Source of the DNA: Azonexaceae bacterium
GTDB taxonomy: Bacteria; Pseudomonadota; Gammaproteobacteria; Burkholderiales; Rhodocyclaceae
DNA length: 64,000 bases
Assembly: GCA_009469675.1 (NCBI GenBank)
Contig: SSSZ01000048.1
Span: forward strand, 10,570 to 74,569
Direction: 5' to 3'
Positions 1-64,000 of the stretch are shown here, one piece after another. The notes under the pieces are model-generated. The model made no database searches and was not told the DNA's origin. It saw only the letters and a list, made by a program, of their open reading frames with translations. Position 1 is the first letter of the stretch; each line of letters opens with the position of its first letter. The position numbers and the translations under genes were made by a program.

Positions 1-2006
<2,006 letters not shown>

Positions 2007-2017
2007 GGGCTGTCCTT

Positions 2018-2833
2018 TCAGGGTAATTCGCTATTGGAATGATGGGGAATGGTGCTGAGGAAATCGGTGCCCAGGGCCTGGGCGCTGTTCAGCCGCCGGG
2101 CGGCCGTCTCGCGCCGCGCTGCCGAGCGCAGGGACTGGGCCAGGGTGGCATGGACGAAATCGATATGGGTTTCCGCCGCGGCCCGGGCGGCGGCCGGCTT
2201 CCGGTTGCGGATCGCCTCGTAGAGCGCCCGGTGCTGGCTGTGGAGCAATTCCGCCGCACCGGGAACCTCTTTCAGTTCGGTGAGGTTAAGGCGAATGTTG
2301 TTTTCCAGAAGGCTCAGCATGGTGGCCGCCAGGTGGCCGAAGAGGACGTTATGGGCCGATTCCGAAATAGCCTGGTGGAAGGCGATGTCGCAGGCCGAGC
2401 GGTAGGCCATGTCGTTGCCCTCGAAAGCCTTGCTCAAGGTGGCGAAGGCCTGGCCGAGCCGCTCCAGGTCGGCTTCGGTGGCCCGTTCGGCGGCCCATTC
2501 GGCGGCCTGCCCTTCGAGCATGCGGCGGAATTCGAGCAAATCCTCCCGCAGATTGGGATGGGCGCCGAGCATTTCCTGCCAGGGGTCGCGAAAGGCCGAT
2601 TCCAGGCGGTCGGTGACGTAGGTGCCGCCGCCCTGCCGGCTCTGGACCAGGCCCTTGCTCGCCACTTTCTGGATGGCCTCCCGCAGGGACGGCCGGGACA
2701 CGCCGAGATCGGCCGCCAGTTCCCGTTCGGCCGGCAGGCGGTCGCCGGGCTTGAGCGAACCCTCGAGGATGCGCCGCTCCAGGGAAGAAGCGATGGTATC
2801 CGAAATACGGGTGACCTGCAGTTTAGCCGACAT
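2018..2833 (-). CDS. GntR/FadR-family transcriptional regulator, LldR/PdhR-like
   Basis: ORF track 271 aa. N-terminal winged-helix GntR signature ([31 protein letters not shown]) plus an FCD-type C-terminal domain. Divergent from the lut genes, with PdhR/LldR-type palindromes in the shared intergenic region. Confidence 0.85.
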
Positions 2834-2854
2834 GGCTTGGAGAGACTCGTCTGG

Positions 2855-2869
2855 ATTGGTAAGACCATA
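2855..2869. promoter_or_regulatory. imperfect PdhR/LldR-type operator ATTGGTAAGACCATA, just upstream of the regulator gene
   Basis: Read directly. It matches the FadR-subfamily consensus ATTGGT-N3-ACCAAT except in the last half-site. It lies about 22 nt upstream of the regulator start codon at 2833. Confidence 0.5.
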
Positions 2870-2921
2870 TGATTCTAACGTCAGATTTATCGCTGTGCAA
2901 GACTTAGGGAAATCCCCAGGA

Positions 2922-2950
2922 TTGACTAAACACAGGATTAATTTTACATT
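2922..2950 (+). promoter_or_regulatory. putative sigma70 promoter for lutACB (TTGACT - 17 nt - TACATT)
   Basis: Read directly. The -35 TTGACT is at 2922-2927 and the -10 TACATT at 2945-2950, with 17-nt spacing. It lies about 90 nt upstream of the lutA ATG. Confidence 0.45.
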
Positions 2951-2964
2951 TCTCGCTCAGAAAA

Positions 2965-2979
2965 ATTGGTTTGACCAAT
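2965..2979. promoter_or_regulatory. perfect PdhR/LldR-type operator ATTGGTTTGACCAAT overlapping the predicted lut transcription start region
   Basis: Perfect 6-3-6 palindrome read directly. It sits 15 nt downstream of the putative -10, a position consistent with repression. Confidence 0.65.
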
Positions 2980-3042
2980 GATCCACCGAACGATCGACCG
3001 ACCCCAGGCTCGAACACGAAAAGGACCGCATCAGGAGGAACC

Positions 3043-3834
3043 ATGACAGAAGCCGCAACCTGCCGCCCGCCCCGACCCCAGGCCGTCTATTTCTTCGCCA
3101 CCTGCGTGGTGGACCAGTTCTTCCCCGGGGCCGGCCTCGACGCCATCCGCCTCCTGGAACGCGAGGGAATTACCGTGCATTTCCCGGAGAACCAGACCTG
3201 CTGCGGTCAGCCGGCCTACACCAGCGGCTTCCACGACGAAGCCCGGCGGGTCGCCCGAGCCCAACTCGAACTTTTTCCCGAACCCTGGCCTATCGTCGTT
3301 CCGTCCGGTTCCTGCGCCGGTATGATGAAGCATCACTATCCGGCGCTGTTCGCCGCCGACCCGGCGCTCACGGCCAAGGCCGTAGCGGTTTCGGCGAGAG
3401 TGTATGAATTCACCGAGTTTCTCGTCACGGTACTCGGGATCACCCTGGAAGACCGCGGCGGCCCGACCAAGGTCGTCCTCCATACCTCCTGTTCGGCCCG
3501 CCGCGAAATGGGCGTCCACCTCACCGGACGCGCCCTCCTCGGCCAACTGAACCAGGTCAGCGTCGCCCAGCAGGAGCACGAAGCCGAATGTTGCGGCTTC
3601 GGCGGCACCTTCTCGGTCAAGCATCCGGAAATTTCCGGCGCCATGGTCCAGGACAAGGTCAATGCCCTCAGGGCCACGGGGGCCGAGCGCGTCGTCAGCG
3701 CCGATTGCGGCTGTCTCATGAACATCCTCGGCCACGCCGCCTGGAAAGACCGGCAGGAAGGCCGCACCCGGCCGAGCTTGCCGGGGGAGCACATCGCCAC
3801 CTTTCTTCTCAAGCGCACAGGAGGTGCCCAATGA
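3043..3834 (+). CDS. lutA: L-lactate utilization protein LutA (LldE/YkgE-type CCG-domain Fe-S oxidoreductase)
   Basis: ORF track frame 2971..3834. An internal ATG at 3043 is preceded by AGGAGG. Two CCG motifs are present (ENQTCCGQPAY and ECCGFGGTFS). Confidence 0.88.
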   Translation: MTEAATCRPPRPQAVYFFATCVVDQFFPGAGLDAIRLLEREGITVHFPENQTCCGQPAYTSGFHDEARRVARAQLELFPEPWPIVVPSGSCAGMMKHHYPALFAADPALTAKAVAVSARVYEFTEFLVTVLGITLEDRGGPTKVVLHTSCSARREMGVHLTGRALLGQLNQVSVAQQEHEAECCGFGGTFSVKHPEISGAMVQDKVNALRATGAERVVSADCGCLMNILGHAAWKDRQEGRTRPSLPGEHIATFLLKRTGGAQ

Positions 3835-4547
3835 GGCGGACCGATTCACCGCACCCCGGGGTCGCTTCCCGGCCCGACGGCGGCAGCGCTCGCGACCGCA
3901 TCCTGGCCCGCCTGAAAGCCGCCCAGGCGGGGGGGCGCTATCCGACGCCGGCGGCCGGCGAGTGGTACGGCCCCCGGGACCGCAATGAATCCCCGGCCGA
4001 ACGCGCCCGGCGCTTCCAGGCCAATATGGAGGCGGCGCGGGCCGAGGTCTATCGGGTCAACGACGGCAACTGGGTTGAAAAGCTGCGGGAAATTCTCGCC
4101 GCCAAGGGGCTGACCAATCTTCTCCTCGCCCCGGCCACGCCCCACGGCCGGCTGGCCCGGCAAGGGCTGACCGGTGGGGCCGTGGCCTGCCTCGCCTACG
4201 ACCGCCCCATCGAGGCCTGGAAGCCCGCCCTCTTCAACGACGTGCAGGCCAGCCTCACCGCCGCCCGCGGCGCTATCGCCGAAACCGGCAGCCTGATCCT
4301 CTGGCCCGACGCCGACGAACCCCGTCTGATGTCCCTGGTGCCGCCAGTGCACATCGTCCTGGTCGATGCCGGCACCATCCACGCCACCTTTTTCGACGCC
4401 CTGCAGGCGGAAAACTGGGCGGCCGGCCTGCCGACCAACGCGCTGCTCATTTCCAGCCCGTCGAAAACCGCCGACATCCAGCAAACCCTGGCCTACGGCG
4501 CCCACGGTCCCAAGGAACTGGTGGTGCTGTTGAAGGAGGTAGCGTGA
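3831..4547 (+). CDS. lutC: lactate utilization protein LutC (LldG/YkgG, LUD domain)
   Basis: ATG 3831 overlaps the lutA stop (ATGA), with AGGAGGTG upstream. Motifs AIAETGSLILW, PPVHIVLV and SSPSKTADIQQTLAYGAHGPKEL are typical of LutC. Confidence 0.85.
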   Translation: MRRTDSPHPGVASRPDGGSARDRILARLKAAQAGGRYPTPAAGEWYGPRDRNESPAERARRFQANMEAARAEVYRVNDGNWVEKLREILAAKGLTNLLLAPATPHGRLARQGLTGGAVACLAYDRPIEAWKPALFNDVQASLTAARGAIAETGSLILWPDADEPRLMSLVPPVHIVLVDAGTIHATFFDALQAENWAAGLPTNALLISSPSKTADIQQTLAYGAHGPKELVVLLKEVA

Positions 4548-5977
4548 TGAGCGAAAAGCCGCTGCACTTCATGCCCACCGAGGGTTTCCGGGAACGCTCC
4601 AAGGCCGTCGTCGAGAACGAGTTCCTGCAAAAGAGCTTCCGCGCCGCCATGGATTTCCTCATGACCAAGCGGGCCGCCCAGTTTCCCGACGCCGACGAGC
4701 TGGAAAGCCTGCGCCGACTGGGCGAACGCATCCGCCAGAACAGCCTGGACAAGCTGCCGGCCCTTCTCACCCAGCTCGAAACCAATCTGACCCGTAACGG
4801 CATCCACGTTCATTGGGCGGAAAACGCCGACCAGGCCAACGCCATCATCCTCGACATCTGCAAAAAGCACGGCGCCAAGCGCATGGTCAAGGGCAAGTCC
4901 ATGGTCAGCGAGGAAATCGAGTTCAACCACGCCGCCGAGGCGGCCGGGGTCGAGGCCATCGAAACCGACATGGGGGAATACATCCTCCAGCTGGCCGGGG
5001 AGAAGCCCTCCCACATCATCATGCCGGCCATCCACAAGACCAAGCAGCAGATCGCCAAGCTCTTCGCCGAACAGATCCCCGGGGTGGCCTACACCGAGGA
5101 CGTGGACGCCCTCATCCAGATCGGCCGCACAGTGCTGCGCCAAAAATTCCTGGAGGCTGACATCGGCCTGTCTGGGGTCAATTTCGCCGTGGCCGAGACC
5201 GGCACCCTCTGCCTGGTCGAAAACGAAGGCAACGGGCGGCTCTCCACCACCGCGCCCCGGGTCCACGTGGCTATCACCGGCATCGAGAAGGTGGTCGAGA
5301 AGCTCGAACACGTGCCTCCCCTCTTCTCGCTGCTCACCCGCTCGGCCACCGGCCAGGCCGTCACCACCTACTTCAACATGATCTCCAAGCCCCGCCAGCC
5401 GGGGGAAAAGGACGGGCCGGAAGAAGTCCATCTGGTGCTCCTCGACAACGGCCGCACCCAGCCCTACGCCGACGAGGAACTCCGCAAGACCCTGCAGTGC
5501 ATCCGCTGCGGCGCCTGCATGAACCATTGCCCGGTCTACACCCACATCGGCGGCCACGCCTACGGCACGACCTACCCCGGCCCCATCGGCGAAATCATCT
5601 CGCCCCACCTCATGGGCCTGGAAGCCACCGCCACCCTGCCCTCGGCTTCCAGCCTCTGCGGCGCCTGCGGCGAAGTCTGCCCGGTGAAGATTCCCATTCC
5701 CGACCTCCTCGTCCGCCTGCGTTCGGAAATCAATTCCAAACCCGGCAGCGGCAGCCCGCTGCAGGGCCAGGGCGCCGGCTACAGCCGCCTGATGACCGCC
5801 GTCTGGCGCGGCTGGGCGGCGATCTACGCTAACCCCGCCTTCTACCGCCTCTATTCCTGGCTGGTCAGCCGGTTCAACTGGCTGACGCCCGCCGGGCAAG
5901 GGGGGTGGACTTCGGTGCGGACGCCGTTGAGGCCGGCTCCAAAGCGGTTGCGGGATTTGTTGGCAGAGCGGGAATGA
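4544..5977 (+). CDS. lutB: lactate utilization iron-sulfur protein LutB (LldF/YkgF)
   Basis: ORF track 477 aa. Start overlaps the lutC stop. LUD domain plus two 4Fe-4S ferredoxin motifs (CIRCGACMNHCPVY and LCGACGEVCPVKIP). Confidence 0.9.
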   Translation: MMSEKPLHFMPTEGFRERSKAVVENEFLQKSFRAAMDFLMTKRAAQFPDADELESLRRLGERIRQNSLDKLPALLTQLETNLTRNGIHVHWAENADQANAIILDICKKHGAKRMVKGKSMVSEEIEFNHAAEAAGVEAIETDMGEYILQLAGEKPSHIIMPAIHKTKQQIAKLFAEQIPGVAYTEDVDALIQIGRTVLRQKFLEADIGLSGVNFAVAETGTLCLVENEGNGRLSTTAPRVHVAITGIEKVVEKLEHVPPLFSLLTRSATGQAVTTYFNMISKPRQPGEKDGPEEVHLVLLDNGRTQPYADEELRKTLQCIRCGACMNHCPVYTHIGGHAYGTTYPGPIGEIISPHLMGLEATATLPSASSLCGACGEVCPVKIPIPDLLVRLRSEINSKPGSGSPLQGQGAGYSRLMTAVWRGWAAIYANPAFYRLYSWLVSRFNWLTPAGQGGWTSVRTPLRPAPKRLRDLLAERE

Positions 5978-6026
5978 TGTTGTTTTCGGGTGCTCAACCT
6001 AGGGGTTCCGCGCTTGAGGCGCGGGC

Positions 6027-6455
6027 GTACTTTCTTCTTGGTGGCCATGTAGCCAAAGAAGAAGCCACCCCTGGGTCGGCGCTGGGCGTTGCCCGGTGCC
6101 CTGCGCTACTCGGCTCGGGCGGGGGCTGCGGAACTCGGCCCTTTGGGCCTCAGACAGTCCTCGCTCTTTATCCGCCCAAGCCTACGTTGCTCGGCGCCTC
6201 TCAAGGGCCCCAAAGGCGTCTCAGCTTTGCCGCCAAACGGTTCAGGATGCGCTCGGTGTGCCGGATCCCCATGTGGAGCGCCGAGCAACGGAGAAGGGCC
6301 GGGGGAAGTCGGCGAGGACTGTTTGAGGGGCGCAGCCCCGAGTTCCGCAGCCGCCCGGCCCTTCGAGTCACGCAGGGGAGTCGGCGAAGCCGACCGCGGA
6401 GCCTGGGGTCGCCTTTTCTTTGGCTACTTTCTTTTGGCGAAGCAAAAGAAAATAC
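6027..6455. repeat. about 430-bp nested imperfect palindromic intergenic element (two ~135-bp inverted arms, inner 12-bp inverted repeat, terminal hairpins)
   Basis: Read directly. Left arm ...GCTGCGGAACTCGGCC...CAGACAGTCCTCGC pairs with right arm GCGAGGACTGTTTG...CCCGAGTTCCGCAGCC. Inner pair is GTTGCTCGGCGC (about 6186) with GCGCCGAGCAAC (about 6279). Terminal hairpin is TTTCTTTTG-gcgaag-CAAAAGAAA (about 6428-6451). ORF-track entries in this region are low-complexity shadow ORFs. Confidence 0.8.
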
Positions 6456-6518
6456 GCCCGCCGGCCAGGCGGAACACGGCGCGAAACCAATCCATACCGC
6501 TTGAGGAATCCCACTCCC

Positions 6519-9296
6519 ATGACCCCCCTCATCCACTCCCTGAAACGCCAACTCCCGGAAAACCAGGTCATCACCGATGAACTCCGCCGCCTCGCCTACG
6601 GCACCGACGCGAGTTTCTACCGCCTCATCCCCGAGGTGATCGCCGTCGTCGAGAACGAGGAGGAAGTCCAGGCCGTACTGCACAGCGCCCGGTCCCACGG
6701 CCGGCCGGTGACTTTCCGCGCCGCCGGCACCAGCCTTTCCGGCCAGGCCATCACCGACGGGGTGCTGGCCCTGATCGGCGAGGGGTTCGCCACCTGCGAG
6801 ATCGCCCCCGACGCCGCCACCGTCCGCCTTGGCCCGGGGATGATCGGCGGCGAAGTCAATTACCGCCTTGCCCCCCTGGGACGCAAGATCGGTCCCGACC
6901 CCGCCTCGATCAACGCCTGCAAGATCGGTGGCATTGCGGCCAACAACGCTTCCGGCATGTGCTGCGGCACGGCCCAGAACAGCTACCGCACCCTGGCCGG
7001 AATGCGGGTGGTGCTGGCCGACGGCACCGTGCTCGACACGGAAGACCCCTTCAGCATCGCCGCCTTCCGCCAAAGCCACGCCGCCCTGGTCGGCGAACTC
7101 GACCTCCTGGGGCGCCAGACCCGGGGGGACGAGGCCCTGGCGGCCCGCATCCGCCACAAGTTCAAGATCAAAAACACCACCGGCTACAGCCTGAACGCCC
7201 TGGTCGATTACACCGACCCCATCGACATCCTGGCTCACCTGATGATCGGCTCCGAGGGCACCCTGGGCTTCATTTCCCGCATTACCTACTGCACCGTCGC
7301 CGAAGACCCCTGCAAGGCCAGCGCCCTGGTCTTCTTCCCCACCATCGGCACGGCCTGCCAGGCGGTCATCGCCCTCAAGCCCCAGCCGGTTTCGGCGGTC
7401 GAACTCCTCGACCGCCCGGCCCTGCGCTCGGTCGAGAACAAGCCCGGCCTGCCGCCGGTGATGAAGACCCTGGGCGACGAGGCGGCCGCCCTCCTGATCG
7501 AGGTCCGCGCCGAGCACGCCGCCGGCCTGCAGGCCAAGATCGGCGCCGCCCTGGAGGCCCTGGCCGGCATCGCCACCGTCGAAGCGCCGCAGTTTTCCAC
7601 CGATCCCGCCACCTGCGAGATGTACTGGAAGGTGAGAAAGGGCACTTTCCCCTCGGTCGGCGCAGTGCGCCGCACCGGCACCACGGTCATCATCGAAGAC
7701 GTGGCTTTTCCCATCGAGTCGCTCGCCGCCGCCACCCTCGACCTGCAGGCCCTGCTGCGGCAACACGGCTACCACGAGGCGATCATTTTCGGCCACGCCC
7801 TGGAGGGCAACCTCCATTTCGTCTTCACCCAGGACTTCGGAGACGCCGCCGAAATCCAGCGCTATTCGGACTTCATGGACGACGTCTGCCGGCTGGTGGT
7901 GGAAAAATACGACGGCTCGCTCAAGGCCGAGCACGGCACCGGCCGCAACATGGCGCCCTTCGTCGAAATGGAATGGGGCGCCCAGGCCACCGACCTGATG
8001 CGCCGCATCAAGGCCCTGTTCGATCCCGACCGGCTCCTCAACCCCGGGGTCATCCTCAACGAAGACCCGGCGGCCCATCTGCAGAACCTGAAACCCATGC
8101 CGGCCGCCGAGGACATCGTCGATCGCTGCATCGAATGCGGTTTCTGCGAACCCCTCTGCCCCTCCCACCGCCTCACCCTCAGCCCCCGCCAGCGCATCGT
8201 CAGCTGGCGTGAACTGTCCCGGCGCGAGGCCGCCGGCGAGGATGCCGGCCGCGTCGCCGCCGATTTCGCCTATTTCGGCCTCGACACCTGCGCCGGCTGC
8301 GGCCTTTGTTCCACCGCCTGCCCGGTGGGCATCGATACCGGCGAACTGACCCGCCGCCTGCGGGGCCGCGGCCTGGGCAGCGCCTCCCGCCAGGTCGGCC
8401 AATGGACGGCGGACAACTTCGGCAAGGTGGCAACGGCCTCCCGCATCGGCCTCAAGCTCGGCCACGCCGTATCAGGCGTGCTCGGCGACGGTTTTGTCTC
8501 GCGGGTCACCGGCGGTGCCTGGAAGCGGGACATGCCGCGGGCCGGCAAGGCGGCCGCCGTACGCACCGGCGAAGGCGACCCGGTGGTGTACTTTCCGGCC
8601 TGCGGCGGGCGCATCTTCGGCGGCAATACGGCCGAAGATGCCGGCCTGGCCGACGTGGTCATGGAACTCCTCGTCCGGGCCGGGTACGCCCCCGTCCTCC
8701 CCGCCGGTTTCGACAAACTGTGCTGCGGCCAGATGCTGGCCAGCAAGGGCCTGGCGGAAGAAGCCGAAGCCATGGCCGAAGCCGTCGCCAAGGCGCTGCT
8801 GGCGGCCGCCGACGACGGGAAAGGCGGGTTCCACCCGGTCATCATCGACGCCAGCGCGTGCACGACCCGCCTCCAGAAGCACCTGGCGGGCCGGCTGGCG
8901 GTCCTCGACTTCCACGAATTCGCCCACGATGCGCTGCTGCCTCGCCTGCGGGTGACCAAAAACCCCGGCCCGATCGCCCTCCATATCAACTGCAGCGTCC
9001 GCCGCACCGCTTCCGACGCCAAGCTGAGAGCGCTGGTCGCGGCCTGCGCCGAGGCTATCGTCGAACCGGCCGGGGTGACCTGCTGCGGCTTCGGCGGCGA
9101 CCGCGGCTTCGTCGTCCCCGAACTCAACGCCCATGCCCTGCGCCGAATTCACGGCAGCCTGCCGGATTCCTGCTGCGAAGGGGTTTCCACCAACCGCACC
9201 TGCGAAATCGGCCTGACCGCGGAGACCGGCCGGAGTTACCGCTCCGTCGCCTACCTGCTCGAGGAATGCAGCCGCAACCCCGGTGTCGCCTGCTGA
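6519..9296 (+). CDS. FAD-binding plus Fe-S/CCG-domain D-lactate dehydrogenase (Dld-II / YdiJ-like), 925 aa
   Basis: ORF track frame 6420..9296, with the internal ATG at 6519 (MTPLIHSLKRQLPENQV...). It has an FAD-binding PCMH-type N-terminal domain. C-terminal motifs are CIECGFCEPLCPS, CAGCGLCSTACPVGI, and CCG motifs (KLCCGQMLAS and TCCGFGGDRGF). Confidence 0.85.
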   Translation: MTPLIHSLKRQLPENQVITDELRRLAYGTDASFYRLIPEVIAVVENEEEVQAVLHSARSHGRPVTFRAAGTSLSGQAITDGVLALIGEGFATCEIAPDAATVRLGPGMIGGEVNYRLAPLGRKIGPDPASINACKIGGIAANNASGMCCGTAQNSYRTLAGMRVVLADGTVLDTEDPFSIAAFRQSHAALVGELDLLGRQTRGDEALAARIRHKFKIKNTTGYSLNALVDYTDPIDILAHLMIGSEGTLGFISRITYCTVAEDPCKASALVFFPTIGTACQAVIALKPQPVSAVELLDRPALRSVENKPGLPPVMKTLGDEAAALLIEVRAEHAAGLQAKIGAALEALAGIATVEAPQFSTDPATCEMYWKVRKGTFPSVGAVRRTGTTVIIEDVAFPIESLAAATLDLQALLRQHGYHEAIIFGHALEGNLHFVFTQDFGDAAEIQRYSDFMDDVCRLVVEKYDGSLKAEHGTGRNMAPFVEMEWGAQATDLMRRIKALFDPDRLLNPGVILNEDPAAHLQNLKPMPAAEDIVDRCIECGFCEPLCPSHRLTLSPRQRIVSWRELSRREAAGEDAGRVAADFAYFGLDTCAGCGLCSTACPVGIDTGELTRRLRGRGLGSASRQVGQWTADNFGKVATASRIGLKLGHAVSGVLGDGFVSRVTGGAWKRDMPRAGKAAAVRTGEGDPVVYFPACGGRIFGGNTAEDAGLADVVMELLVRAGYAPVLPAGFDKLCCGQMLASKGLAEEAEAMAEAVAKALLAAADDGKGGFHPVIIDASACTTRLQKHLAGRLAVLDFHEFAHDALLPRLRVTKNPGPIALHINCSVRRTASDAKLRALVAACAEAIVEPAGVTCCGFGGDRGFVVPELNAHALRRIHGSLPDSCCEGVSTNRTCEIGLTAETGRSYRSVAYLLEECSRNPGVAC

Positions 9297-9367
9297 GTGT
9301 TTTCCCTAGGTGGCGGAAGGCCGGGCATTTGGTACTTTCGCAACTCAAAGATCATTAAGGAGAACCC

Positions 9368-9814
9368 GTGTATAAGAAAATCCTGGTCGCCATCGACGAC
9401 AGCGAGACTTCCCGCTGCGCCCTCGGCGAGGCCATTCACATCGCCCGCAATTACGGCGCCAAGCTGTGCATCCTTCACATCGTCGACGAGACCCTCATGG
9501 GTCTCCATCACCGGACGATCACCACCACCCTCAATCTCGATCACGCCCGTCAGGCTTTGTGCGCCGCCGGCGAAGCGCTGATCGGGGCGGCAAAGGAGCA
9601 GGCCGGCGGCGTCGAGGTCGAGACCCGACTCATCGAAGATCGCGACAAGCGTATTTCCCAGGCCATCGTCGAAGCCGCCGAGGCATGGCGGGCCGACCTG
9701 CTGGTGGCTGGCACCCACGGCCGCCGAGGCCTGCAGTTGCTGATTATCGGATCGGTGGCGGAGCAACTGTCGCGGCTTGCCACCATGTCGCTCCTCCTGG
9801 TGCGCAAGCACTGA
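9368..9814 (+). CDS. universal stress protein (UspA family)
   Basis: ORF track 148 aa, GTG start. [15 protein letters not shown]... and C-terminal G-x2-G-x9-GSVAEQL ATP-binding-type motif. Confidence 0.88.
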
Positions 9815-9819
9815 ACACC

Positions 9820-12573
9820 ATGGTCCGCCACGACGACAAGGACGAACCCCTGCGGGCCAACATCCGCCTGCTCGGCCGTATTCTCGGCGACACCGTGCGC
9901 CAGCAGGATGGTGAGGCCGTTTTCGCCATCGTCGAGGGGGTGCGGCAGACCGCCGTACGGTTTGCCCGCCACGGCGACCCCGCGGCCCGGGCGGAACTGG
10001 CGGCCCTCCTCGACCCCCTGCCGCGGGATACCACCCAGGCCGTGGTCCGGGCCTTCAGCTATTTTCTCCAGCTCGCCAACATCGCCGAGGACCAGCACCA
10101 CATCCGGCGGCGCCGCGCCCACGACCTGGCCCACTCCCCGCCCCGGGAAGGCAGCCTGGACTACGCCCTGGAGCGCCTCGCCGAAGCCGGGGTCGATGCC
10201 GAAGCGGTGGCCGACTTTTTCGCCCACGCCCTCATCTCGCCGGTCCTCACCGCCCACCCCACCGAGGTGCAGCGCCAGAGCATGCTGCAGAACCAGCGGG
10301 AAATCGAGCGCCTGCTCGACCAGCGGGACCGCCAGCAGCTCACCCCGGAGGAGCAGGCGGAAAACGACACCGGCCTCTACCGCTCGGTCCTCACCCTGTG
10401 GCAGACCCGCATGCTGCGCCCGATCCGCCTCAAGGTCATCGACGAGGTCAAAAACGGCATCGGCTATTTCGCCAGCACCTTCTTCGCCGAACTGCCCAAG
10501 CTCTACATCGAGGCCAGCGACCGCCTGCAAGCCGCCTATCCCGGCCGGCCCTGGGCGCTGCCGCCCTTCCTGCGGGTGGGGAGCTGGATCGGCGGCGACC
10601 GGGACGGCAACCCCTTCGTCACCGCCGACATCCTGAAGGAAGCCCTGCGCCTCCAGTCGTCGGCCGTCCTTGACTTTTATCTTGCCGAAATCCACGCCCT
10701 GGGCGGCGAACTCCCCCTTTCCCAGCTGCTCGTGGGCATCACGCCGGAACTCGAAGGCCTTGCCGCGGCCTCCCCCGACAAATCGCCCCAGCGCTCGGAC
10801 GAACCCTACCGCCGCGCCCTGACCGGCATCTACGCCCGGCTCGCCGCGACGGCCCGCCGCCTCGATCGCCTGGAACCCCTGCGCCACGCCGTCGCCGACG
10901 CCGAACCCTATGGGCGTCCCGAGGCCCTGCGCGCCGACCTCAAGGTGCTCGCCGCGTCCCTCAAGCAGAACGGCGGCGCCCTTCTGGCCGGCGGTCGGCT
11001 GCGCCGCCTGGTGCGGGCGGTGCAAGTCTTCGGCTTTCATCTGGCGCCCATCGACCTGCGCCAGAATTCCGACGTCCATGCCCGCACCGTCGCCGAGCTG
11101 CTCGCCGCCGCCGGGCGCTGCCCGGACTACGAGGCCCTCGCCGAACCCGAGCGCATCGCCCTGCTCTGCCACGAACTCGAAACGCCGCGGCCGCTTTATT
11201 CGCCCTACCTCGACTATGGTGACGAAACCCGGGGCGAACTCGCCATCTTCTTTGCCGCCCGGGAACTGCGCCAGCGTTACGGCGCCGCCGCCCTGCCCAA
11301 CTGCATCATCTCCAAGACCGACGGCGTCTCCGACCTTCTCGAAGTCGCCCTGCTCCTCAAGGAATCCGGCCTCCTCCAGCCGGGCGCCGCGCCCCGCCTG
11401 GAAACCAACATCATCCCGCTGTTCGAAACCATCGGCGACCTGCAAAAGGCCGCCGCCACCATGGACGGCCTCTTCCGCCTGCCCGCCTACCGCGCCCTCC
11501 TCGCCACCCGCGGCATGGAACAGGAGGTCATGCTCGGCTATTCCGACAGCAACAAGGACGGCGGCTTTCTCACCTCGGGCTGGGAACTGTACAAGGCGGA
11601 AATCGCCCTCGCCCGCGTCTGCCAGGACCACGGCGTGCGGCTACGCCTCTTCCACGGCCGGGGCGGCTCGGTCGGCCGGGGCGGCGGCCCGAGCTACCAA
11701 GCCATCCTGGCCCAGCCGGCGGGGGCCGTTTCGGGCCAGATCCGGCTGACCGAACAGGGCGAGGTGATCGCCACCAAGTACGGCAATCCCGGCACCGGCC
11801 GCCGCAACCTGGAGGTACTGCTCGCCGCCACCCTCGAGGCCAGCCTCACCGACCACGAAAACCGCGTCGAGCCGGCCGCAGCGTTCCACCCGGTGATGGA
11901 CCGCCTGTCGCAACTGGCATTTGCCGCCTACCGCGGCCTGGTCTATGAAACCGCAGGCTTCAACACGTATTTCCGGCAATCCACCGTGGTTTCCGAAATC
12001 GCCACCCTCAACATCGGCAGCCGCCCGGCTTCGCGCAAGGCCTCGGACCGCATCGAAGACCTCCGCGCCATTCCCTGGGTCTTCAGCTGGGCTCAATGCC
12101 GGCTCATGCTGCCCGGCTGGTACGGCTTCGGCTCCGCCGTAGACGCCTGGCTGGGCGAAAACCCCGACGGCCTCGCCGTGCTGCGCCGCATGTTCCGGGC
12201 CTGGCCCTTCTTCCGCACCCTGATGTCGAACATGGACATGGTGCTCGCCAAGTCCGACCTCGCCATCGCTTCCCGCTACGCCGAACTGGTCCAGGACGAA
12301 AGCCTGCGCACCGCCGTCTTCGGCCGCATCCGCGCCGAATGGGAACGAACCCGGCGCCACCTGCTGGCCATCGAGGAGCAGGACGATTTCCTCTCCGACA
12401 ATCCGCTCCTCAAGCGTTCCATCGCCCAGCGCTTTCCCTACATGGACCCTCTCAACCACCTGCAGGTCGAACTGCTGCGCCGCTACCGCGGCGGCGAAAC
12501 CGACGAGCGGGTGGCCCGCGGCATCCACCTCACCATCAACGGCATCGCCGCCGGGCTAAGGAACAGCGGCTGA
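9820..12573 (+). CDS. ppc: phosphoenolpyruvate carboxylase
   Basis: ORF track frame 9466..12573. Start at ATG 9820 ([26 protein letters not shown]...). Motifs [16 protein letters not shown] and [14 protein letters not shown], with the C-terminal ...[12 protein letters not shown] typical of Ppc. Confidence 0.95.
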
Positions 12574-12597
12574 TACCGACTCGCTTGCAAATCGGGA

Positions 12598-12675
12598 CGC
12601 GAAGACGAGCCGAAAACAGTGCTGGAGGACGGCCAGGCGCAGTCGACAAAGACCGGTTTGGCAGCGAATGGGTAG
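12598..12675. repeat. dispersed intergenic repeat, copy A (related to 34669-34748)
   Basis: GCGAAGACGAGCCGAAAACAGTGCT...AGTCGACAAAGACCGGTTTGGCAGCGAAT aligns by eye with GCGAGGACGAGCCGAAGACAGTGCT...AGTCGACAAGGTATCGGCTTGGAAGCGAAT downstream of glnD. Confidence 0.7.
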
Positions 12676-12779
12676 GAGGGCCGCAGCCGCCGGGTGGCGT
12701 GCATCCACGCGGCGGTCATAAGCCCCTCGATGCGGCGCCCCAAAGTCCCGTAGAATTGGCACTGCGAACCCGGCCCCGC

Positions 12780-13469
12780 ATGTTCCAAACCGGGCCGATG
12801 CCACCTCGGAGCCGCCCATTGCCCCAGATGAACCCCCTGCCTGATTCCCCGGGATCCCGCCGCTTCAACGGCGCCCCGGCGGCCGCCGCCGCCCTGGCCC
12901 TGATCCTGGGGGCCGCCGCCTGCGACCGCCAGCCCTCGGCCCCAATCACGCCGCCGGCCGCGTCGTCGCCCCAGGCGGCAGCCCTCCCCGCCCAGCCGCC
13001 CCTCTCCGTCGCCGCCATGCAGGGCGATCTGGCCGAGGTCAAGAAATTGCTCGACGGCGGCGCCGACGTCAATGCCGCCGACGTCCTTGGCCGCACGCCG
13101 CTCCACACCGCCGCCTTCCATGCCCGCCAGAAGACCAGCCTGCTCCTCATCGGCCGCGGCGCCAACCTGGAAGCCCGCGACCGCGTCGGCATGACGCCCA
13201 TCCATGCGGCGGTCCTGGCCGGCAGCCTGGCCGAAACCGAACTCCTCATCACCATGGGCGCCGACGTCAAGGCCGGCGCCGACGGCAAGACCACGGCGCT
13301 GCACCTGGCGGCGGCCACCGGCCAGCCCGACCTAGCGAAACTCCTCATGCAGCACGGCGCCGACCCCAAAGCCAAAGACACCGCCGGCAATCCGCCCCAG
13401 TTCTACGCCACGCGCAACCAGCACCCGGCCACGGCCAGTGTGCTCCAGGATGTCCCCGGGAAAAAATAG
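12780..13469 (+). CDS. ankyrin-repeat lipoprotein (start uncertain: ATG 12780, 12798 or 12828)
   Basis: ORF track frame 12096..13469. Signal/lipobox-like ALALILGAAAC, followed by about 4 ANK repeats (GRTPLHTAAFHARQKTSLLLIGRGANLEARD, GMTPIHAAVLAGSLAETELLITMGADVKA, GKTALHLAAATGQPDLAKLLMQHGADPKAKD). Confidence 0.8.
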   Translation: MFQTGPMPPRSRPLPQMNPLPDSPGSRRFNGAPAAAAALALILGAAACDRQPSAPITPPAASSPQAAALPAQPPLSVAAMQGDLAEVKKLLDGGADVNAADVLGRTPLHTAAFHARQKTSLLLIGRGANLEARDRVGMTPIHAAVLAGSLAETELLITMGADVKAGADGKTTALHLAAATGQPDLAKLLMQHGADPKAKDTAGNPPQFYATRNQHPATASVLQDVPGKK

Positions 13470-13493
13470 GTGCTGCCCGTTTCCGAAAACTCC

Positions 13494-14306
13494 ATGACCA
13501 TCAAACGCACCATCTTCTACGTTTCCGACGGCACCGGCCTGACCGCCGAAGCCCTGGGCCACAGTCTGCTGACCCAGTTCGAGGACGTCGAATTCACCCA
13601 GGTCCGCATTCCTTTCCTCGACGACAAGGCCAAGGCGCTGGATGCGGTGGAGCGCATCAACGCCACCGGCGAGGCGGACGGCCTACGACCCATCGTCTTC
13701 ACCACCCTGGTCGATCAGGAACTGGCGGCCATTGTCCATGAGGCGGATGCCTACAGCCTTTCCTTCTTCGAAACCTTCCTGGCGCCGCTGGAGGCCGAAC
13801 TAGGGGTCAAATCCAGCCACACCGTGGGCCGCTCCCACGGTTCGGCCGACAGCTCGGATTACAAGAACCGGATCGAGGCCATCAACTACACCCTGGCCCA
13901 CGACGACGGCATCACCGACCGCGATCTGGAACAGGCCGACGTGGTGTTGGTGGCCGTTTCGCGCTGCGGCAAGACGCCGACTTCCCTCTACCTGGCGATG
14001 CAGTTCGGGCTGAAGGCGGCGAATTTTCCGCTCATCCCCGAGGATTTCGAGCGCGGCCGCCTGCCCGGCACCTTGAACCGGCACCGCAGCAAGCTTTTCG
14101 GCCTGACCATCCAGCCCGAACGGCTGGCCAACATCCGTGAGGAGCGCCGCGCCGGCAGCAAGTATGCCTCCCTCGCCAATTGCCGCTACGAAGTGGCCGA
14201 GGCGGAAAAGATGATGCGCCGCGAGGGCATCCGCTGGCTCGATTCATCCACCAAGTCGATCGAAGAAATCGCCACCACCATCCTGCAGGAACTCAAGCTG
14301 CGCTGA
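13494..14306 (+). CDS. ppsR: PEP synthase regulatory protein (bifunctional kinase/pyrophosphorylase, DUF299)
   Basis: ORF track 13470..14306, with the internal ATG at 13494 ([19 protein letters not shown]...). P-loop-like [16 protein letters not shown]. Confidence 0.9.
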
Positions 14307-14348
14307 GCTTACCCTGCGCCTTTGCCCACCCCGACCGCCGGATTTGCC

Positions 14349-14813
14349 ATGTCCTTTCCCGATCCCACCCGCTACCTCGACGACCTCACCCCGGGCGACC
14401 GCCTGTTGACCGGCGGCGTCACCCTGACCGAAGCCGAAATCATCGATTTCGCCCTGCGCTACGACCCCCAGTCCTTCCATCTCGATTCCCAGAAGGCAGC
14501 CCAATCCCTCTACGGCGGGCTGATCGCCAGCGGCTTCCAGTCCCTGGCACTGTGTTTCCGGCTTTTCATCCAGAGCGGCTGGCTGGCCGGGTCGAGCATG
14601 GGGTCGCCGGGTATCGACGAACTGCGCTGGCTGGCGCCGGTGCGGCCGGGGGATACCCTGTACAGCGAAATCGAGGTGCTCGAAGCCCGCCCCTCCGCCA
14701 CCAAGCCGGATCGCGGCATCGCCCGCCTGCGTTACCGGGCGATCAACCAGCACGGCGAAGCGGTGCTCTCCTTCGTGGTGATTCACCTCCTGCGGCGGCG
14801 CCCGGCGGAGTGA
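14349..14813 (+). CDS. MaoC-like (R)-hydratase / hotdog-fold dehydratase
   Basis: ORF track 14322..14813. Motifs DPQSFHLD, GGLIASGFQ and PGDTL are typical of MaoC_dehydratas domains. Start is ATG 14349 or TTG 14322. Confidence 0.75.
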   Translation: MSFPDPTRYLDDLTPGDRLLTGGVTLTEAEIIDFALRYDPQSFHLDSQKAAQSLYGGLIASGFQSLALCFRLFIQSGWLAGSSMGSPGIDELRWLAPVRPGDTLYSEIEVLEARPSATKPDRGIARLRYRAINQHGEAVLSFVVIHLLRRRPAE

Positions 14814-14814
14814 A

Positions 14815-15591
14815 TTAGCCGCCCCGCCGGCGCAGCGTCTCAAAGAGGCAGATCGCCGCGGCGGCGCCGACGTTGAGGGATTCCACCCGCCCGGGCATGG
14901 GAATGCGGATTTTCAACCTGGCCTGGGCCAACACGGCGGGCCGCACGCCCTGCCCTTCCGAACCGAAAACCCAGGCCACCGGCCCGGCCAGGGGCGCCGC
15001 GTAGAGCGATAGCGCATCGGCCAGCGTCGTGGCGGCGGAGGTACCGCGGTAAGCCGCCAAAAAACCCGGCAGATCGGCGTTTTCGTGGATGGTGGCGGCG
15101 AAATGGGCGCCCTGCCCGGCCCGCAGCACCTTGGGCGACCAGGCGCCGGCGCAGTCGGCGGAAAGCAGGATTTGACCGAAGCCGGCGGCGGCGGCCGTAC
15201 GGATCAGCGTGCCGACGTTGCCCGGATCCTGGAGGCCGTCGAGCAGGACGCTGTCGCGTTCGGGGTCCGGCCCGCCGGCCGGCGCCGGAATGGGCGCCAG
15301 GGCAAGGATGCCGCTGGGGTTGTCGACCAGGCCGAGGCTGCGCAAGAGGCTGTCGGGCAGGCAAACCGCCTCCCGCCCGGCGAGAAAGGCGGCAATTTCC
15401 TCCTGGCCGGCCCCGGTTTCGCTCACCACCAGGGTTTCCACCGGCCCGCCCAGCCCTTCGTAGGCGGTGATGAGATGCATGCCGTCAAGGAGCGTCCGCC
15501 CTTCCCTCTGGCGCTCCCGGGCCGACTCGGCGAGACGCCGGAGGCGCTTGACGAGAGGGTTGTCGCGGGAGTGGACGGATTTTAGAGCCAT
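14815..15591 (-). CDS. TrmH/SpoU-family RNA 2'-O-methyltransferase
   Basis: C-terminal 258 aa of ORF 14815..16257, starting at [17 protein letters not shown]. SpoU motifs LDGLQDPGNVGTLIRTAAAAG, VFGSEGQGV and IPMPGRVESLNVGAAAAICLFE. The upstream part of the listed ORF is Arg/Pro-rich and not credible. Confidence 0.88.
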   Translation of the reverse strand: MALKSVHSRDNPLVKRLRRLAESARERQREGRTLLDGMHLITAYEGLGGPVETLVVSETGAGQEEIAAFLAGREAVCLPDSLLRSLGLVDNPSGILALAPIPAPAGGPDPERDSVLLDGLQDPGNVGTLIRTAAAAGFGQILLSADCAGAWSPKVLRAGQGAHFAATIHENADLPGFLAAYRGTSAATTLADALSLYAAPLAGPVAWVFGSEGQGVRPAVLAQARLKIRIPMPGRVESLNVGAAAAICLFETLRRRGG

Positions 15592-16040
15592 CGCCCGAGG
15601 GTGGCGACGGCAATGGTGACGAAGCCGACGATGAGGTTGAATCCCACCAGCTTGCGGATGCTGCCCAGGGCGTTGCCCCCGGCCGGCCAGTTGGAGGCCG
15701 CCACGGCCTCGCCAAGGAGCCGGAAGGGCACGGCGACGATGCCGGCGTACACCGCGGTCATCACCAGCCCCAGGGCGAACATGACGTGCCAGTGGAGGGG
15801 CGCCTGGGCGAAGCCGGCACGGGCGAGCATGACCACGCCGGAAACCAGGATGAACGCCACCGCCACCCCGACCAGGGGAAAAAAGCGGTCGAAGACCCGC
15901 TTCCAGAGCTTGAGCCGGAAGGGCGGCTCGAGGACGTCGACGGCGGCGGGCCGCAGGCAGGTGTAGGCGAAGAACATGCCCCCCACCCAGACGACAACCC
16001 CGGAAACATGAAGAAAGACAAGCAGCGGCGTGAAGTTCAT
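15582..16040 (-). CDS. small integral membrane protein, about 4 TM helices, unknown function
   Basis: C-terminal 152 aa of ORF 15582..16799, from ATG 16040 ([24 protein letters not shown]...). It overlaps the rnhB stop by 4 nt and the trmH-like start by 10 nt. It is hydrophobic throughout. Confidence 0.7.
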
Positions 16041-16630
16041 GAGGTATTCTCCAAGAGGTTTTTGACCGGCCCGTAGCTCTTCCGGTGGATCGGCGAAACG
16101 CCGTGCTGGCCCAGGGCCTTGAGGTGCACCGCCGTAGGGTAGCCCTGGTGGCGGTCGAAACCGTACTGCGGATAAAGCCCGTGCAGGCGCAGCATTTCCC
16201 CGTCGCGGCTGGTCTTGGCAAGGATCGAGGCGGCGGCGATGGGGGCGATGCTGCCATCTCCTTTGACGACGGCCTGGACGGCGCAGTTCAACCGCGGGCA
16301 GACGTTGCCGTCGACCAGCGCCGCCTGGGCCGGCACGCCGAGCCGCTCCACCGCCCGCCCCATGGCAAGAAGCGTCGCCTGCAGGATGTTGAGGGTGTCG
16401 ATTTCCTCGACCGTGGCCCAGGCGATGCCCCAGGCGACGGCCTCGGCCTTGATGACCGCCGCCAGCGCCTCGCGCTTTCTTGCGGAAAGTTTCTTGGAAT
16501 CGTCGAGGCCGGCGATGGGCCGCGCCCCATCGAGAATCACCGCCGCCGCCACGACCGGCCCGGCCAGGGGGCCGCGACCGGCTTCGTCGATGCCGCAGAC
16601 GAAACCGGACGGGTAGATCAGTTGAGGCAT
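16037..16630 (-). CDS. rnhB: ribonuclease HII
   Basis: C-terminal 197 aa of ORF 16037..17611, from [31 protein letters not shown]. It contains DDSKKL and the GYPT motif. Confidence 0.93.
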
Positions 16631-17775
16631 TCGATAACGGCGTCGGCCGCCTTTTGCGCCGTGTTCTGGCGCAATTGGAGGTGGATGTCGGTGAATACCT
16701 CTTCCAGCTCGGCGGCGCCTGCCTTGTCGGCGTAGAGCTTGACCAGGGCTTCGGCGAGGTTTTCGGCAGTGGCCTCGTCCTGGAGGATTTCCGGCACAAC
16801 GAAGCGCCCGGCCAGGATGTTGGGCAGGCCGACGTAGGGCTGGTAGCCCATGCGCTTCATCAGCCAGTAGGAACCCCGGGCCATCTTGTAGGTGACGACC
16901 AGGGGCCGCTTGATGAGGGCCGCTTCGAGGGTCGCGGTGCCGCTCGCGACGAGGGACACGTCGGCGGCACCGAGGGCGTCCTGGGCGTGCCCGAAGAGCA
17001 GGCGGAAGGGTACGTCGGCTGCCCCTTGGTCGTAGATGGCCTGCTCGAACATGAGCCGGGTTTCCCGCGTCGCCAGGGGGACGACGAAGATCGCCTGGGG
17101 CAGGTGCCGCTCCCGGATGAGCTTGGCCGTCTGGACGAACGTGGCGGCCATGTACTGCAGTTCGGACTGGCGCGAACCCGGCAGAAGGGCGAAGATCGGC
17201 ACCGCCGCCGGCAGGCCGAGGCGTTCCCGCACCGCCAGGCGGTCGGTGGTGAGGGGGATGGTGTCGGCCATGGGATGGCCGACGTAGGCCACCGGGATGC
17301 CTTCCTTCTGATAGAGCGGCGGCTCCATGGGAAAAAGCGCCAGCACCTTGGAGACGGCGCGCTGCATCTTCTTGATGCGCCCGCCCCGCCAGGCCCAGAT
17401 CGACGGGCTGACGTAATGGATGGTACGAATGCCCCGGGCCTTGAGGTCGGTTTCCAGCCCCAGGTTGAAATCCGGTGCGTCGACGCCGATAAAGACGTCG
17501 GGCCGATCCTGGAGGAGCCGCTTCTTGAGCTGGCGGCGAATGCCGGCGATCTCGCGGTAATGCTTCAAGACCTCGACGTAGCCCCGTACCGCCAGAGTTT
17601 CGGCCGGCCACCAGGCGTCGAAGCCGCGGCCTTCCATGCGTGGCCCGCCGATGCCGAAGAAGCGGGCGCCGGGCAGGCGTTCCTTGAGGGCGTCCATCAA
17701 ATGGCTCGCCAGCAAATCCCCCGAGGCCTCACCCGCCACCATGGCGATGCGGACCTCCCTTGCCCCGTCCTTCAT
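16618..17775 (-). CDS. lpxB: lipid-A-disaccharide synthase
   Basis: ORF track 385 aa. [18 protein letters not shown]..., [17 protein letters not shown]. Confidence 0.95.
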
Positions 17776-18542
17776 CGAATGATGCCGCGCTTTGAAATAT
17801 TGAGAAAATCAACCAGCAGTTGCACATCGGGCTGCAGCTTGGCGTCTTCCACCAGCTTGGCCCTGGCTTCGTCCAGCATCAGGCCGGATTTGTAAAGGGT
17901 GCGGTAGGCGCGCTTCAGGGCGGTGATGGCGTCGGCGGAAAAACCGCGCCGCTTCAGGCCTTCGCTGTTGATGCCGTAGGGCTGGGCGGTGTTGCCGGCG
18001 GCCATCAGGTAGGGCGGCACGTCCTGCAGAACCACCGTGCCCACCGCCGTCATGACGTGGGCGCCGATGCGGCAGAACTGGTGTACGCCGGTGTAGCCGC
18101 CGAGGATGGCCCAGTCGTCGATATGGACGTGGCCGGCCAGTTGGGCGTTGTTGGCGAAGGTGGTGCGGTTGCCGACCTGGCAGTCGTGGGCGATGTGGAC
18201 GTAGGCCATGATCCAGTTGTCGTTGCCGACCCGGGTCACGCCGGCGTCCTGGACCGTCCCCAGATTGAGGGTGCAGTATTCGCGAATGGTGTTGCGGTCG
18301 CCGATTTCCAGCCGGGTGTCTTCGCCGGCGTATTTTTTGTCCTGGGGCACTTCGCCCAGGGAGCAGAACTGGAAGATGCGGTTGTCGCGGCCGATGCGGG
18401 TGTGCCCCTTGATGACGACGTGAGGGCCGACCTCGGTGCCGTCGCCGATTTCCACCTGGGGACCGATGATCGAATAGGGGCCGATACGGACATTGGCCCC
18501 GATCCGCGCCGCCGGATCGACAAGGGCGGTGGCGTGGATCAT
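17772..18542 (-). CDS. lpxA: acyl-ACP--UDP-N-acetylglucosamine O-acyltransferase
   Basis: ORF track 17772..18566, with the internal start [15 protein letters not shown]. Hexapeptide repeats and the C-terminal LpxA domain are present. Confidence 0.93.
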
Positions 18543-18979
18543 GGTTCGATGTCCCGCTTGGCGCACATGAGGACGGCTTCCGCCACGACCTGGCCATCCA
18601 CCTTGGCTTCGGCCTTGTATTTCCAGATGCCGCGCATCTGGCGCAGAATTTCGACGTGCAGGTGCAACTGGTCCCCCGGCATCACCGGCTTCTTGAAGCG
18701 GGCTTCATCGATGCCGACAAAATAGAACACCGAGTTGGGGTCCGGCTTCTCGCCCATGGTCTTGAAGGAGAGTATGCCCGCCGCCTGGGCCAGGGCTTCC
18801 ATGATGAGGACGCCGGGCATCACCGGGTGGTGGGGGAAATGCCCCTGGAAAAAGGGTTCGTTGATGGTGACGTTCTTGTAGGCGTGGATCGACTTGCCGA
18901 CTTCGATGGCGACAACGCGATCGACAAGCAAAAAAGGATAGCGATGGGGAAGGTGTTCAAGGATCTGATGAATGTCCAT
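18539..18979 (-). CDS. fabZ: 3-hydroxyacyl-ACP dehydratase
   Basis: ORF track 146 aa. [13 protein letters not shown] and [23 protein letters not shown]. Confidence 0.96.
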
Positions 18980-18983
18980 TTAA

Positions 18984-20030
18984 TCAACTCTCTATATTTA
19001 GTTGTTTAAGTTTTTTCTCAAGTTCTGCCACCCGGGTTTCAAGGCGCGACAGGTGCTTGACCTGGGCCGCGTTGTGCAACCAGCGGTCGTGTTCTTCCAG
19101 GGGAAACAGGGCCGTATATTTACCCGGCCGGGTGATGCTCTTCATGACCATGGAACCCGGGGAGATTTCCGTCCCGGGAGCGATCTCCAGGTGGCCCAAG
19201 ATCATCGCCGCGCCTCCCAGCCGGCAGCCGGCGCCGATCCGCGTACTGCCGGCGATGCCGACGCAGCCGGCGATCACCGCGTGGTCGCCGATGACGCAGT
19301 TGTGGCCGATCTGGATCTGGTTGTCGAGCTTGACCCCATCACCGATCACCGTGTCGTCCAGGGCGCCGCGGTCGATGGAGGTGTTGGCGCCGATTTCGAC
19401 GTCATCGCCGATGACGACCCGGCCGATCTGGGGAATTTTGACCCAGCGCCCCTGGTCCGGGGCAAAACCGAAGCCGTCGGCGCCGATCACCGCGCCGGAA
19501 TGAACGACGGCGTTGCGGCCGATGACGCAGCCCGCATAGACCGTAACGTTGGGATAGAGGATGCTGCCGGCGCCGATCTCAACGCCATCGCCGATGGCGC
19601 AGCCGGCATGGATCTCGACACCGTCGCCGAGAACGACCCGACGCCCGAGGCGGACACCGGCGGCGATACTGGCGCTGGGCGGCACGGCCGACAGGCAGTT
19701 GGCGCCGGCCTCGACGCCCGTCGGCTGGGCCGGACGCGGATTGAGGAGCGCCGCCACGCGGGCGTAGTAGGCGTAGGGGTTGGCGGCGACGATGCGGGGC
19801 CGCCCGGTGGCCTGGGCAAACGCCGGGCCGACGATGACCGCGCCCGCCCGGGTGGTGGCGAGCTGGCCCTTGTATTTGGGATTGCTCAAAAAGGCGATTT
19901 CCGCCGGCCCGGCCGAGGCCAGAGTCGCCACCTGGACGACGCGGGTTTCGGCGGCTCCAAGCACATCGCCGCCCAGGCGGGCGGCGATGTCGAGGAGCGA
20001 ATGGCCGTCGGCGCCGGGCACGGGCATCAC
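18984..20030 (-). CDS. lpxD: UDP-3-O-(3-hydroxyacyl)glucosamine N-acyltransferase
   Basis: ORF track 348 aa. It has the LpxD N-terminal domain (IAFLSNPKY) followed by hexapeptide repeats. Confidence 0.93.
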
Positions 20031-20533
20031 TTGCCCTCGGACAACGCCTTGATGACCTTGTCGGTGATGTCGAGACGCGGGCTGACCCAGACCACGTCCT
20101 GGAGCACGAGATCGTATTTCTCGGCTTCGGCGATCTGCTTGATCGCCTTGTTGGCCTTTTCGATGACCGCGGCGTTTTCTTCGTTTTGGCGCAGGTTCAG
20201 GTCTTCGCGGAATTCCCGCTGCTTGCGCTGGAATTCCCGCGACAGTTCGCCGAATTCCTTCTCCTTGGCCCGCCGGTCGCCCTCGGACATGGTCACCGAG
20301 TTCTTCTCCAGGTTTTCCTGCATGGTCTGCAGTTGCTTGGCGAGGCGCTGGAGATCCTGGTCGCGCTTGGAGAATTCGCCCTCGAGCTTCTTCGCCGCTT
20401 TGACCGCCGCCGGAGCGTCGCGGAAGATGCGCTGGGTATTGACGTAGCCGACCTTAAGCTGTTCGGCGGCAAGGCTGCCGGAAACGAGGGCGGCGGCCAG
20501 GGTCGCGAGAACTAGGAATTTAGTTTTCAACAT
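20027..20533 (-). CDS. skp: periplasmic chaperone Skp (OmpH)
   Basis: ORF track 168 aa. Signal peptide plus a coiled-coil K/E/Q-rich body. Canonical position between bamA and lpxD. Confidence 0.9.
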
Positions 20534-20545
20534 GTTGCTCCTGAA

Positions 20546-22849
20546 TCAAAAAGTAGTACCCAGCTGGAACTGGAAACGCTCGGATTTGTCGCCCGGCTTG
20601 TCGTTCAGCGGTTGGGCAATGCTGAACTTGAGCGGCCCCAGGGGCGAAATCCAGGCCGCCGAAATCCCCGTCGAACTCCGCAGGTTGCTCAACTCCAGTT
20701 TTTCGCCCTTGGCAAAGACGTTGCCCATATCGAAGAAGAGTCCGAGGCGCAGGGATTTCTCAAGGCCCGGGAAACCCCAGAGCAATTCGGCGTTGCCCAC
20801 GACCCGGCGGTTGCCGCCCAGGCGGTCGTCGGTGAAGGAACACACGGCGGGACTTCCGGTACAGAGCTGGTCGCGGGGACCGAGGCTGGCGGTGGCATAG
20901 CCGCGAACCGAGCCGATGCCGCCGGCATAGAAATTCTTGTAGAACGGCAAGCCCTGGCCGGCGTACCCGTTGGCCGTCCCAAGCTCGCCGTTGACCAGCA
21001 GGGTGAAGTCCTTTGACAGAGGGAAGAAATGCTGCAACTGGTAGCTGGCCCGATAGTACTTGAGGTCGCCCCCGGGAACCGCAACCTCAAACCCCGCCCG
21101 CTGGAAGGTGCCGGAAGTGGGATAGATGAAGCTGTCCTTGCCGTCGCTGACCCAGTTGAAGGTCAGAGGAAGCGACAGATTGGTCTTGCCGAACTCGCGG
21201 ACGAAATCGATGTAGCGTTTGGGGCTGTCGGAGAAGGTCTCAACCGAAGTGGAGTCGATGCCGACCCCGAGCACGATCGATTCCTTTTCCGCGATGGGGA
21301 AGCCGAAACGCAGGCCGCCGCCGGTGGACGCGGTCTTGTAGTTGCCCACCGTCAGGGAGGTGGGGTTGACCGTACGGTGGTAGACGTCCCAGCCCTGGCT
21401 GATGCCGTCGATGGTGAAATAGGGATCGGTGTAGGAAAAGGCGATGACTTTGTTGATCTTGCCCGTATTGAGCTGGGCGCTGACGTTCTTACCGCTGCCG
21501 AAGATGTTGTTCTGGGCGATCGACCCGGAGAGCACGATTTTTTCCGTCGTCGAGAAGCCCACGCCGAGCATCAGGTTGCCGGTGGGTTTTTCCGTGACAT
21601 TAAGATTGACGTCGAGCTGGTCGGCGGTCCCCGCCACGGCGGGGGTCTCGACGGTCACCTCCTGGAAGATGCCGAGCTTGTCGACGCGCTGCTTGGAGAG
21701 CGCCACCTTGCCCGCGTCGTACCAGCCGCCTTCCATCTGGCGCATTTCGCGGCGGATTACCTCGTCCCGGGTCTTGGTGTTGCCGGTAATGTTCACCCGC
21801 CGGACATAGACCCGCTTGCCCGGGTCGACGAAAATGGTGAAGGCGACCTGGTGCTTTTCCTTGTCCAGTTCCGGCGCCGCATTGACGTTGGCAAAGGCGT
21901 AGCCGTCCTTGCCCAGGCGGTCGCTGATCGCCTTGGTTGAATCGTTGAGTTTTTCCCGGGAGAAGACGTCCCCCGGCTTGACCTTGACCAGGGTGCGCAG
22001 CTCGGCCTCGCTCAAGGTCAGGTCGCCCGCCAGCTTGACCGAAGAAACTTGGAAACGCTCGCCTTCGGTGATGTTGATCGTGATGTAGACGTCCTGCTTG
22101 TCCGGCGAAATGGAAACCTGGGTCGATTCGACGTTGAACTCGAGGTAGCCCCGGTTCATGTAGAAGGACTTGAGCTTTTCCAGGTCGGCCGACAGCTTCT
22201 GGCGCGAATACTGGTCGTTCTTGGTGTACCAGGTGATCCAGCCGGGGGTCGTCAGTTCGAAGAGGGACAGCAGGTCTTTTTCCTTGAAGTCCTTGTTGCC
22301 GACGACGCTGATCTGCTTGATCTTGGCCGCCTGGCCTTCCTCGATGTTGAAATTGATGCCGACCCGGTTGCGCTCCAGCGGCGTGATGGTCGTCGTGATA
22401 TTGACGCCGTATTTGCCCCGGGCGAGGTACTGCCGCTTCAATTCCTGCTCGGCCTTGTCGAGGAGCGAGCGGTCGAAGATGCGGCCGTCGGCGATGCCGG
22501 TTTCCTTCAAGGCCTTGAGGATCTGGTCCTTTTCGAATTCCTTCATGCCGACGAAGGCAATCTGGGCGATGGCCGGGCGCTCCTGCAGCACCACCACCAT
22601 GACGTTGGCCTCGACCTCGATGCGCACGTCCTTGAAGAAGCCCGTGGCGAAAAGTGCCTTGATCGCCTGGGCGGCCTTGTCGTCGGTGAGGGTGTCGCCG
22701 ACCTTGACCGGAAGGTAGCTGAAGACGGTGCCGGCTTCGGTGCGCTGAATGCCTTCGATACGGATATCCTTGATGGCGAAAGGCTCGAAAGCCAGCGCGG
22801 GCAGGGCGAACACGCCAGCCAGGAGGGTAGCCAACAGGGGTTTTTTCAT
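20546..22849 (-). CDS. bamA: outer membrane protein assembly factor BamA
   Basis: ORF track 767 aa. Signal peptide, POTRA repeats (IKDIRIEGIQRTEAGTV...) and a C-terminal beta-barrel ending ...FQFQLGTTF. Confidence 0.96.
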   Translation of the reverse strand: MKKPLLATLLAGVFALPALAFEPFAIKDIRIEGIQRTEAGTVFSYLPVKVGDTLTDDKAAQAIKALFATGFFKDVRIEVEANVMVVVLQERPAIAQIAFVGMKEFEKDQILKALKETGIADGRIFDRSLLDKAEQELKRQYLARGKYGVNITTTITPLERNRVGINFNIEEGQAAKIKQISVVGNKDFKEKDLLSLFELTTPGWITWYTKNDQYSRQKLSADLEKLKSFYMNRGYLEFNVESTQVSISPDKQDVYITINITEGERFQVSSVKLAGDLTLSEAELRTLVKVKPGDVFSREKLNDSTKAISDRLGKDGYAFANVNAAPELDKEKHQVAFTIFVDPGKRVYVRRVNITGNTKTRDEVIRREMRQMEGGWYDAGKVALSKQRVDKLGIFQEVTVETPAVAGTADQLDVNLNVTEKPTGNLMLGVGFSTTEKIVLSGSIAQNNIFGSGKNVSAQLNTGKINKVIAFSYTDPYFTIDGISQGWDVYHRTVNPTSLTVGNYKTASTGGGLRFGFPIAEKESIVLGVGIDSTSVETFSDSPKRYIDFVREFGKTNLSLPLTFNWVSDGKDSFIYPTSGTFQRAGFEVAVPGGDLKYYRASYQLQHFFPLSKDFTLLVNGELGTANGYAGQGLPFYKNFYAGGIGSVRGYATASLGPRDQLCTGSPAVCSFTDDRLGGNRRVVGNAELLWGFPGLEKSLRLGLFFDMGNVFAKGEKLELSNLRSSTGISAAWISPLGPLKFSIAQPLNDKPGDKSERFQFQLGTTF

Positions 22850-22851
22850 CT

Positions 22852-24219
22852 TCAGCCGGAGAGCAGGCGGTTTATGTCGTTAAAAAAGGCGAAAGCCATC
22901 AGGGCCAACAATAGGGAAAGGCCGATCTGCTGGCCGATTTCCATGGCCCGCTCCGACAGCGGGCCGCGCCTGACGACTTCGATCATATGATACATCAAAT
23001 GCCCGCCGTCCAGCACGGGGATGGGCAAGAGGTTCAACACGCCGAGGCTGATGCTGACCAGGGCCATGAATTTCAGATAATAGTCGGTACCCAGGCGGGC
23101 CGACTGCCCTGCATAGTCGGCGATGGTCACCGGCCCCGAGAGATTGCGCCAGGACACCTCGCCGGTCAGCATCTTGCCCAGCATGACGAGGCTGAAGGCC
23201 GATTTGTCCCAGGTTTCCTGGAAAGCCTTGCGGCCGGCTTCGAAGAAGCCGTAGCGGACGAAGGTCCGCACCTCCCGCCGGGGTTCGCCGCTGTCGGCGA
23301 CGGCGACGCCGATGCGGCCGACCGTCCGGCCGCGCTCCTCGGCGGCGACCGGGACGAGACTGGCTGCGAGCATCCGCTCCCCCCGCAGAAAGCTGAAAAG
23401 CAGGGTTTTTCCCGCCGATTCCCGGACCTTGACGACCAGATCCGGCCAGGTGGCGATCTCCAGCCCGTCGATCGCGACGATCCGGTCGCCGGGCTCGAGA
23501 CCTGCCTTCTCCCCGACCCCGCCTTCGAACACCTTGCCCACCACGGGCGGGATGGGGGGGCGATAAAACCCGATGCCGAGCCGGTCCAGAGCATCGCCTT
23601 CCCAGCCCTGCTCCGCGGCGGCGGCCAAGGCCAGGCGACGGATGGTGATGTGCCCTGCTTCGTCGATCAGTTCGAGGGTGGCGCTCTCCTGGTCGACGGC
23701 TTTCTGCAGGAGGAGCCAGCGCAGATCGGTCCAGGTGGCGACCGGCGTGCCATCCACCGTCCGCACCGCTTCGCCGTTGGTGATGCCGGCGGCGGCGGCC
23801 GGCGACTGGGACGGCGGCTTGCCGAGGATGGGCAGGAGTTCGTTGCTGCCAGCCATGAACACCCCCCAGTACAGAACGATGGCGAGGGCGAAATTGGCCA
23901 GGGGTCCGGCCGCCACGATGGCGCTGCGCTTGCCCACCGGCTGTCGGTTGAAGGCCCGGTGCAATTCACCCGGGGCGACCTTCCCTTCCCGCTCGTCGAG
24001 CATCTTGACGTAGCCCCCTAGGGGAAATATCCCGATCGCCCATTCGGTCTTGTCGACGCCGAGGCGGCGCTGCCAGACGGCCCGCCCAAAACCCACCGAA
24101 AAACGCAAGACCTTGACGCCGCAAAGCCGCGCCACCGTGTAGTGGCCCAATTCGTGCACCACGATGAGCACCCCGAGCACCACCAGGAAAGCCACCGTAT
24201 AGAAGGCGAAATTGCTCAC
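22852..24219 (-). CDS. rseP: RIP zinc metalloprotease RseP
   Basis: ORF track 455 aa. HELGHY zinc motif, PDZ domains and a [12 protein letters not shown] motif. Confidence 0.94.
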
Positions 24220-25406
24220 TGGACGCGCTGGTCGTGGATCAAGCGGCCGGCCAGCTGCCGGGCCTCGGCGTCGGCGGCGAGGACGTCGGCGAGACTGCCT
24301 TCAGCGCCGGCGGGCAGCCCGGCGAGGGTGGCGGCGATGAGGCGGGCGATGCCGAGGAAGGAAAGCCGGCGGTCGAGGAAGGCCTGGACCGCCACTTCGT
24401 TGGCGGCGTTGAGAATCGCCGGTGCCGTGCCGCCCGTGCGCAAGGCGTCGTAGGCCAATTGCAGGCAGGGGAAACGCTCGAAGTCGGGGGACTCGAAATC
24501 GAGGCGGGCCACCTTGAAGAGATCGAGGGGTTCGACGCCGGAATCGATACGCTCCGGATAAGCCAGGGCGTGGGCGATCGGCGTGCGCATGTCAGGATTG
24601 CCGAGCTGGGCCAGAATGGAGCCGTCCTCGTAATCGACCAGGGAGTGGATGACGCTCTGGGGATGGACGACCACCTGGATGCGCTCCGGCGGGCAGGCGA
24701 ACAACCAATGGGCCTCGATGACTTCCAGGCCTTTGTTCATCATGGTCGCCGAATCGACGGAAATCTTGCGGCCCATGACCCAGTTGGGGTGGGCGCAGGC
24801 CGCTTCCGGCGTGACCGCCGCCAGGGCGCCGATGGGCGTGCGGCGGAAGGGTCCGCCGGACGCCGTGAGGAGGATGCGGCGCACGCCGCAGGCGGCGAGT
24901 CCCCGGCCGAAATTGGCGGGAAGCGACTGGAAAATGGCGTTGTGCTCGCTATCGACGGGCAGCAGAATCGATCCGCTGGCCCGCACGGCGGCCATGAAAA
25001 GTTCGCCGGCCATGACCAGCGCCTCTTTATTGGCGAGCAGCACCTTCTTCCCGGCCCGCACCGCGGCCAGGGTAGGTTCCAGGCCGGCGGCGCCGACGAT
25101 GGCCGCCATCACGGCATCGGCTTCGGGGGCGGCGGCCATGGCCACCAGCGACTCGACGCCGTGCCGCACCTCGGTAGGCAGGCCGGCTTGCCGCAAGCGG
25201 GTCGCCAACTGGTCGGCCAGCCTGGCGTCGCGGACGACGGCGAAGCGCGGAGAAAATTCAAGACACTGGGCGAAGAGCTTGTCCACCTGGCTGTGGGCGC
25301 ACAGGGCGAACACCCCGTAGCGCTCCGGGTGCCGGCGCACCACGTCGAGGGTGCTGACGCCGATCGAACCGGTACAGCCGAGGATGGTCAGCTGCTGCCG
25401 CGTCAC
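24216..25406 (-). CDS. dxr: 1-deoxy-D-xylulose 5-phosphate reductoisomerase
   Basis: C-terminal 396 aa of ORF 24216..26141. GTG start at 25406 ([22 protein letters not shown]) overlaps the cdsA stop (GTGA). Motif [12 protein letters not shown]. Confidence 0.92.
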
Positions 25407-26221
25407 AGCCCGGCCCGCCCGGAAAGAAGCCACAGGCAGGCCACCGTCGGCAAGGTCGAGGTCAGGCTGTCGATGCGGTCGAGGACGCCGCCGTGGCCGG
25501 GCAGGATGCCGCTGCTGTCCTTGAGGCCGGCCTGGCGCTTCAACAGCGACTCGAACAGGTCGCCGAGAATGCTCACAGCGGTGACCAGGACGAGGCCGAG
25601 AATCCAGACGAATATCGAGCCGTCGCCGGCGAACACGGCATGGCGCAGGACGAAGCCGTAGACCAGGACGGCGATGCCGGCGCCGATGGCGCCCTCCCAG
25701 GTCTTGCCCGGACTCACCGTCGGCGCCAGCTTGTGGCGCCCGAAGGCACGGCCGGAAAAATAAGCGGCGATGTCGGCCAGCCAGACCACCGCCAGGATGG
25801 CCAGCAAGACCCCGGCGCCGAGGCTGCGCAACTGCACGATGGCCAGCCAGGCGGGGAGAATGACAACGAGGCCGACCAGCGCCCCGCCCACCGCACCCGA
25901 CCACTTGTAGCGCAGCCAGAGGGGCACGACGGCGAGCCAGAAGGGCAGTGCCACCAGGTACAGCGGCAGGGCCAGTCCCGGCGTGCGGCCTTCGACCACG
26001 GCCGGATAGGCCAGGGTGAGGCCGATCGCCAGAAAGCCGACGGCCGCCCCGTAGGCGATGCGCTTGGCCGCGCCCCAGCGGGCCAGGCCGCCCCACTCCC
26101 AGGCCGCCAGCCCGCTCACTGCCGCCATGAGCAGCGCCCAATGGCGTTGCGGCAGGAAAAACAGGCTGGGAAGCAGCGCAGCGAGAAGCAGGACCGCGGT
26201 GATGACGCGGGTCTTAAGCAT
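25403..26221 (-). CDS. cdsA: phosphatidate cytidylyltransferase
   Basis: C-terminal 272 aa of ORF 25403..26464, from [13 protein letters not shown]. Signature SPGKTWEG...[33 protein letters not shown]. Confidence 0.93.
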
Positions 26222-27008
26222 GGAGGCTGGATTCCGGCGGTGGGTTGCCGCCTGCCGACCCGCCAAGCAGCTGCTCGCTGGTCCGGCCGAAGCGCCGCTC
26301 GCGCCGGAGATACGAGCCGATGGCGGCATCGAGGGCGGCGGAGTCGAACTCGGGCCACAGGGCATCGGTGAAGTAGAGTTCGGTATAGGCGAGTTGCCAG
26401 AGGAGGAAATTGCTGATGCGCTCCTCGCCGCCGGTGCGGATGAAGAGATCGGGTTCCGGCGCAAAACTCATGGCGAGAAACGGTTCCAGGTCGGTTTCCG
26501 ACCATCGGCCGCCCTGCTCCGGGTGGGCCGCAGCGAGGCGATTGACCGCCTGCATGATGTCCCAGCGGCCGCCGTAGTTGGCCGCGACGGTGAGGCAAAG
26601 CTTCTGGTTGCCGGCGGTCTTTTCCTCGGCTTCGCGGATGAGCTGCTGCAACTTGGGGTCGAAGCGGGTCAGGTCGCCGACGATGCGCAGGCGCACGCCA
26701 TTGCGGTGGAGTTTGACGATCTCCTGCTGCAGCGCCTTGACGAAGAGTTGCATGAGAAGGCTGACCTCGTCCTGGGGGCGCCGCCAGTTTTCGGAACTGA
26801 AGGCGAACAGGGTGAGGTATTCGACGCCGCGCTCAAGGCAGGCCTTGACCATTGCGCGCACCGTCTCGACCCCTTTTTTGTGGCCGGCGAAGCGGGGAAG
26901 GAAGCGCTTCTTGGCCCAACGGCCGTTGCCGTCCATGATGACCGCGATGTGCCGCGGCACGGCGGCCGCGGCCGGTACATCGCGGGTCGAGCTGGTGAAG
27001 TTGGGCAT
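26214..27008 (-). CDS. uppS: undecaprenyl diphosphate synthase
   Basis: ORF track 264 aa. [44 protein letters not shown]. Confidence 0.95.
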
Positions 27009-27027
27009 CCGCTGCGGGCCTGAGTTC

Positions 27028-27585
27028 TCAGACCTGCATCAACTCGGCCTCTTTTTGGGCCAGCATCTTGTCTACTTCGGCGATGTATTTATCGGTCAGC
27101 TTCTGCACGTCGTCCTGGGCGCGACGCTCGTCGTCCTCGGGAATTTCGTGCTTCTTGAGGGCGTCCTTCAAGTGGGTGTTGGCGTCGCGGCGCAGGTTGC
27201 GGATCGCCACCTTGGCGGTTTCGCCTTCCTGCTTGACGACCTTGATGAGCTCTTTGCGCCGCTCTTCCGTCAGGGCGGGCATCGGCACGCGGATGAGATC
27301 GCCCTGGGAAGCAGGGTTGAGCCCCAGGTCGGAATCGCGGATGGCCTTTTCGACCTTCTGCAGCATGTTCTTTTCCCAGGGCTGGACGCCGATGGTGCGG
27401 GAATCGACCAGGGTGACGTTGGCCACCTGGTTCACCGGCACCAGGGAGCCGTAATAATCGACCTGAACATGGTCGAGTAGACCGGTATGAGCCCGACCGG
27501 TACGCACCTTGGCGAGATCGGCCTTCAATGCCTCGAGCGAACGCTGCATCTTGTGCTCGGCGGTTTTCTTGAGTTCCTGGATCAT
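27028..27585 (-). CDS. frr: ribosome recycling factor
   Basis: C-terminal 185 aa of ORF 27028..28941, from [32 protein letters not shown]. Confidence 0.96.
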
Positions 27586-27596
27586 ATCGTCCTCCG

Positions 27597-28313
27597 TCAG
27601 CAGTAAACCAGCGTGCCTTCGTCCTCGCCGCAAACGACGCGCTTCAACGCGCCGGCCTTGAAGATGGAAAACACGTTGATCGGCAATTTCTGGTCGCGGC
27701 AGAGCGCGAAGGCGGTCGCATCCATGACCGCGAGATTCCTGGCGATCGCTTCGTTGAAGCTGATCTTGTCGTAGCGCGTGGCGCTGGGGTCTTTTTTGGG
27801 ATCGGCGGAATAGATGCCGTCCACCTTGGTCGCCTTCAAGACGATTTCGGCGCCGATTTCCGAACCGCGCAGGGCTGCGGCGGTGTCGGTGGTAAAGAAG
27901 GGGTTGCCGGTGCCTGCCCCGAAGATGACAATCTTGCCTTCTTCGAGATAGCGGATGGCCTTGCCCCGGATGTAGGGTTCGACCACCTGCTCGATATTGA
28001 GCGCCGACTGCACCCGGGCGTTGAGCCCGCCCTGGCGCATGGCGTCGGACAGGGCCATGGCGTTCATCACCGTGGCCAGCATGCCCATGTAGTCGGCGGT
28101 GGCGCGATCCATCCCGGTGGCCGTGCCGGCCATGCCGCGGAAGATGTTGCCGCCGCCGATGACGACGCCGATTTCCACCCCCAGATCGGCCACCGCCTTG
28201 ATCTCTCCGACAATTTCCGCGATGGTCTGCGGGTTGATGCCGTAGGCGTCCGACCCCATGAGGGCCTCGCCGGAGAGTTTGAGGAGGATGCGTTTGTATC
28301 TGGGTGTGGTCAT
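27597..28313 (-). CDS. pyrH: UMP kinase
   Basis: ORF track 27597..28328. The internal ATG at 28313 is preceded by [30 protein letters not shown]. Confidence 0.95.
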
Positions 28314-28331
28314 CGGGTGTCCTTGCAACGG

Positions 28332-29231
28332 TTACTTCTTGGCAGCGGCGGCAGCGGCCTGGGCGGCGACTTCGGCGGCGAAATCGTCCACCTTCTTCTC
28401 GATGCCCTCGCCCACCACGTAGAGCGTAAAGCCGGCTACGGAAGCGCCCTTCTGCTTCAGGAGTTGCTCGATGGTCTGCTTGCCATCCTCGGCCTTGACG
28501 AAGACCTGGCCGAGCAGGGTAACTTCCTTGAGGTATTTCTGCACGGTACCTTCTGCGATCTTCTCGAGCATGGCTTCCGGCTTGCCGGATTCGCGGGCCT
28601 TCTCGATGGCGATGCGGCGTTCGGTGTCGAGCAGTTCGGCAGAAACGCCCGAGGCGTCGATGGACTTCGGCTTGGAGGCGGCGATGTGCATGGCCAGATC
28701 CTTGGCCAGCTGCTCGTCGCCGCCGACCACGTCGATCAGGACGCCGATCTTGGCGCCGCCGTGCACGTAGGTGGCCAGCTTGCCCTTGGCTTCGACGCGG
28801 ACGAAGCGGCGGATCGACATGTTTTCGCCGATCTTGCCGACCAGGGCGGAACGGGTGGATTCGACCGTGCCCTCGCCCAGGGGCAAGGCGGACAGGGCGG
28901 CGACGTCGGCCGGATTCTTGCTCGCCACCAGGTCGGCACAACCCTTGGCCAGCGCCAGGAACTCGTCGTTCTTGGCGACGAAATCGGTTTCGCTATTGAC
29001 TTCGACCACGGCGCCGACCTTGCCGTCGGCGGACAGGGACATGCAGACCACGCCTTCGGCCGCGACGCGGGCAGCGGCCTTGCTGGCCTTGTTGCCGAGC
29101 TTGACGCGGAGGATTTCCTCGGCCTTGGCCATGTCGCCGTCGGCTTCGGTCAAGGCCTTCTTGCATTCCATCATGGGTGCGTCGGTCTTGCCACGCAGTT
29201 CTGCCACCATGCTTGCGGTGATTGCCGCCAT
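28332..29231 (-). CDS. tsf: translation elongation factor Ts
   Basis: ORF track 28332..29285. The internal ATG at 29231 is preceded by [33 protein letters not shown]. Confidence 0.96.
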
Positions 29232-29297
29232 ACTTCTTCTCCTGAACTTTTCAAACCGGCGGGGCCGGGCGCCCCGCCGTGACAACCTTACTCCGCC

Positions 29298-30047
29298 TTA
29301 TTCGGCGGATTCTTCGACCACTTCGACGAACTCGTCGTCGCCGCCGGCGGCGACGATCTCCTGGACGACCTGGCTGCGGCCCTCGAGGATGGCATCGGCC
29401 ACGCCGCGGGCGTAGAGGCGGATGGCGCGGGAGGAATCGTCGTTACCCGGGATGACGTAGGCCACACTCTCCGGGGAATGGTTGGTATCGACCACGCCGA
29501 TGACCGGGATGCCGAGCTTGGCGGCTTCCGTGACGGCGATCTTGTGGTAGCCGACGTCGACGATGAAGATGGCGTCGGGCAGGCCGTTCATGTCCTTGAT
29601 GCCGCCGATGGACTTCTGCAGTTTTTCCAGTTCGCGGCGGAAGGTCAGGGCTTCCTTCTTGGGCATTTTCTCGAGTTCGCCGGCTTCGACAGCCAGTTCC
29701 ATGTCCTTCAGACGCTTGATCGAGGTCTTGACCGTCTTGAAGTTAGTCAGCATGCCGCCCAGCCAGCGCTGTTCGACGAAGGGGGCGTTGGCGCGCTGGG
29801 CTTCCTCGGCCATGATCTCGCGGGCCTGGCGCTTGGTGCCGACGAAGAGGATGTTGCCCCGGTTGGAAGCAAGCTTCTTCACGAAGGCCATGGCTTCGTT
29901 GTACTTGGCCAGGGTCTGTTCGAGGTTGACGATGTGGATCTTGTTGCGGGCGCCGAAGATGTAGGGAGCCATCTTGGGGCTCCAGAAACGGGTCTGGTGG
30001 CCGAAGTGCACGCCGGCCTCCAGCATTTGACGCATGGTCACGGACAT
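29298..30047 (-). CDS. rpsB: 30S ribosomal protein S2
   Basis: ORF track 249 aa. [34 protein letters not shown] upstream. Confidence 0.97.
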
Positions 30048-30205
30048 TCTAAAACTCCTTTAAGGGTTGTACCGCCACCCGCCGGAAACGCCCGCCATTG
30101 TTTGGTTTCTGGCGGACACCCTTAATCGGCGGGTGTGTGGATTAGGCTGCGCACACCGTGCACGCAACCGCTTTTTCCTGCCTTTCGGCGCGAAAAAACT
30201 TTTGG

Positions 30206-30214
30206 ATTATACCA
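30206..30214 (-). promoter_or_regulatory. extended -10 promoter element TGGTATAAT (minus strand), about 160 nt upstream of rpsB, implying a long structured rpsB leader
   Basis: The plus strand reads ATTATACCA at 30206-30214. The 5' leader between it and rpsB contains GC-rich hairpins (for example CCGCCAGAAACCAAACAATGGCGG). No convincing -35 element was seen. Confidence 0.45.
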
Positions 30215-30260
30215 TCGGTCCGGCCGGCAAAAGAAGGCCCGCTCCGGCATTCCGAGCAAT

Positions 30261-31172
30261 TCAGTAGCCTTGCTGCTTGAGCGACAGCAATTGCAGCAGG
30301 CGCTCCAGATACGGTTGCCAGTCCGGCATCTGGAGGCCGAAATCGGTTTCCAGCCGGCGGCAGTCCAGACGGGAGTTCTTCGGACGCCGGGCGGCGGTCG
30401 GGTAGTCGCCGGTCGGAATGGGATAAACCGCCGACGGGCCCAGGCGCAAGGCAAAACCCGGGGTGCGCCCGGCCAGTTCGACGATGGTGCGGGCGAATTC
30501 GTGCCAACTGACGGGCCGCGCCGCGGCCAAGTGATAAAGCCGGGTCTCCCCCGGAGCCAGGGTCTGACCCCGTCGCACCATGGCCAGGGCGAGGCCGGTG
30601 ACCGTAGCGATCAGGGCGGCCGGAGTCGGGCTGCCCACCTGGTCGCTGACGATCTTCAGGGCGTCGCGCTCCCGGGCCAGGCGCAGGACGGTCTTGACGA
30701 AATTGCCGCCGCGGGCGCCGAACACCCAGCTCGTACGAAAAATCAGGGCGCGGGGTGCGGCGACCCGGATCGCCTCCTCTCCGGCCAGCTTGCTCCGGCC
30801 GTAGACGCTGCAGGGATTGGGGGCGTCGGTTTCCCGGTAGGGTTCGTCCTGTTCGCCGCCGAAAACGTAATCGGTCGAATAATGGATGAGCAGGCTGCCC
30901 AGGGCCGCCGCTTCTTCGGCCAGGATGCCGGGGGCCGTGCCGTTGATGCGCTGGGCCAGTTCCGGCTCGCTTTCGGCCCGATCGACGGCGGTATAGGCCG
31001 CCGCGTTGACGATGATGCCGGGCCGCAGCTGCCGCACGACCGCACGGACCCGGTCGGGGTCGGCCAGGTCGCATTCGGCCCGGCCGCAAGCCACAACCGG
31101 CCCATGGGGGGCGAGGGAACGCTGAAGTTGCCAGCCGACCTGCCCGTCGCGGCCAAGAAGGAGGATGGTCAT
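30261..31172 (-). CDS. rfbD: dTDP-4-dehydrorhamnose reductase
   Basis: C-terminal 303 aa of ORF 30261..32006, from MTILLLGRDGQVGWQL. Motifs NAAAYTAVDRAE, STDYVFGG, YGRSKLAGE and SDQVGSPT. Confidence 0.9.
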   Translation of the reverse strand: MTILLLGRDGQVGWQLQRSLAPHGPVVACGRAECDLADPDRVRAVVRQLRPGIIVNAAAYTAVDRAESEPELAQRINGTAPGILAEEAAALGSLLIHYSTDYVFGGEQDEPYRETDAPNPCSVYGRSKLAGEEAIRVAAPRALIFRTSWVFGARGGNFVKTVLRLARERDALKIVSDQVGSPTPAALIATVTGLALAMVRRGQTLAPGETRLYHLAAARPVSWHEFARTIVELAGRTPGFALRLGPSAVYPIPTGDYPTAARRPKNSRLDCRRLETDFGLQMPDWQPYLERLLQLLSLKQQGY

Positions 31173-31286
31173 CGTAGGTGCTCCGTAAAATCGGCCGTAA
31201 GTATGCCATTTTCGCCGCCTCGGCTTTGCGAAACGCCGCGCATAATTTATTCTTCTGCCCTTCCCCAACCGTAGCAAAGCATTCCC

Positions 31287-32087
31287 ATGGGCATCCAGAT
31301 CAAGACGCCGGCAGCAATCGAAAAAATGCGCGTCGCCGGGCGCCTGGCTTCCGAAGTCCTCGACTACATCGAACCCTTCGTCAAGGCCGGCGTCACCACC
31401 GAGGAACTCGACCGCCTCTGCCACAACTACATGGTCGATATCCAGGGGTGCATCCCGGCCCCGCTCAATTACGCCCCTGCCGGCTACAAGCCCTACCCCA
31501 AGTCGATCTGCGCCTCGATCAACCACCAGGTCTGCCACGGCGTTCCCGGCGACAAGGCCCTGAAGAATGGCGACATCGTCAATCTCGACATCACCACCAT
31601 CAAGGAAGGCTTCCACGGCGACACCAGCCGCATGTTCGTGGTCGGCGAAGGGTCGATTCAGGCCCGGCGGCTCTGCGAAATCACCTTCGAATGCCTGTGG
31701 CTGGGCATTTCGGCCGTGCGGCCCGGGGCTTTCCTGGGTGATATCGGCGCCGTCATCCAGAAGCACGCCGAAAAGAACGGCTATTCGGTGGTCCGCGAAT
31801 TCTGCGGCCACGGCATCGGCGAGCGTTTCCACGAGGAACCCCAGGTTCTCCATTACGGCAAGGCAGGGTCCGGCGTCAAACTCCTGCCGGGGATGATCTT
31901 CACCATCGAGCCGATGATTAACGCCGGCAAGGCGGCGATCCGCGAGCTGGCCGACGGCTGGACCATCGTCACCAAGGATCACAGCCTTTCCGCCCAGTGG
32001 GAGCACACCATCCTGGTCAGCGAAACCGGCTACGAAGTCCTCACCCTGTCCGCCGGCTGCCGGCCCAAGCCGGAATGGATCGCGTGA
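31287..32087 (+). CDS. map: type I methionine aminopeptidase
   Basis: ORF track 266 aa. Motifs NHQVCHG, DIVNLD, GFHGD, FCGHGIG and HTILVSE. Confidence 0.96.
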
Positions 32088-34645
32088 CTCCGCCCGACGT
32101 CGCCGCCCTGCGCGCCGAGGTCAAGGCCGGCCAGCAGGCGCTGCGCGACGAATACGCCGAGCACGGCAACGGCAAACGCCTGCTCCAGTCCCGTTGCGCC
32201 CGGGTGGACGACGTTTTGGTCCGCCTCTGGAAAGGCCTGCACTTTTCCGCCGGCCTCGCCCTCGCGGCGGTGGGCGGCTACGGCCGGGGCGAACTCTACC
32301 CGGCGTCCGACATCGACTTGCTCATCCTGCTTCCCGAGCCGCCGGACGCCAAGCTGCAGGCCCGGCTCGAGCAACTGGTCGGCTGCTTCTGGGATATCGG
32401 CCTGGAAATCGGCCACAGCGTGCGCACCGTGGACGAATGCCTGGCCGAAGCCGCCCGCGACATCACGGTCCAGACCTCGCTGCTCGAATCCCGTCTGCTG
32501 GCAGGGAGCAAGAAGCTTTACGGCGATTTCGACAAGACCCTGCGCAGCCGCCTCGAACCCCTCACCTTTTTCCAGGCCAAACGCCTGGAACAGCAGGAGC
32601 GCTACCTGCGCTTCGCCGAAACCGCCTACAGCCTCGAACCGAACTGCAAGGATTCGCCGGGCGGCCTGCGGGATCTCCAGGTCATTTTCTGGGTCGCCCA
32701 GGCGGCGGGATACGGCACGAGTTGGAGCGACCTGGAGCGACACGGCTTCCTGACGCGGGAAGAGATGCAGCACGCCGAAAGCTGCGAGGAATACCTGCGG
32801 CACCTGCGGATTCGTCTCCATTTCCTGGTCAATCGCCGGGAAGACCGGCTGCTCTTCGACTACCAGAACACCCTGGCGACCCAGTTCGGCTTTCAGCCCA
32901 CCGAAGCCAAGCGGGCCTCGGAACAACTGATGCAGGGGTATTACCGCAACGCCAAGGCAGTCACCGGGTTGAACACCATCCTGCTGCAGAACATCGGCGC
33001 CGCCCTCTACCCCAAACGCGACCAGACGCCCCAGGTCATCGACGACAATTTCCAGGCCGTCACCGATTTGCTCGATGTCCGCGACGACACCCTCTTCGAC
33101 CGCCAGCCCTCGGCCATTTTCGATGCCTTCCTGGCGATGCAGGAATCCCCCGACCTGAAGGGCATGACGGCCCATACCCTGCGCGCCCTGTGGCGGGCCC
33201 GCGAACGTATCACCCCGGAATTCCGCGCCGATCCCGTCAACCGCGCCAACTTCATCAAACTCTTCCAGAGCAGACGGGGCATCGTCCACGAATTCCGCCG
33301 CCTCAACCAACTCGACCTGCTCGGTGCCTACCTGCCCGCCTGGGGTCGCATCGTCGGCCAGATGCAGCACGATCTCTTCCATGTCTACACGGTGGATCAG
33401 CACATCCTGCAGGTGCTGCGCAACCTGCGGCGCTTCACCATGGCCGAATTCGCCCACGAGCACCCCCTCTGCTCGCACATCATCAGCGACTTCGACAAGC
33501 ACTGGCTGCTCTACGTTGCCGCCCTCTTCCACGACATCGCCAAGGGCCGCGGCGGCGACCATTCGGAAAAGGGCATGGACGATGCCCGGGAATTCTGCCG
33601 CGACCATGGCCTCGCCGAGGCCGACACCGAACTGGTGGTATGGCTGGTCGGCAACCACCTGGTGATGTCCCAGGTCGCCCAGAAGGCCGATCTCTCCGAT
33701 CCCGAAGTGATTTCGGCCTTCGCCGCCCGGGTCGGCGACGCCCGACATCTGGCCGCCCTCTACCTCCTCACCCATGCCGACATCCGGGGAACCAGCCCCA
33801 AGGTCTGGAACAACTGGAAGGGCCGGCTGCTCTCCGACCTCTACCACCAGACCCTCCACCAGCTCGGGCAGGGCGAAGCCCCGGCCCGCCACGGCGTGAT
33901 CGCCGAACGGCAGGCGGAAGCGATGCGGCTGCTGCGCTTTTTCGCCCTCTCGGACACCGTCCATGAGCGCCTGTGGAAACAGCTCGACACCGTCTATTTC
34001 CTGCGCCATTCGGCGGAAGAAATCGCCTGGCACACCCGCTCGCTGCACTACCGCATCTTCAACAACCAGCCCGTCGTGCGGGCCAAACCCAACCCCGAAG
34101 GCGAAGGCTTGCAGGTCATGGTCTACACCAGCGACCAGCCCGATCTCTTCGCCCGCATCGTCGGCTTTTTCGCCCGCTCCGGCTACAACATCGTCGATGC
34201 CAAGATCCATACCACCCATCACGGCTACGCCCTCGACAGCTTCGTCGTCCTCGACGTCCTGGAGCGGGACAACGACCGGGAAATGGTGGCCTTCATCGAA
34301 CACGAGCTGGCCGAGCGGCTGGTCCGCCAGGCGCCGCCCGAAGCCCCTTCGAGCGGCCGGCTGTCGCGCCAGGTGCGGCATTTTCCCATCAAGCCAGAGG
34401 CGGCGATCCGCCCCGACGAAAAGGGCGCCCACTTCATCCTTTCCCTCGTCGCCGCCGACCGGCCCGGACTCCTTTACACGGTAGCCACCACTCTGGCCGA
34501 ACACGGCGCCAATCTCCATACCGCCAAGATCGCCACCCTGGGCGAGCGGGTCGAGGACGTTTTCCTGATTAGCGGCGGCGACCTGGGCAGCAGCGCCAGC
34601 CGCATCCGGCTGGAAACCGAATTGATGGAGCGCTTGCAGGTCTGA
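32075..34645 (+). CDS. glnD: bifunctional [protein-PII] uridylyltransferase / uridylyl-removing enzyme
   Basis: ORF track frame 31997..34645. ATG 32075 overlaps the map end. It has a nucleotidyltransferase motif ([19 protein letters not shown]), an HD domain ([20 protein letters not shown]) and two C-terminal ACT domains. Confidence 0.94.
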
Positions 34646-34668
34646 TACCGGTGCGCGTTCACATTGAG

Positions 34669-34748
34669 GCGCGAGGACGAGCCGAAGACAGTGCTACGGC
34701 GCGGCAAGGCGAAGTCGACAAGGTATCGGCTTGGAAGCGAATTGCGAT
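34669..34748. repeat. dispersed intergenic repeat, copy B (related to 12598-12675)
   Basis: See copy A. As with copy A, the element is entered directly from the stop codon through the shared string CTGATACCG. Confidence 0.7.
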
Positions 34749-34771
34749 GGGCCGGCGGCCGAGGCCGGCCC
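34749..34771. terminator. GC-rich hairpin GGGCCGGC-ggccgag-GCCGGCCC between convergent glnD and the Sel1-repeat gene (no U-tract)
   Basis: Read directly. 8-bp perfect stem. It sits between two convergent stop codons (34645 and 34778). Confidence 0.35.
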
Positions 34772-34777
34772 GCGGCA

Positions 34778-35527
34778 TCACAGTCCGGTCAGCTGTTTCT
34801 GCGCCGCTTTGAGGCTTTCGTCGCTCATGGCACGCACCAGTTCGTCGCGCTCCTTCAGCGCCTCCAGGTGATTGGCGGCGGCGGCCCGGCTGAACCAGAC
34901 GTAGGCCCGCACTGGGTTCTTTTCCATACCGACCCCGTCGCGGTAGTAGCGCCCCAGTTCGGCCATGCCTTCGGCGTTGCCGGCGGAGGCGGCGAGCTGG
35001 ATCCATTTCGCCGCCTGTTCGGGATCCCGCGCCACCCGGTCGCCGCCGGCCAGCGCCTTGGCGAGCCAGACCATCGCCCGGGGGTTGCCGCTTTCCGCCG
35101 ACTGGCGCAGCCATTCGACGTTGTAGGACGGGTCTCCGGCCGTTCCCGGCGATGCGCCCCGCAGGGCACCGGATTGCGCTTCGCCCCGGGGCAGATCGCC
35201 CAGCCTTTCGGCCGCCATCGACGCCGCCGTCACTGCCGTGTCGTCGAGGGGAGACTCGCTGCCTGCCAGCCACAGGGCCATTCCGGCCAGCATCAGCACG
35301 CCGAGGGCGATGCCGGCAGCCACATTGACGATGACCGCGGGGAAAGCGAGTTGAGGCGGAGCGAGGAAGCGATTGCCGCACTGGTCGCAGCGGTAGGGCC
35401 GAAACCCCTGGAAGCTGGCTTTTTCCTCCTTGGAACGCCAGCGCGACGGCCGCAGCAGCAACGATTCGCAGGTCGGGCATTTGCTCCGCCGGGTGAAAAA
35501 CTTGCTCAAATCAAGAGTACGCTGCAC
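34778..35527 (-). CDS. Sel1-repeat (TPR-like) protein with N-terminal zinc-ribbon and one TM helix
   Basis: ORF track 249 aa. CPTC...22 aa...CDQC zinc-ribbon, TM segment AVIVNVAAGIALGVLMLAGMALWLA, and Sel1 repeats (AMVWLAKALAGGDRVARDPEQAAKWIQLAASAGNAEGMAELGRYYRDGVGMEKNPVRAYVWFSRAA). Confidence 0.8.
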   Translation of the reverse strand: MQRTLDLSKFFTRRSKCPTCESLLLRPSRWRSKEEKASFQGFRPYRCDQCGNRFLAPPQLAFPAVIVNVAAGIALGVLMLAGMALWLAGSESPLDDTAVTAASMAAERLGDLPRGEAQSGALRGASPGTAGDPSYNVEWLRQSAESGNPRAMVWLAKALAGGDRVARDPEQAAKWIQLAASAGNAEGMAELGRYYRDGVGMEKNPVRAYVWFSRAAAANHLEALKERDELVRAMSDESLKAAQKQLTGL

Positions 35528-35753
35528 TTCAAGAGTCCGGAAACGAATAGGAAAGTGGTTCGATCATGCAACTGAACCGCAACAGTTTCAAACTTTGCCG
35601 GTCGCCAATCCGAGACGATCTGGCACCAAGTGTCGGAAAATCTGACAACCGACCCCGCCGGGAATTGATGCCCAAGCCCCGAAAGAAACTATTCGCGCCG
35701 CAAACCGTCGTATCGACATACCATGTGGAAATCCGACCGGATAACATTAAGCA

Positions 35754-36392
35754 ATGTCCATGCCGAATGCCGCCATCTCGCTTTCCCTGCCTCAAGCGGG
35801 CCGTCTTGGGACGGTGCTGGTCGGCCTTGCTTTCCTTGTTCTGGCTGGCCCGGCGCCGGCCGACGTTTTCAAGTGCAAGACCCGGGAAGGCAAAACCGTC
35901 ATTTCCAGCGAACCCTGCCAGGAGGGCAGCCGTACCGAGGCGGTGCGGCCCAGCGAACGGATCAGCCCGGAACAGAAACTCGAAGCCGAACAGCAACTGG
36001 CCCGGGAGCGCGAGCGCCTCGCCGAAAGGGAAAAGCTGCGGGCCGGCGAGGAGCAGCGGGAACAGGATTTCCGGCGGCGTCTGGCGGAGGAGGAATCGGC
36101 CCGGCAAACCCGGTGTATGGACAACGCCCAGCGCGAACCGGACCCGGCGTTGCGCGCCAACCTGATCGCCGCCTGCCAGGGGGTCGCCCCCAACCCGACG
36201 GTGGTTCATCAGCCGGTCTATATTCCCGTGGTGCCGGCGCGCCGGCCGAAGTCGCCGCTTTGCATCGGCAACGACTGCGGCCGCCCCACCCCGCCGCCCC
36301 GCGACAAGCCGGCCACGGTGGCGCCGGCCAATACGGATTGCCAGAAAACGGGAACCTGTTCTTCGGCTCGAATCGGCCCGGGGAATCGATAG
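35754..36392 (+). CDS. secreted DUF4124-like protein with coiled-coil and Pro/Cys-rich C-terminus
   Basis: ORF track 212 aa. Signal peptide, a DVFKCKTREGKTVISSEPC motif resembling DUF4124, and an E/R-rich coiled-coil segment. Confidence 0.65.
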   Translation: MSMPNAAISLSLPQAGRLGTVLVGLAFLVLAGPAPADVFKCKTREGKTVISSEPCQEGSRTEAVRPSERISPEQKLEAEQQLARERERLAEREKLRAGEEQREQDFRRRLAEEESARQTRCMDNAQREPDPALRANLIAACQGVAPNPTVVHQPVYIPVVPARRPKSPLCIGNDCGRPTPPPRDKPATVAPANTDCQKTGTCSSARIGPGNR

Positions 36393-36411
36393 CCGGCGGG
36401 AAGGCCGGCTA
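36390..36411. terminator. hairpin TAGCCGGC-gggaag-GCCGGCTA whose two stem ends are the stop codons of the convergent genes
   Basis: Read directly. TAG 36390-36392 ends the DUF4124 gene. CTA 36409-36411 is the TAG stop of the MTAP-like gene on the minus strand. 8-bp perfect stem, no U-tract. Confidence 0.4.
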
Positions 36412-37179
36412 GACCGACATTCCCAGGGGCTGGACCGCCTCCTGGCTGCCCACCAGGCGCTCGATCACCGAGCGTACCCGTCCCATGGCTTCCTGCAGGA
36501 CATGTTCGAGGCTTTCGAAATGTATGCCGTGGGCGCTGCTGCCCCGCCCGGCCGCGTGGTTGGCCACCACGTTGATGGCGGCGTAGGGCAGACCGATCTC
36601 CCGGGCGAGGACCGCTTCGGGCATGCCGGTCATACCCACCACATGGGCGCCGTCCCGCTCCAGGCGGTCGATTTCGGCGGCGGTTTCGAGGCGCGGCCCC
36701 TGGGTGGCGGCATAGACGGCGTCGTCCTTGATGAGCACGCCGACGGCGGTGGCGGCCGCCGCGATGCGGGCGCGCAGGAGACCGTCGTAGGGTTCGGTGA
36801 AATCGATGTGGGTCACCGGCGTGGCGCCGCCATCGAAGAAGGTGGCCTGGCGGCCCCAGGTGTAGTCGATGATCTGGTGCGGCAGGACGACGTCTCCCGG
36901 CGCCAGGTCGGCGCGGATGCCGCCCACCGAGGCCACCGAAATGATGCCGGTGGCCCGGTGGTGATGCAAGGCCCAGATGTTGGCCCGGTAATTGACCATG
37001 TGGGGCGGAATGGTGTGGCCGTAGCCGTGACGGGGCAGGAACATGGCCGGCTGGCCGCAGATTTCGCCGAAGACGATGGCGCCCGAAGGTTCGCCGTAAG
37101 GCGTGCGCACCACTTCCCGATGGGAAACGTCGAGGTTGGACAGCGTCGTGAGGCCGCTGCCGCCAATGATTGCCAACAT
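36409..37179 (-). CDS. S-methyl-5'-thioadenosine / 5'-methylthioinosine phosphorylase (PNP family 2)
   Basis: ORF track 256 aa. MLAIIGGSGL, FLPRHGYGHTIPPHMVNYRANIWAL, GMTGMPEAVLARE. Confidence 0.88.
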   Translation of the reverse strand: MLAIIGGSGLTTLSNLDVSHREVVRTPYGEPSGAIVFGEICGQPAMFLPRHGYGHTIPPHMVNYRANIWALHHHRATGIISVASVGGIRADLAPGDVVLPHQIIDYTWGRQATFFDGGATPVTHIDFTEPYDGLLRARIAAAATAVGVLIKDDAVYAATQGPRLETAAEIDRLERDGAHVVGMTGMPEAVLAREIGLPYAAINVVANHAAGRGSSAHGIHFESLEHVLQEAMGRVRSVIERLVGSQEAVQPLGMSV

Positions 37180-37334
37180 GTCAGGACTCCTGAAGGGCCG
37201 CCCCGCAGGGGGCCGAGGCCCCCTCGGGAGGGTGAAACGGGGAATTGGCGGGGCACCGCGCCGCGCCCGCGTAACGGGCCGGCTGGGCGAGGCAGGCCCT
37301 CCATGAATACTCTGGGCATGGGGGTCGTTTCATT

Positions 37335-38045
37335 TCAGCCCTTTCTTTCGGCCACCAGGGAAGCCAGGGTGGGCACCACGCTCTTCAGGGAAGGATGGGA
37401 GCGGCGGATTTCCGCCAGATCGAGTCCGTTGCCTTCGAGCTTGCGATAGAGCGCGTTCTTGCGGTCGGCGGCAAAGGGCAGGTCGACCAGGGTTTTGCCC
37501 AGATGGTAGCGGACCAGGGTATCGCGGCCGATATCCTTGGCCTGCCAGGGGATGGCTGTGCGGTCCACAAAATGCAAGGCGGCGACGCTGGCGAGTCCGG
37601 CCGCCAGTTCGGCCACGGCACGGTGGGCCGTCTCGCGGTAGGCGGCAACGGCGTGGCCGGCGTCGGTGGGAGTCGCCCCGGTGGTTTCGGCCGGCGCCCC
37701 CATCAGCCAGCAGACCACGGTGTCGGGGGCGAATTTCTCGATGGCGGCACGGGCATCGTCGGCCAGGGCGGTAACGTCGGCCACCCGGAATTCAATGCTG
37801 CCGGCCCCGCCGGCCGGCACTTTGCCCCGGGCCGCGCCCAGGCATTCGGGCAGGGTGTCGATGGCCAGGACCGCCAAGCCCCGGCGCCCCAGGGCGGCGG
37901 TGCCGAAGCCGACGCCGCAGCCGATTTCGAGAACCCGCCGGCCCGGCACGAGGGAGGCCATCCAGTCGTAGTCGCCGGCCTTGGCGTAACGCTCGCCTTC
38001 GTTTTCCCAATAGGCCAAGAAGTCGGTGACGGTGGCGCCGCTCAT
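37335..38045 (-). CDS. class I SAM-dependent methyltransferase, unknown substrate
   Basis: ORF track 236 aa. Motif I VLEIGCGVGFGT, with an acidic residue after beta2 (VLAIDTL). Confidence 0.75.
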   Translation of the reverse strand: MSGATVTDFLAYWENEGERYAKAGDYDWMASLVPGRRVLEIGCGVGFGTAALGRRGLAVLAIDTLPECLGAARGKVPAGGAGSIEFRVADVTALADDARAAIEKFAPDTVVCWLMGAPAETTGATPTDAGHAVAAYRETAHRAVAELAAGLASVAALHFVDRTAIPWQAKDIGRDTLVRYHLGKTLVDLPFAADRKNALYRKLEGNGLDLAEIRRSHPSLKSVVPTLASLVAERKG

Positions 38046-38049
38046 CGGC

Positions 38050-38594
38050 TCATTCCCCCTGCACGGCGTAAATGGCCGGCAGATGCCGCCAGGCGCCGCG
38101 AATGTCCATGCCGAAGCCGAAGACGAAACGGTCTGGGACCGGCAGGCCGACGAAATCGGCCTGCACCGGCTTGGCCTTGCCGTTGGCCTTGTCGACGAAG
38201 ACCGCCGTCAGCACCTCGGCCGCCCCCAGGCGTTTGAGGCTGTCCTTGACTGCCGCCAGGGTGACGCCCTCGTCGAGGATGTCGTCGACCACCAGCACCG
38301 TCCGGCCCTTGACCGGGGTCCACGGGGCGCTGCGCCAGGAAAGCTTGCCGCCCTGGGTGTCCTGGCCGTAGCGGGTGACGTGCATGTAGTCGAAATCGAG
38401 GGGGAAATCGAGTTGCGGCAGAAGCTGGCCGGCGAAGATAATGCCGCCGGTCATGACGCAGAGGATGAGCGGATTCTTTTCCGCCAGGGCGGCCTTGATT
38501 TCTCCGGCCACCCGGTGCACCGCGGCGTGCACCGTATCGGCGCCGTGGATGAGCTCGGCGGTAGCCAGGACGTTCTGCGCTTCCTGCAATTCCA

Positions 38595-38595
<1 letters not shown>
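38050..38595 (-). CDS. hpt: hypoxanthine-guanine phosphoribosyltransferase
   Basis: C-terminal 181 aa of ORF 38050..39120, from MELQEAQNVLATAELIH. PRPP motif VLVVDDILDEGVTL. The start overlaps the galU stop (TAATG). Confidence 0.88.
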
Positions 38596-43034
<4,439 letters not shown>

Positions 43035-43035
<1 letters not shown>

Positions 43036-46000
43036 TACGCCGCTTCCCTCATTTGCAGTGCTTCCTTGATATCCACTTCCACCACGCGGGAAACGCCGGA
43101 TTCCTGCATGGTGACGCCGACCAGTTGCTCGGCCATTTCCATGGCGATTTTATTATGGGAAATGAATAGGAACTGGGTCTGGCCCGACATTTTCTTGACC
43201 ATGCCGCAGAACCGCTCGGTGTTGGTGTCGTCCAGGGGGGCGTCCACTTCGTCGAGGAGGCAGAAGGGCGCCGGGTTCAACTGGAACATCGAGAACACCA
43301 GGGCGATGGCGGTGAGGGCCTTTTCACCGCCGGAGAGCAGGTGGATGGTCGAATTCTTCTTGCCCGGGGGCTGGGCGATGACCTGGACGCCGGCGTCGAG
43401 GATTTCCTCGCCGGTCATCACCAGCTCGGCCCGGCCGCCGCCGAAAAGTTCCGGGAAAAGCTGGCCGAAATGGCCGTTGACCGTATCGAAGGTCGATTTG
43501 AGCAGATCCCGGGTTTCGCGGTCGATGCGGCGGATGGCGTTTTCCAGGGTGGCCATCGCTTCGTTGAGGTCGGCGGCCTGGGCGTCGAGGTAGCCCTTTC
43601 TTTCGCGGGCCGTGTCGAGTTCCTGCAGGGCGGCCAGGTTCACCGCCCCGAGTTCGGCAATGGCATTCTGCAGGCGGGTGATCTCGCCCTGCAGGGAAGC
43701 GGGCCGGACTGCAGTGGCCAATTTTTCCAGTTCGGGCAGGAGCGCCGCCTCGTCGGCGCCGGCTTCCGTCAGCTGGGCGGCAAACTGCTCGCTGTTCATG
43801 GCCGCCGCCTGCTCCTTGAGCTTCAAGTCGCCGATGCGGGTGCGCAGGGGTTCGAGGCCGACTTCGATCTGCTGGCGCTGCTCTTCCAGGCCACGCAAGG
43901 CGTTGGTCGCCGTCTCCAGGGCGTCGCGCGCCGCCGCCAGGGCTTTTTCCCTCTCCTGGCGGGCTGCGAGAGCGTATTGCAGCTGCTCTTCCATGGCGTC
44001 GGGCGGCTGGGCCTCGACCTGCTCGGCGCACTGGCCGCGGTCGGCTTCGATGCGGTTGAGCTCGCGCTGGGCCAGGGCCTGCTGGCCGTAGATGTCCTGC
44101 AGCTTGCTTTCGCATTCGCGCAGGGAAAACTGCGCCTCCCGCAGGGCCCGGTCGAAATCGGCGTTGCGTTCGCGCTCGGCGCGCACCGCCCGCTCGGCTT
44201 CTTCCAGGCGCTGACGGGCGCCGGCCACGAGAACCTGGATGCGGGAAAGGCCCTCCCGCACCTCGGCGATCTTGTCGTCGGCGGCCATCTCCCGCTCCCG
44301 TTCGCCTTCTTCTTCCTCGGCCAGCTCGGCCAGTTGCTCGTGCAGACGTTCCTTTTGCTCGCGGTAGCGTTCGGCCGCCTGGGTCAGCTTCAACACCTCC
44401 AGCTGCAGCCCGTGCACGCGCTGCTGGCGGTCGGTGACGTAGTGGCGGGATTCGGTCAGGGCCTCGTGTTTGGCCTCCAGCTGCCCTTCGAGTTCGCCGA
44501 CCCGGGCCTGGGCCGCCTGGGCCGCGGCTTCCCCGGTGGCGATGCCGCGGGACAGGGCTTCGATCTCGCGCTGGCGTTCGAGGAGACCATGCTCGCTCTG
44601 GTCGGGGGCGAAGAAAGCCACGCTGGAGCGGCTCACCAGGTCGCCCCCCGGCGTCACCAGCACCATGCCCGGCGCCAGTTCGCCGCGGCGGGCCAGGGCG
44701 GCGTCGAGGGAAGCAGCGGTGAACACGCCGGCCATCCAGTCGGCGAGCACGGCGGCGATGGCCGGGTCGTCGCAGCGCAGGCGCTCGACCAGGCGGTCGT
44801 TACCGAGGCTCAGCTCGGCTTCGGCCGGCAACATGACGGTCAGCTTGGCGTCGGGCCGGTCGTGGAGCCATTCGGCGAGCTTGCCCGGGTCGTCGCACGC
44901 AATGGCGTTGAGCCGCTCACGGAGAACTGCCTCCACCGCGTCTTCCCAACCGGCCTCGACGTGGATGCGCTGCCAGAGCGGGACGGCGCCATCCAGGCCG
45001 TGGCGGCGCAGCCATTCCGGCAGTTTGCCGGCTTCCCGGGCGCGGGCCTGCATCTGTTCCAGGGCGGCGCGTCGGGCCTCGCCGGCGGCCAACTCGCGGC
45101 TATGGCCCTGCAACTCCTCCTGGGCGGCGCGGCGGGCCGATTCGAGGCGGGGAACTTCGGCCTGCAGCTCGGCCAGTTTATCCTGGTCGGCAGCCAACTC
45201 CTCCCGCAGCAGGGCAAGCTCCTCTTCCCCTTCGGCCAAATCTGCCGGATCGGGTTCGGAAAGGTCGGCGGTTTCCTCCAGGAGCCGCTGGCGGCGCTGG
45301 ACCAGGGCCTGCAGCGCCCGCTGGGCGTGGGCCTTGTTGGTCAGTTCGACCTCCAGGCGCTGCTCGCCGTTGGCGGTGCGGGCGCGCAGGCGGTTCAGTT
45401 CCTCGCTGGCCTGGGCGTGGCTTTCCTCGACCTGGGGGCCGAGCTGCATCTGCTGCTGCAGGCGCTCGTCGGCCTGGGCGACCCGCAGCGCGGTGGTTTC
45501 CTTGAGTTCCTCCCAGCGCTGGCGGTCGGCGGCGAGGCGCCCGGCGGTCTGGCTCCAGTGGTCGAACTCCCCCTCCAATTGGGCCAGGCGGGATTCGAGC
45601 TGGCGCTGGGAATCGCGGCGGTGGCGGATTTCCGCCTCCAGGCGGGCGACTTCGGCGTTGGCGGCGTACATGTCGCTCTGAGCGGCGTGGAGCGTCTCGC
45701 CGGCGGCGAAATGGGCCTCCCGGTTGGCTTCGGCCTGGGCCTCGGTCTCCCGCAGCGCCGCCAGCTGGGCCTCCAGCTCGGTGGCCGCCCTTTCCACTTC
45801 GAGGGCGGCCCGCTGGCGCTCCACCTCGGCCTCGCGCTTGCGGAGCAGCCACAACACCTGCTGCCGCGTCGTCAATTGGTCGTTGAGGGCGTGGTAGCGC
45901 CGGGCCACTTCGGCCTGGGCTTCGAGTTTTTCCATCTGGGCGGCGAGTTCGACCCGGATATCCTCGACCCGGGTGAGGTTCTCCCGGGTGTCTTCGAGGC

Positions 46001-46547
46001 GCCCCTCGGTTTCCTTGCGCCGCTCCTTGTAGCGGGTGACCCCGGCCGCCTCTTCGAGGAAGACCCGCAGATCGTCGGGCTTGGCTTCGATGATGCGGGA
46101 GATCATGCCCTGGCCGATGATGGCGTAGGCCCGCGGCCCCAGGCCGGTGCCCAGGAAAAGATCGGTGATGTCCTTGCGCCGGACCTTGAGGTTGTTGATG
46201 AAGTAGTCCGACTGGCCGTTGCGGGTGAGCACCCGTTTGACCGACAGTTCGGCGTACTGGGACCACTGGCCCAGCGCCCGCCCTAGGGAATTGTCGAAAA
46301 TCAGCTCGACCGACGCCCGGGAGACCGGTTTTCTGCCCGTGGTGCCGTTGAAGATGACGTCCTGCATCGACTCGCCGCGTAGTTCGGAAGCCTTCGATTC
46401 GCCCAGAACCCAGCGCACGGCGTCCATGATGTTGGACTTGCCGCAGCCATTGGGGCCGACCACCCCGACCAGCTGCCCGGGCAGGGAGACGGCGGTGGGA
46501 TCGACGAAGGATTTGAAACCGGCGAGTTTGAGCTTGGTCAGGCGCAT
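43035..46547 (-). CDS. smc: chromosome segregation protein SMC
   Basis: ORF track 43035..46694, with the internal start [20 protein letters not shown]. Walker [10 protein letters not shown], long coiled coils, signature [13 protein letters not shown] and Walker [13 protein letters not shown]. Confidence 0.95.
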
Positions 46548-46645
46548 GGGGGTCGAATCCGGCAGGCGCACGACGCCATCGATGGCCGCGCCTTTTCGGG
46601 GGGTCGTATAATACCATCTGGCCCATTCCGAAAGCTTGCCGCAGC

Positions 46646-47065
46646 ATGACCACCCAACCCAGCAAAACCCTCGAGACCTTTCCCAACCCGGCACCCGAGC
46701 GCGATTTCCATATTCACATGCAGATTCCGGAATTCACCTGCCTGTGCCCCAAGACGGGTCAGCCCGATTTCGCCACCCTGACCCTCGACTACATTCCGGA
46801 AAAACACTGCGTCGAATTGAAGAGCCTCAAGCTCTATATCTGGTCCTTCCGCGACCAGGGCTGCTTCCACGAAGCGGTCACCAACCGCATTCTCGACGAC
46901 CTGGCCAAGGCCACCAAACCCCGCTTCATGCGGCTTACCGCCCGCTTCTACGTACGCGGCGGCATCTTCACCAACGTCGTCGCCGAACACCGCAAAAAAG
47001 GCTGGAAGCCCCAACCCCGGGTCGAGCTTTCAGACTTCGAGCAAAACCTTAATACACGCGGATAA
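46646..47065 (+). CDS. queF: NADPH-dependent 7-cyano-7-deazaguanine (preQ0) reductase, unimodular type
   Basis: ORF track 139 aa. Catalytic Cys context [13 protein letters not shown] and QueF motif [12 protein letters not shown]. Confidence 0.92.
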
Positions 47066-47074
47066 CCTACTGAA

Positions 47075-47542
47075 ATGGATGAACTCTTTCTCCGCCGCGC
47101 CATCGAACTTGCCCTTACCGGCAGTGCGCAGCGGGAAGGAGGCCCCTTCGGCGCCGTGGTGGTGCAGGACGGCACGATCATCGGCGAAGGCTGGAACCGG
47201 GTGGTGGCCTGCAACGATCCCAGCGCCCACGCCGAAATCAACGCCATCCGTGCGGCGTGCGCCCGGCGCGGGAGTTTTCATCTGAGCGGCTGCGTCCTTT
47301 ACGCTTCGAGCGAACCCTGCCCCATGTGCCTGTCGGCCGCCTACTGGGCGCGCATCGCCCGCATCGTTTTCGCCAACACCCGCGCCGAAGCCGCCGCCAT
47401 CGGGTTCTGCGACGACGAGCTGTACGGCGAACTGCGCCTGCCCCACGCCCAACGCAGCGTTCCCACCACCCACCTGCCCCTGGCCGGCGCCGACGAACCG
47501 CTCATCCAGTGGCGAAACCGCCCCGACCGGGTGGTTTACTGA
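47075..47542 (+). CDS. CDA-fold nucleoside/guanine deaminase (GuaD-like)
   Basis: ORF track 155 aa. Zinc motifs HAEINAI and PCPMCLSA. Confidence 0.82.
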   Translation: MDELFLRRAIELALTGSAQREGGPFGAVVVQDGTIIGEGWNRVVACNDPSAHAEINAIRAACARRGSFHLSGCVLYASSEPCPMCLSAAYWARIARIVFANTRAEAAAIGFCDDELYGELRLPHAQRSVPTTHLPLAGADEPLIQWRNRPDRVVY

Positions 47543-47662
47543 GCTTTTTTCGCTGCCCGGGGCCTGCCTCCGGACGGTTCGGTACGGCCCGAAAGCCGCT
47601 GCTGTTGCGATTCTCCGCCCTAAGGCATAATTGCCAATTACTTGTCCGATTTCGGGTTCCGC

Positions 47663-48679
47663 ATGCGCCGTAACGTCCTCCGTGGTTTGCTGCTTGTCGC
47701 CACCTTGCTCGCTTCCCTTGGCCTGCAGGCGGCCCCCCTGCGTATTTCGATCAGCATTCCCGGGCCGGGAGCGGCCTCCTACTACCCGGTCGAACTGATC
47801 CCCAAGATCGGCGCCGACCAGGCCGAGGGGGCCGAAGTGCGGATCGTCTTTTCCCCCGGAGGACCGGGAGCCGTCGGCGAAATGTTGTCCAACAACGTCG
47901 ATTTCGCCGTGGTCGGCCTGCCCGCCGCCATGTCGGTGCGCCTCACCGACCATCGCGTCGTCGCCCTGGCCGCCATCAACGACCTGCCGCTCTATGTCCT
48001 TCTCGTCCGCCAAGGGTTGAAGGGACAGGTCAAGTCGATCGCCGACCTCAAAGGCCGGACCATCGGCCTGCACAGCAATTCGACCGCCACCAAGAGCACC
48101 TCGCAGCAGGTTCTGGAGCTGATGTTCCGGCGCGGCGGCGTGCCGCCGGGCAGTTATCGCATCGCCAACGTCGGCCGGCGCTGGGAATCCGAGGCAATGA
48201 TGCTCAAGACCGGTGCGGTGGACGCCGTGATCGGCGACGAACCCCACGCTTCGCACATGGTGGCCGACAAAATCGCCTTCCCCCTCGTCCATCTCGGCGA
48301 CCCGGAGACGGCGCGCCAGTTTGCCGGCACCGGCTTCCTGCGGGGAGCCCTGATCGGCCGCAGCGACAAGATCGACAAGGACAAGCGCAAGGCTGAAACG
48401 ATGGTCCGGATCATCCAGCGCACCCTGGCCTGGATCGCTACCCATTCCGCCGAGGAATTCGCCGACAAGCTGGGCGTCCCCGATCCCGACGAGCGGCAAA
48501 AACTGATCGCCGTCCTCCAACAATACCCCCGGCAATACAGCCGGGACGGCAGTTTTTCCCGGCGCCAGCTGCAGGAAACCGAAATCTTTTTCATCGACTC
48601 CCAGGCCGGCAATGCCGCAGCCGAGAATTTCCGCATCGAAGCGATGATCGACGATCGCTGGGTGGGCCGCCGTGACTAG
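47663..48679 (+). CDS. periplasmic substrate-binding protein, NMT1/SsuA/TauA-like (ABC-type nitrate/sulfonate/bicarbonate family)
   Basis: ORF track 47642..48679, with a likely start at MRRNVLRGLLLVATLLASLGLQAAP (signal peptide). Type-2 PBP-like layout. No permease or ATPase genes are adjacent. Confidence 0.7.
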   Translation: MRRNVLRGLLLVATLLASLGLQAAPLRISISIPGPGAASYYPVELIPKIGADQAEGAEVRIVFSPGGPGAVGEMLSNNVDFAVVGLPAAMSVRLTDHRVVALAAINDLPLYVLLVRQGLKGQVKSIADLKGRTIGLHSNSTATKSTSQQVLELMFRRGGVPPGSYRIANVGRRWESEAMMLKTGAVDAVIGDEPHASHMVADKIAFPLVHLGDPETARQFAGTGFLRGALIGRSDKIDKDKRKAETMVRIIQRTLAWIATHSAEEFADKLGVPDPDERQKLIAVLQQYPRQYSRDGSFSRRQLQETEIFFIDSQAGNAAAENFRIEAMIDDRWVGRRD

Positions 48680-48736
48680 CTTTCCTCCGCTTTCCCGTAG
48701 GGGTCGGCAGCTGCCCCGGCGGCGGGAAAATTCGCC

Positions 48737-49789
48737 ATGACCCCCGTGGCCCAGTGCCGCTCCCTCAACTTTCAGCTCGCCCTCCGCCTGGGCGGCCTTC
48801 TCCTGCTGATTCTCGCCGGGCTGATCGCGGTCGGCCTGTGGACCAAGGGCCAGATCAACGCCATCGCCCGCAGCACGCAGCTGGCCAACGCCCGCACCCA
48901 CTATACGGTCGTCCTTGCCGACCTGAATCGGCACTGGGGGCAGGAAGCCTTCAATCTGCGCACGCGCATCGAGGCCCTCGATATCCTGGACAAGATGGGG
49001 CAGCGCAACGAAAAGCTGATGACCCTCCTGATCTCCCACGGCGGCAGCCTGGAATTTCCCGCCCTGCACATCGAGAAAACCAGCGGCGAGCGCCTTGCCG
49101 CCCACCACCACGCCGGCCCCATCGACGCCAAAATCAAATTTTCTCCCGGCCAGAACACGCTGTGGTTCCAGAACCCCCGCGACGGCCACCTCTACCTGGC
49201 GATCCGGCAATTCATCTGGCTGGGCAAGGAAAACGGCCACCTCATCCTGTTCAAGCCCCTCGACCACGCCCTGGTCACCCAACTGACCTACCCCGGCACC
49301 CGCCTCAGCCTGTGGTGGAAAGGCCAGCCCGTCGCCTCCTCCGACGGCGAGGACGGCGTCAAGGCCGTCGCCGCCGCCTTTTCCAAAGCCGAAAACAGCT
49401 CCAATGCGGTCGCCTTGACCTGGTCGGGGCCGGAAAGCGAGAACTCCCCCCGGCTCCTGGTCGAAACCCAGGCGAACGAGCTGATCGAAACGGGCAGCAT
49501 CGCCGGCCCCGTCCTCGTCGTTTTTATCCTGCTGCTCACCGGTGTCTCGGTCGGCTTCGCCGGCCTGTGGCGCAAATCCTGCCGGCAACTCGACGCCCTG
49601 GTCAGGGCCGAGCAACGCTACGCCGCCCTGGGCCGGTCGGACGACCACATCGCCCACGACCTGGGCACCGCCCGCGACGGCCCCGTAGACGCGGCGACAA
49701 CCCTGGCCGCCGCGCTGGGACAACGGATCAAGGCCGATTCCGCGGCCCCCGACGGCGCCCCCCAACCGCCGGCCGCGGCGCCGCGCTGA
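48737..49789 (+). CDS. two-TM membrane protein with about 240-aa periplasmic domain and short cytoplasmic tail; sensor-like, no output domain
   Basis: ORF track 350 aa. TM1 is LGGLLLLILAGLIAVGLW and TM2 is IAGPVLVVFILLLTGVSVGFAGLW. The tail contains DHIAHDLGTA (nt 49643-49672), which resembles a degenerate HisKA H-box. Confidence 0.6.
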   Translation: MTPVAQCRSLNFQLALRLGGLLLLILAGLIAVGLWTKGQINAIARSTQLANARTHYTVVLADLNRHWGQEAFNLRTRIEALDILDKMGQRNEKLMTLLISHGGSLEFPALHIEKTSGERLAAHHHAGPIDAKIKFSPGQNTLWFQNPRDGHLYLAIRQFIWLGKENGHLILFKPLDHALVTQLTYPGTRLSLWWKGQPVASSDGEDGVKAVAAAFSKAENSSNAVALTWSGPESENSPRLLVETQANELIETGSIAGPVLVVFILLLTGVSVGFAGLWRKSCRQLDALVRAEQRYAALGRSDDHIAHDLGTARDGPVDAATTLAAALGQRIKADSAAPDGAPQPPAAAPR

Positions 49790-49879
49790 TTCGCCGGAAG
49801 CCACCGGCGCCACCGCCAGGCCATGAACGGCGGCCGGTTTTCGGGGATAATCGCCTTTTTCAAACTACGCCCCGCTGCC

Positions 49880-51070
49880 GTGAACCCCCACCTCGCCCAA
49901 CTCCAGCCCTACCCTTTCGAAAAGCTCCGCCAGCTCTTTGCCGGCGTCACCCCCCCGGCGGCGATGCGCGAGATCAAGCTGTCCATCGGCGAACCCCAGC
50001 ACGCAACGCCGGCCTTCATTGTGGACGCCCTCACCGCCGGCCTGAAGGGCCTGGCCAATTACCCGACCACCCAGGGCATCCCGGCCCTGCGCCAGGCCAT
50101 CGCCGCCTGGTGCCGGCGACGCTACGACCTCGAACTTGACGCCGAGACCCAGATCCTGCCAGTCAACGGCTCCCGCGAGGCACTCTTCTCCTTCGCCCAG
50201 ACCATCATCGATCCGAGCCGGGGCGAGCCTCCCCTGGTGGTCAGCCCCAACCCCTTCTACCAGATCTACGAAGGTGCGGCGTATCTGGGCGGGGCCGAGC
50301 CGCGCTTTCTCAACACCCTGCCGGAAAACGGCTTCGCCTTCGACTTCGACGCCCTTTCCCCCGCCGAATGGGCGCGGGTACAGCTCTTTTACGTCTGTTC
50401 GCCAGCCAATCCAACGGGCAAGGTGCTCAACCTGGAGGACTGGAAGCGCCTCTTCGAACTCGCCGACCGCTACGGCTTCGTCATCGCCTCCGACGAGTGT
50501 TATTCGGAAATCTTCTTCGACGAGGCCAACCCGCCCCTCGGCGGCCTCCAGGCGGCTCGCCGACTGGGCCGCGGTTGCGACCGGCTGGTCATGTTCTCCA
50601 GCCTGTCCAAGCGCTCCAACGTACCGGGCATGCGCTCCGGCTTCGTCGCCGGCGACGCGGCGCTTCTCAAGAAATTTCTTCTCTACCGCACCTACCACGG
50701 CTGCGCCATGCCGCCCCCGGTCCAGGCCGCCTCGGTGGCCGCGTGGAACGACGAAGCCCACGTCGTGGACAACCGCAACCAGTACCGGGAAAAATTCGCC
50801 GCCGTGACCCCCCGGGTGGCCGAAGTGCTGCATACCGCCCAACCCGACGCCAGTTTCTATTTGTGGGCGAAAACCCCGGGTTCCGACACCGATTTCGCCC
50901 GCGAACTGTTCGCCGCCTATAATGTCATCGTTTTGCCCGGCAGCTTCCTCGCCCGGGAGGCGGGAGGGGTCAACCCCGGCGCCGGCTTCGTCCGCATCGC
51001 CCTCGTCGCTTCCCTCGCCGAGTGCCTCGAGGCGGCCGAACGGATCAGCCAGTTTGCCCGACAACTTTAA
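49880..51070 (+). CDS. dapC: succinyldiaminopimelate transaminase (DapC type)
   Basis: ORF track 49823..51070. GTG 49880 is preferred because DapC proteins begin near (M)NPxLxxLxPYPFEKL. Motifs LSIGEPQH and a PLP-Lys region FSSLSKRSNVPGMRSGF. Confidence 0.88.
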   Translation: MNPHLAQLQPYPFEKLRQLFAGVTPPAAMREIKLSIGEPQHATPAFIVDALTAGLKGLANYPTTQGIPALRQAIAAWCRRRYDLELDAETQILPVNGSREALFSFAQTIIDPSRGEPPLVVSPNPFYQIYEGAAYLGGAEPRFLNTLPENGFAFDFDALSPAEWARVQLFYVCSPANPTGKVLNLEDWKRLFELADRYGFVIASDECYSEIFFDEANPPLGGLQAARRLGRGCDRLVMFSSLSKRSNVPGMRSGFVAGDAALLKKFLLYRTYHGCAMPPPVQAASVAAWNDEAHVVDNRNQYREKFAAVTPRVAEVLHTAQPDASFYLWAKTPGSDTDFARELFAAYNVIVLPGSFLAREAGGVNPGAGFVRIALVASLAECLEAAERISQFARQL

Positions 51071-51088
51071 CCCATAGAGAACCGCACC

Positions 51089-51907
51089 ATGTCCCATCCC
51101 CTGCAAAGCACCATCGAAGCCCTCTGGGAACGCCGCACCGAGCTTTCCCCCCAGACCGACCCGGCCCAGATCGCGGCCATCGCCAAGGTCATCGACGACC
51201 TCGACGGCGGCAGGCTGCGCGTCGCCGAAAAGATCGGCGGCGAGTGGGTCACCCACCAATGGATCAAGAAGGCCGTGCTGCTTTCCTTCCGGGTGCGCGA
51301 CAACCGCGTCCAGGAAGCCGGCGACATCCGCTTTTTCGACAAGGTGGACACCAAGTTCGAAGAGTGGTCCGAAGAGCGCTTCCGGGACGGCGGCTTTCGC
51401 GTCGTGCCGGGCACCATCGCCCGCAAGGGTTCCTTCATCGCCAGGAACGCCGTGCTCATGCCCTCCTTCGTCAACATCGGCGCCTACGTGGACGAAGGCA
51501 CCATGGTGGACACCTGGGCCACCGTCGGCTCCTGCGCCCAGATCGGCAAGAACGTGCACCTCTCGGGCGGCGTCGGTATCGGCGGCGTTCTCGAACCGCT
51601 CCAGGCCAACCCCACCATCATCGAGGACAACTGCTTCATCGGCGCCCGCTCCGAAGTGGTCGAGGGGGTCGTCGTCGGCGAAAACTCGGTGATTTCCATG
51701 GGTGTCTATATCGGTCAGAGCACCCCCATCTACGACCGCGAGACCGGCGAGGTGAGCTACGGCCGGATTCCCGCCGGCTCCGTCGTCATCAGCGGCAGCC
51801 TGCCCAAGGCTGGCGGTGCCTACAGCCTCTACGCCGCCATCATCGTCAAGAAGGTGGATGCGCAGACCCGTTCCAAGACCAGCATCAACGACCTGCTGCG
51901 CGCCTAA
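51089..51907 (+). CDS. dapD: 2,3,4,5-tetrahydropyridine-2,6-dicarboxylate N-succinyltransferase
   Basis: ORF track 272 aa. Hexapeptide repeats and [47 protein letters not shown]. Confidence 0.95.
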
Positions 51908-51941
51908 GACCCCGCACCATCCCGAACCGGCGGAGACCCCG

Positions 51942-55154
<3,213 letters not shown>

Positions 55155-55158
<4 letters not shown>

Positions 55159-55484
55159 AGCGTCGCCCAGCGGGCGAACGGGCCGCCGAAGTAGGAAGTC
55201 AGGACGAGGGCGGCCGGCGCAAAGGCGACAAAAACCCGCAACACCCAGGCAATGAAGGGGTGTGCCACGTGCCCCTCGATGAAGCGGTGCACGACGATCG
55301 TCCCCTTGACCCAGACGATGACGGCGACCAGGGCCGGCAGCCAGACGGCGCCGTGGAACCATTGCCCGAGGCCGAGGCTGGCGAGGCTCAAGGCGACCAG
55401 CACCAGCCAGGCAAGGCCCAGGCCGGCCAGGGACGGGGGCGGGGGCGGGGGCGGGGGAACGGCAGGATGGGAGCCGGTGGTCAT
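55155..55484 (-). CDS. small 3-TM membrane protein, prokaryotic cytochrome oxidase subunit IV / NorF(NirP)-like, with N-terminal Pro8 run
   Basis: ORF track 109 aa. Three hydrophobic helices. It lies directly downstream of a CoxIII/NorE-like gene (3-nt gap). Confidence 0.65.
55435..55457 (+). repeat. (GGGGGC)x4 hexanucleotide tract = canonical G-quadruplex motif on the plus strand; encodes PPPPPPPP on the minus strand
   Basis: Read directly: GGGGGCGGGGGCGGGGGCGGGGG. Confidence 0.9.
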
Positions 55485-55487
55485 GGT

Positions 55488-56111
55488 TCAGGCGAGGACG
55501 TAGAAAAGCGGAAAAATCACCAGCCAGATGATGTCGGTGGCGTGCCAGTAGCTGGCCAGGGCCTCCAGGCCGCCGTGGTCTTCGGTCGAATAGCCGCCGG
55601 CCAGATGGCGGGCGAAGACCCACACCATGCCGAGGATGCCCCAGGACGCATGGACCAGGTGGTTGAAGGTGAGGTAGTAATACACCGTGAAAAAGATGCC
55701 CGAGCCGCCGTCGATACCCTGGGCCAGGTTCCAGCTCACCTCCAGGTACTTGGCCAGGGGGTAGCCCAGCGCCGTCACCAGGCCCGCTGCCAGCCAGTAG
55801 AGGGAGCGCCGGCGCTGACCGGCCCGCATGGTCGCCACCGAACAGGCAATGAAGAAACTACTGCTCACCATGAGCAGCGTGATGGCCGTCCCGGCGACGC
55901 GGGAAAGCCGGTCGGCGCCGGCCTGGAAAGCGTCGGGAAAATGGGCGCGGGCGACGAAATAGATGACGAACATGACGGTGAATTCGATCAGTTCGCAAGT
56001 GATACCGACCCAGATTCCCTTGTTGCCGGGAATCCAGCCCGACGCCTCCCGGGGCCGGGGATCGCCAGCGGCGCTGCCGGGATTGCCGAGATCGGCCGTT
56101 GCTTCGACCAT
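55488..56111 (-). CDS. cytochrome c oxidase subunit III family protein, NorE/NirO-like
   Basis: C-terminal 207 aa of ORF 55488..56483, from MVEATADLGNPGS. Five hydrophobic helices. The C-terminal YWHATDIIWLVIFPLFYVL is typical of CoxIII-family proteins. Confidence 0.78.
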   Translation of the reverse strand: MVEATADLGNPGSAAGDPRPREASGWIPGNKGIWVGITCELIEFTVMFVIYFVARAHFPDAFQAGADRLSRVAGTAITLLMVSSSFFIACSVATMRAGQRRRSLYWLAAGLVTALGYPLAKYLEVSWNLAQGIDGGSGIFFTVYYYLTFNHLVHASWGILGMVWVFARHLAGGYSTEDHGGLEALASYWHATDIIWLVIFPLFYVLA

Positions 56112-56304
56112 GGAAAAATCCGCCCTGTCGCACGAAAGGCTTTCATTCTCCCATGCGTCTCGCCGCTGCGCCGTAAGATAGATCAAAGTTTCGCCCGATG
56201 CCCGCACCGCCGTGGCCCCCGAAGTGTCGAAGCGGCGCCGGAGCGGGTACACTCGGGGGGCAAAGCTCGCCCCCGCCCCTTCCGTATTGCCCCGCCGCCC
56301 GCCC

Positions 56305-57054
56305 ATGCCCCATTTCGCCCGCCTGCTCCTCGCCGCCGCCCTGGCTTTCGCCCGCCCTGCCGGGGCCGGCGAGATCACTCTGGCGGTGGCGGCCAATTTC
56401 ACCGCCCCGATGCAGGCCATCGCCGCCGAATTCGCCCGCGACACGGGCCACGTCGCCCGCCCCGCCTTCGGCGCCACGGGCACCCTTTACGCTCAGATCA
56501 GCCGCGGCGCCCCCTTCGATCTCTTCCTGGCGGCCGACGAAGAAACCCCGGCCCGCCTGGAAAGCGAATCCCTGGCCGTGGCCGGCAGCCGTTTCGTCTA
56601 TGCCACCGGCCGCCTCGTCCTGTGGTCGCCCCGGCCGGATGGGGTGGACCGCGATGCCCAGGTGCTGCGTACCGGCGCCTTCGCCCATCTCGCCGTCGCC
56701 AACCCCAGGACTTCGCCTTACGGCAGCGCCGCCCTCGCCGTCCTCGACCAACTCGGCCTCAAGGACGCCCTGGCGCGGCGCCTGGTGATCGGCGAGAGCA
56801 TCGCCCAGACCTATCAGTTCGTCGCCAGCGGCAATGCCGCACTGGGTTTCGTCGCCCTCTCCCAGGTCAGCAAGGACGGCCGCCTCGCCGCCGGGTCGGC
56901 CTGGATCGTCCCGGCCCACCTCCACCGGCCGCTCCGCCAGGAGGCGGTCCTTCTCCTCCGGGGCCAGGACAAACCCGCCGCCCGGGCGTTTCTCGACTAC
57001 CTGCGCGGCGCCAAGGCCCGCGCCATCATCCGCACCTACGGCTACGAATCATGA
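56305..57054 (+). CDS. modA: molybdate-type (ModA family) periplasmic oxyanion-binding protein
   Basis: ORF track frame 56212..57054, with the start at MPHFARLLLAAALAFARPAGAGEITLAVAANF (signal peptide). ModA-like motifs FGATGTLYAQISRGAPFDLFLAAD and NPRTSPYGSAA. Confidence 0.82.
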   Translation: MPHFARLLLAAALAFARPAGAGEITLAVAANFTAPMQAIAAEFARDTGHVARPAFGATGTLYAQISRGAPFDLFLAADEETPARLESESLAVAGSRFVYATGRLVLWSPRPDGVDRDAQVLRTGAFAHLAVANPRTSPYGSAALAVLDQLGLKDALARRLVIGESIAQTYQFVASGNAALGFVALSQVSKDGRLAAGSAWIVPAHLHRPLRQEAVLLLRGQDKPAARAFLDYLRGAKARAIIRTYGYES

Positions 57055-58418
57055 CGCCGCCGGCCCGCCCCGATCCTTCCCCCAAGGAGACGCCACCCCC
57101 CGCCGTGGGCTTCCGGGAAGCTTTTCTCTTCTGGCTCAAGCTCGGCTTCATCAGTTTCGGCGGGCCGGCCGGGCAAATCGCCATCATGCACCAGGAACTG
57201 GTGGAAAAACGCCGCTGGATTTCCGAGAAGCGCTTCCTCCATGCCCTCAATTACTGCATGCTGCTCCCCGGTCCCGAAGCCCAGCAGCTCGCCACCTACA
57301 TCGGCTGGCTGCTCCACCGCACGGGCGGCGGCATCGTCGCCGGCGGCCTGTTCGTCCTCCCCTCCCTCGTCATCCTCGTCGCCCTGTCCTGGGTCTACGT
57401 GGCCTTTGGCCAAACCGCCCTGGTCGCAGGCTTGTTCTACGGCATCAAACCGGCGGTGACCGCCATCGTCGTCCACGCCGCCCACCGCATCGGCAGCCGG
57501 GCCTTGAAGAACGGCGTGCTCTGGTCGGTGGCGGCGGCGGCTTTCGTCGCCATCTTCGCCCTGGAACTCCCCTTTCCCCTGATCGTCGGCGGGGCGGCCT
57601 TGGTCGGCATGGCTGGCGGACACCTGGCGCCAGCCCGCTTCCAGCTCGGGGGCGGCTCCGGGGGGGCCGGCAAGTCTTACGGCCGGGCCTGCCTCGACGA
57701 CGATACGCCGACCCCGCCCCACGCCCGCTTCACCTGGCCTCGCCTGCTCCGGGTCGGGGCGGCCGGCGGCCTCCTCTGGGTCGCCCCCATGGCGCTGCTC
57801 GCCGCGGCCTACGGCTGGAACCACACCCTGACCCGGATGGGCTGGTTTTTCACCAAGGCGGCGCTCCTCACCTTCGGCGGAGCCTACGCCGTGCTGCCCT
57901 ACGTCTATCAAGGCGCGGTGGGCGACTACGGCTGGCTCTCCCCGGCCCAGATGATCGACGGCCTGGCCCTGGGCGAAACGACGCCGGGGCCACTCATCAT
58001 GGTGGTGGCCTTCGTCGGTTTTGTCGGCGCTTACGGCAAGGCCGTCTTCGGCCCGGAAAACCTCTTCTTGGCCGGCGCCGCAGCGGCGGCGCTGGTCACC
58101 TGGTTCACCTTCCTGCCGTCCTTCGTGTTCATCCTGGCGGGCGGCCCGCTGGTCGAAAGCACCCACGGCGACCTCAAATTCACCGCCCCGCTGACTGCCA
58201 TTACCGCCGCCGTGGTGGGCGTCATTCTCAATCTGGCGCTCTATTTCGCCTACCATGTCCTGTGGCCGGCCGGGCTGGCCGGAGCCTTCGACGGGATCGC
58301 CGCCGTCCTCGCTCTGGCCGCCGCCCTTGCCCTCTTTCGCTGGCGCTGGTCGGTCATGCAGGTCATCGGCGCAGCGGCGCTCCTGGGATTGCTTATCAAG
58401 TTCACCGCCGCCGCCTGA
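57051..58418 (+). CDS. chrA: CHR-family chromate ion transporter (long-chain ChrA)
   Basis: C-terminal 455 aa of the 1396-aa ORF 54228..58418. ATG 57051 overlaps the modA stop (ATGA). Two CHR halves are present (FLFWLKLGFISFGGPAGQIAIMH... and FTKAALLTFGGAYAVLPYV...). Confidence 0.9.
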   Translation: MTPPARPDPSPKETPPPAVGFREAFLFWLKLGFISFGGPAGQIAIMHQELVEKRRWISEKRFLHALNYCMLLPGPEAQQLATYIGWLLHRTGGGIVAGGLFVLPSLVILVALSWVYVAFGQTALVAGLFYGIKPAVTAIVVHAAHRIGSRALKNGVLWSVAAAAFVAIFALELPFPLIVGGAALVGMAGGHLAPARFQLGGGSGGAGKSYGRACLDDDTPTPPHARFTWPRLLRVGAAGGLLWVAPMALLAAAYGWNHTLTRMGWFFTKAALLTFGGAYAVLPYVYQGAVGDYGWLSPAQMIDGLALGETTPGPLIMVVAFVGFVGAYGKAVFGPENLFLAGAAAAALVTWFTFLPSFVFILAGGPLVESTHGDLKFTAPLTAITAAVVGVILNLALYFAYHVLWPAGLAGAFDGIAAVLALAAALALFRWRWSVMQVIGAAALLGLLIKFTAAA

Positions 58419-58460
58419 GATCGGCCAAGCCGTTGACGCGCCCGGCCCGGACGTTCGGCC

Positions 58461-60095
58461 CTACTGCAGCGCCGACGCCAGGATGGCCTGGGCCTCGGCG
58501 ACGATGGCCGCCAGGTGGTCGGCGCTCCTGAAGCTCTCGGCGTAGAGCTTGTAGATATCCTCGGTTCCCGAGGGCCGGGCGGCGAACCAGCCCTGGGCGG
58601 TGGTCACCTTGAGGCCGCCGATGGCGGCATGGTTGCCCGGAGCGCGGGTCATTTTGGCGAGTATGGGGTCGCCGGCCAGGGTGGACGCCGCCACCCGCTC
58701 ACCGGTCAGCCCTTTGAAAGCGGCCTTCTGGGCAGGGGTGGCGGGGGCGTCGATGCGCCGGTAATAGGGCGTACCGAAACGGGCGGCCAGATCCTGGTAG
58801 TGGCGCCCTGGATCCTTGCCGGTGACGGCGGTGATTTCGGCGGCGAGCAGGCCGAGGATGATGCCGTCCTTGTCGGTGGTCCACACCGTGCCGTCCCGGC
58901 GCAGGAAGCTCGCACCGGCGCTTTCCTCGCCGCCGAAACAGAGGCTGCCGGCGAGCAGGCCGGGGGAGAACCATTTGAACCCGACCGGGACTTCCAGCAG
59001 CGGCCGGTCCAGGCTCGCCACCACCCGGTCGATCAGGCCGCTCGACACCAGGGTCTTGCCGACGGCGGCGCCGGTCGGCCACCGGGGCCGGTGGCCGAGC
59101 AGGTAGTGGATGGCGACCGCCAGAAAGTGGTTGGAGTTCAGCAAACCCAGGGAGGGCGTGACGATGCCGTGGCGGTCCACGTCGGCGTCGTTGCCCCAGG
59201 CGATGGCGAAGCGGTCCTTGAGGCCGACCAGGCCGGCCATGGCGTAGGGGCTGGAACAGTCCATGCGGATCTTGCCGTCGTGGTCCAGGGGCATGAAGGC
59301 GAAGGCCGGATCAACGCGGGGATTGACCACCTCGATGTCCAGGCCGTAGCGGGCAGCGATCGGCGCCCAGTAGGCCACCGCGGCACCGCCCAAGGGGTCG
59401 ACCCCGATCTTGAGGCGCGAACGGCGGATCGCCTCGAAGTCGATGACATTCTCCAGGTCGGCGACGTAGGGAGCGACAAAATCCTCCTGGACGACCTGGG
59501 GGGCGGCCAACGCCTGGGCGTAAGGGATGCGCTTCACGCCGCGATTGCCCTCGGCCATCAGGGCGTTGGCGCGCTGCTCGATCCAGCCCGTGACATCGGT
59601 GTCGGCCGGGCCGCCGTGGGGCGGGTTGTATTTGATCCCGCCATCCTGGGGCGGATTGTGGGAGGGGGTGATGACGATGCCGTCGGCGGCCCGGGCCGGG
59701 TTGTCCCGGTTGTGCACCAGGATCGCCCGGGAGATCACCGGCGTCGGCGTATAGCCATCCCCCGCCTGGCAGCGGGTCGGCACCCCGTTGGCGGCCAGCA
59801 CCTCCAAGGCGGTGCATTGGGCCGGCGCCGACAGGGCATGGGTGTCCTTACCCAGAAACAGGGGGCCGCGGATTCCTTTTTCCGCCCGGTATTCGCACAC
59901 CGCCTGGGTGATGGCCAGGATATGCGCTTCGTTGAAACTGCCGCACAACGCGCTGCCCCGGTGGCCGCTGGTGCCGAAAGCGACCCGCTGGGCGGGGTCG
60001 TCAATCTCGGGGGCCTTGCGGTAGGCGGCCAGGAGGGCCGGAAGGTCGGCGAGTGCCGCGGCGGGAGCCGGCTGGCCGGCAAGGAGATGGGTCAT
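58461..60095 (-). CDS. pgm: phosphoglucomutase (alpha-D-glucose phosphate-specific)
   Basis: ORF track 58461..60242, with the internal start [11 protein letters not shown]. It has the active-site loop [15 protein letters not shown], Mg loop [10 protein letters not shown], and GGEESAG. Confidence 0.93.
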
Positions 60096-60229
60096 GGCAT
60101 GCCCTTTGGAGGTGGATCGCACCCGGCAATATACTCCCGTCCCGGCGGAGCCAGGGAAGGGCTTCTGCTCCCCGGACGATCGCCACAGTCTCGGGCGGTC
60201 CGCCCCGGCCCAAAGCCCTGACGAAAAGA

Positions 60230-60259
60230 AAAAACCCGCCAACGAATCGGCGGGTTTTT
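60230..60259 (-). terminator. intrinsic terminator AAAAACCCGCC-aacgaatc-GGCGGGTTTTT (bidirectional shape; on the minus strand followed by TTTTTTCTTTTC)
   Basis: Read directly. It has an 11-nt complementary arm (7-bp GC core ACCCGCC/GGCGGGT flanked by the A and T runs). It lies about 150 nt downstream of the SRAP gene stop and upstream of pgm. Confidence 0.75.
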
Positions 60260-60406
60260 CATGAATCTATGGGGCACATACCGGGATCGAAAATACTTCT
60301 AGATCTATTGTGCCGCAATCAATAGTACCGATTAGGAAAATTAATATACCCTTATGTGTACCTTCATGGTTTTGGAGTGGCAAATGTGCAACGGTTCGAT
60401 CCCGTA

Positions 60407-61063
60407 TCATGCCATTCGGATTGGATCAGCTTCGATCAATTCTGGTGCCGGCGGACGCAAAAGCCCAAAGATTTCACTACCTGCTCCGCTCAACCACTGC
60501 TCAAGGTTGCATGCCTCGACGGCAACCACGCTCCGCTTGTCCTGCTGATCCGGTGGCAATTTCGGATCAGGCTTGTGCATCCGGCTCATGTACGGATGGT
60601 CATCAGCGTTCACGGTCAGCATGGTGTAGCTCTCCACTATCTCGCCGGAGCGCCGATCCACCCAGGTATTCCAGAGCCCTGCCAAGCCCCATGGAAGACG
60701 GTCAGCACGCCGGAACCGCCACCAGACATTCTTGCCCGTCTCCCAACACGGTTCGTCGAAGGACATGGCCGGAATGATGCACCGCTGCCCTTGGCGCCAG
60801 GCATCCCGGAACGTGGGTTTTGCTGCGGCCTCCTCGGATCGGCAGTTGTTCGTGGCGTATTTCAGCGTCGGTGTTTTCGACCACGATGGAATCAGGCCCC
60901 AGGTGCCGACAACGAGGCGCAGCTTGCCGGATGCATCGAGGCGAAGGAATGGTGCTTGGGAGCGCGGGAAGACCTCCGATGCCCATTTGGGCTGATTGTG
61001 CCGGCCGATATGCCAGGCGCGTTCAATGGCGGCCTGATCTGGGGTGATGTAGCGGGTACACAT
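60407..61063 (-). CDS. SOS response-associated peptidase (SRAP / YedK / DUF159)
   Basis: ORF track 60407..61114. The true start is inferred at MCTRY (the catalytic Cys2 must follow the initiator Met). Motifs WGLIPSW, RCIIPAMSF-EP and AGLWNTW. Confidence 0.88.
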   Translation of the reverse strand: MCTRYITPDQAAIERAWHIGRHNQPKWASEVFPRSQAPFLRLDASGKLRLVVGTWGLIPSWSKTPTLKYATNNCRSEEAAAKPTFRDAWRQGQRCIIPAMSFDEPCWETGKNVWWRFRRADRLPWGLAGLWNTWVDRRSGEIVESYTMLTVNADDHPYMSRMHKPDPKLPPDQQDKRSVVAVEACNLEQWLSGAGSEIFGLLRPPAPELIEADPIRMA

Positions 61064-61264
61064 GCCCAAAGCGTACATACCCACCTCCGGGCTGGCAACT
61101 TTGCAGCGGTTCAAATTCTGGCCGTAACACGGCGCGTAATTTGTGCGGCGCCGCCCATGGCAGTGGTGACAGCCTCCGCCCTGCTTGCAATCACGGCGCC
61201 CGGTTGCTGTCAGTGGGTGCTACGTCGCACTGGGCCAGGAGTGCCCAGCGCCCGGAGAAGCATC

Positions 61265-61286
61265 CCTGGTGCCGGCGATCACCAGG
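61265..61286 (-). terminator. weak hairpin CCTGGTG-ccggcgat-CACCAGG about 20 nt downstream of the 62-aa ORF
   Basis: Read directly. 7-bp stem. On the minus strand only a poor U-tract follows. Confidence 0.3.
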
Positions 61287-61305
61287 CCGGTGCCCGGCAA
61301 GGGGC

Positions 61306-61494
61306 TTAATCGGCGAATTCGGCGCGCATGGCGGCAACTACATCGGTTGCCTTGTGCTGCGGCAATTCCAACAGGGCACCGGGCTGGTATTTCTTGCCGT
61401 CCACATAGCACTCCCGCACGATGCGGATCTTGCAGGGAGCCATTGGCTGTTCGTACGGCATGCGCAGGACGGCGGGGCGACTCTGAGAGAACAT
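61306..61494 (-). CDS. 62-aa hypothetical protein translationally coupled to the capsid gene
   Basis: ORF track 61306..61500 (GTG). ATG 61494 is preferred because TAAGGAG lies 7 nt upstream, where TAA is the capsid stop. No family recognised. Confidence 0.55.
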   Translation of the reverse strand: MFSQSRPAVLRMPYEQPMAPCKIRIVRECYVDGKKYQPGALLELPQHKATDVVAAMRAEFAD

Positions 61495-61503
61495 GGCCAC
61501 TCC

Positions 61504-62604
61504 TTAAGTAATCGAACTCGAAGAGACCCAGGCGGCCGGCGTCTGGATCGCCACGTCGACATCGAGGACCAGGCGTGCGTCTACGGTCAGGCTCTTGAAC
61601 CCGCTGGGGTCGAAGGGATTGATCTCGATACGCGGATTTCCCCAAATCGGCAGCAATAGATTGCTCCAGGGGCCGGAAATCATGGTGGCGGCGGGCATCA
61701 GGGTACTAGCGAAAGCGCCCCGGCCGGCCAGACGGTTTTCAGCGCCGTTACAGGACCAGAGCGCGCCGCTGCCGGTGGCGATCTCCCGCGTCCGAAGCAG
61801 CTTGCGAACGGCCGGGGTGGTGAGATACGCGAAACTCTCATCGTCGCCGTTGTTATCCGCACAGGTTTGTTCCATCGCAAGGGCTGCGGACGCACCGAAC
61901 GATGCGCCGGGTTGAGTGCCGAGTCCTGCCGTATTCAAGATGCCAGTCGGCTGGCCAGAGGCGCCGGTTCCAGAAATGACCGCCTGATCGATCATCTGGC
62001 CGATGGTTTTCAGCAATTCACGCTGAATCGTGGCGTCGGCGATTTCGCTTTGCACGTTCAATTGCCTTGAGAACCGGATTAAGGCCGCGGCCGACTTGCG
62101 GGACATGCTGATTTGCGCAAGAGTCGGTTGGCTCGGGGTAATTGTCGCCGTTTCGGAAGCCAGCCAGTTACCCGTCGTTGCGGCCGTCGTTTTCGGGATC
62201 GACAGGGGGCCATCCTTTTCCGCTGCCGGAATAACGGTAACGCCGCACCTGGCGGAAATCGACCAGGGCCGCAGGATGTCCCGAACATCGGACCGGATCG
62301 TTCCGACCAGATAGCCTCCGGCAGAGCCGCCGCCGACCGACAAGTCGCGGTTCAGCGTGTCCGGGCGGGCGGTGGGGTCGGCGATCAGTGCAAGCGGGAT
62401 ACCTTGCCGCTGAGGGTCGTACCCAAGGGGTGATGACCGGGATATCTCGGTCATGACTTCACGCTCATAACCGTCGAGACGGCTTCCGTCGAAGGACATT
62501 GCAGCGAGAAGTCGGGAAAAGCTGAAAGCCCGGGGGGCGCGGGCGGATCGCTCAGAGGCGACCCGAGACGCTGCGGGGCTGTGGTTTCGGAATACAGCGG
62601 CCAT
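61504..62604 (-). CDS. phage major capsid protein, HK97 family
   Basis: ORF track 61504..62634. ATG 62604 is preferred (AAGGA 8 nt upstream). AALIRFSRQLNVQSEIADATIQRELLKTIGQMIDQAVISGTGASGQPTGIL aligns by eye with the HK97 gp5 region [50 protein letters not shown]. Confidence 0.85.
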   Translation of the reverse strand: MAAVFRNHSPAASRVASERSARAPRAFSFSRLLAAMSFDGSRLDGYEREVMTEISRSSPLGYDPQRQGIPLALIADPTARPDTLNRDLSVGGGSAGGYLVGTIRSDVRDILRPWSISARCGVTVIPAAEKDGPLSIPKTTAATTGNWLASETATITPSQPTLAQISMSRKSAAALIRFSRQLNVQSEIADATIQRELLKTIGQMIDQAVISGTGASGQPTGILNTAGLGTQPGASFGASAALAMEQTCADNNGDDESFAYLTTPAVRKLLRTREIATGSGALWSCNGAENRLAGRGAFASTLMPAATMISGPWSNLLLPIWGNPRIEINPFDPSGFKSLTVDARLVLDVDVAIQTPAAWVSSSSIT

Positions 62605-62672
62605 GGTTATGATCCTTTGGTGGTTGGTTGCCATGCCATTGGGCCGGAATTCGCGGGAAACAGGCGGGCCGA

Positions 62673-63083
62673 TTACTTCCCGGCCAGGATGTTGCAGTAT
62701 TGCCGGCGAGACAGGTTCATTTGCGCCCCGCTTTGGGCCGCAAAAAACAACGCCCCATCGAGCGGCGAGCAGCCTTCCGGCGGGGCGGGAAGGGCCTTCC
62801 AGAGGTGCCAGCGATGGCGCAGGAAGACGATCACCGCCCTCCGCAGTTCCGCGGCACGATCACCGGCGGCCAATTCCTCCCCGGCCAGGCGGAGCCAGTA
62901 GTCGCGTGCAGCAATCGCTGCCCGCCCCCTGGTTGCAGGAAGACGAAGGAAGGCCGGCAAGCGGGCCGCCTCTCCTCCATGAACCCACCAGCGCCGGATG
63001 CCGTCGGCCAACCACCGCCGGCTCTCGTCGTCCAATTCCCCGGTGGCGGCGATGCGAGCAGCGAGAAGTATGGCGTCGGCCAT
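62673..63083 (-). CDS. 136-aa hypothetical protein (Arg/Trp/Ala-rich, helical)
   Basis: ORF track 136 aa, co-oriented between the HTH gene and the capsid gene. No motif that I can assign with confidence. Confidence 0.5.
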   Translation of the reverse strand: MADAILLAARIAATGELDDESRRWLADGIRRWWVHGGEAARLPAFLRLPATRGRAAIAARDYWLRLAGEELAAGDRAAELRRAVIVFLRHRWHLWKALPAPPEGCSPLDGALFFAAQSGAQMNLSRRQYCNILAGK

Positions 63084-63121
63084 TTCGCCAGGGGCGTGAG
63101 TAGATAGAAGCCCGCCCCGTC

Positions 63122-63712
63122 CTATTTAGCCTCATCGCACTCGCCGAGCTCAGACAGCAATACGTCGATTTCGGCGGCTAGCTTGGCGAACTCGGGGGAG
63201 GCTGGGGGGTGAAGGTCGGGGTTAAGGTCGTACTGCTTGTCGCTGCCAAATATGACCATGTAGCCATTGAGCAGATGGGCGGCCAGGCGCTGAGATTGAG
63301 CGCCATCGATGGCAAGGCCGGCGTCGGCGGAACATGCGGCGATCAGGATCGGTCGGAAAAAGTAACGCGGAACGAGTCGGGTGATTGCCATTTCGCTTGC
63401 TTGGATCGCTATCCACTCGCTCGTGTCTCCGTGGTCTGCAAAGCGGGCGGGCATTTTTTCCAGATCCGAGTCGTGCCAAAGCGGGCCACCATCTCCTTTG
63501 GCATGCGGTACGGCATCAGGCCGCGCACGCTTCTCGTCCTGTACGCCGGGATTGCCGTCGACGCGCCACTCCTTCCGCCGTGCAGAATCGAGGTTCTTGT
63601 CCCGCCAGCGCCTGGCGGCTTCTACGCTATGCGTGGGCATGCCCCTATCTTTCAGCTTGTAGCCCATGGCCAAGCTGATACCCAAGGCTTCCGTCAGGTC
63701 TTTCATTATCAT
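63122..63712 (-). CDS. HTH DNA-binding protein resembling a phage terminase small subunit N-terminus
   Basis: ORF track 196 aa. MKDLTEALGISLAMGYKLKDRGMPTHSVEAARRWRDKNL resembles the HTH typical of TerS or phage DNA-binding proteins. The C-terminal two thirds are unassigned. Confidence 0.5.
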   Translation of the reverse strand: MIMKDLTEALGISLAMGYKLKDRGMPTHSVEAARRWRDKNLDSARRKEWRVDGNPGVQDEKRARPDAVPHAKGDGGPLWHDSDLEKMPARFADHGDTSEWIAIQASEMAITRLVPRYFFRPILIAACSADAGLAIDGAQSQRLAAHLLNGYMVIFGSDKQYDLNPDLHPPASPEFAKLAAEIDVLLSELGECDEAK

Positions 63713-63821
63713 AGTAGAAACCTATTACCTACATTCAACCTACGCAAATGTTTCTATGACTAGGCCGCAAGTGGGGTGCGAATGACCCGTGATGGAAAGT
63801 GCCAGGGAGGACCCGCGATAT

Positions 63822-63998
63822 TCACCGGGCGCTCCTCATGGCTTCGTCAAATGCCACACCGAATTGAATTGGCCACTCGTGTTCGACGATTGCCATGGCC
63901 TTGTCCTTGAAGTTGAAGCGTGGTCTGTACTTCGCCAGCCTATCCGGGAAGACGATGAGCGGAATCAGTTGGCGCCTGCTCGCCGATAACTGCACGCG
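63822..63998 (-). CDS. 3' end (58 codons) of a minus-strand ORF that starts beyond the window
   Basis: My translation reads ...RVQLSASRRQLIPLIVFPDRLAKYRPRFNFKDKAMAIVEHEWPIQFGVAFDEAMRSAR*, with stop TGA at 63822-63824. It is co-oriented with the island genes. Function unknown. Confidence 0.4.
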   Translation of the reverse strand, partial: RVQLSASRRQLIPLIVFPDRLAKYRPRFNFKDKAMAIVEHEWPIQFGVAFDEAMRSAR

Positions 63999-64000
63999 CT

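What the first reader, a model, noticed from the sequence alone, without database searches (positions are those of the whole stretch)
60260..64000. Compact phage-derived island: TerS-like HTH plus a lone HK97 capsid gene, with no portal, protease or large terminase between them
The whole window is syntenic core genome until pgm. The sequence then changes character. An AT-richer spacer (60260-60400) is followed by five co-oriented minus-strand ORFs: HTH/TerS-like (63712-63122), a 136-aa unknown, an HK97-family capsid, a 62-aa coupled ORF and SRAP. Normal HK97-type head modules run terS-terL-portal-protease-capsid. Here the TerS-like gene and the capsid gene are separated by only one small ORF. 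Capsid-forming PICIs (a class of phage-inducible chromosomal islands) carry portal, protease and connectors as well. PICMI-type and P4-type satellites carry no HK97 capsid. This arrangement therefore fits none of the satellite classes I know. It could be a minimal capsid-bearing satellite that hijacks a helper phage's portal, protease and terminase. It could also be a decayed prophage. The island is cut by the window edge, so integrase and replication genes cannot be assessed.
Basis: partly seen in the sequence, partly recalled or inferred. Interest (0 to 1): 0.7.

Follow-up and report, generated by a model that had tools for sequence, protein, structure and literature searches.

The report
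Minimal capsid-encoding cos phage satellite
The region is the right-hand 3.7 kb of a complete, excision-competent 8.6-8.7 kb island in a tRNA-His gene that carries a phage packaging (cos) site, a small-terminase-like gene and one capsid gene but no portal, protease, large terminase or tail, so it is most likely a phage satellite of an undescribed, widespread family.

Summary
Five co-oriented minus-strand ORFs follow pgm after a GC drop, including a bona fide HK97-family capsid gene with no portal, protease or TerL.

Near-identical contigs from other assemblies extend the island past the window end. It is 8.6-8.7 kb: tRNA-His | integrase, RadC, regulators, phrog_1924-like gene, cos-like site, TerS-like gene, orphan 136-aa protein, capsid, small ORF, SRAP | attR (window 60270-60291) | pgm. 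One contig is circular across an attP junction, so excised or tandem molecules exist.

About a dozen other genera carry the same architecture. Where att repeats or circular contigs bound the island (9 cases) the size is 8.4-9.5 kb.

The capsids derive from protease::capsid fusion proteins of about 34-45 kb lambda-like cos phages. A conserved 40-nt element upstream of the TerS-like gene (window 63775-63814) is shared with 120 or more phage contigs. There it lies between the last gene and TerS, and eight contigs end 9-17 nt downstream of it, six of them at 9-10 nt. This marks it as a cos site.

Best reading: a cos-type satellite that uses helper TerL, portal, protease and tail, and its own capsid protein to make small heads (inferred). 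A decayed prophage is excluded. Precedents exist (SaPIbov5 Ccm, MCP-carrying tycheposons), so this is a new variant of a known kind.

The parts
60270..60291 (-). attR: 22-nt copy (TTCGATCCCGGTATGTGCCCCA) of the 3' end of tRNA-His. This is the right-hand boundary of the island.
   Evidence: attL is L171:119-141 (TTCGATCCCGGTATGTCGCCCCA), inside the tRNA-His(GTG) gene at L171:66-141. Other assemblies have a perfect 23-nt attR. The window copy lacks one C at 60275.
60407..61078 (-). SRAP (SOS-response-associated peptidase) gene, accessory cargo at the att-proximal end. The likely true start is 61063 (M-C-T-R-Y).
   Evidence: PF02586 E 7e-32 and phrog_1599 E 2e-41. It lies inside the att-bounded island and inside the circular contig.
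61306..61494 (-). 62-aa ORF starting 9 nt after the capsid stop. It is related to the small gene that follows the capsid gene in the phage relatives.
   Evidence: hhalign against phage cluster c6: probability 91%, E 1e-6. It gives a weak hit to phrog_2616 (E 0.07), and the phage L181 counterpart hits the same family at 2e-6.
61504..62604 (-). HK97-family major capsid protein, 366 aa, without a protease or scaffold domain.
   Evidence: Residues 96-376 align to residues 339-615 of a phage S78-protease::capsid fusion at 32% identity. 69% identical to the Dechloromonas island capsid, dN/dS 0.17.
62673..63083 (-). 136-aa protein specific to these islands, always immediately upstream of the capsid gene. 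A compact 7-helix fold of unknown function.
   Evidence: No Pfam, PHROG, NCBIfam, PADLOC or PDB sequence hit. 206 representative clusters hit at E<=1e-3. AF2 pLDDT 94.7, with no PDB or BFVD fold match (E>1). Its HMM hits only ORFs upstream of stand-alone capsids. dN/dS 0.21.
63122..63712 (-). 196-aa TerS-like protein (N-terminal HTH).
   Evidence: hhalign against phage TerS cluster c7 (phrog_57): probability 96.1%, E 3e-9 over residues 1-113. It occupies the position of TerS directly after the cos-like element. Positional counterparts in sister islands are full-length phrog_57 TerS (E 5e-26). No direct HMM hit. The AF2 model is unusable.
63775..63814 (-). cos-like element: motif A GGGTCCTCCCTGG (63814-63802) and motif B CGGGTCATTCGCACC (63789-63775). 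The predicted terminase cut is near 63776.
   Evidence: The element sits at the same place in 11 sister islands with different TerS types. It occurs in 120 or more viral contigs between the c14 gene and TerS-TerL-portal. Eight of those contigs end 9-17 nt past the matched pattern, six of them at 9-10 nt, and one ends in Illumina adapter.
63822..64000 (-). 3' end (last ~59 codons) of the 235-aa phrog_1924-like gene. In the phage relatives this is the last gene before cos.
   Evidence: Window 64000-60151 equals L171:5123-8972 at 99.92% identity. L171:4594-5301 hits phrog_1924 at E 3e-42 and is 66% identical to the homolog in phage contig L181. Position in phages.

Best explanation
The window holds the capsid-proximal 43% of an 8.6-8.7 kb integrative phage satellite.

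Shown:
- The island is inserted in the 3' end of tRNA-His and bounded by 22/23-nt att repeats.
- It can be found as a circular or tandem attP junction.
- It encodes a P4-type tyrosine integrase, RadC, a RovC-like regulator and an AlpA/Xis-like HTH protein.
- It then carries a block copied from the ends of a lambda-like cos phage genome: last gene (phrog_1924-like), cos-type element, TerS-like gene. This is followed by an island-specific 136-aa protein, a capsid gene that has lost the protease/scaffold half found in the phage homologs, the small post-capsid gene, and SRAP as cargo.
- It has no TerL, portal, protease, connector, tail or lysis genes.

Inferred mechanism:
- On infection or induction of a helper phage of the protease::capsid-fusion lineage (about 34-45 kb, GpA-type TerL, lambda-type portal), the island excises and replicates.
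- Its TerS-like protein directs the helper TerL to the island's cos site.
- Unit-length 8.6-kb DNA is packaged cos-to-cos into small heads. These are built wholly or partly from the island's capsid protein on the helper's portal, matured by the helper protease and joined to helper tails.
- The 136-aa protein is the best candidate for a partner that replaces the missing scaffold or sets head size. This is the weakest step.
- The narrow 8.4-9.5 kb size range is about 0.22 of the helper genome, which is what a T=3 shell would hold.
For: Structure, boundaries and mobility of the island:
- Extension beyond the window and full gene content.
- att sites and tRNA-His.
- Circular contig L172 has a 30-nt overlap (k=31) across an attP junction. 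The exact att repeat is only 16-23 nt, shorter than k, so the junction is not a graph artefact.

The family:
- The same architecture occurs in Dechloromonas, Azonexus, Zoogloeaceae, Steroidobacteraceae, Rubrivivax, Thiobacillus, Gallionellaceae, Lysobacteraceae, Burkholderiales and Nitrospira.
- Among loci with at least 5 kb upstream, stand-alone capsid loci have a portal in 0/20, TerL in 0/20 and an integrase in 13/20. Fusion-capsid loci have a portal in 22/32, TerL in 23/32 and an integrase in 0/32.
- Sizes bounded by att repeats or circular contigs are 8376-9482 bp in 9 independent islands, with at least seven different tRNA targets among the eight att-bounded ones.
- Purifying selection: dN/dS 0.17 for the capsid and 0.21 for the 136-aa gene.

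Link to the helper-type phages:
- The phage gene order is c14, motif, TerS, TerL(GpA), c2, portal_2, S78::capsid.
- The cos-like motif is shared with 120 or more viral contigs, and contig ends cluster within 9-17 nt of it, one of them ending in Illumina adapter.
- TerS likeness.
Against: - No experiment. Induction, packaging and small capsids are all inferred.
- No helper phage is identified for this host, and cultured phages match the capsid only at 33% identity or less, and partially.
- The window-type island has no recognisable replicase, unlike most relatives, which carry a primase-helicase-like gene.
- The 196-aa protein has no direct HMM hit to TerS, and its structure could not be modelled.
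- The window's attR has a 1-nt deletion, which might impair excision of this particular copy.
- The circular contig could come from a tandem array rather than a free circle.
- The cos assignment rests on right-end contig termini only. Left ends could not be sampled with the pattern used.
- In a rough NJ tree the stand-alone capsids are not all monophyletic.
Confidence: 0.75

Rival explanations
1. It is a satellite, but it is packaged as a 4-5-mer concatemer into full-size helper heads. The island capsid protein would not build small heads. It would act otherwise, for example by substituting at vertices, interfering with helper assembly, or providing superinfection exclusion.
For: 4 x 8.9 kb is about 36 kb, which fits the 34-45 kb helper-type genomes. 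Marine VEIMEs and PICMIs are packaged as concatemers without remodelling (PMC9618062, PMC10803314). The capsid protein lacks its own scaffold and protease.
Against: Concatemer-packaged satellites described so far carry no capsid gene. A capsid gene conserved under purifying selection, with a dedicated partner gene, across many genera is more easily explained by a structural role. A cos-to-cos mechanism cuts at every cos site unless head filling prevents it.
Confidence: 0.15
2. It is primarily an anti-phage defence island. The capsid and TerS homologs, together with the cos copy, act as decoys that poison assembly or packaging of the cognate phage, with little or no transfer of the island itself.
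For: Satellites commonly interfere with helpers. Ccm blocks phi12 reproduction (PMC8569155). The island carries phage-derived parts only for the steps that can be sabotaged.
Against: No PADLOC defence family is hit beyond weak HTH and JAB matches. The island has an integrase, att sites, an attP junction, a cos site and a tightly constrained genome size. Size constraint is pointless unless the DNA is packaged. Spread across many genera and tRNA targets implies horizontal transfer.
Confidence: 0.06
3. It is a decayed prophage remnant whose head module has been shuffled and deleted.
For: All morphogenetic genes have phage homologs in the same order.
Against: The unit is complete and att-bounded, with an intact integrase. 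The ORFs are intact in 30 or more assemblies. dN/dS is 0.11-0.21. The same compact layout and size recur in about a dozen genera. A family-specific gene, the 136-aa protein, is never seen in phages. A circular junction exists.
Confidence: 0.02
4. It is a domesticated capsid (an encapsulin-like nanocompartment) used by the host.
For: A lone HK97-fold shell gene without portal or terminase resembles encapsulin operons superficially.
Against: It matches Phage_capsid and TIGR01554, not the encapsulin families. There is no cargo enzyme. It sits inside a mobile island next to a cos site and a TerS-like gene.
Confidence: 0.02

Closest known systems
cos-type SaPIs (SaPIbov5) with Ccm
   Same: A small integrative satellite that carries the helper's cos site and a single HK97-fold capsid-protein homolog. 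It has no portal, protease or TerL. Ccm redirects helper assembly to small heads sized for the island (PMC8569155, PMC5052747).
   Different: SaPIbov5 is from a Gram-positive host and has the SaPI regulatory and replication backbone. No TerS is involved. Ccm forms only the pentamers of a T=4 shell. Here there is an additional TerS-like gene, a phrog_1924-like gene and an orphan 136-aa partner. The genome is about 8.7 kb rather than about 14 kb. Sequence homology to Ccm was not tested.
PICI-like tycheposons of Prochlorococcus
   Same: Small tRNA-targeting tyrosine-recombinase elements with a replication module. They carry a lone MCP or a terS gene and are proposed to hijack phage capsids (10.1101/2020.12.28.424599).
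   Different: They are described as carrying either MCP or terS. Here both are present, together with a cos site. The host phyla differ. No shared genes were tested.
P4-like satellites
   Same: A cos satellite with a P4-type integrase (Arm-DNA-bind_3 + Phage_int_M + Phage_integrase). It uses the helper's terminase, and its genome is a fixed fraction of the helper's.
   Different: P4 remodels P2 capsids with the external scaffold Sid and has no capsid gene or TerS. It has an alpha primase-helicase, Psu and Delta. None of these was detected here.
Capsid-forming PICIs (cf-PICIs)
   Same: The satellite encodes its own HK97-type capsid protein and a TerS.
   Different: cf-PICIs also encode a portal, protease, head-tail connectors and often TerL/HNH, and they steal only tails (PMC10690885 summary; 10.1101/2022.09.08.507074). 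All of these are absent here.
Lambda-like cos phages with S78 protease::capsid fusion (phrog_617; e.g. contig L181)
   Same: These are the source lineage of the island's phrog_1924-like gene (66% identity), cos-type element, TerS-like gene, capsid domain (32% identity) and post-capsid small gene, in the same order.
   Different: The phages are 34-45 kb and carry GpA TerL, a head-tail joining protein, a lambda-type portal, a protease domain and tails. The island keeps only the genes that flank cos, plus the capsid domain.

Membership tests
Phage satellite (PICI-like integrative element) | Site-specific integrase and flanking att repeats | tested here: met
   411-aa integrase next to tRNA-His. 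22/23-nt direct repeats lie at L171:119-141 and at window 60270-60291.
Phage satellite (PICI-like integrative element) | Small size and lack of a complete virion gene set (no TerL, portal, tail, lysis) | tested here: met
   8.6-8.7 kb. Pfam, PHROG and NCBIfam scans of all island ORFs find none of these. 0/20 related loci have a portal or TerL.
Phage satellite (PICI-like integrative element) | Excision or circularisation | tested here: met
   Circular contig L172 spans the attP junction. The exact repeat is shorter than the assembler's k. A tandem array is not excluded.
Phage satellite (PICI-like integrative element) | Own replication module (primase/helicase or Rep plus ori) | tested here: inconclusive
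   None is recognisable in the window-type island. Relatives have a 460-810-aa primase-helicase-like gene.
Phage satellite (PICI-like integrative element) | Packaging signal or packaging genes matched to a helper phage | tested here: met
   The cos-type element is shared with 120 or more phage contigs, at the TerS-proximal genome end. TerS-like gene.
Phage satellite (PICI-like integrative element) | Helper-dependent induction, packaging and transfer | not testable with these tools
   This needs culture, a helper phage and particle DNA analysis.
Capsid-forming PICI | Own portal, prohead protease and head-tail connectors in addition to the capsid protein | tested here: not met
   Absent from the complete island. 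The capsid lacks the S78 domain.
P4-like satellite | Sid/Psu capsid-size factors, Delta activator, alpha primase | tested here: not met
   No such hits in the Pfam or PHROG scans. Only the integrase type and cos use are shared.
cos-SaPI / Ccm-type capsid redirection | A lone capsid-protein homolog plus the helper cos site in a satellite lacking portal, protease and TerL | tested here: met
   This is a match of function and architecture, not of descent.
cos-SaPI / Ccm-type capsid redirection | SaPI backbone (Stl-type repressor, pri-rep, Gram-positive host) and homology to Ccm | not tested
   No Ccm or SaPI sequences were compared. The host and backbone genes are clearly different.
HK97-family major capsid protein (PF05065 / TIGR01554) | Score above the curated cut-off | tested here: met
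   68.8 bits against a 24.2 cut-off, and 74.2 bits against 27.5.
Terminase small subunit (phrog_57 / DUF1441 type) | Sequence membership of the 196-aa protein | tested here: inconclusive
   No direct HMM hit. hhalign to the phage TerS cluster gives probability 96.1%, E 3e-9, over the N-terminal 113 residues only. Its position after cos agrees with TerS.
Encapsulin | Encapsulin-family shell protein with an adjacent cargo protein and no mobile-element context | tested here: not met
   It hits the Phage_capsid family only. No cargo gene is present. It lies inside an att-bounded island.

The most novel reading that the evidence does not exclude
These islands define a widespread, undescribed class of 'capsid-plus-cos' minimal satellites. 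Their own capsid protein, together with the orphan 136-aa helical protein acting as scaffold or size determinant, builds a T=3 head on a stolen portal. That would be the smallest tailed-phage-type DNA container known, holding 8.4-9.5 kb, about 0.22 of the helper genome.
Probability: 0.25. Interest if true: 0.8.

Novelty: new variant of a known kind. Interest (0 to 1): 0.62.

Why it matters
This would add a satellite family with the leanest capsid-encoding morphogenetic module yet seen: cos, TerS, one capsid gene and one orphan partner. Its hosts (Rhodocyclales, Burkholderiales, Nitrospira and others) are important in wastewater and soils, and satellites there are essentially unstudied.

The very narrow genome-size range and the loss of the protease/scaffold half of the capsid gene make a concrete prediction that can be tested directly. 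The prediction concerns how head size is reprogrammed: T=3 heads versus concatemer packaging.

The conserved cos-type element gives a simple sequence handle for finding both the satellites and their helper phages in metagenomes. The 136-aa protein is a confident new fold with a likely role in capsid assembly.

Tried and rejected
- Exact-sequence look-ups of the window's capsid (376-aa form), pgm and 196-aa proteins found nothing. The source assembly is not in the collection, and the GTDB representative genomes also lack it.
- A metagenome scan with the capsid gave only four distant partial matches.
- The first alignment was too diverse for locus finding.
- The AF2 model of the 196-aa protein, built from a 3-sequence alignment, was unusable (pLDDT 39.8).
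- The confident model of the 136-aa protein matched nothing in PDB or BFVD (E>1). A PDB sequence profile search also found nothing.
- hhalign of the 136-aa family against every common phage head-module cluster was negative.
- PADLOC found no defence system.
- Rfam gave only a sub-threshold Leu-leader hit over the pgm terminator, taken as chance.
- A sigma-54 promoter reading of motif A was considered by eye and dropped, because the GG-N10-GC spacing does not hold across the aligned islands.
- No paper contains the motif string.
- The gene caller's 219-aa ORF beyond the window looks like an out-of-frame artefact. A 178-aa ORF in another frame has no family hits.

Full report
OBSERVATION. Downstream of pgm (58461-60098, four PGM/PMM domains) GC drops from about 0.69 to 0.51-0.62. 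Five co-oriented minus-strand ORFs follow:
- SRAP, 60407-61078 (PF02586, E 7e-32).
- A 62-aa ORF, 61306-61494.
- An HK97-family capsid gene, 61504-62604 (PF05065 E 7e-19; TIGR01554 E 1e-20; phrog_617 E 2e-36, matching only the C-terminal half of that 626-position profile).
- A 136-aa ORF, 62673-63083.
- A 196-aa ORF, 63122-63712.

The 136-aa and 196-aa proteins hit no Pfam, PHROG or NCBIfam model. No tRNA gene lies in 55000-64000. The description is therefore correct. Only the 'TerS-like' label needed further work.

EXTENDING THE ISLAND. The source assembly is not in the searchable collections. A homolog search with the 196-aa protein found a 99%-identical protein in 31 blocks of the collection.

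Contig L171 (8972 bp) matches window 64000-60151 at 99.92% over its positions 5123-8972. Its first 5122 bases therefore show what lies to the right of the window. The full unit is:
- tRNA-His(GTG)
- 411-aa integrase (Arm-DNA-bind_3, Phage_int_M, Phage_integrase)
- RadC
- a 291-aa RovC-type DNA-binding protein
- a 73-aa HTH_17/excisionase-like protein
- about 800 bp without a convincing gene
- a 79-aa zinc-ribbon-like ORF
- a 235-aa phrog_1924-like protein (E 3e-42)
- the 196-aa, 136-aa, capsid, 62-aa and SRAP genes
- pgm

. The window's last 179 nt are the 3' end of the 235-aa gene. There is no portal, protease, TerL, connector, tail or lysis gene anywhere.

BOUNDARIES AND MOBILITY. The last 23 nt of tRNA-His (TTCGATCCCGGTATGTCGCCCCA, L171:119-141) recur at window 60291-60270 on the minus strand. 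The window copy has one C deleted. Four other assemblies have the perfect 23-mer.

Contig L172 (Logan, k=31) has a 30-nt terminal overlap, so it is circular at 8585 bp. Its junction reads SRAP-side sequence, att core, integrase-side sequence, which is an attP. The exact repeat (16-23 nt) is shorter than k-1, so a de Bruijn graph cannot create this junction without reads that span it. Excised circles or tandem copies therefore exist in that sample. The island is a discrete 8.6-8.7 kb element, and SRAP is cargo inside it.

A FAMILY, NOT A ONE-OFF. The capsid has 124 relatives at E<=1e-5. The closer ones are stand-alone proteins of about 365 aa. The distant ones are Peptidase_S78::capsid fusions of about 620 aa.

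The 69%-identical Dechloromonas homolog sits in an 8750-bp island bounded by a 48-nt repeat of tRNA-Cys. That island carries an integrase, RadC, a 530-aa primase-helicase-like gene, a 288-aa phrog_1924-like gene, a 194-aa protein with a TerS-type HTH (phrog_57, E 4e-8), a 136-aa protein (74% identical to the window's), the capsid gene and a small ORF.

I scanned 185,579 representative genomes and IMG/VR, then called and clustered ORFs myself. This shows the same layout in Azonexus, Zoogloeaceae, Steroidobacteraceae, Rubrivivax, Thiobacillus, Gallionellaceae, Lysobacteraceae, Burkholderiales and Nitrospira: integrase, small genes, usually a primase-helicase-like gene, a TerS-like gene of about 200 aa, a gene of about 136-175 aa, the capsid gene and a small ORF.

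Among loci with at least 5 kb upstream:
- Stand-alone capsids have a portal in 0/20, TerL in 0/20 and an integrase in 13/20.
- Fusion capsids have a portal in 22/32, TerL in 23/32 and an integrase in 0/32.

Sizes bounded by att repeats or by circular contigs are 8376, 8585/8713, 8750, 8774, 8786, 8838, 9134, 9431 and 9482 bp. The eight att-bounded islands use at least seven different tRNA targets. One of the nine, L020, is a 9134-bp circular contig.

dN/dS between the window and Dechloromonas copies is 0.17 for the capsid, 0.21 for the 136-aa gene and 0.11 for RadC. Decay is excluded.

WHERE THE PARTS COME FROM. In the fusion-capsid phages the head region reads: phrog_1924-like (my cluster c14), TerS (c7 = phrog_57/DUF1441), TerL (GpA_ATPase + GpA_nuclease), a head-tail joining protein (c2, phrog_5774), a lambda-type portal, S78::capsid, a small ORF (c6/phrog_2616), then an FII-like connector.

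The island keeps c14, TerS-like, capsid domain and small ORF in that order. It inserts the 136-aa gene.
- The window capsid aligns to residues 339-615 of a phage fusion at 32% identity. Its first about 95 residues have no counterpart in the protease/linker half.
- The 62-aa ORF matches the phage post-capsid family (hhalign probability 91%).
- The 196-aa family matches the phage TerS cluster at probability 96.1%, E 3e-9, over residues 1-113.
- In sister islands the gene at this position is a full-length phrog_57 TerS (E 5e-26 and 5e-23).
- The island's 235-aa protein is 66% identical to that of a 36-kb phage contig but only 31% identical to the Dechloromonas island's copy. The 196-aa and 194-aa proteins are not BLAST-detectably related.

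The cos-flanking genes therefore swap between islands, presumably tracking helpers. The 136-aa and capsid pair is inherited together.

The 136-aa family has 206 representative clusters. Within the loci fetched up to that point it is found only directly upstream of stand-alone capsids. It folds confidently (pLDDT 94.7) into seven helices with no PDB or BFVD neighbour.

A SHARED COS-TYPE ELEMENT. Nucleotide comparison revealed a conserved non-coding stretch between the 235-aa and 196-aa genes. It consists of GGGTCCTCCCTGG (window 63814-63802), then 12 nt, then CGGGTCATTCGCACC (window 63789-63775).

The same element, with 0-2 mismatches, lies 75-102 nt upstream of the TerS-like start in 11 sister islands, whatever their TerS type. 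It also occurs in one phage. About 0.06 exact 13-mers were expected by chance in the 2 Mb searched, and five independent exact copies were seen.

Many of these are 34-45 kb. I estimate about 20 chance matches under uniform base composition, so I checked context. After orienting each contig by the motif:
- TerS follows in 81 contigs.
- TerL follows in 74.
- A portal follows in 35.
- c14 ends 40-70 nt before the end of the matched pattern in most of the 35 contigs that carry it.

Eight contigs terminate 9-17 nt after the matched pattern. Six of them end at 9-10 nt, always with c14 as the last gene where it is present. One runs straight into Illumina adapter sequence (AGATCGGA). This is the signature of a physical genome end. 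I therefore read the element as the cos site of this phage lineage, with the cut near window 63776. Only right-hand ends could be sampled with this pattern.

MECHANISM. Shown: the island is a mobile, size-constrained, att-bounded element that carries a phage-type cos element, a TerS-like gene and a capsid gene stripped of its protease/scaffold half, and nothing else of a virion.

Inferred: a helper of the fusion-capsid, GpA-terminase lineage supplies TerL, portal, protease, connectors and tail. The island's TerS-like protein and cos site capture the terminase. The island's capsid protein makes or reshapes heads to fit 8.6 kb.

The size ratio to the motif-bearing phages is about 0.22. T=4 satellites hold about 0.35 of their T=7 helpers, against a geometric expectation of 0.43. 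Scaling the T=3 geometric value (0.28) in the same way gives about 0.23. This estimate rests on my own knowledge of P4 and SaPI1 sizes. A T=3 head is therefore a quantitative fit, but four to five copies in a helper-size head fit as well.

The role of the 136-aa protein as scaffold or size determinant is a guess based on position, co-inheritance and the missing scaffold domain.

COMPARISON WITH KNOWN SYSTEMS.
- cf-PICIs also encode a portal, protease and connectors (PMC10690885; 10.1101/2022.09.08.507074). That membership test fails.
- P4 shares cos use and integrase type but uses Sid and has no capsid gene.
- VEIMEs and PICMIs encode no capsid protein (PMC9618062; PMC10803314).
- The nearest working analogue is SaPIbov5. 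It is a cos satellite whose lone capsid homolog Ccm occupies the pentamers of small T=4 heads and is processed without a SaPI protease (PMC8569155).
- PICI-like tycheposons are described as carrying either an MCP or a terS.

The lone-capsid idea is therefore not new. The combination of cos, TerS-like gene, truncated capsid and orphan partner, the 8.4-9.5 kb size class and the host range were not found in the literature I could search. Cultured phages match the capsid only distantly.

VERDICT. The island is a new variant of a known kind, of moderate-to-high interest. Functional steps remain inferred.

Noticed in passing
L171:3473-3613 (island DNA about 1.5 kb beyond the window end) and L001:5479-5631: A non-coding stretch of about 150 nt is 75% identical between the window-type and Dechloromonas islands, although the flanking genes are unrelated. 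It may be an origin or a regulatory region.
   Followed up: no
L171:3610-4269 and L171:3614-4150: The 219-aa gene called by the source pipeline looks like an out-of-frame Arg/Pro-rich artefact. A 178-aa ORF in another frame looks protein-like but has no Pfam or PHROG hit. The window-type island thus has no recognisable replicase.
   Followed up: partly
L009:9365-9425 and 11398-11458: The Zoogloeaceae island has two copies (75% identical, 61 nt) of the cos-like element, flanking its capsid module 2033 bp apart.
   Followed up: no
L275 (IMG/VR contig, 11,553 bp): After the cos-type motif this element carries TerS, TerL, a member of the 136-aa family and a capsid domain. It may be an intermediate between the phages and the minimal islands. 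L251 (8922 bp) is another island-like contig in IMG/VR.
   Followed up: no
L008:6192-6266 and L013:8956-9045: Iteron-like short tandem repeats occur inside sister islands: a 10-nt period repeated five times in the Steroidobacteraceae island, and GGTTTTGCGGATATTGCG repeats in the Nitrospira island. They may be replication origins.
   Followed up: no
window 60275: The window's attR lacks one C that is present in four other assemblies of the same locus (22 instead of 23 nt). This could reduce excision of this copy, or it could be a sequencing or assembly difference.
   Followed up: partly
window 63822-64000 / L171:4594-5301: PHROGs labels phrog_1924 'minor tail protein'. In the phages this gene is the last one before the cos end and lies directly upstream of TerS, and the tail-less islands retain it. 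The label is doubtful, and a packaging or late-regulation role seems more likely.
   Followed up: partly
window 63692 and 63708: The window differs from all ten other assemblies of this island at two positions in the first codons of the 196-aa gene. This changes one residue, and otherwise there are 1-3 differences in 3.8 kb. The island is nearly clonal across samples.
   Followed up: partly
window 60228-60367: Rfam gives a sub-threshold Leu_leader hit (28 bits against a gathering score of 50). It overlaps the pgm terminator hairpin and the att region and is taken as chance.
   Followed up: yes
L170 (74-kb contig of the same locus): This independent assembly ends inside the 235-aa gene, at window position 63910. 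That may indicate a repeat or strain-variable region there. L171 and L172 also differ by indels in the regulator region (L171:2284-3253).
   Followed up: no
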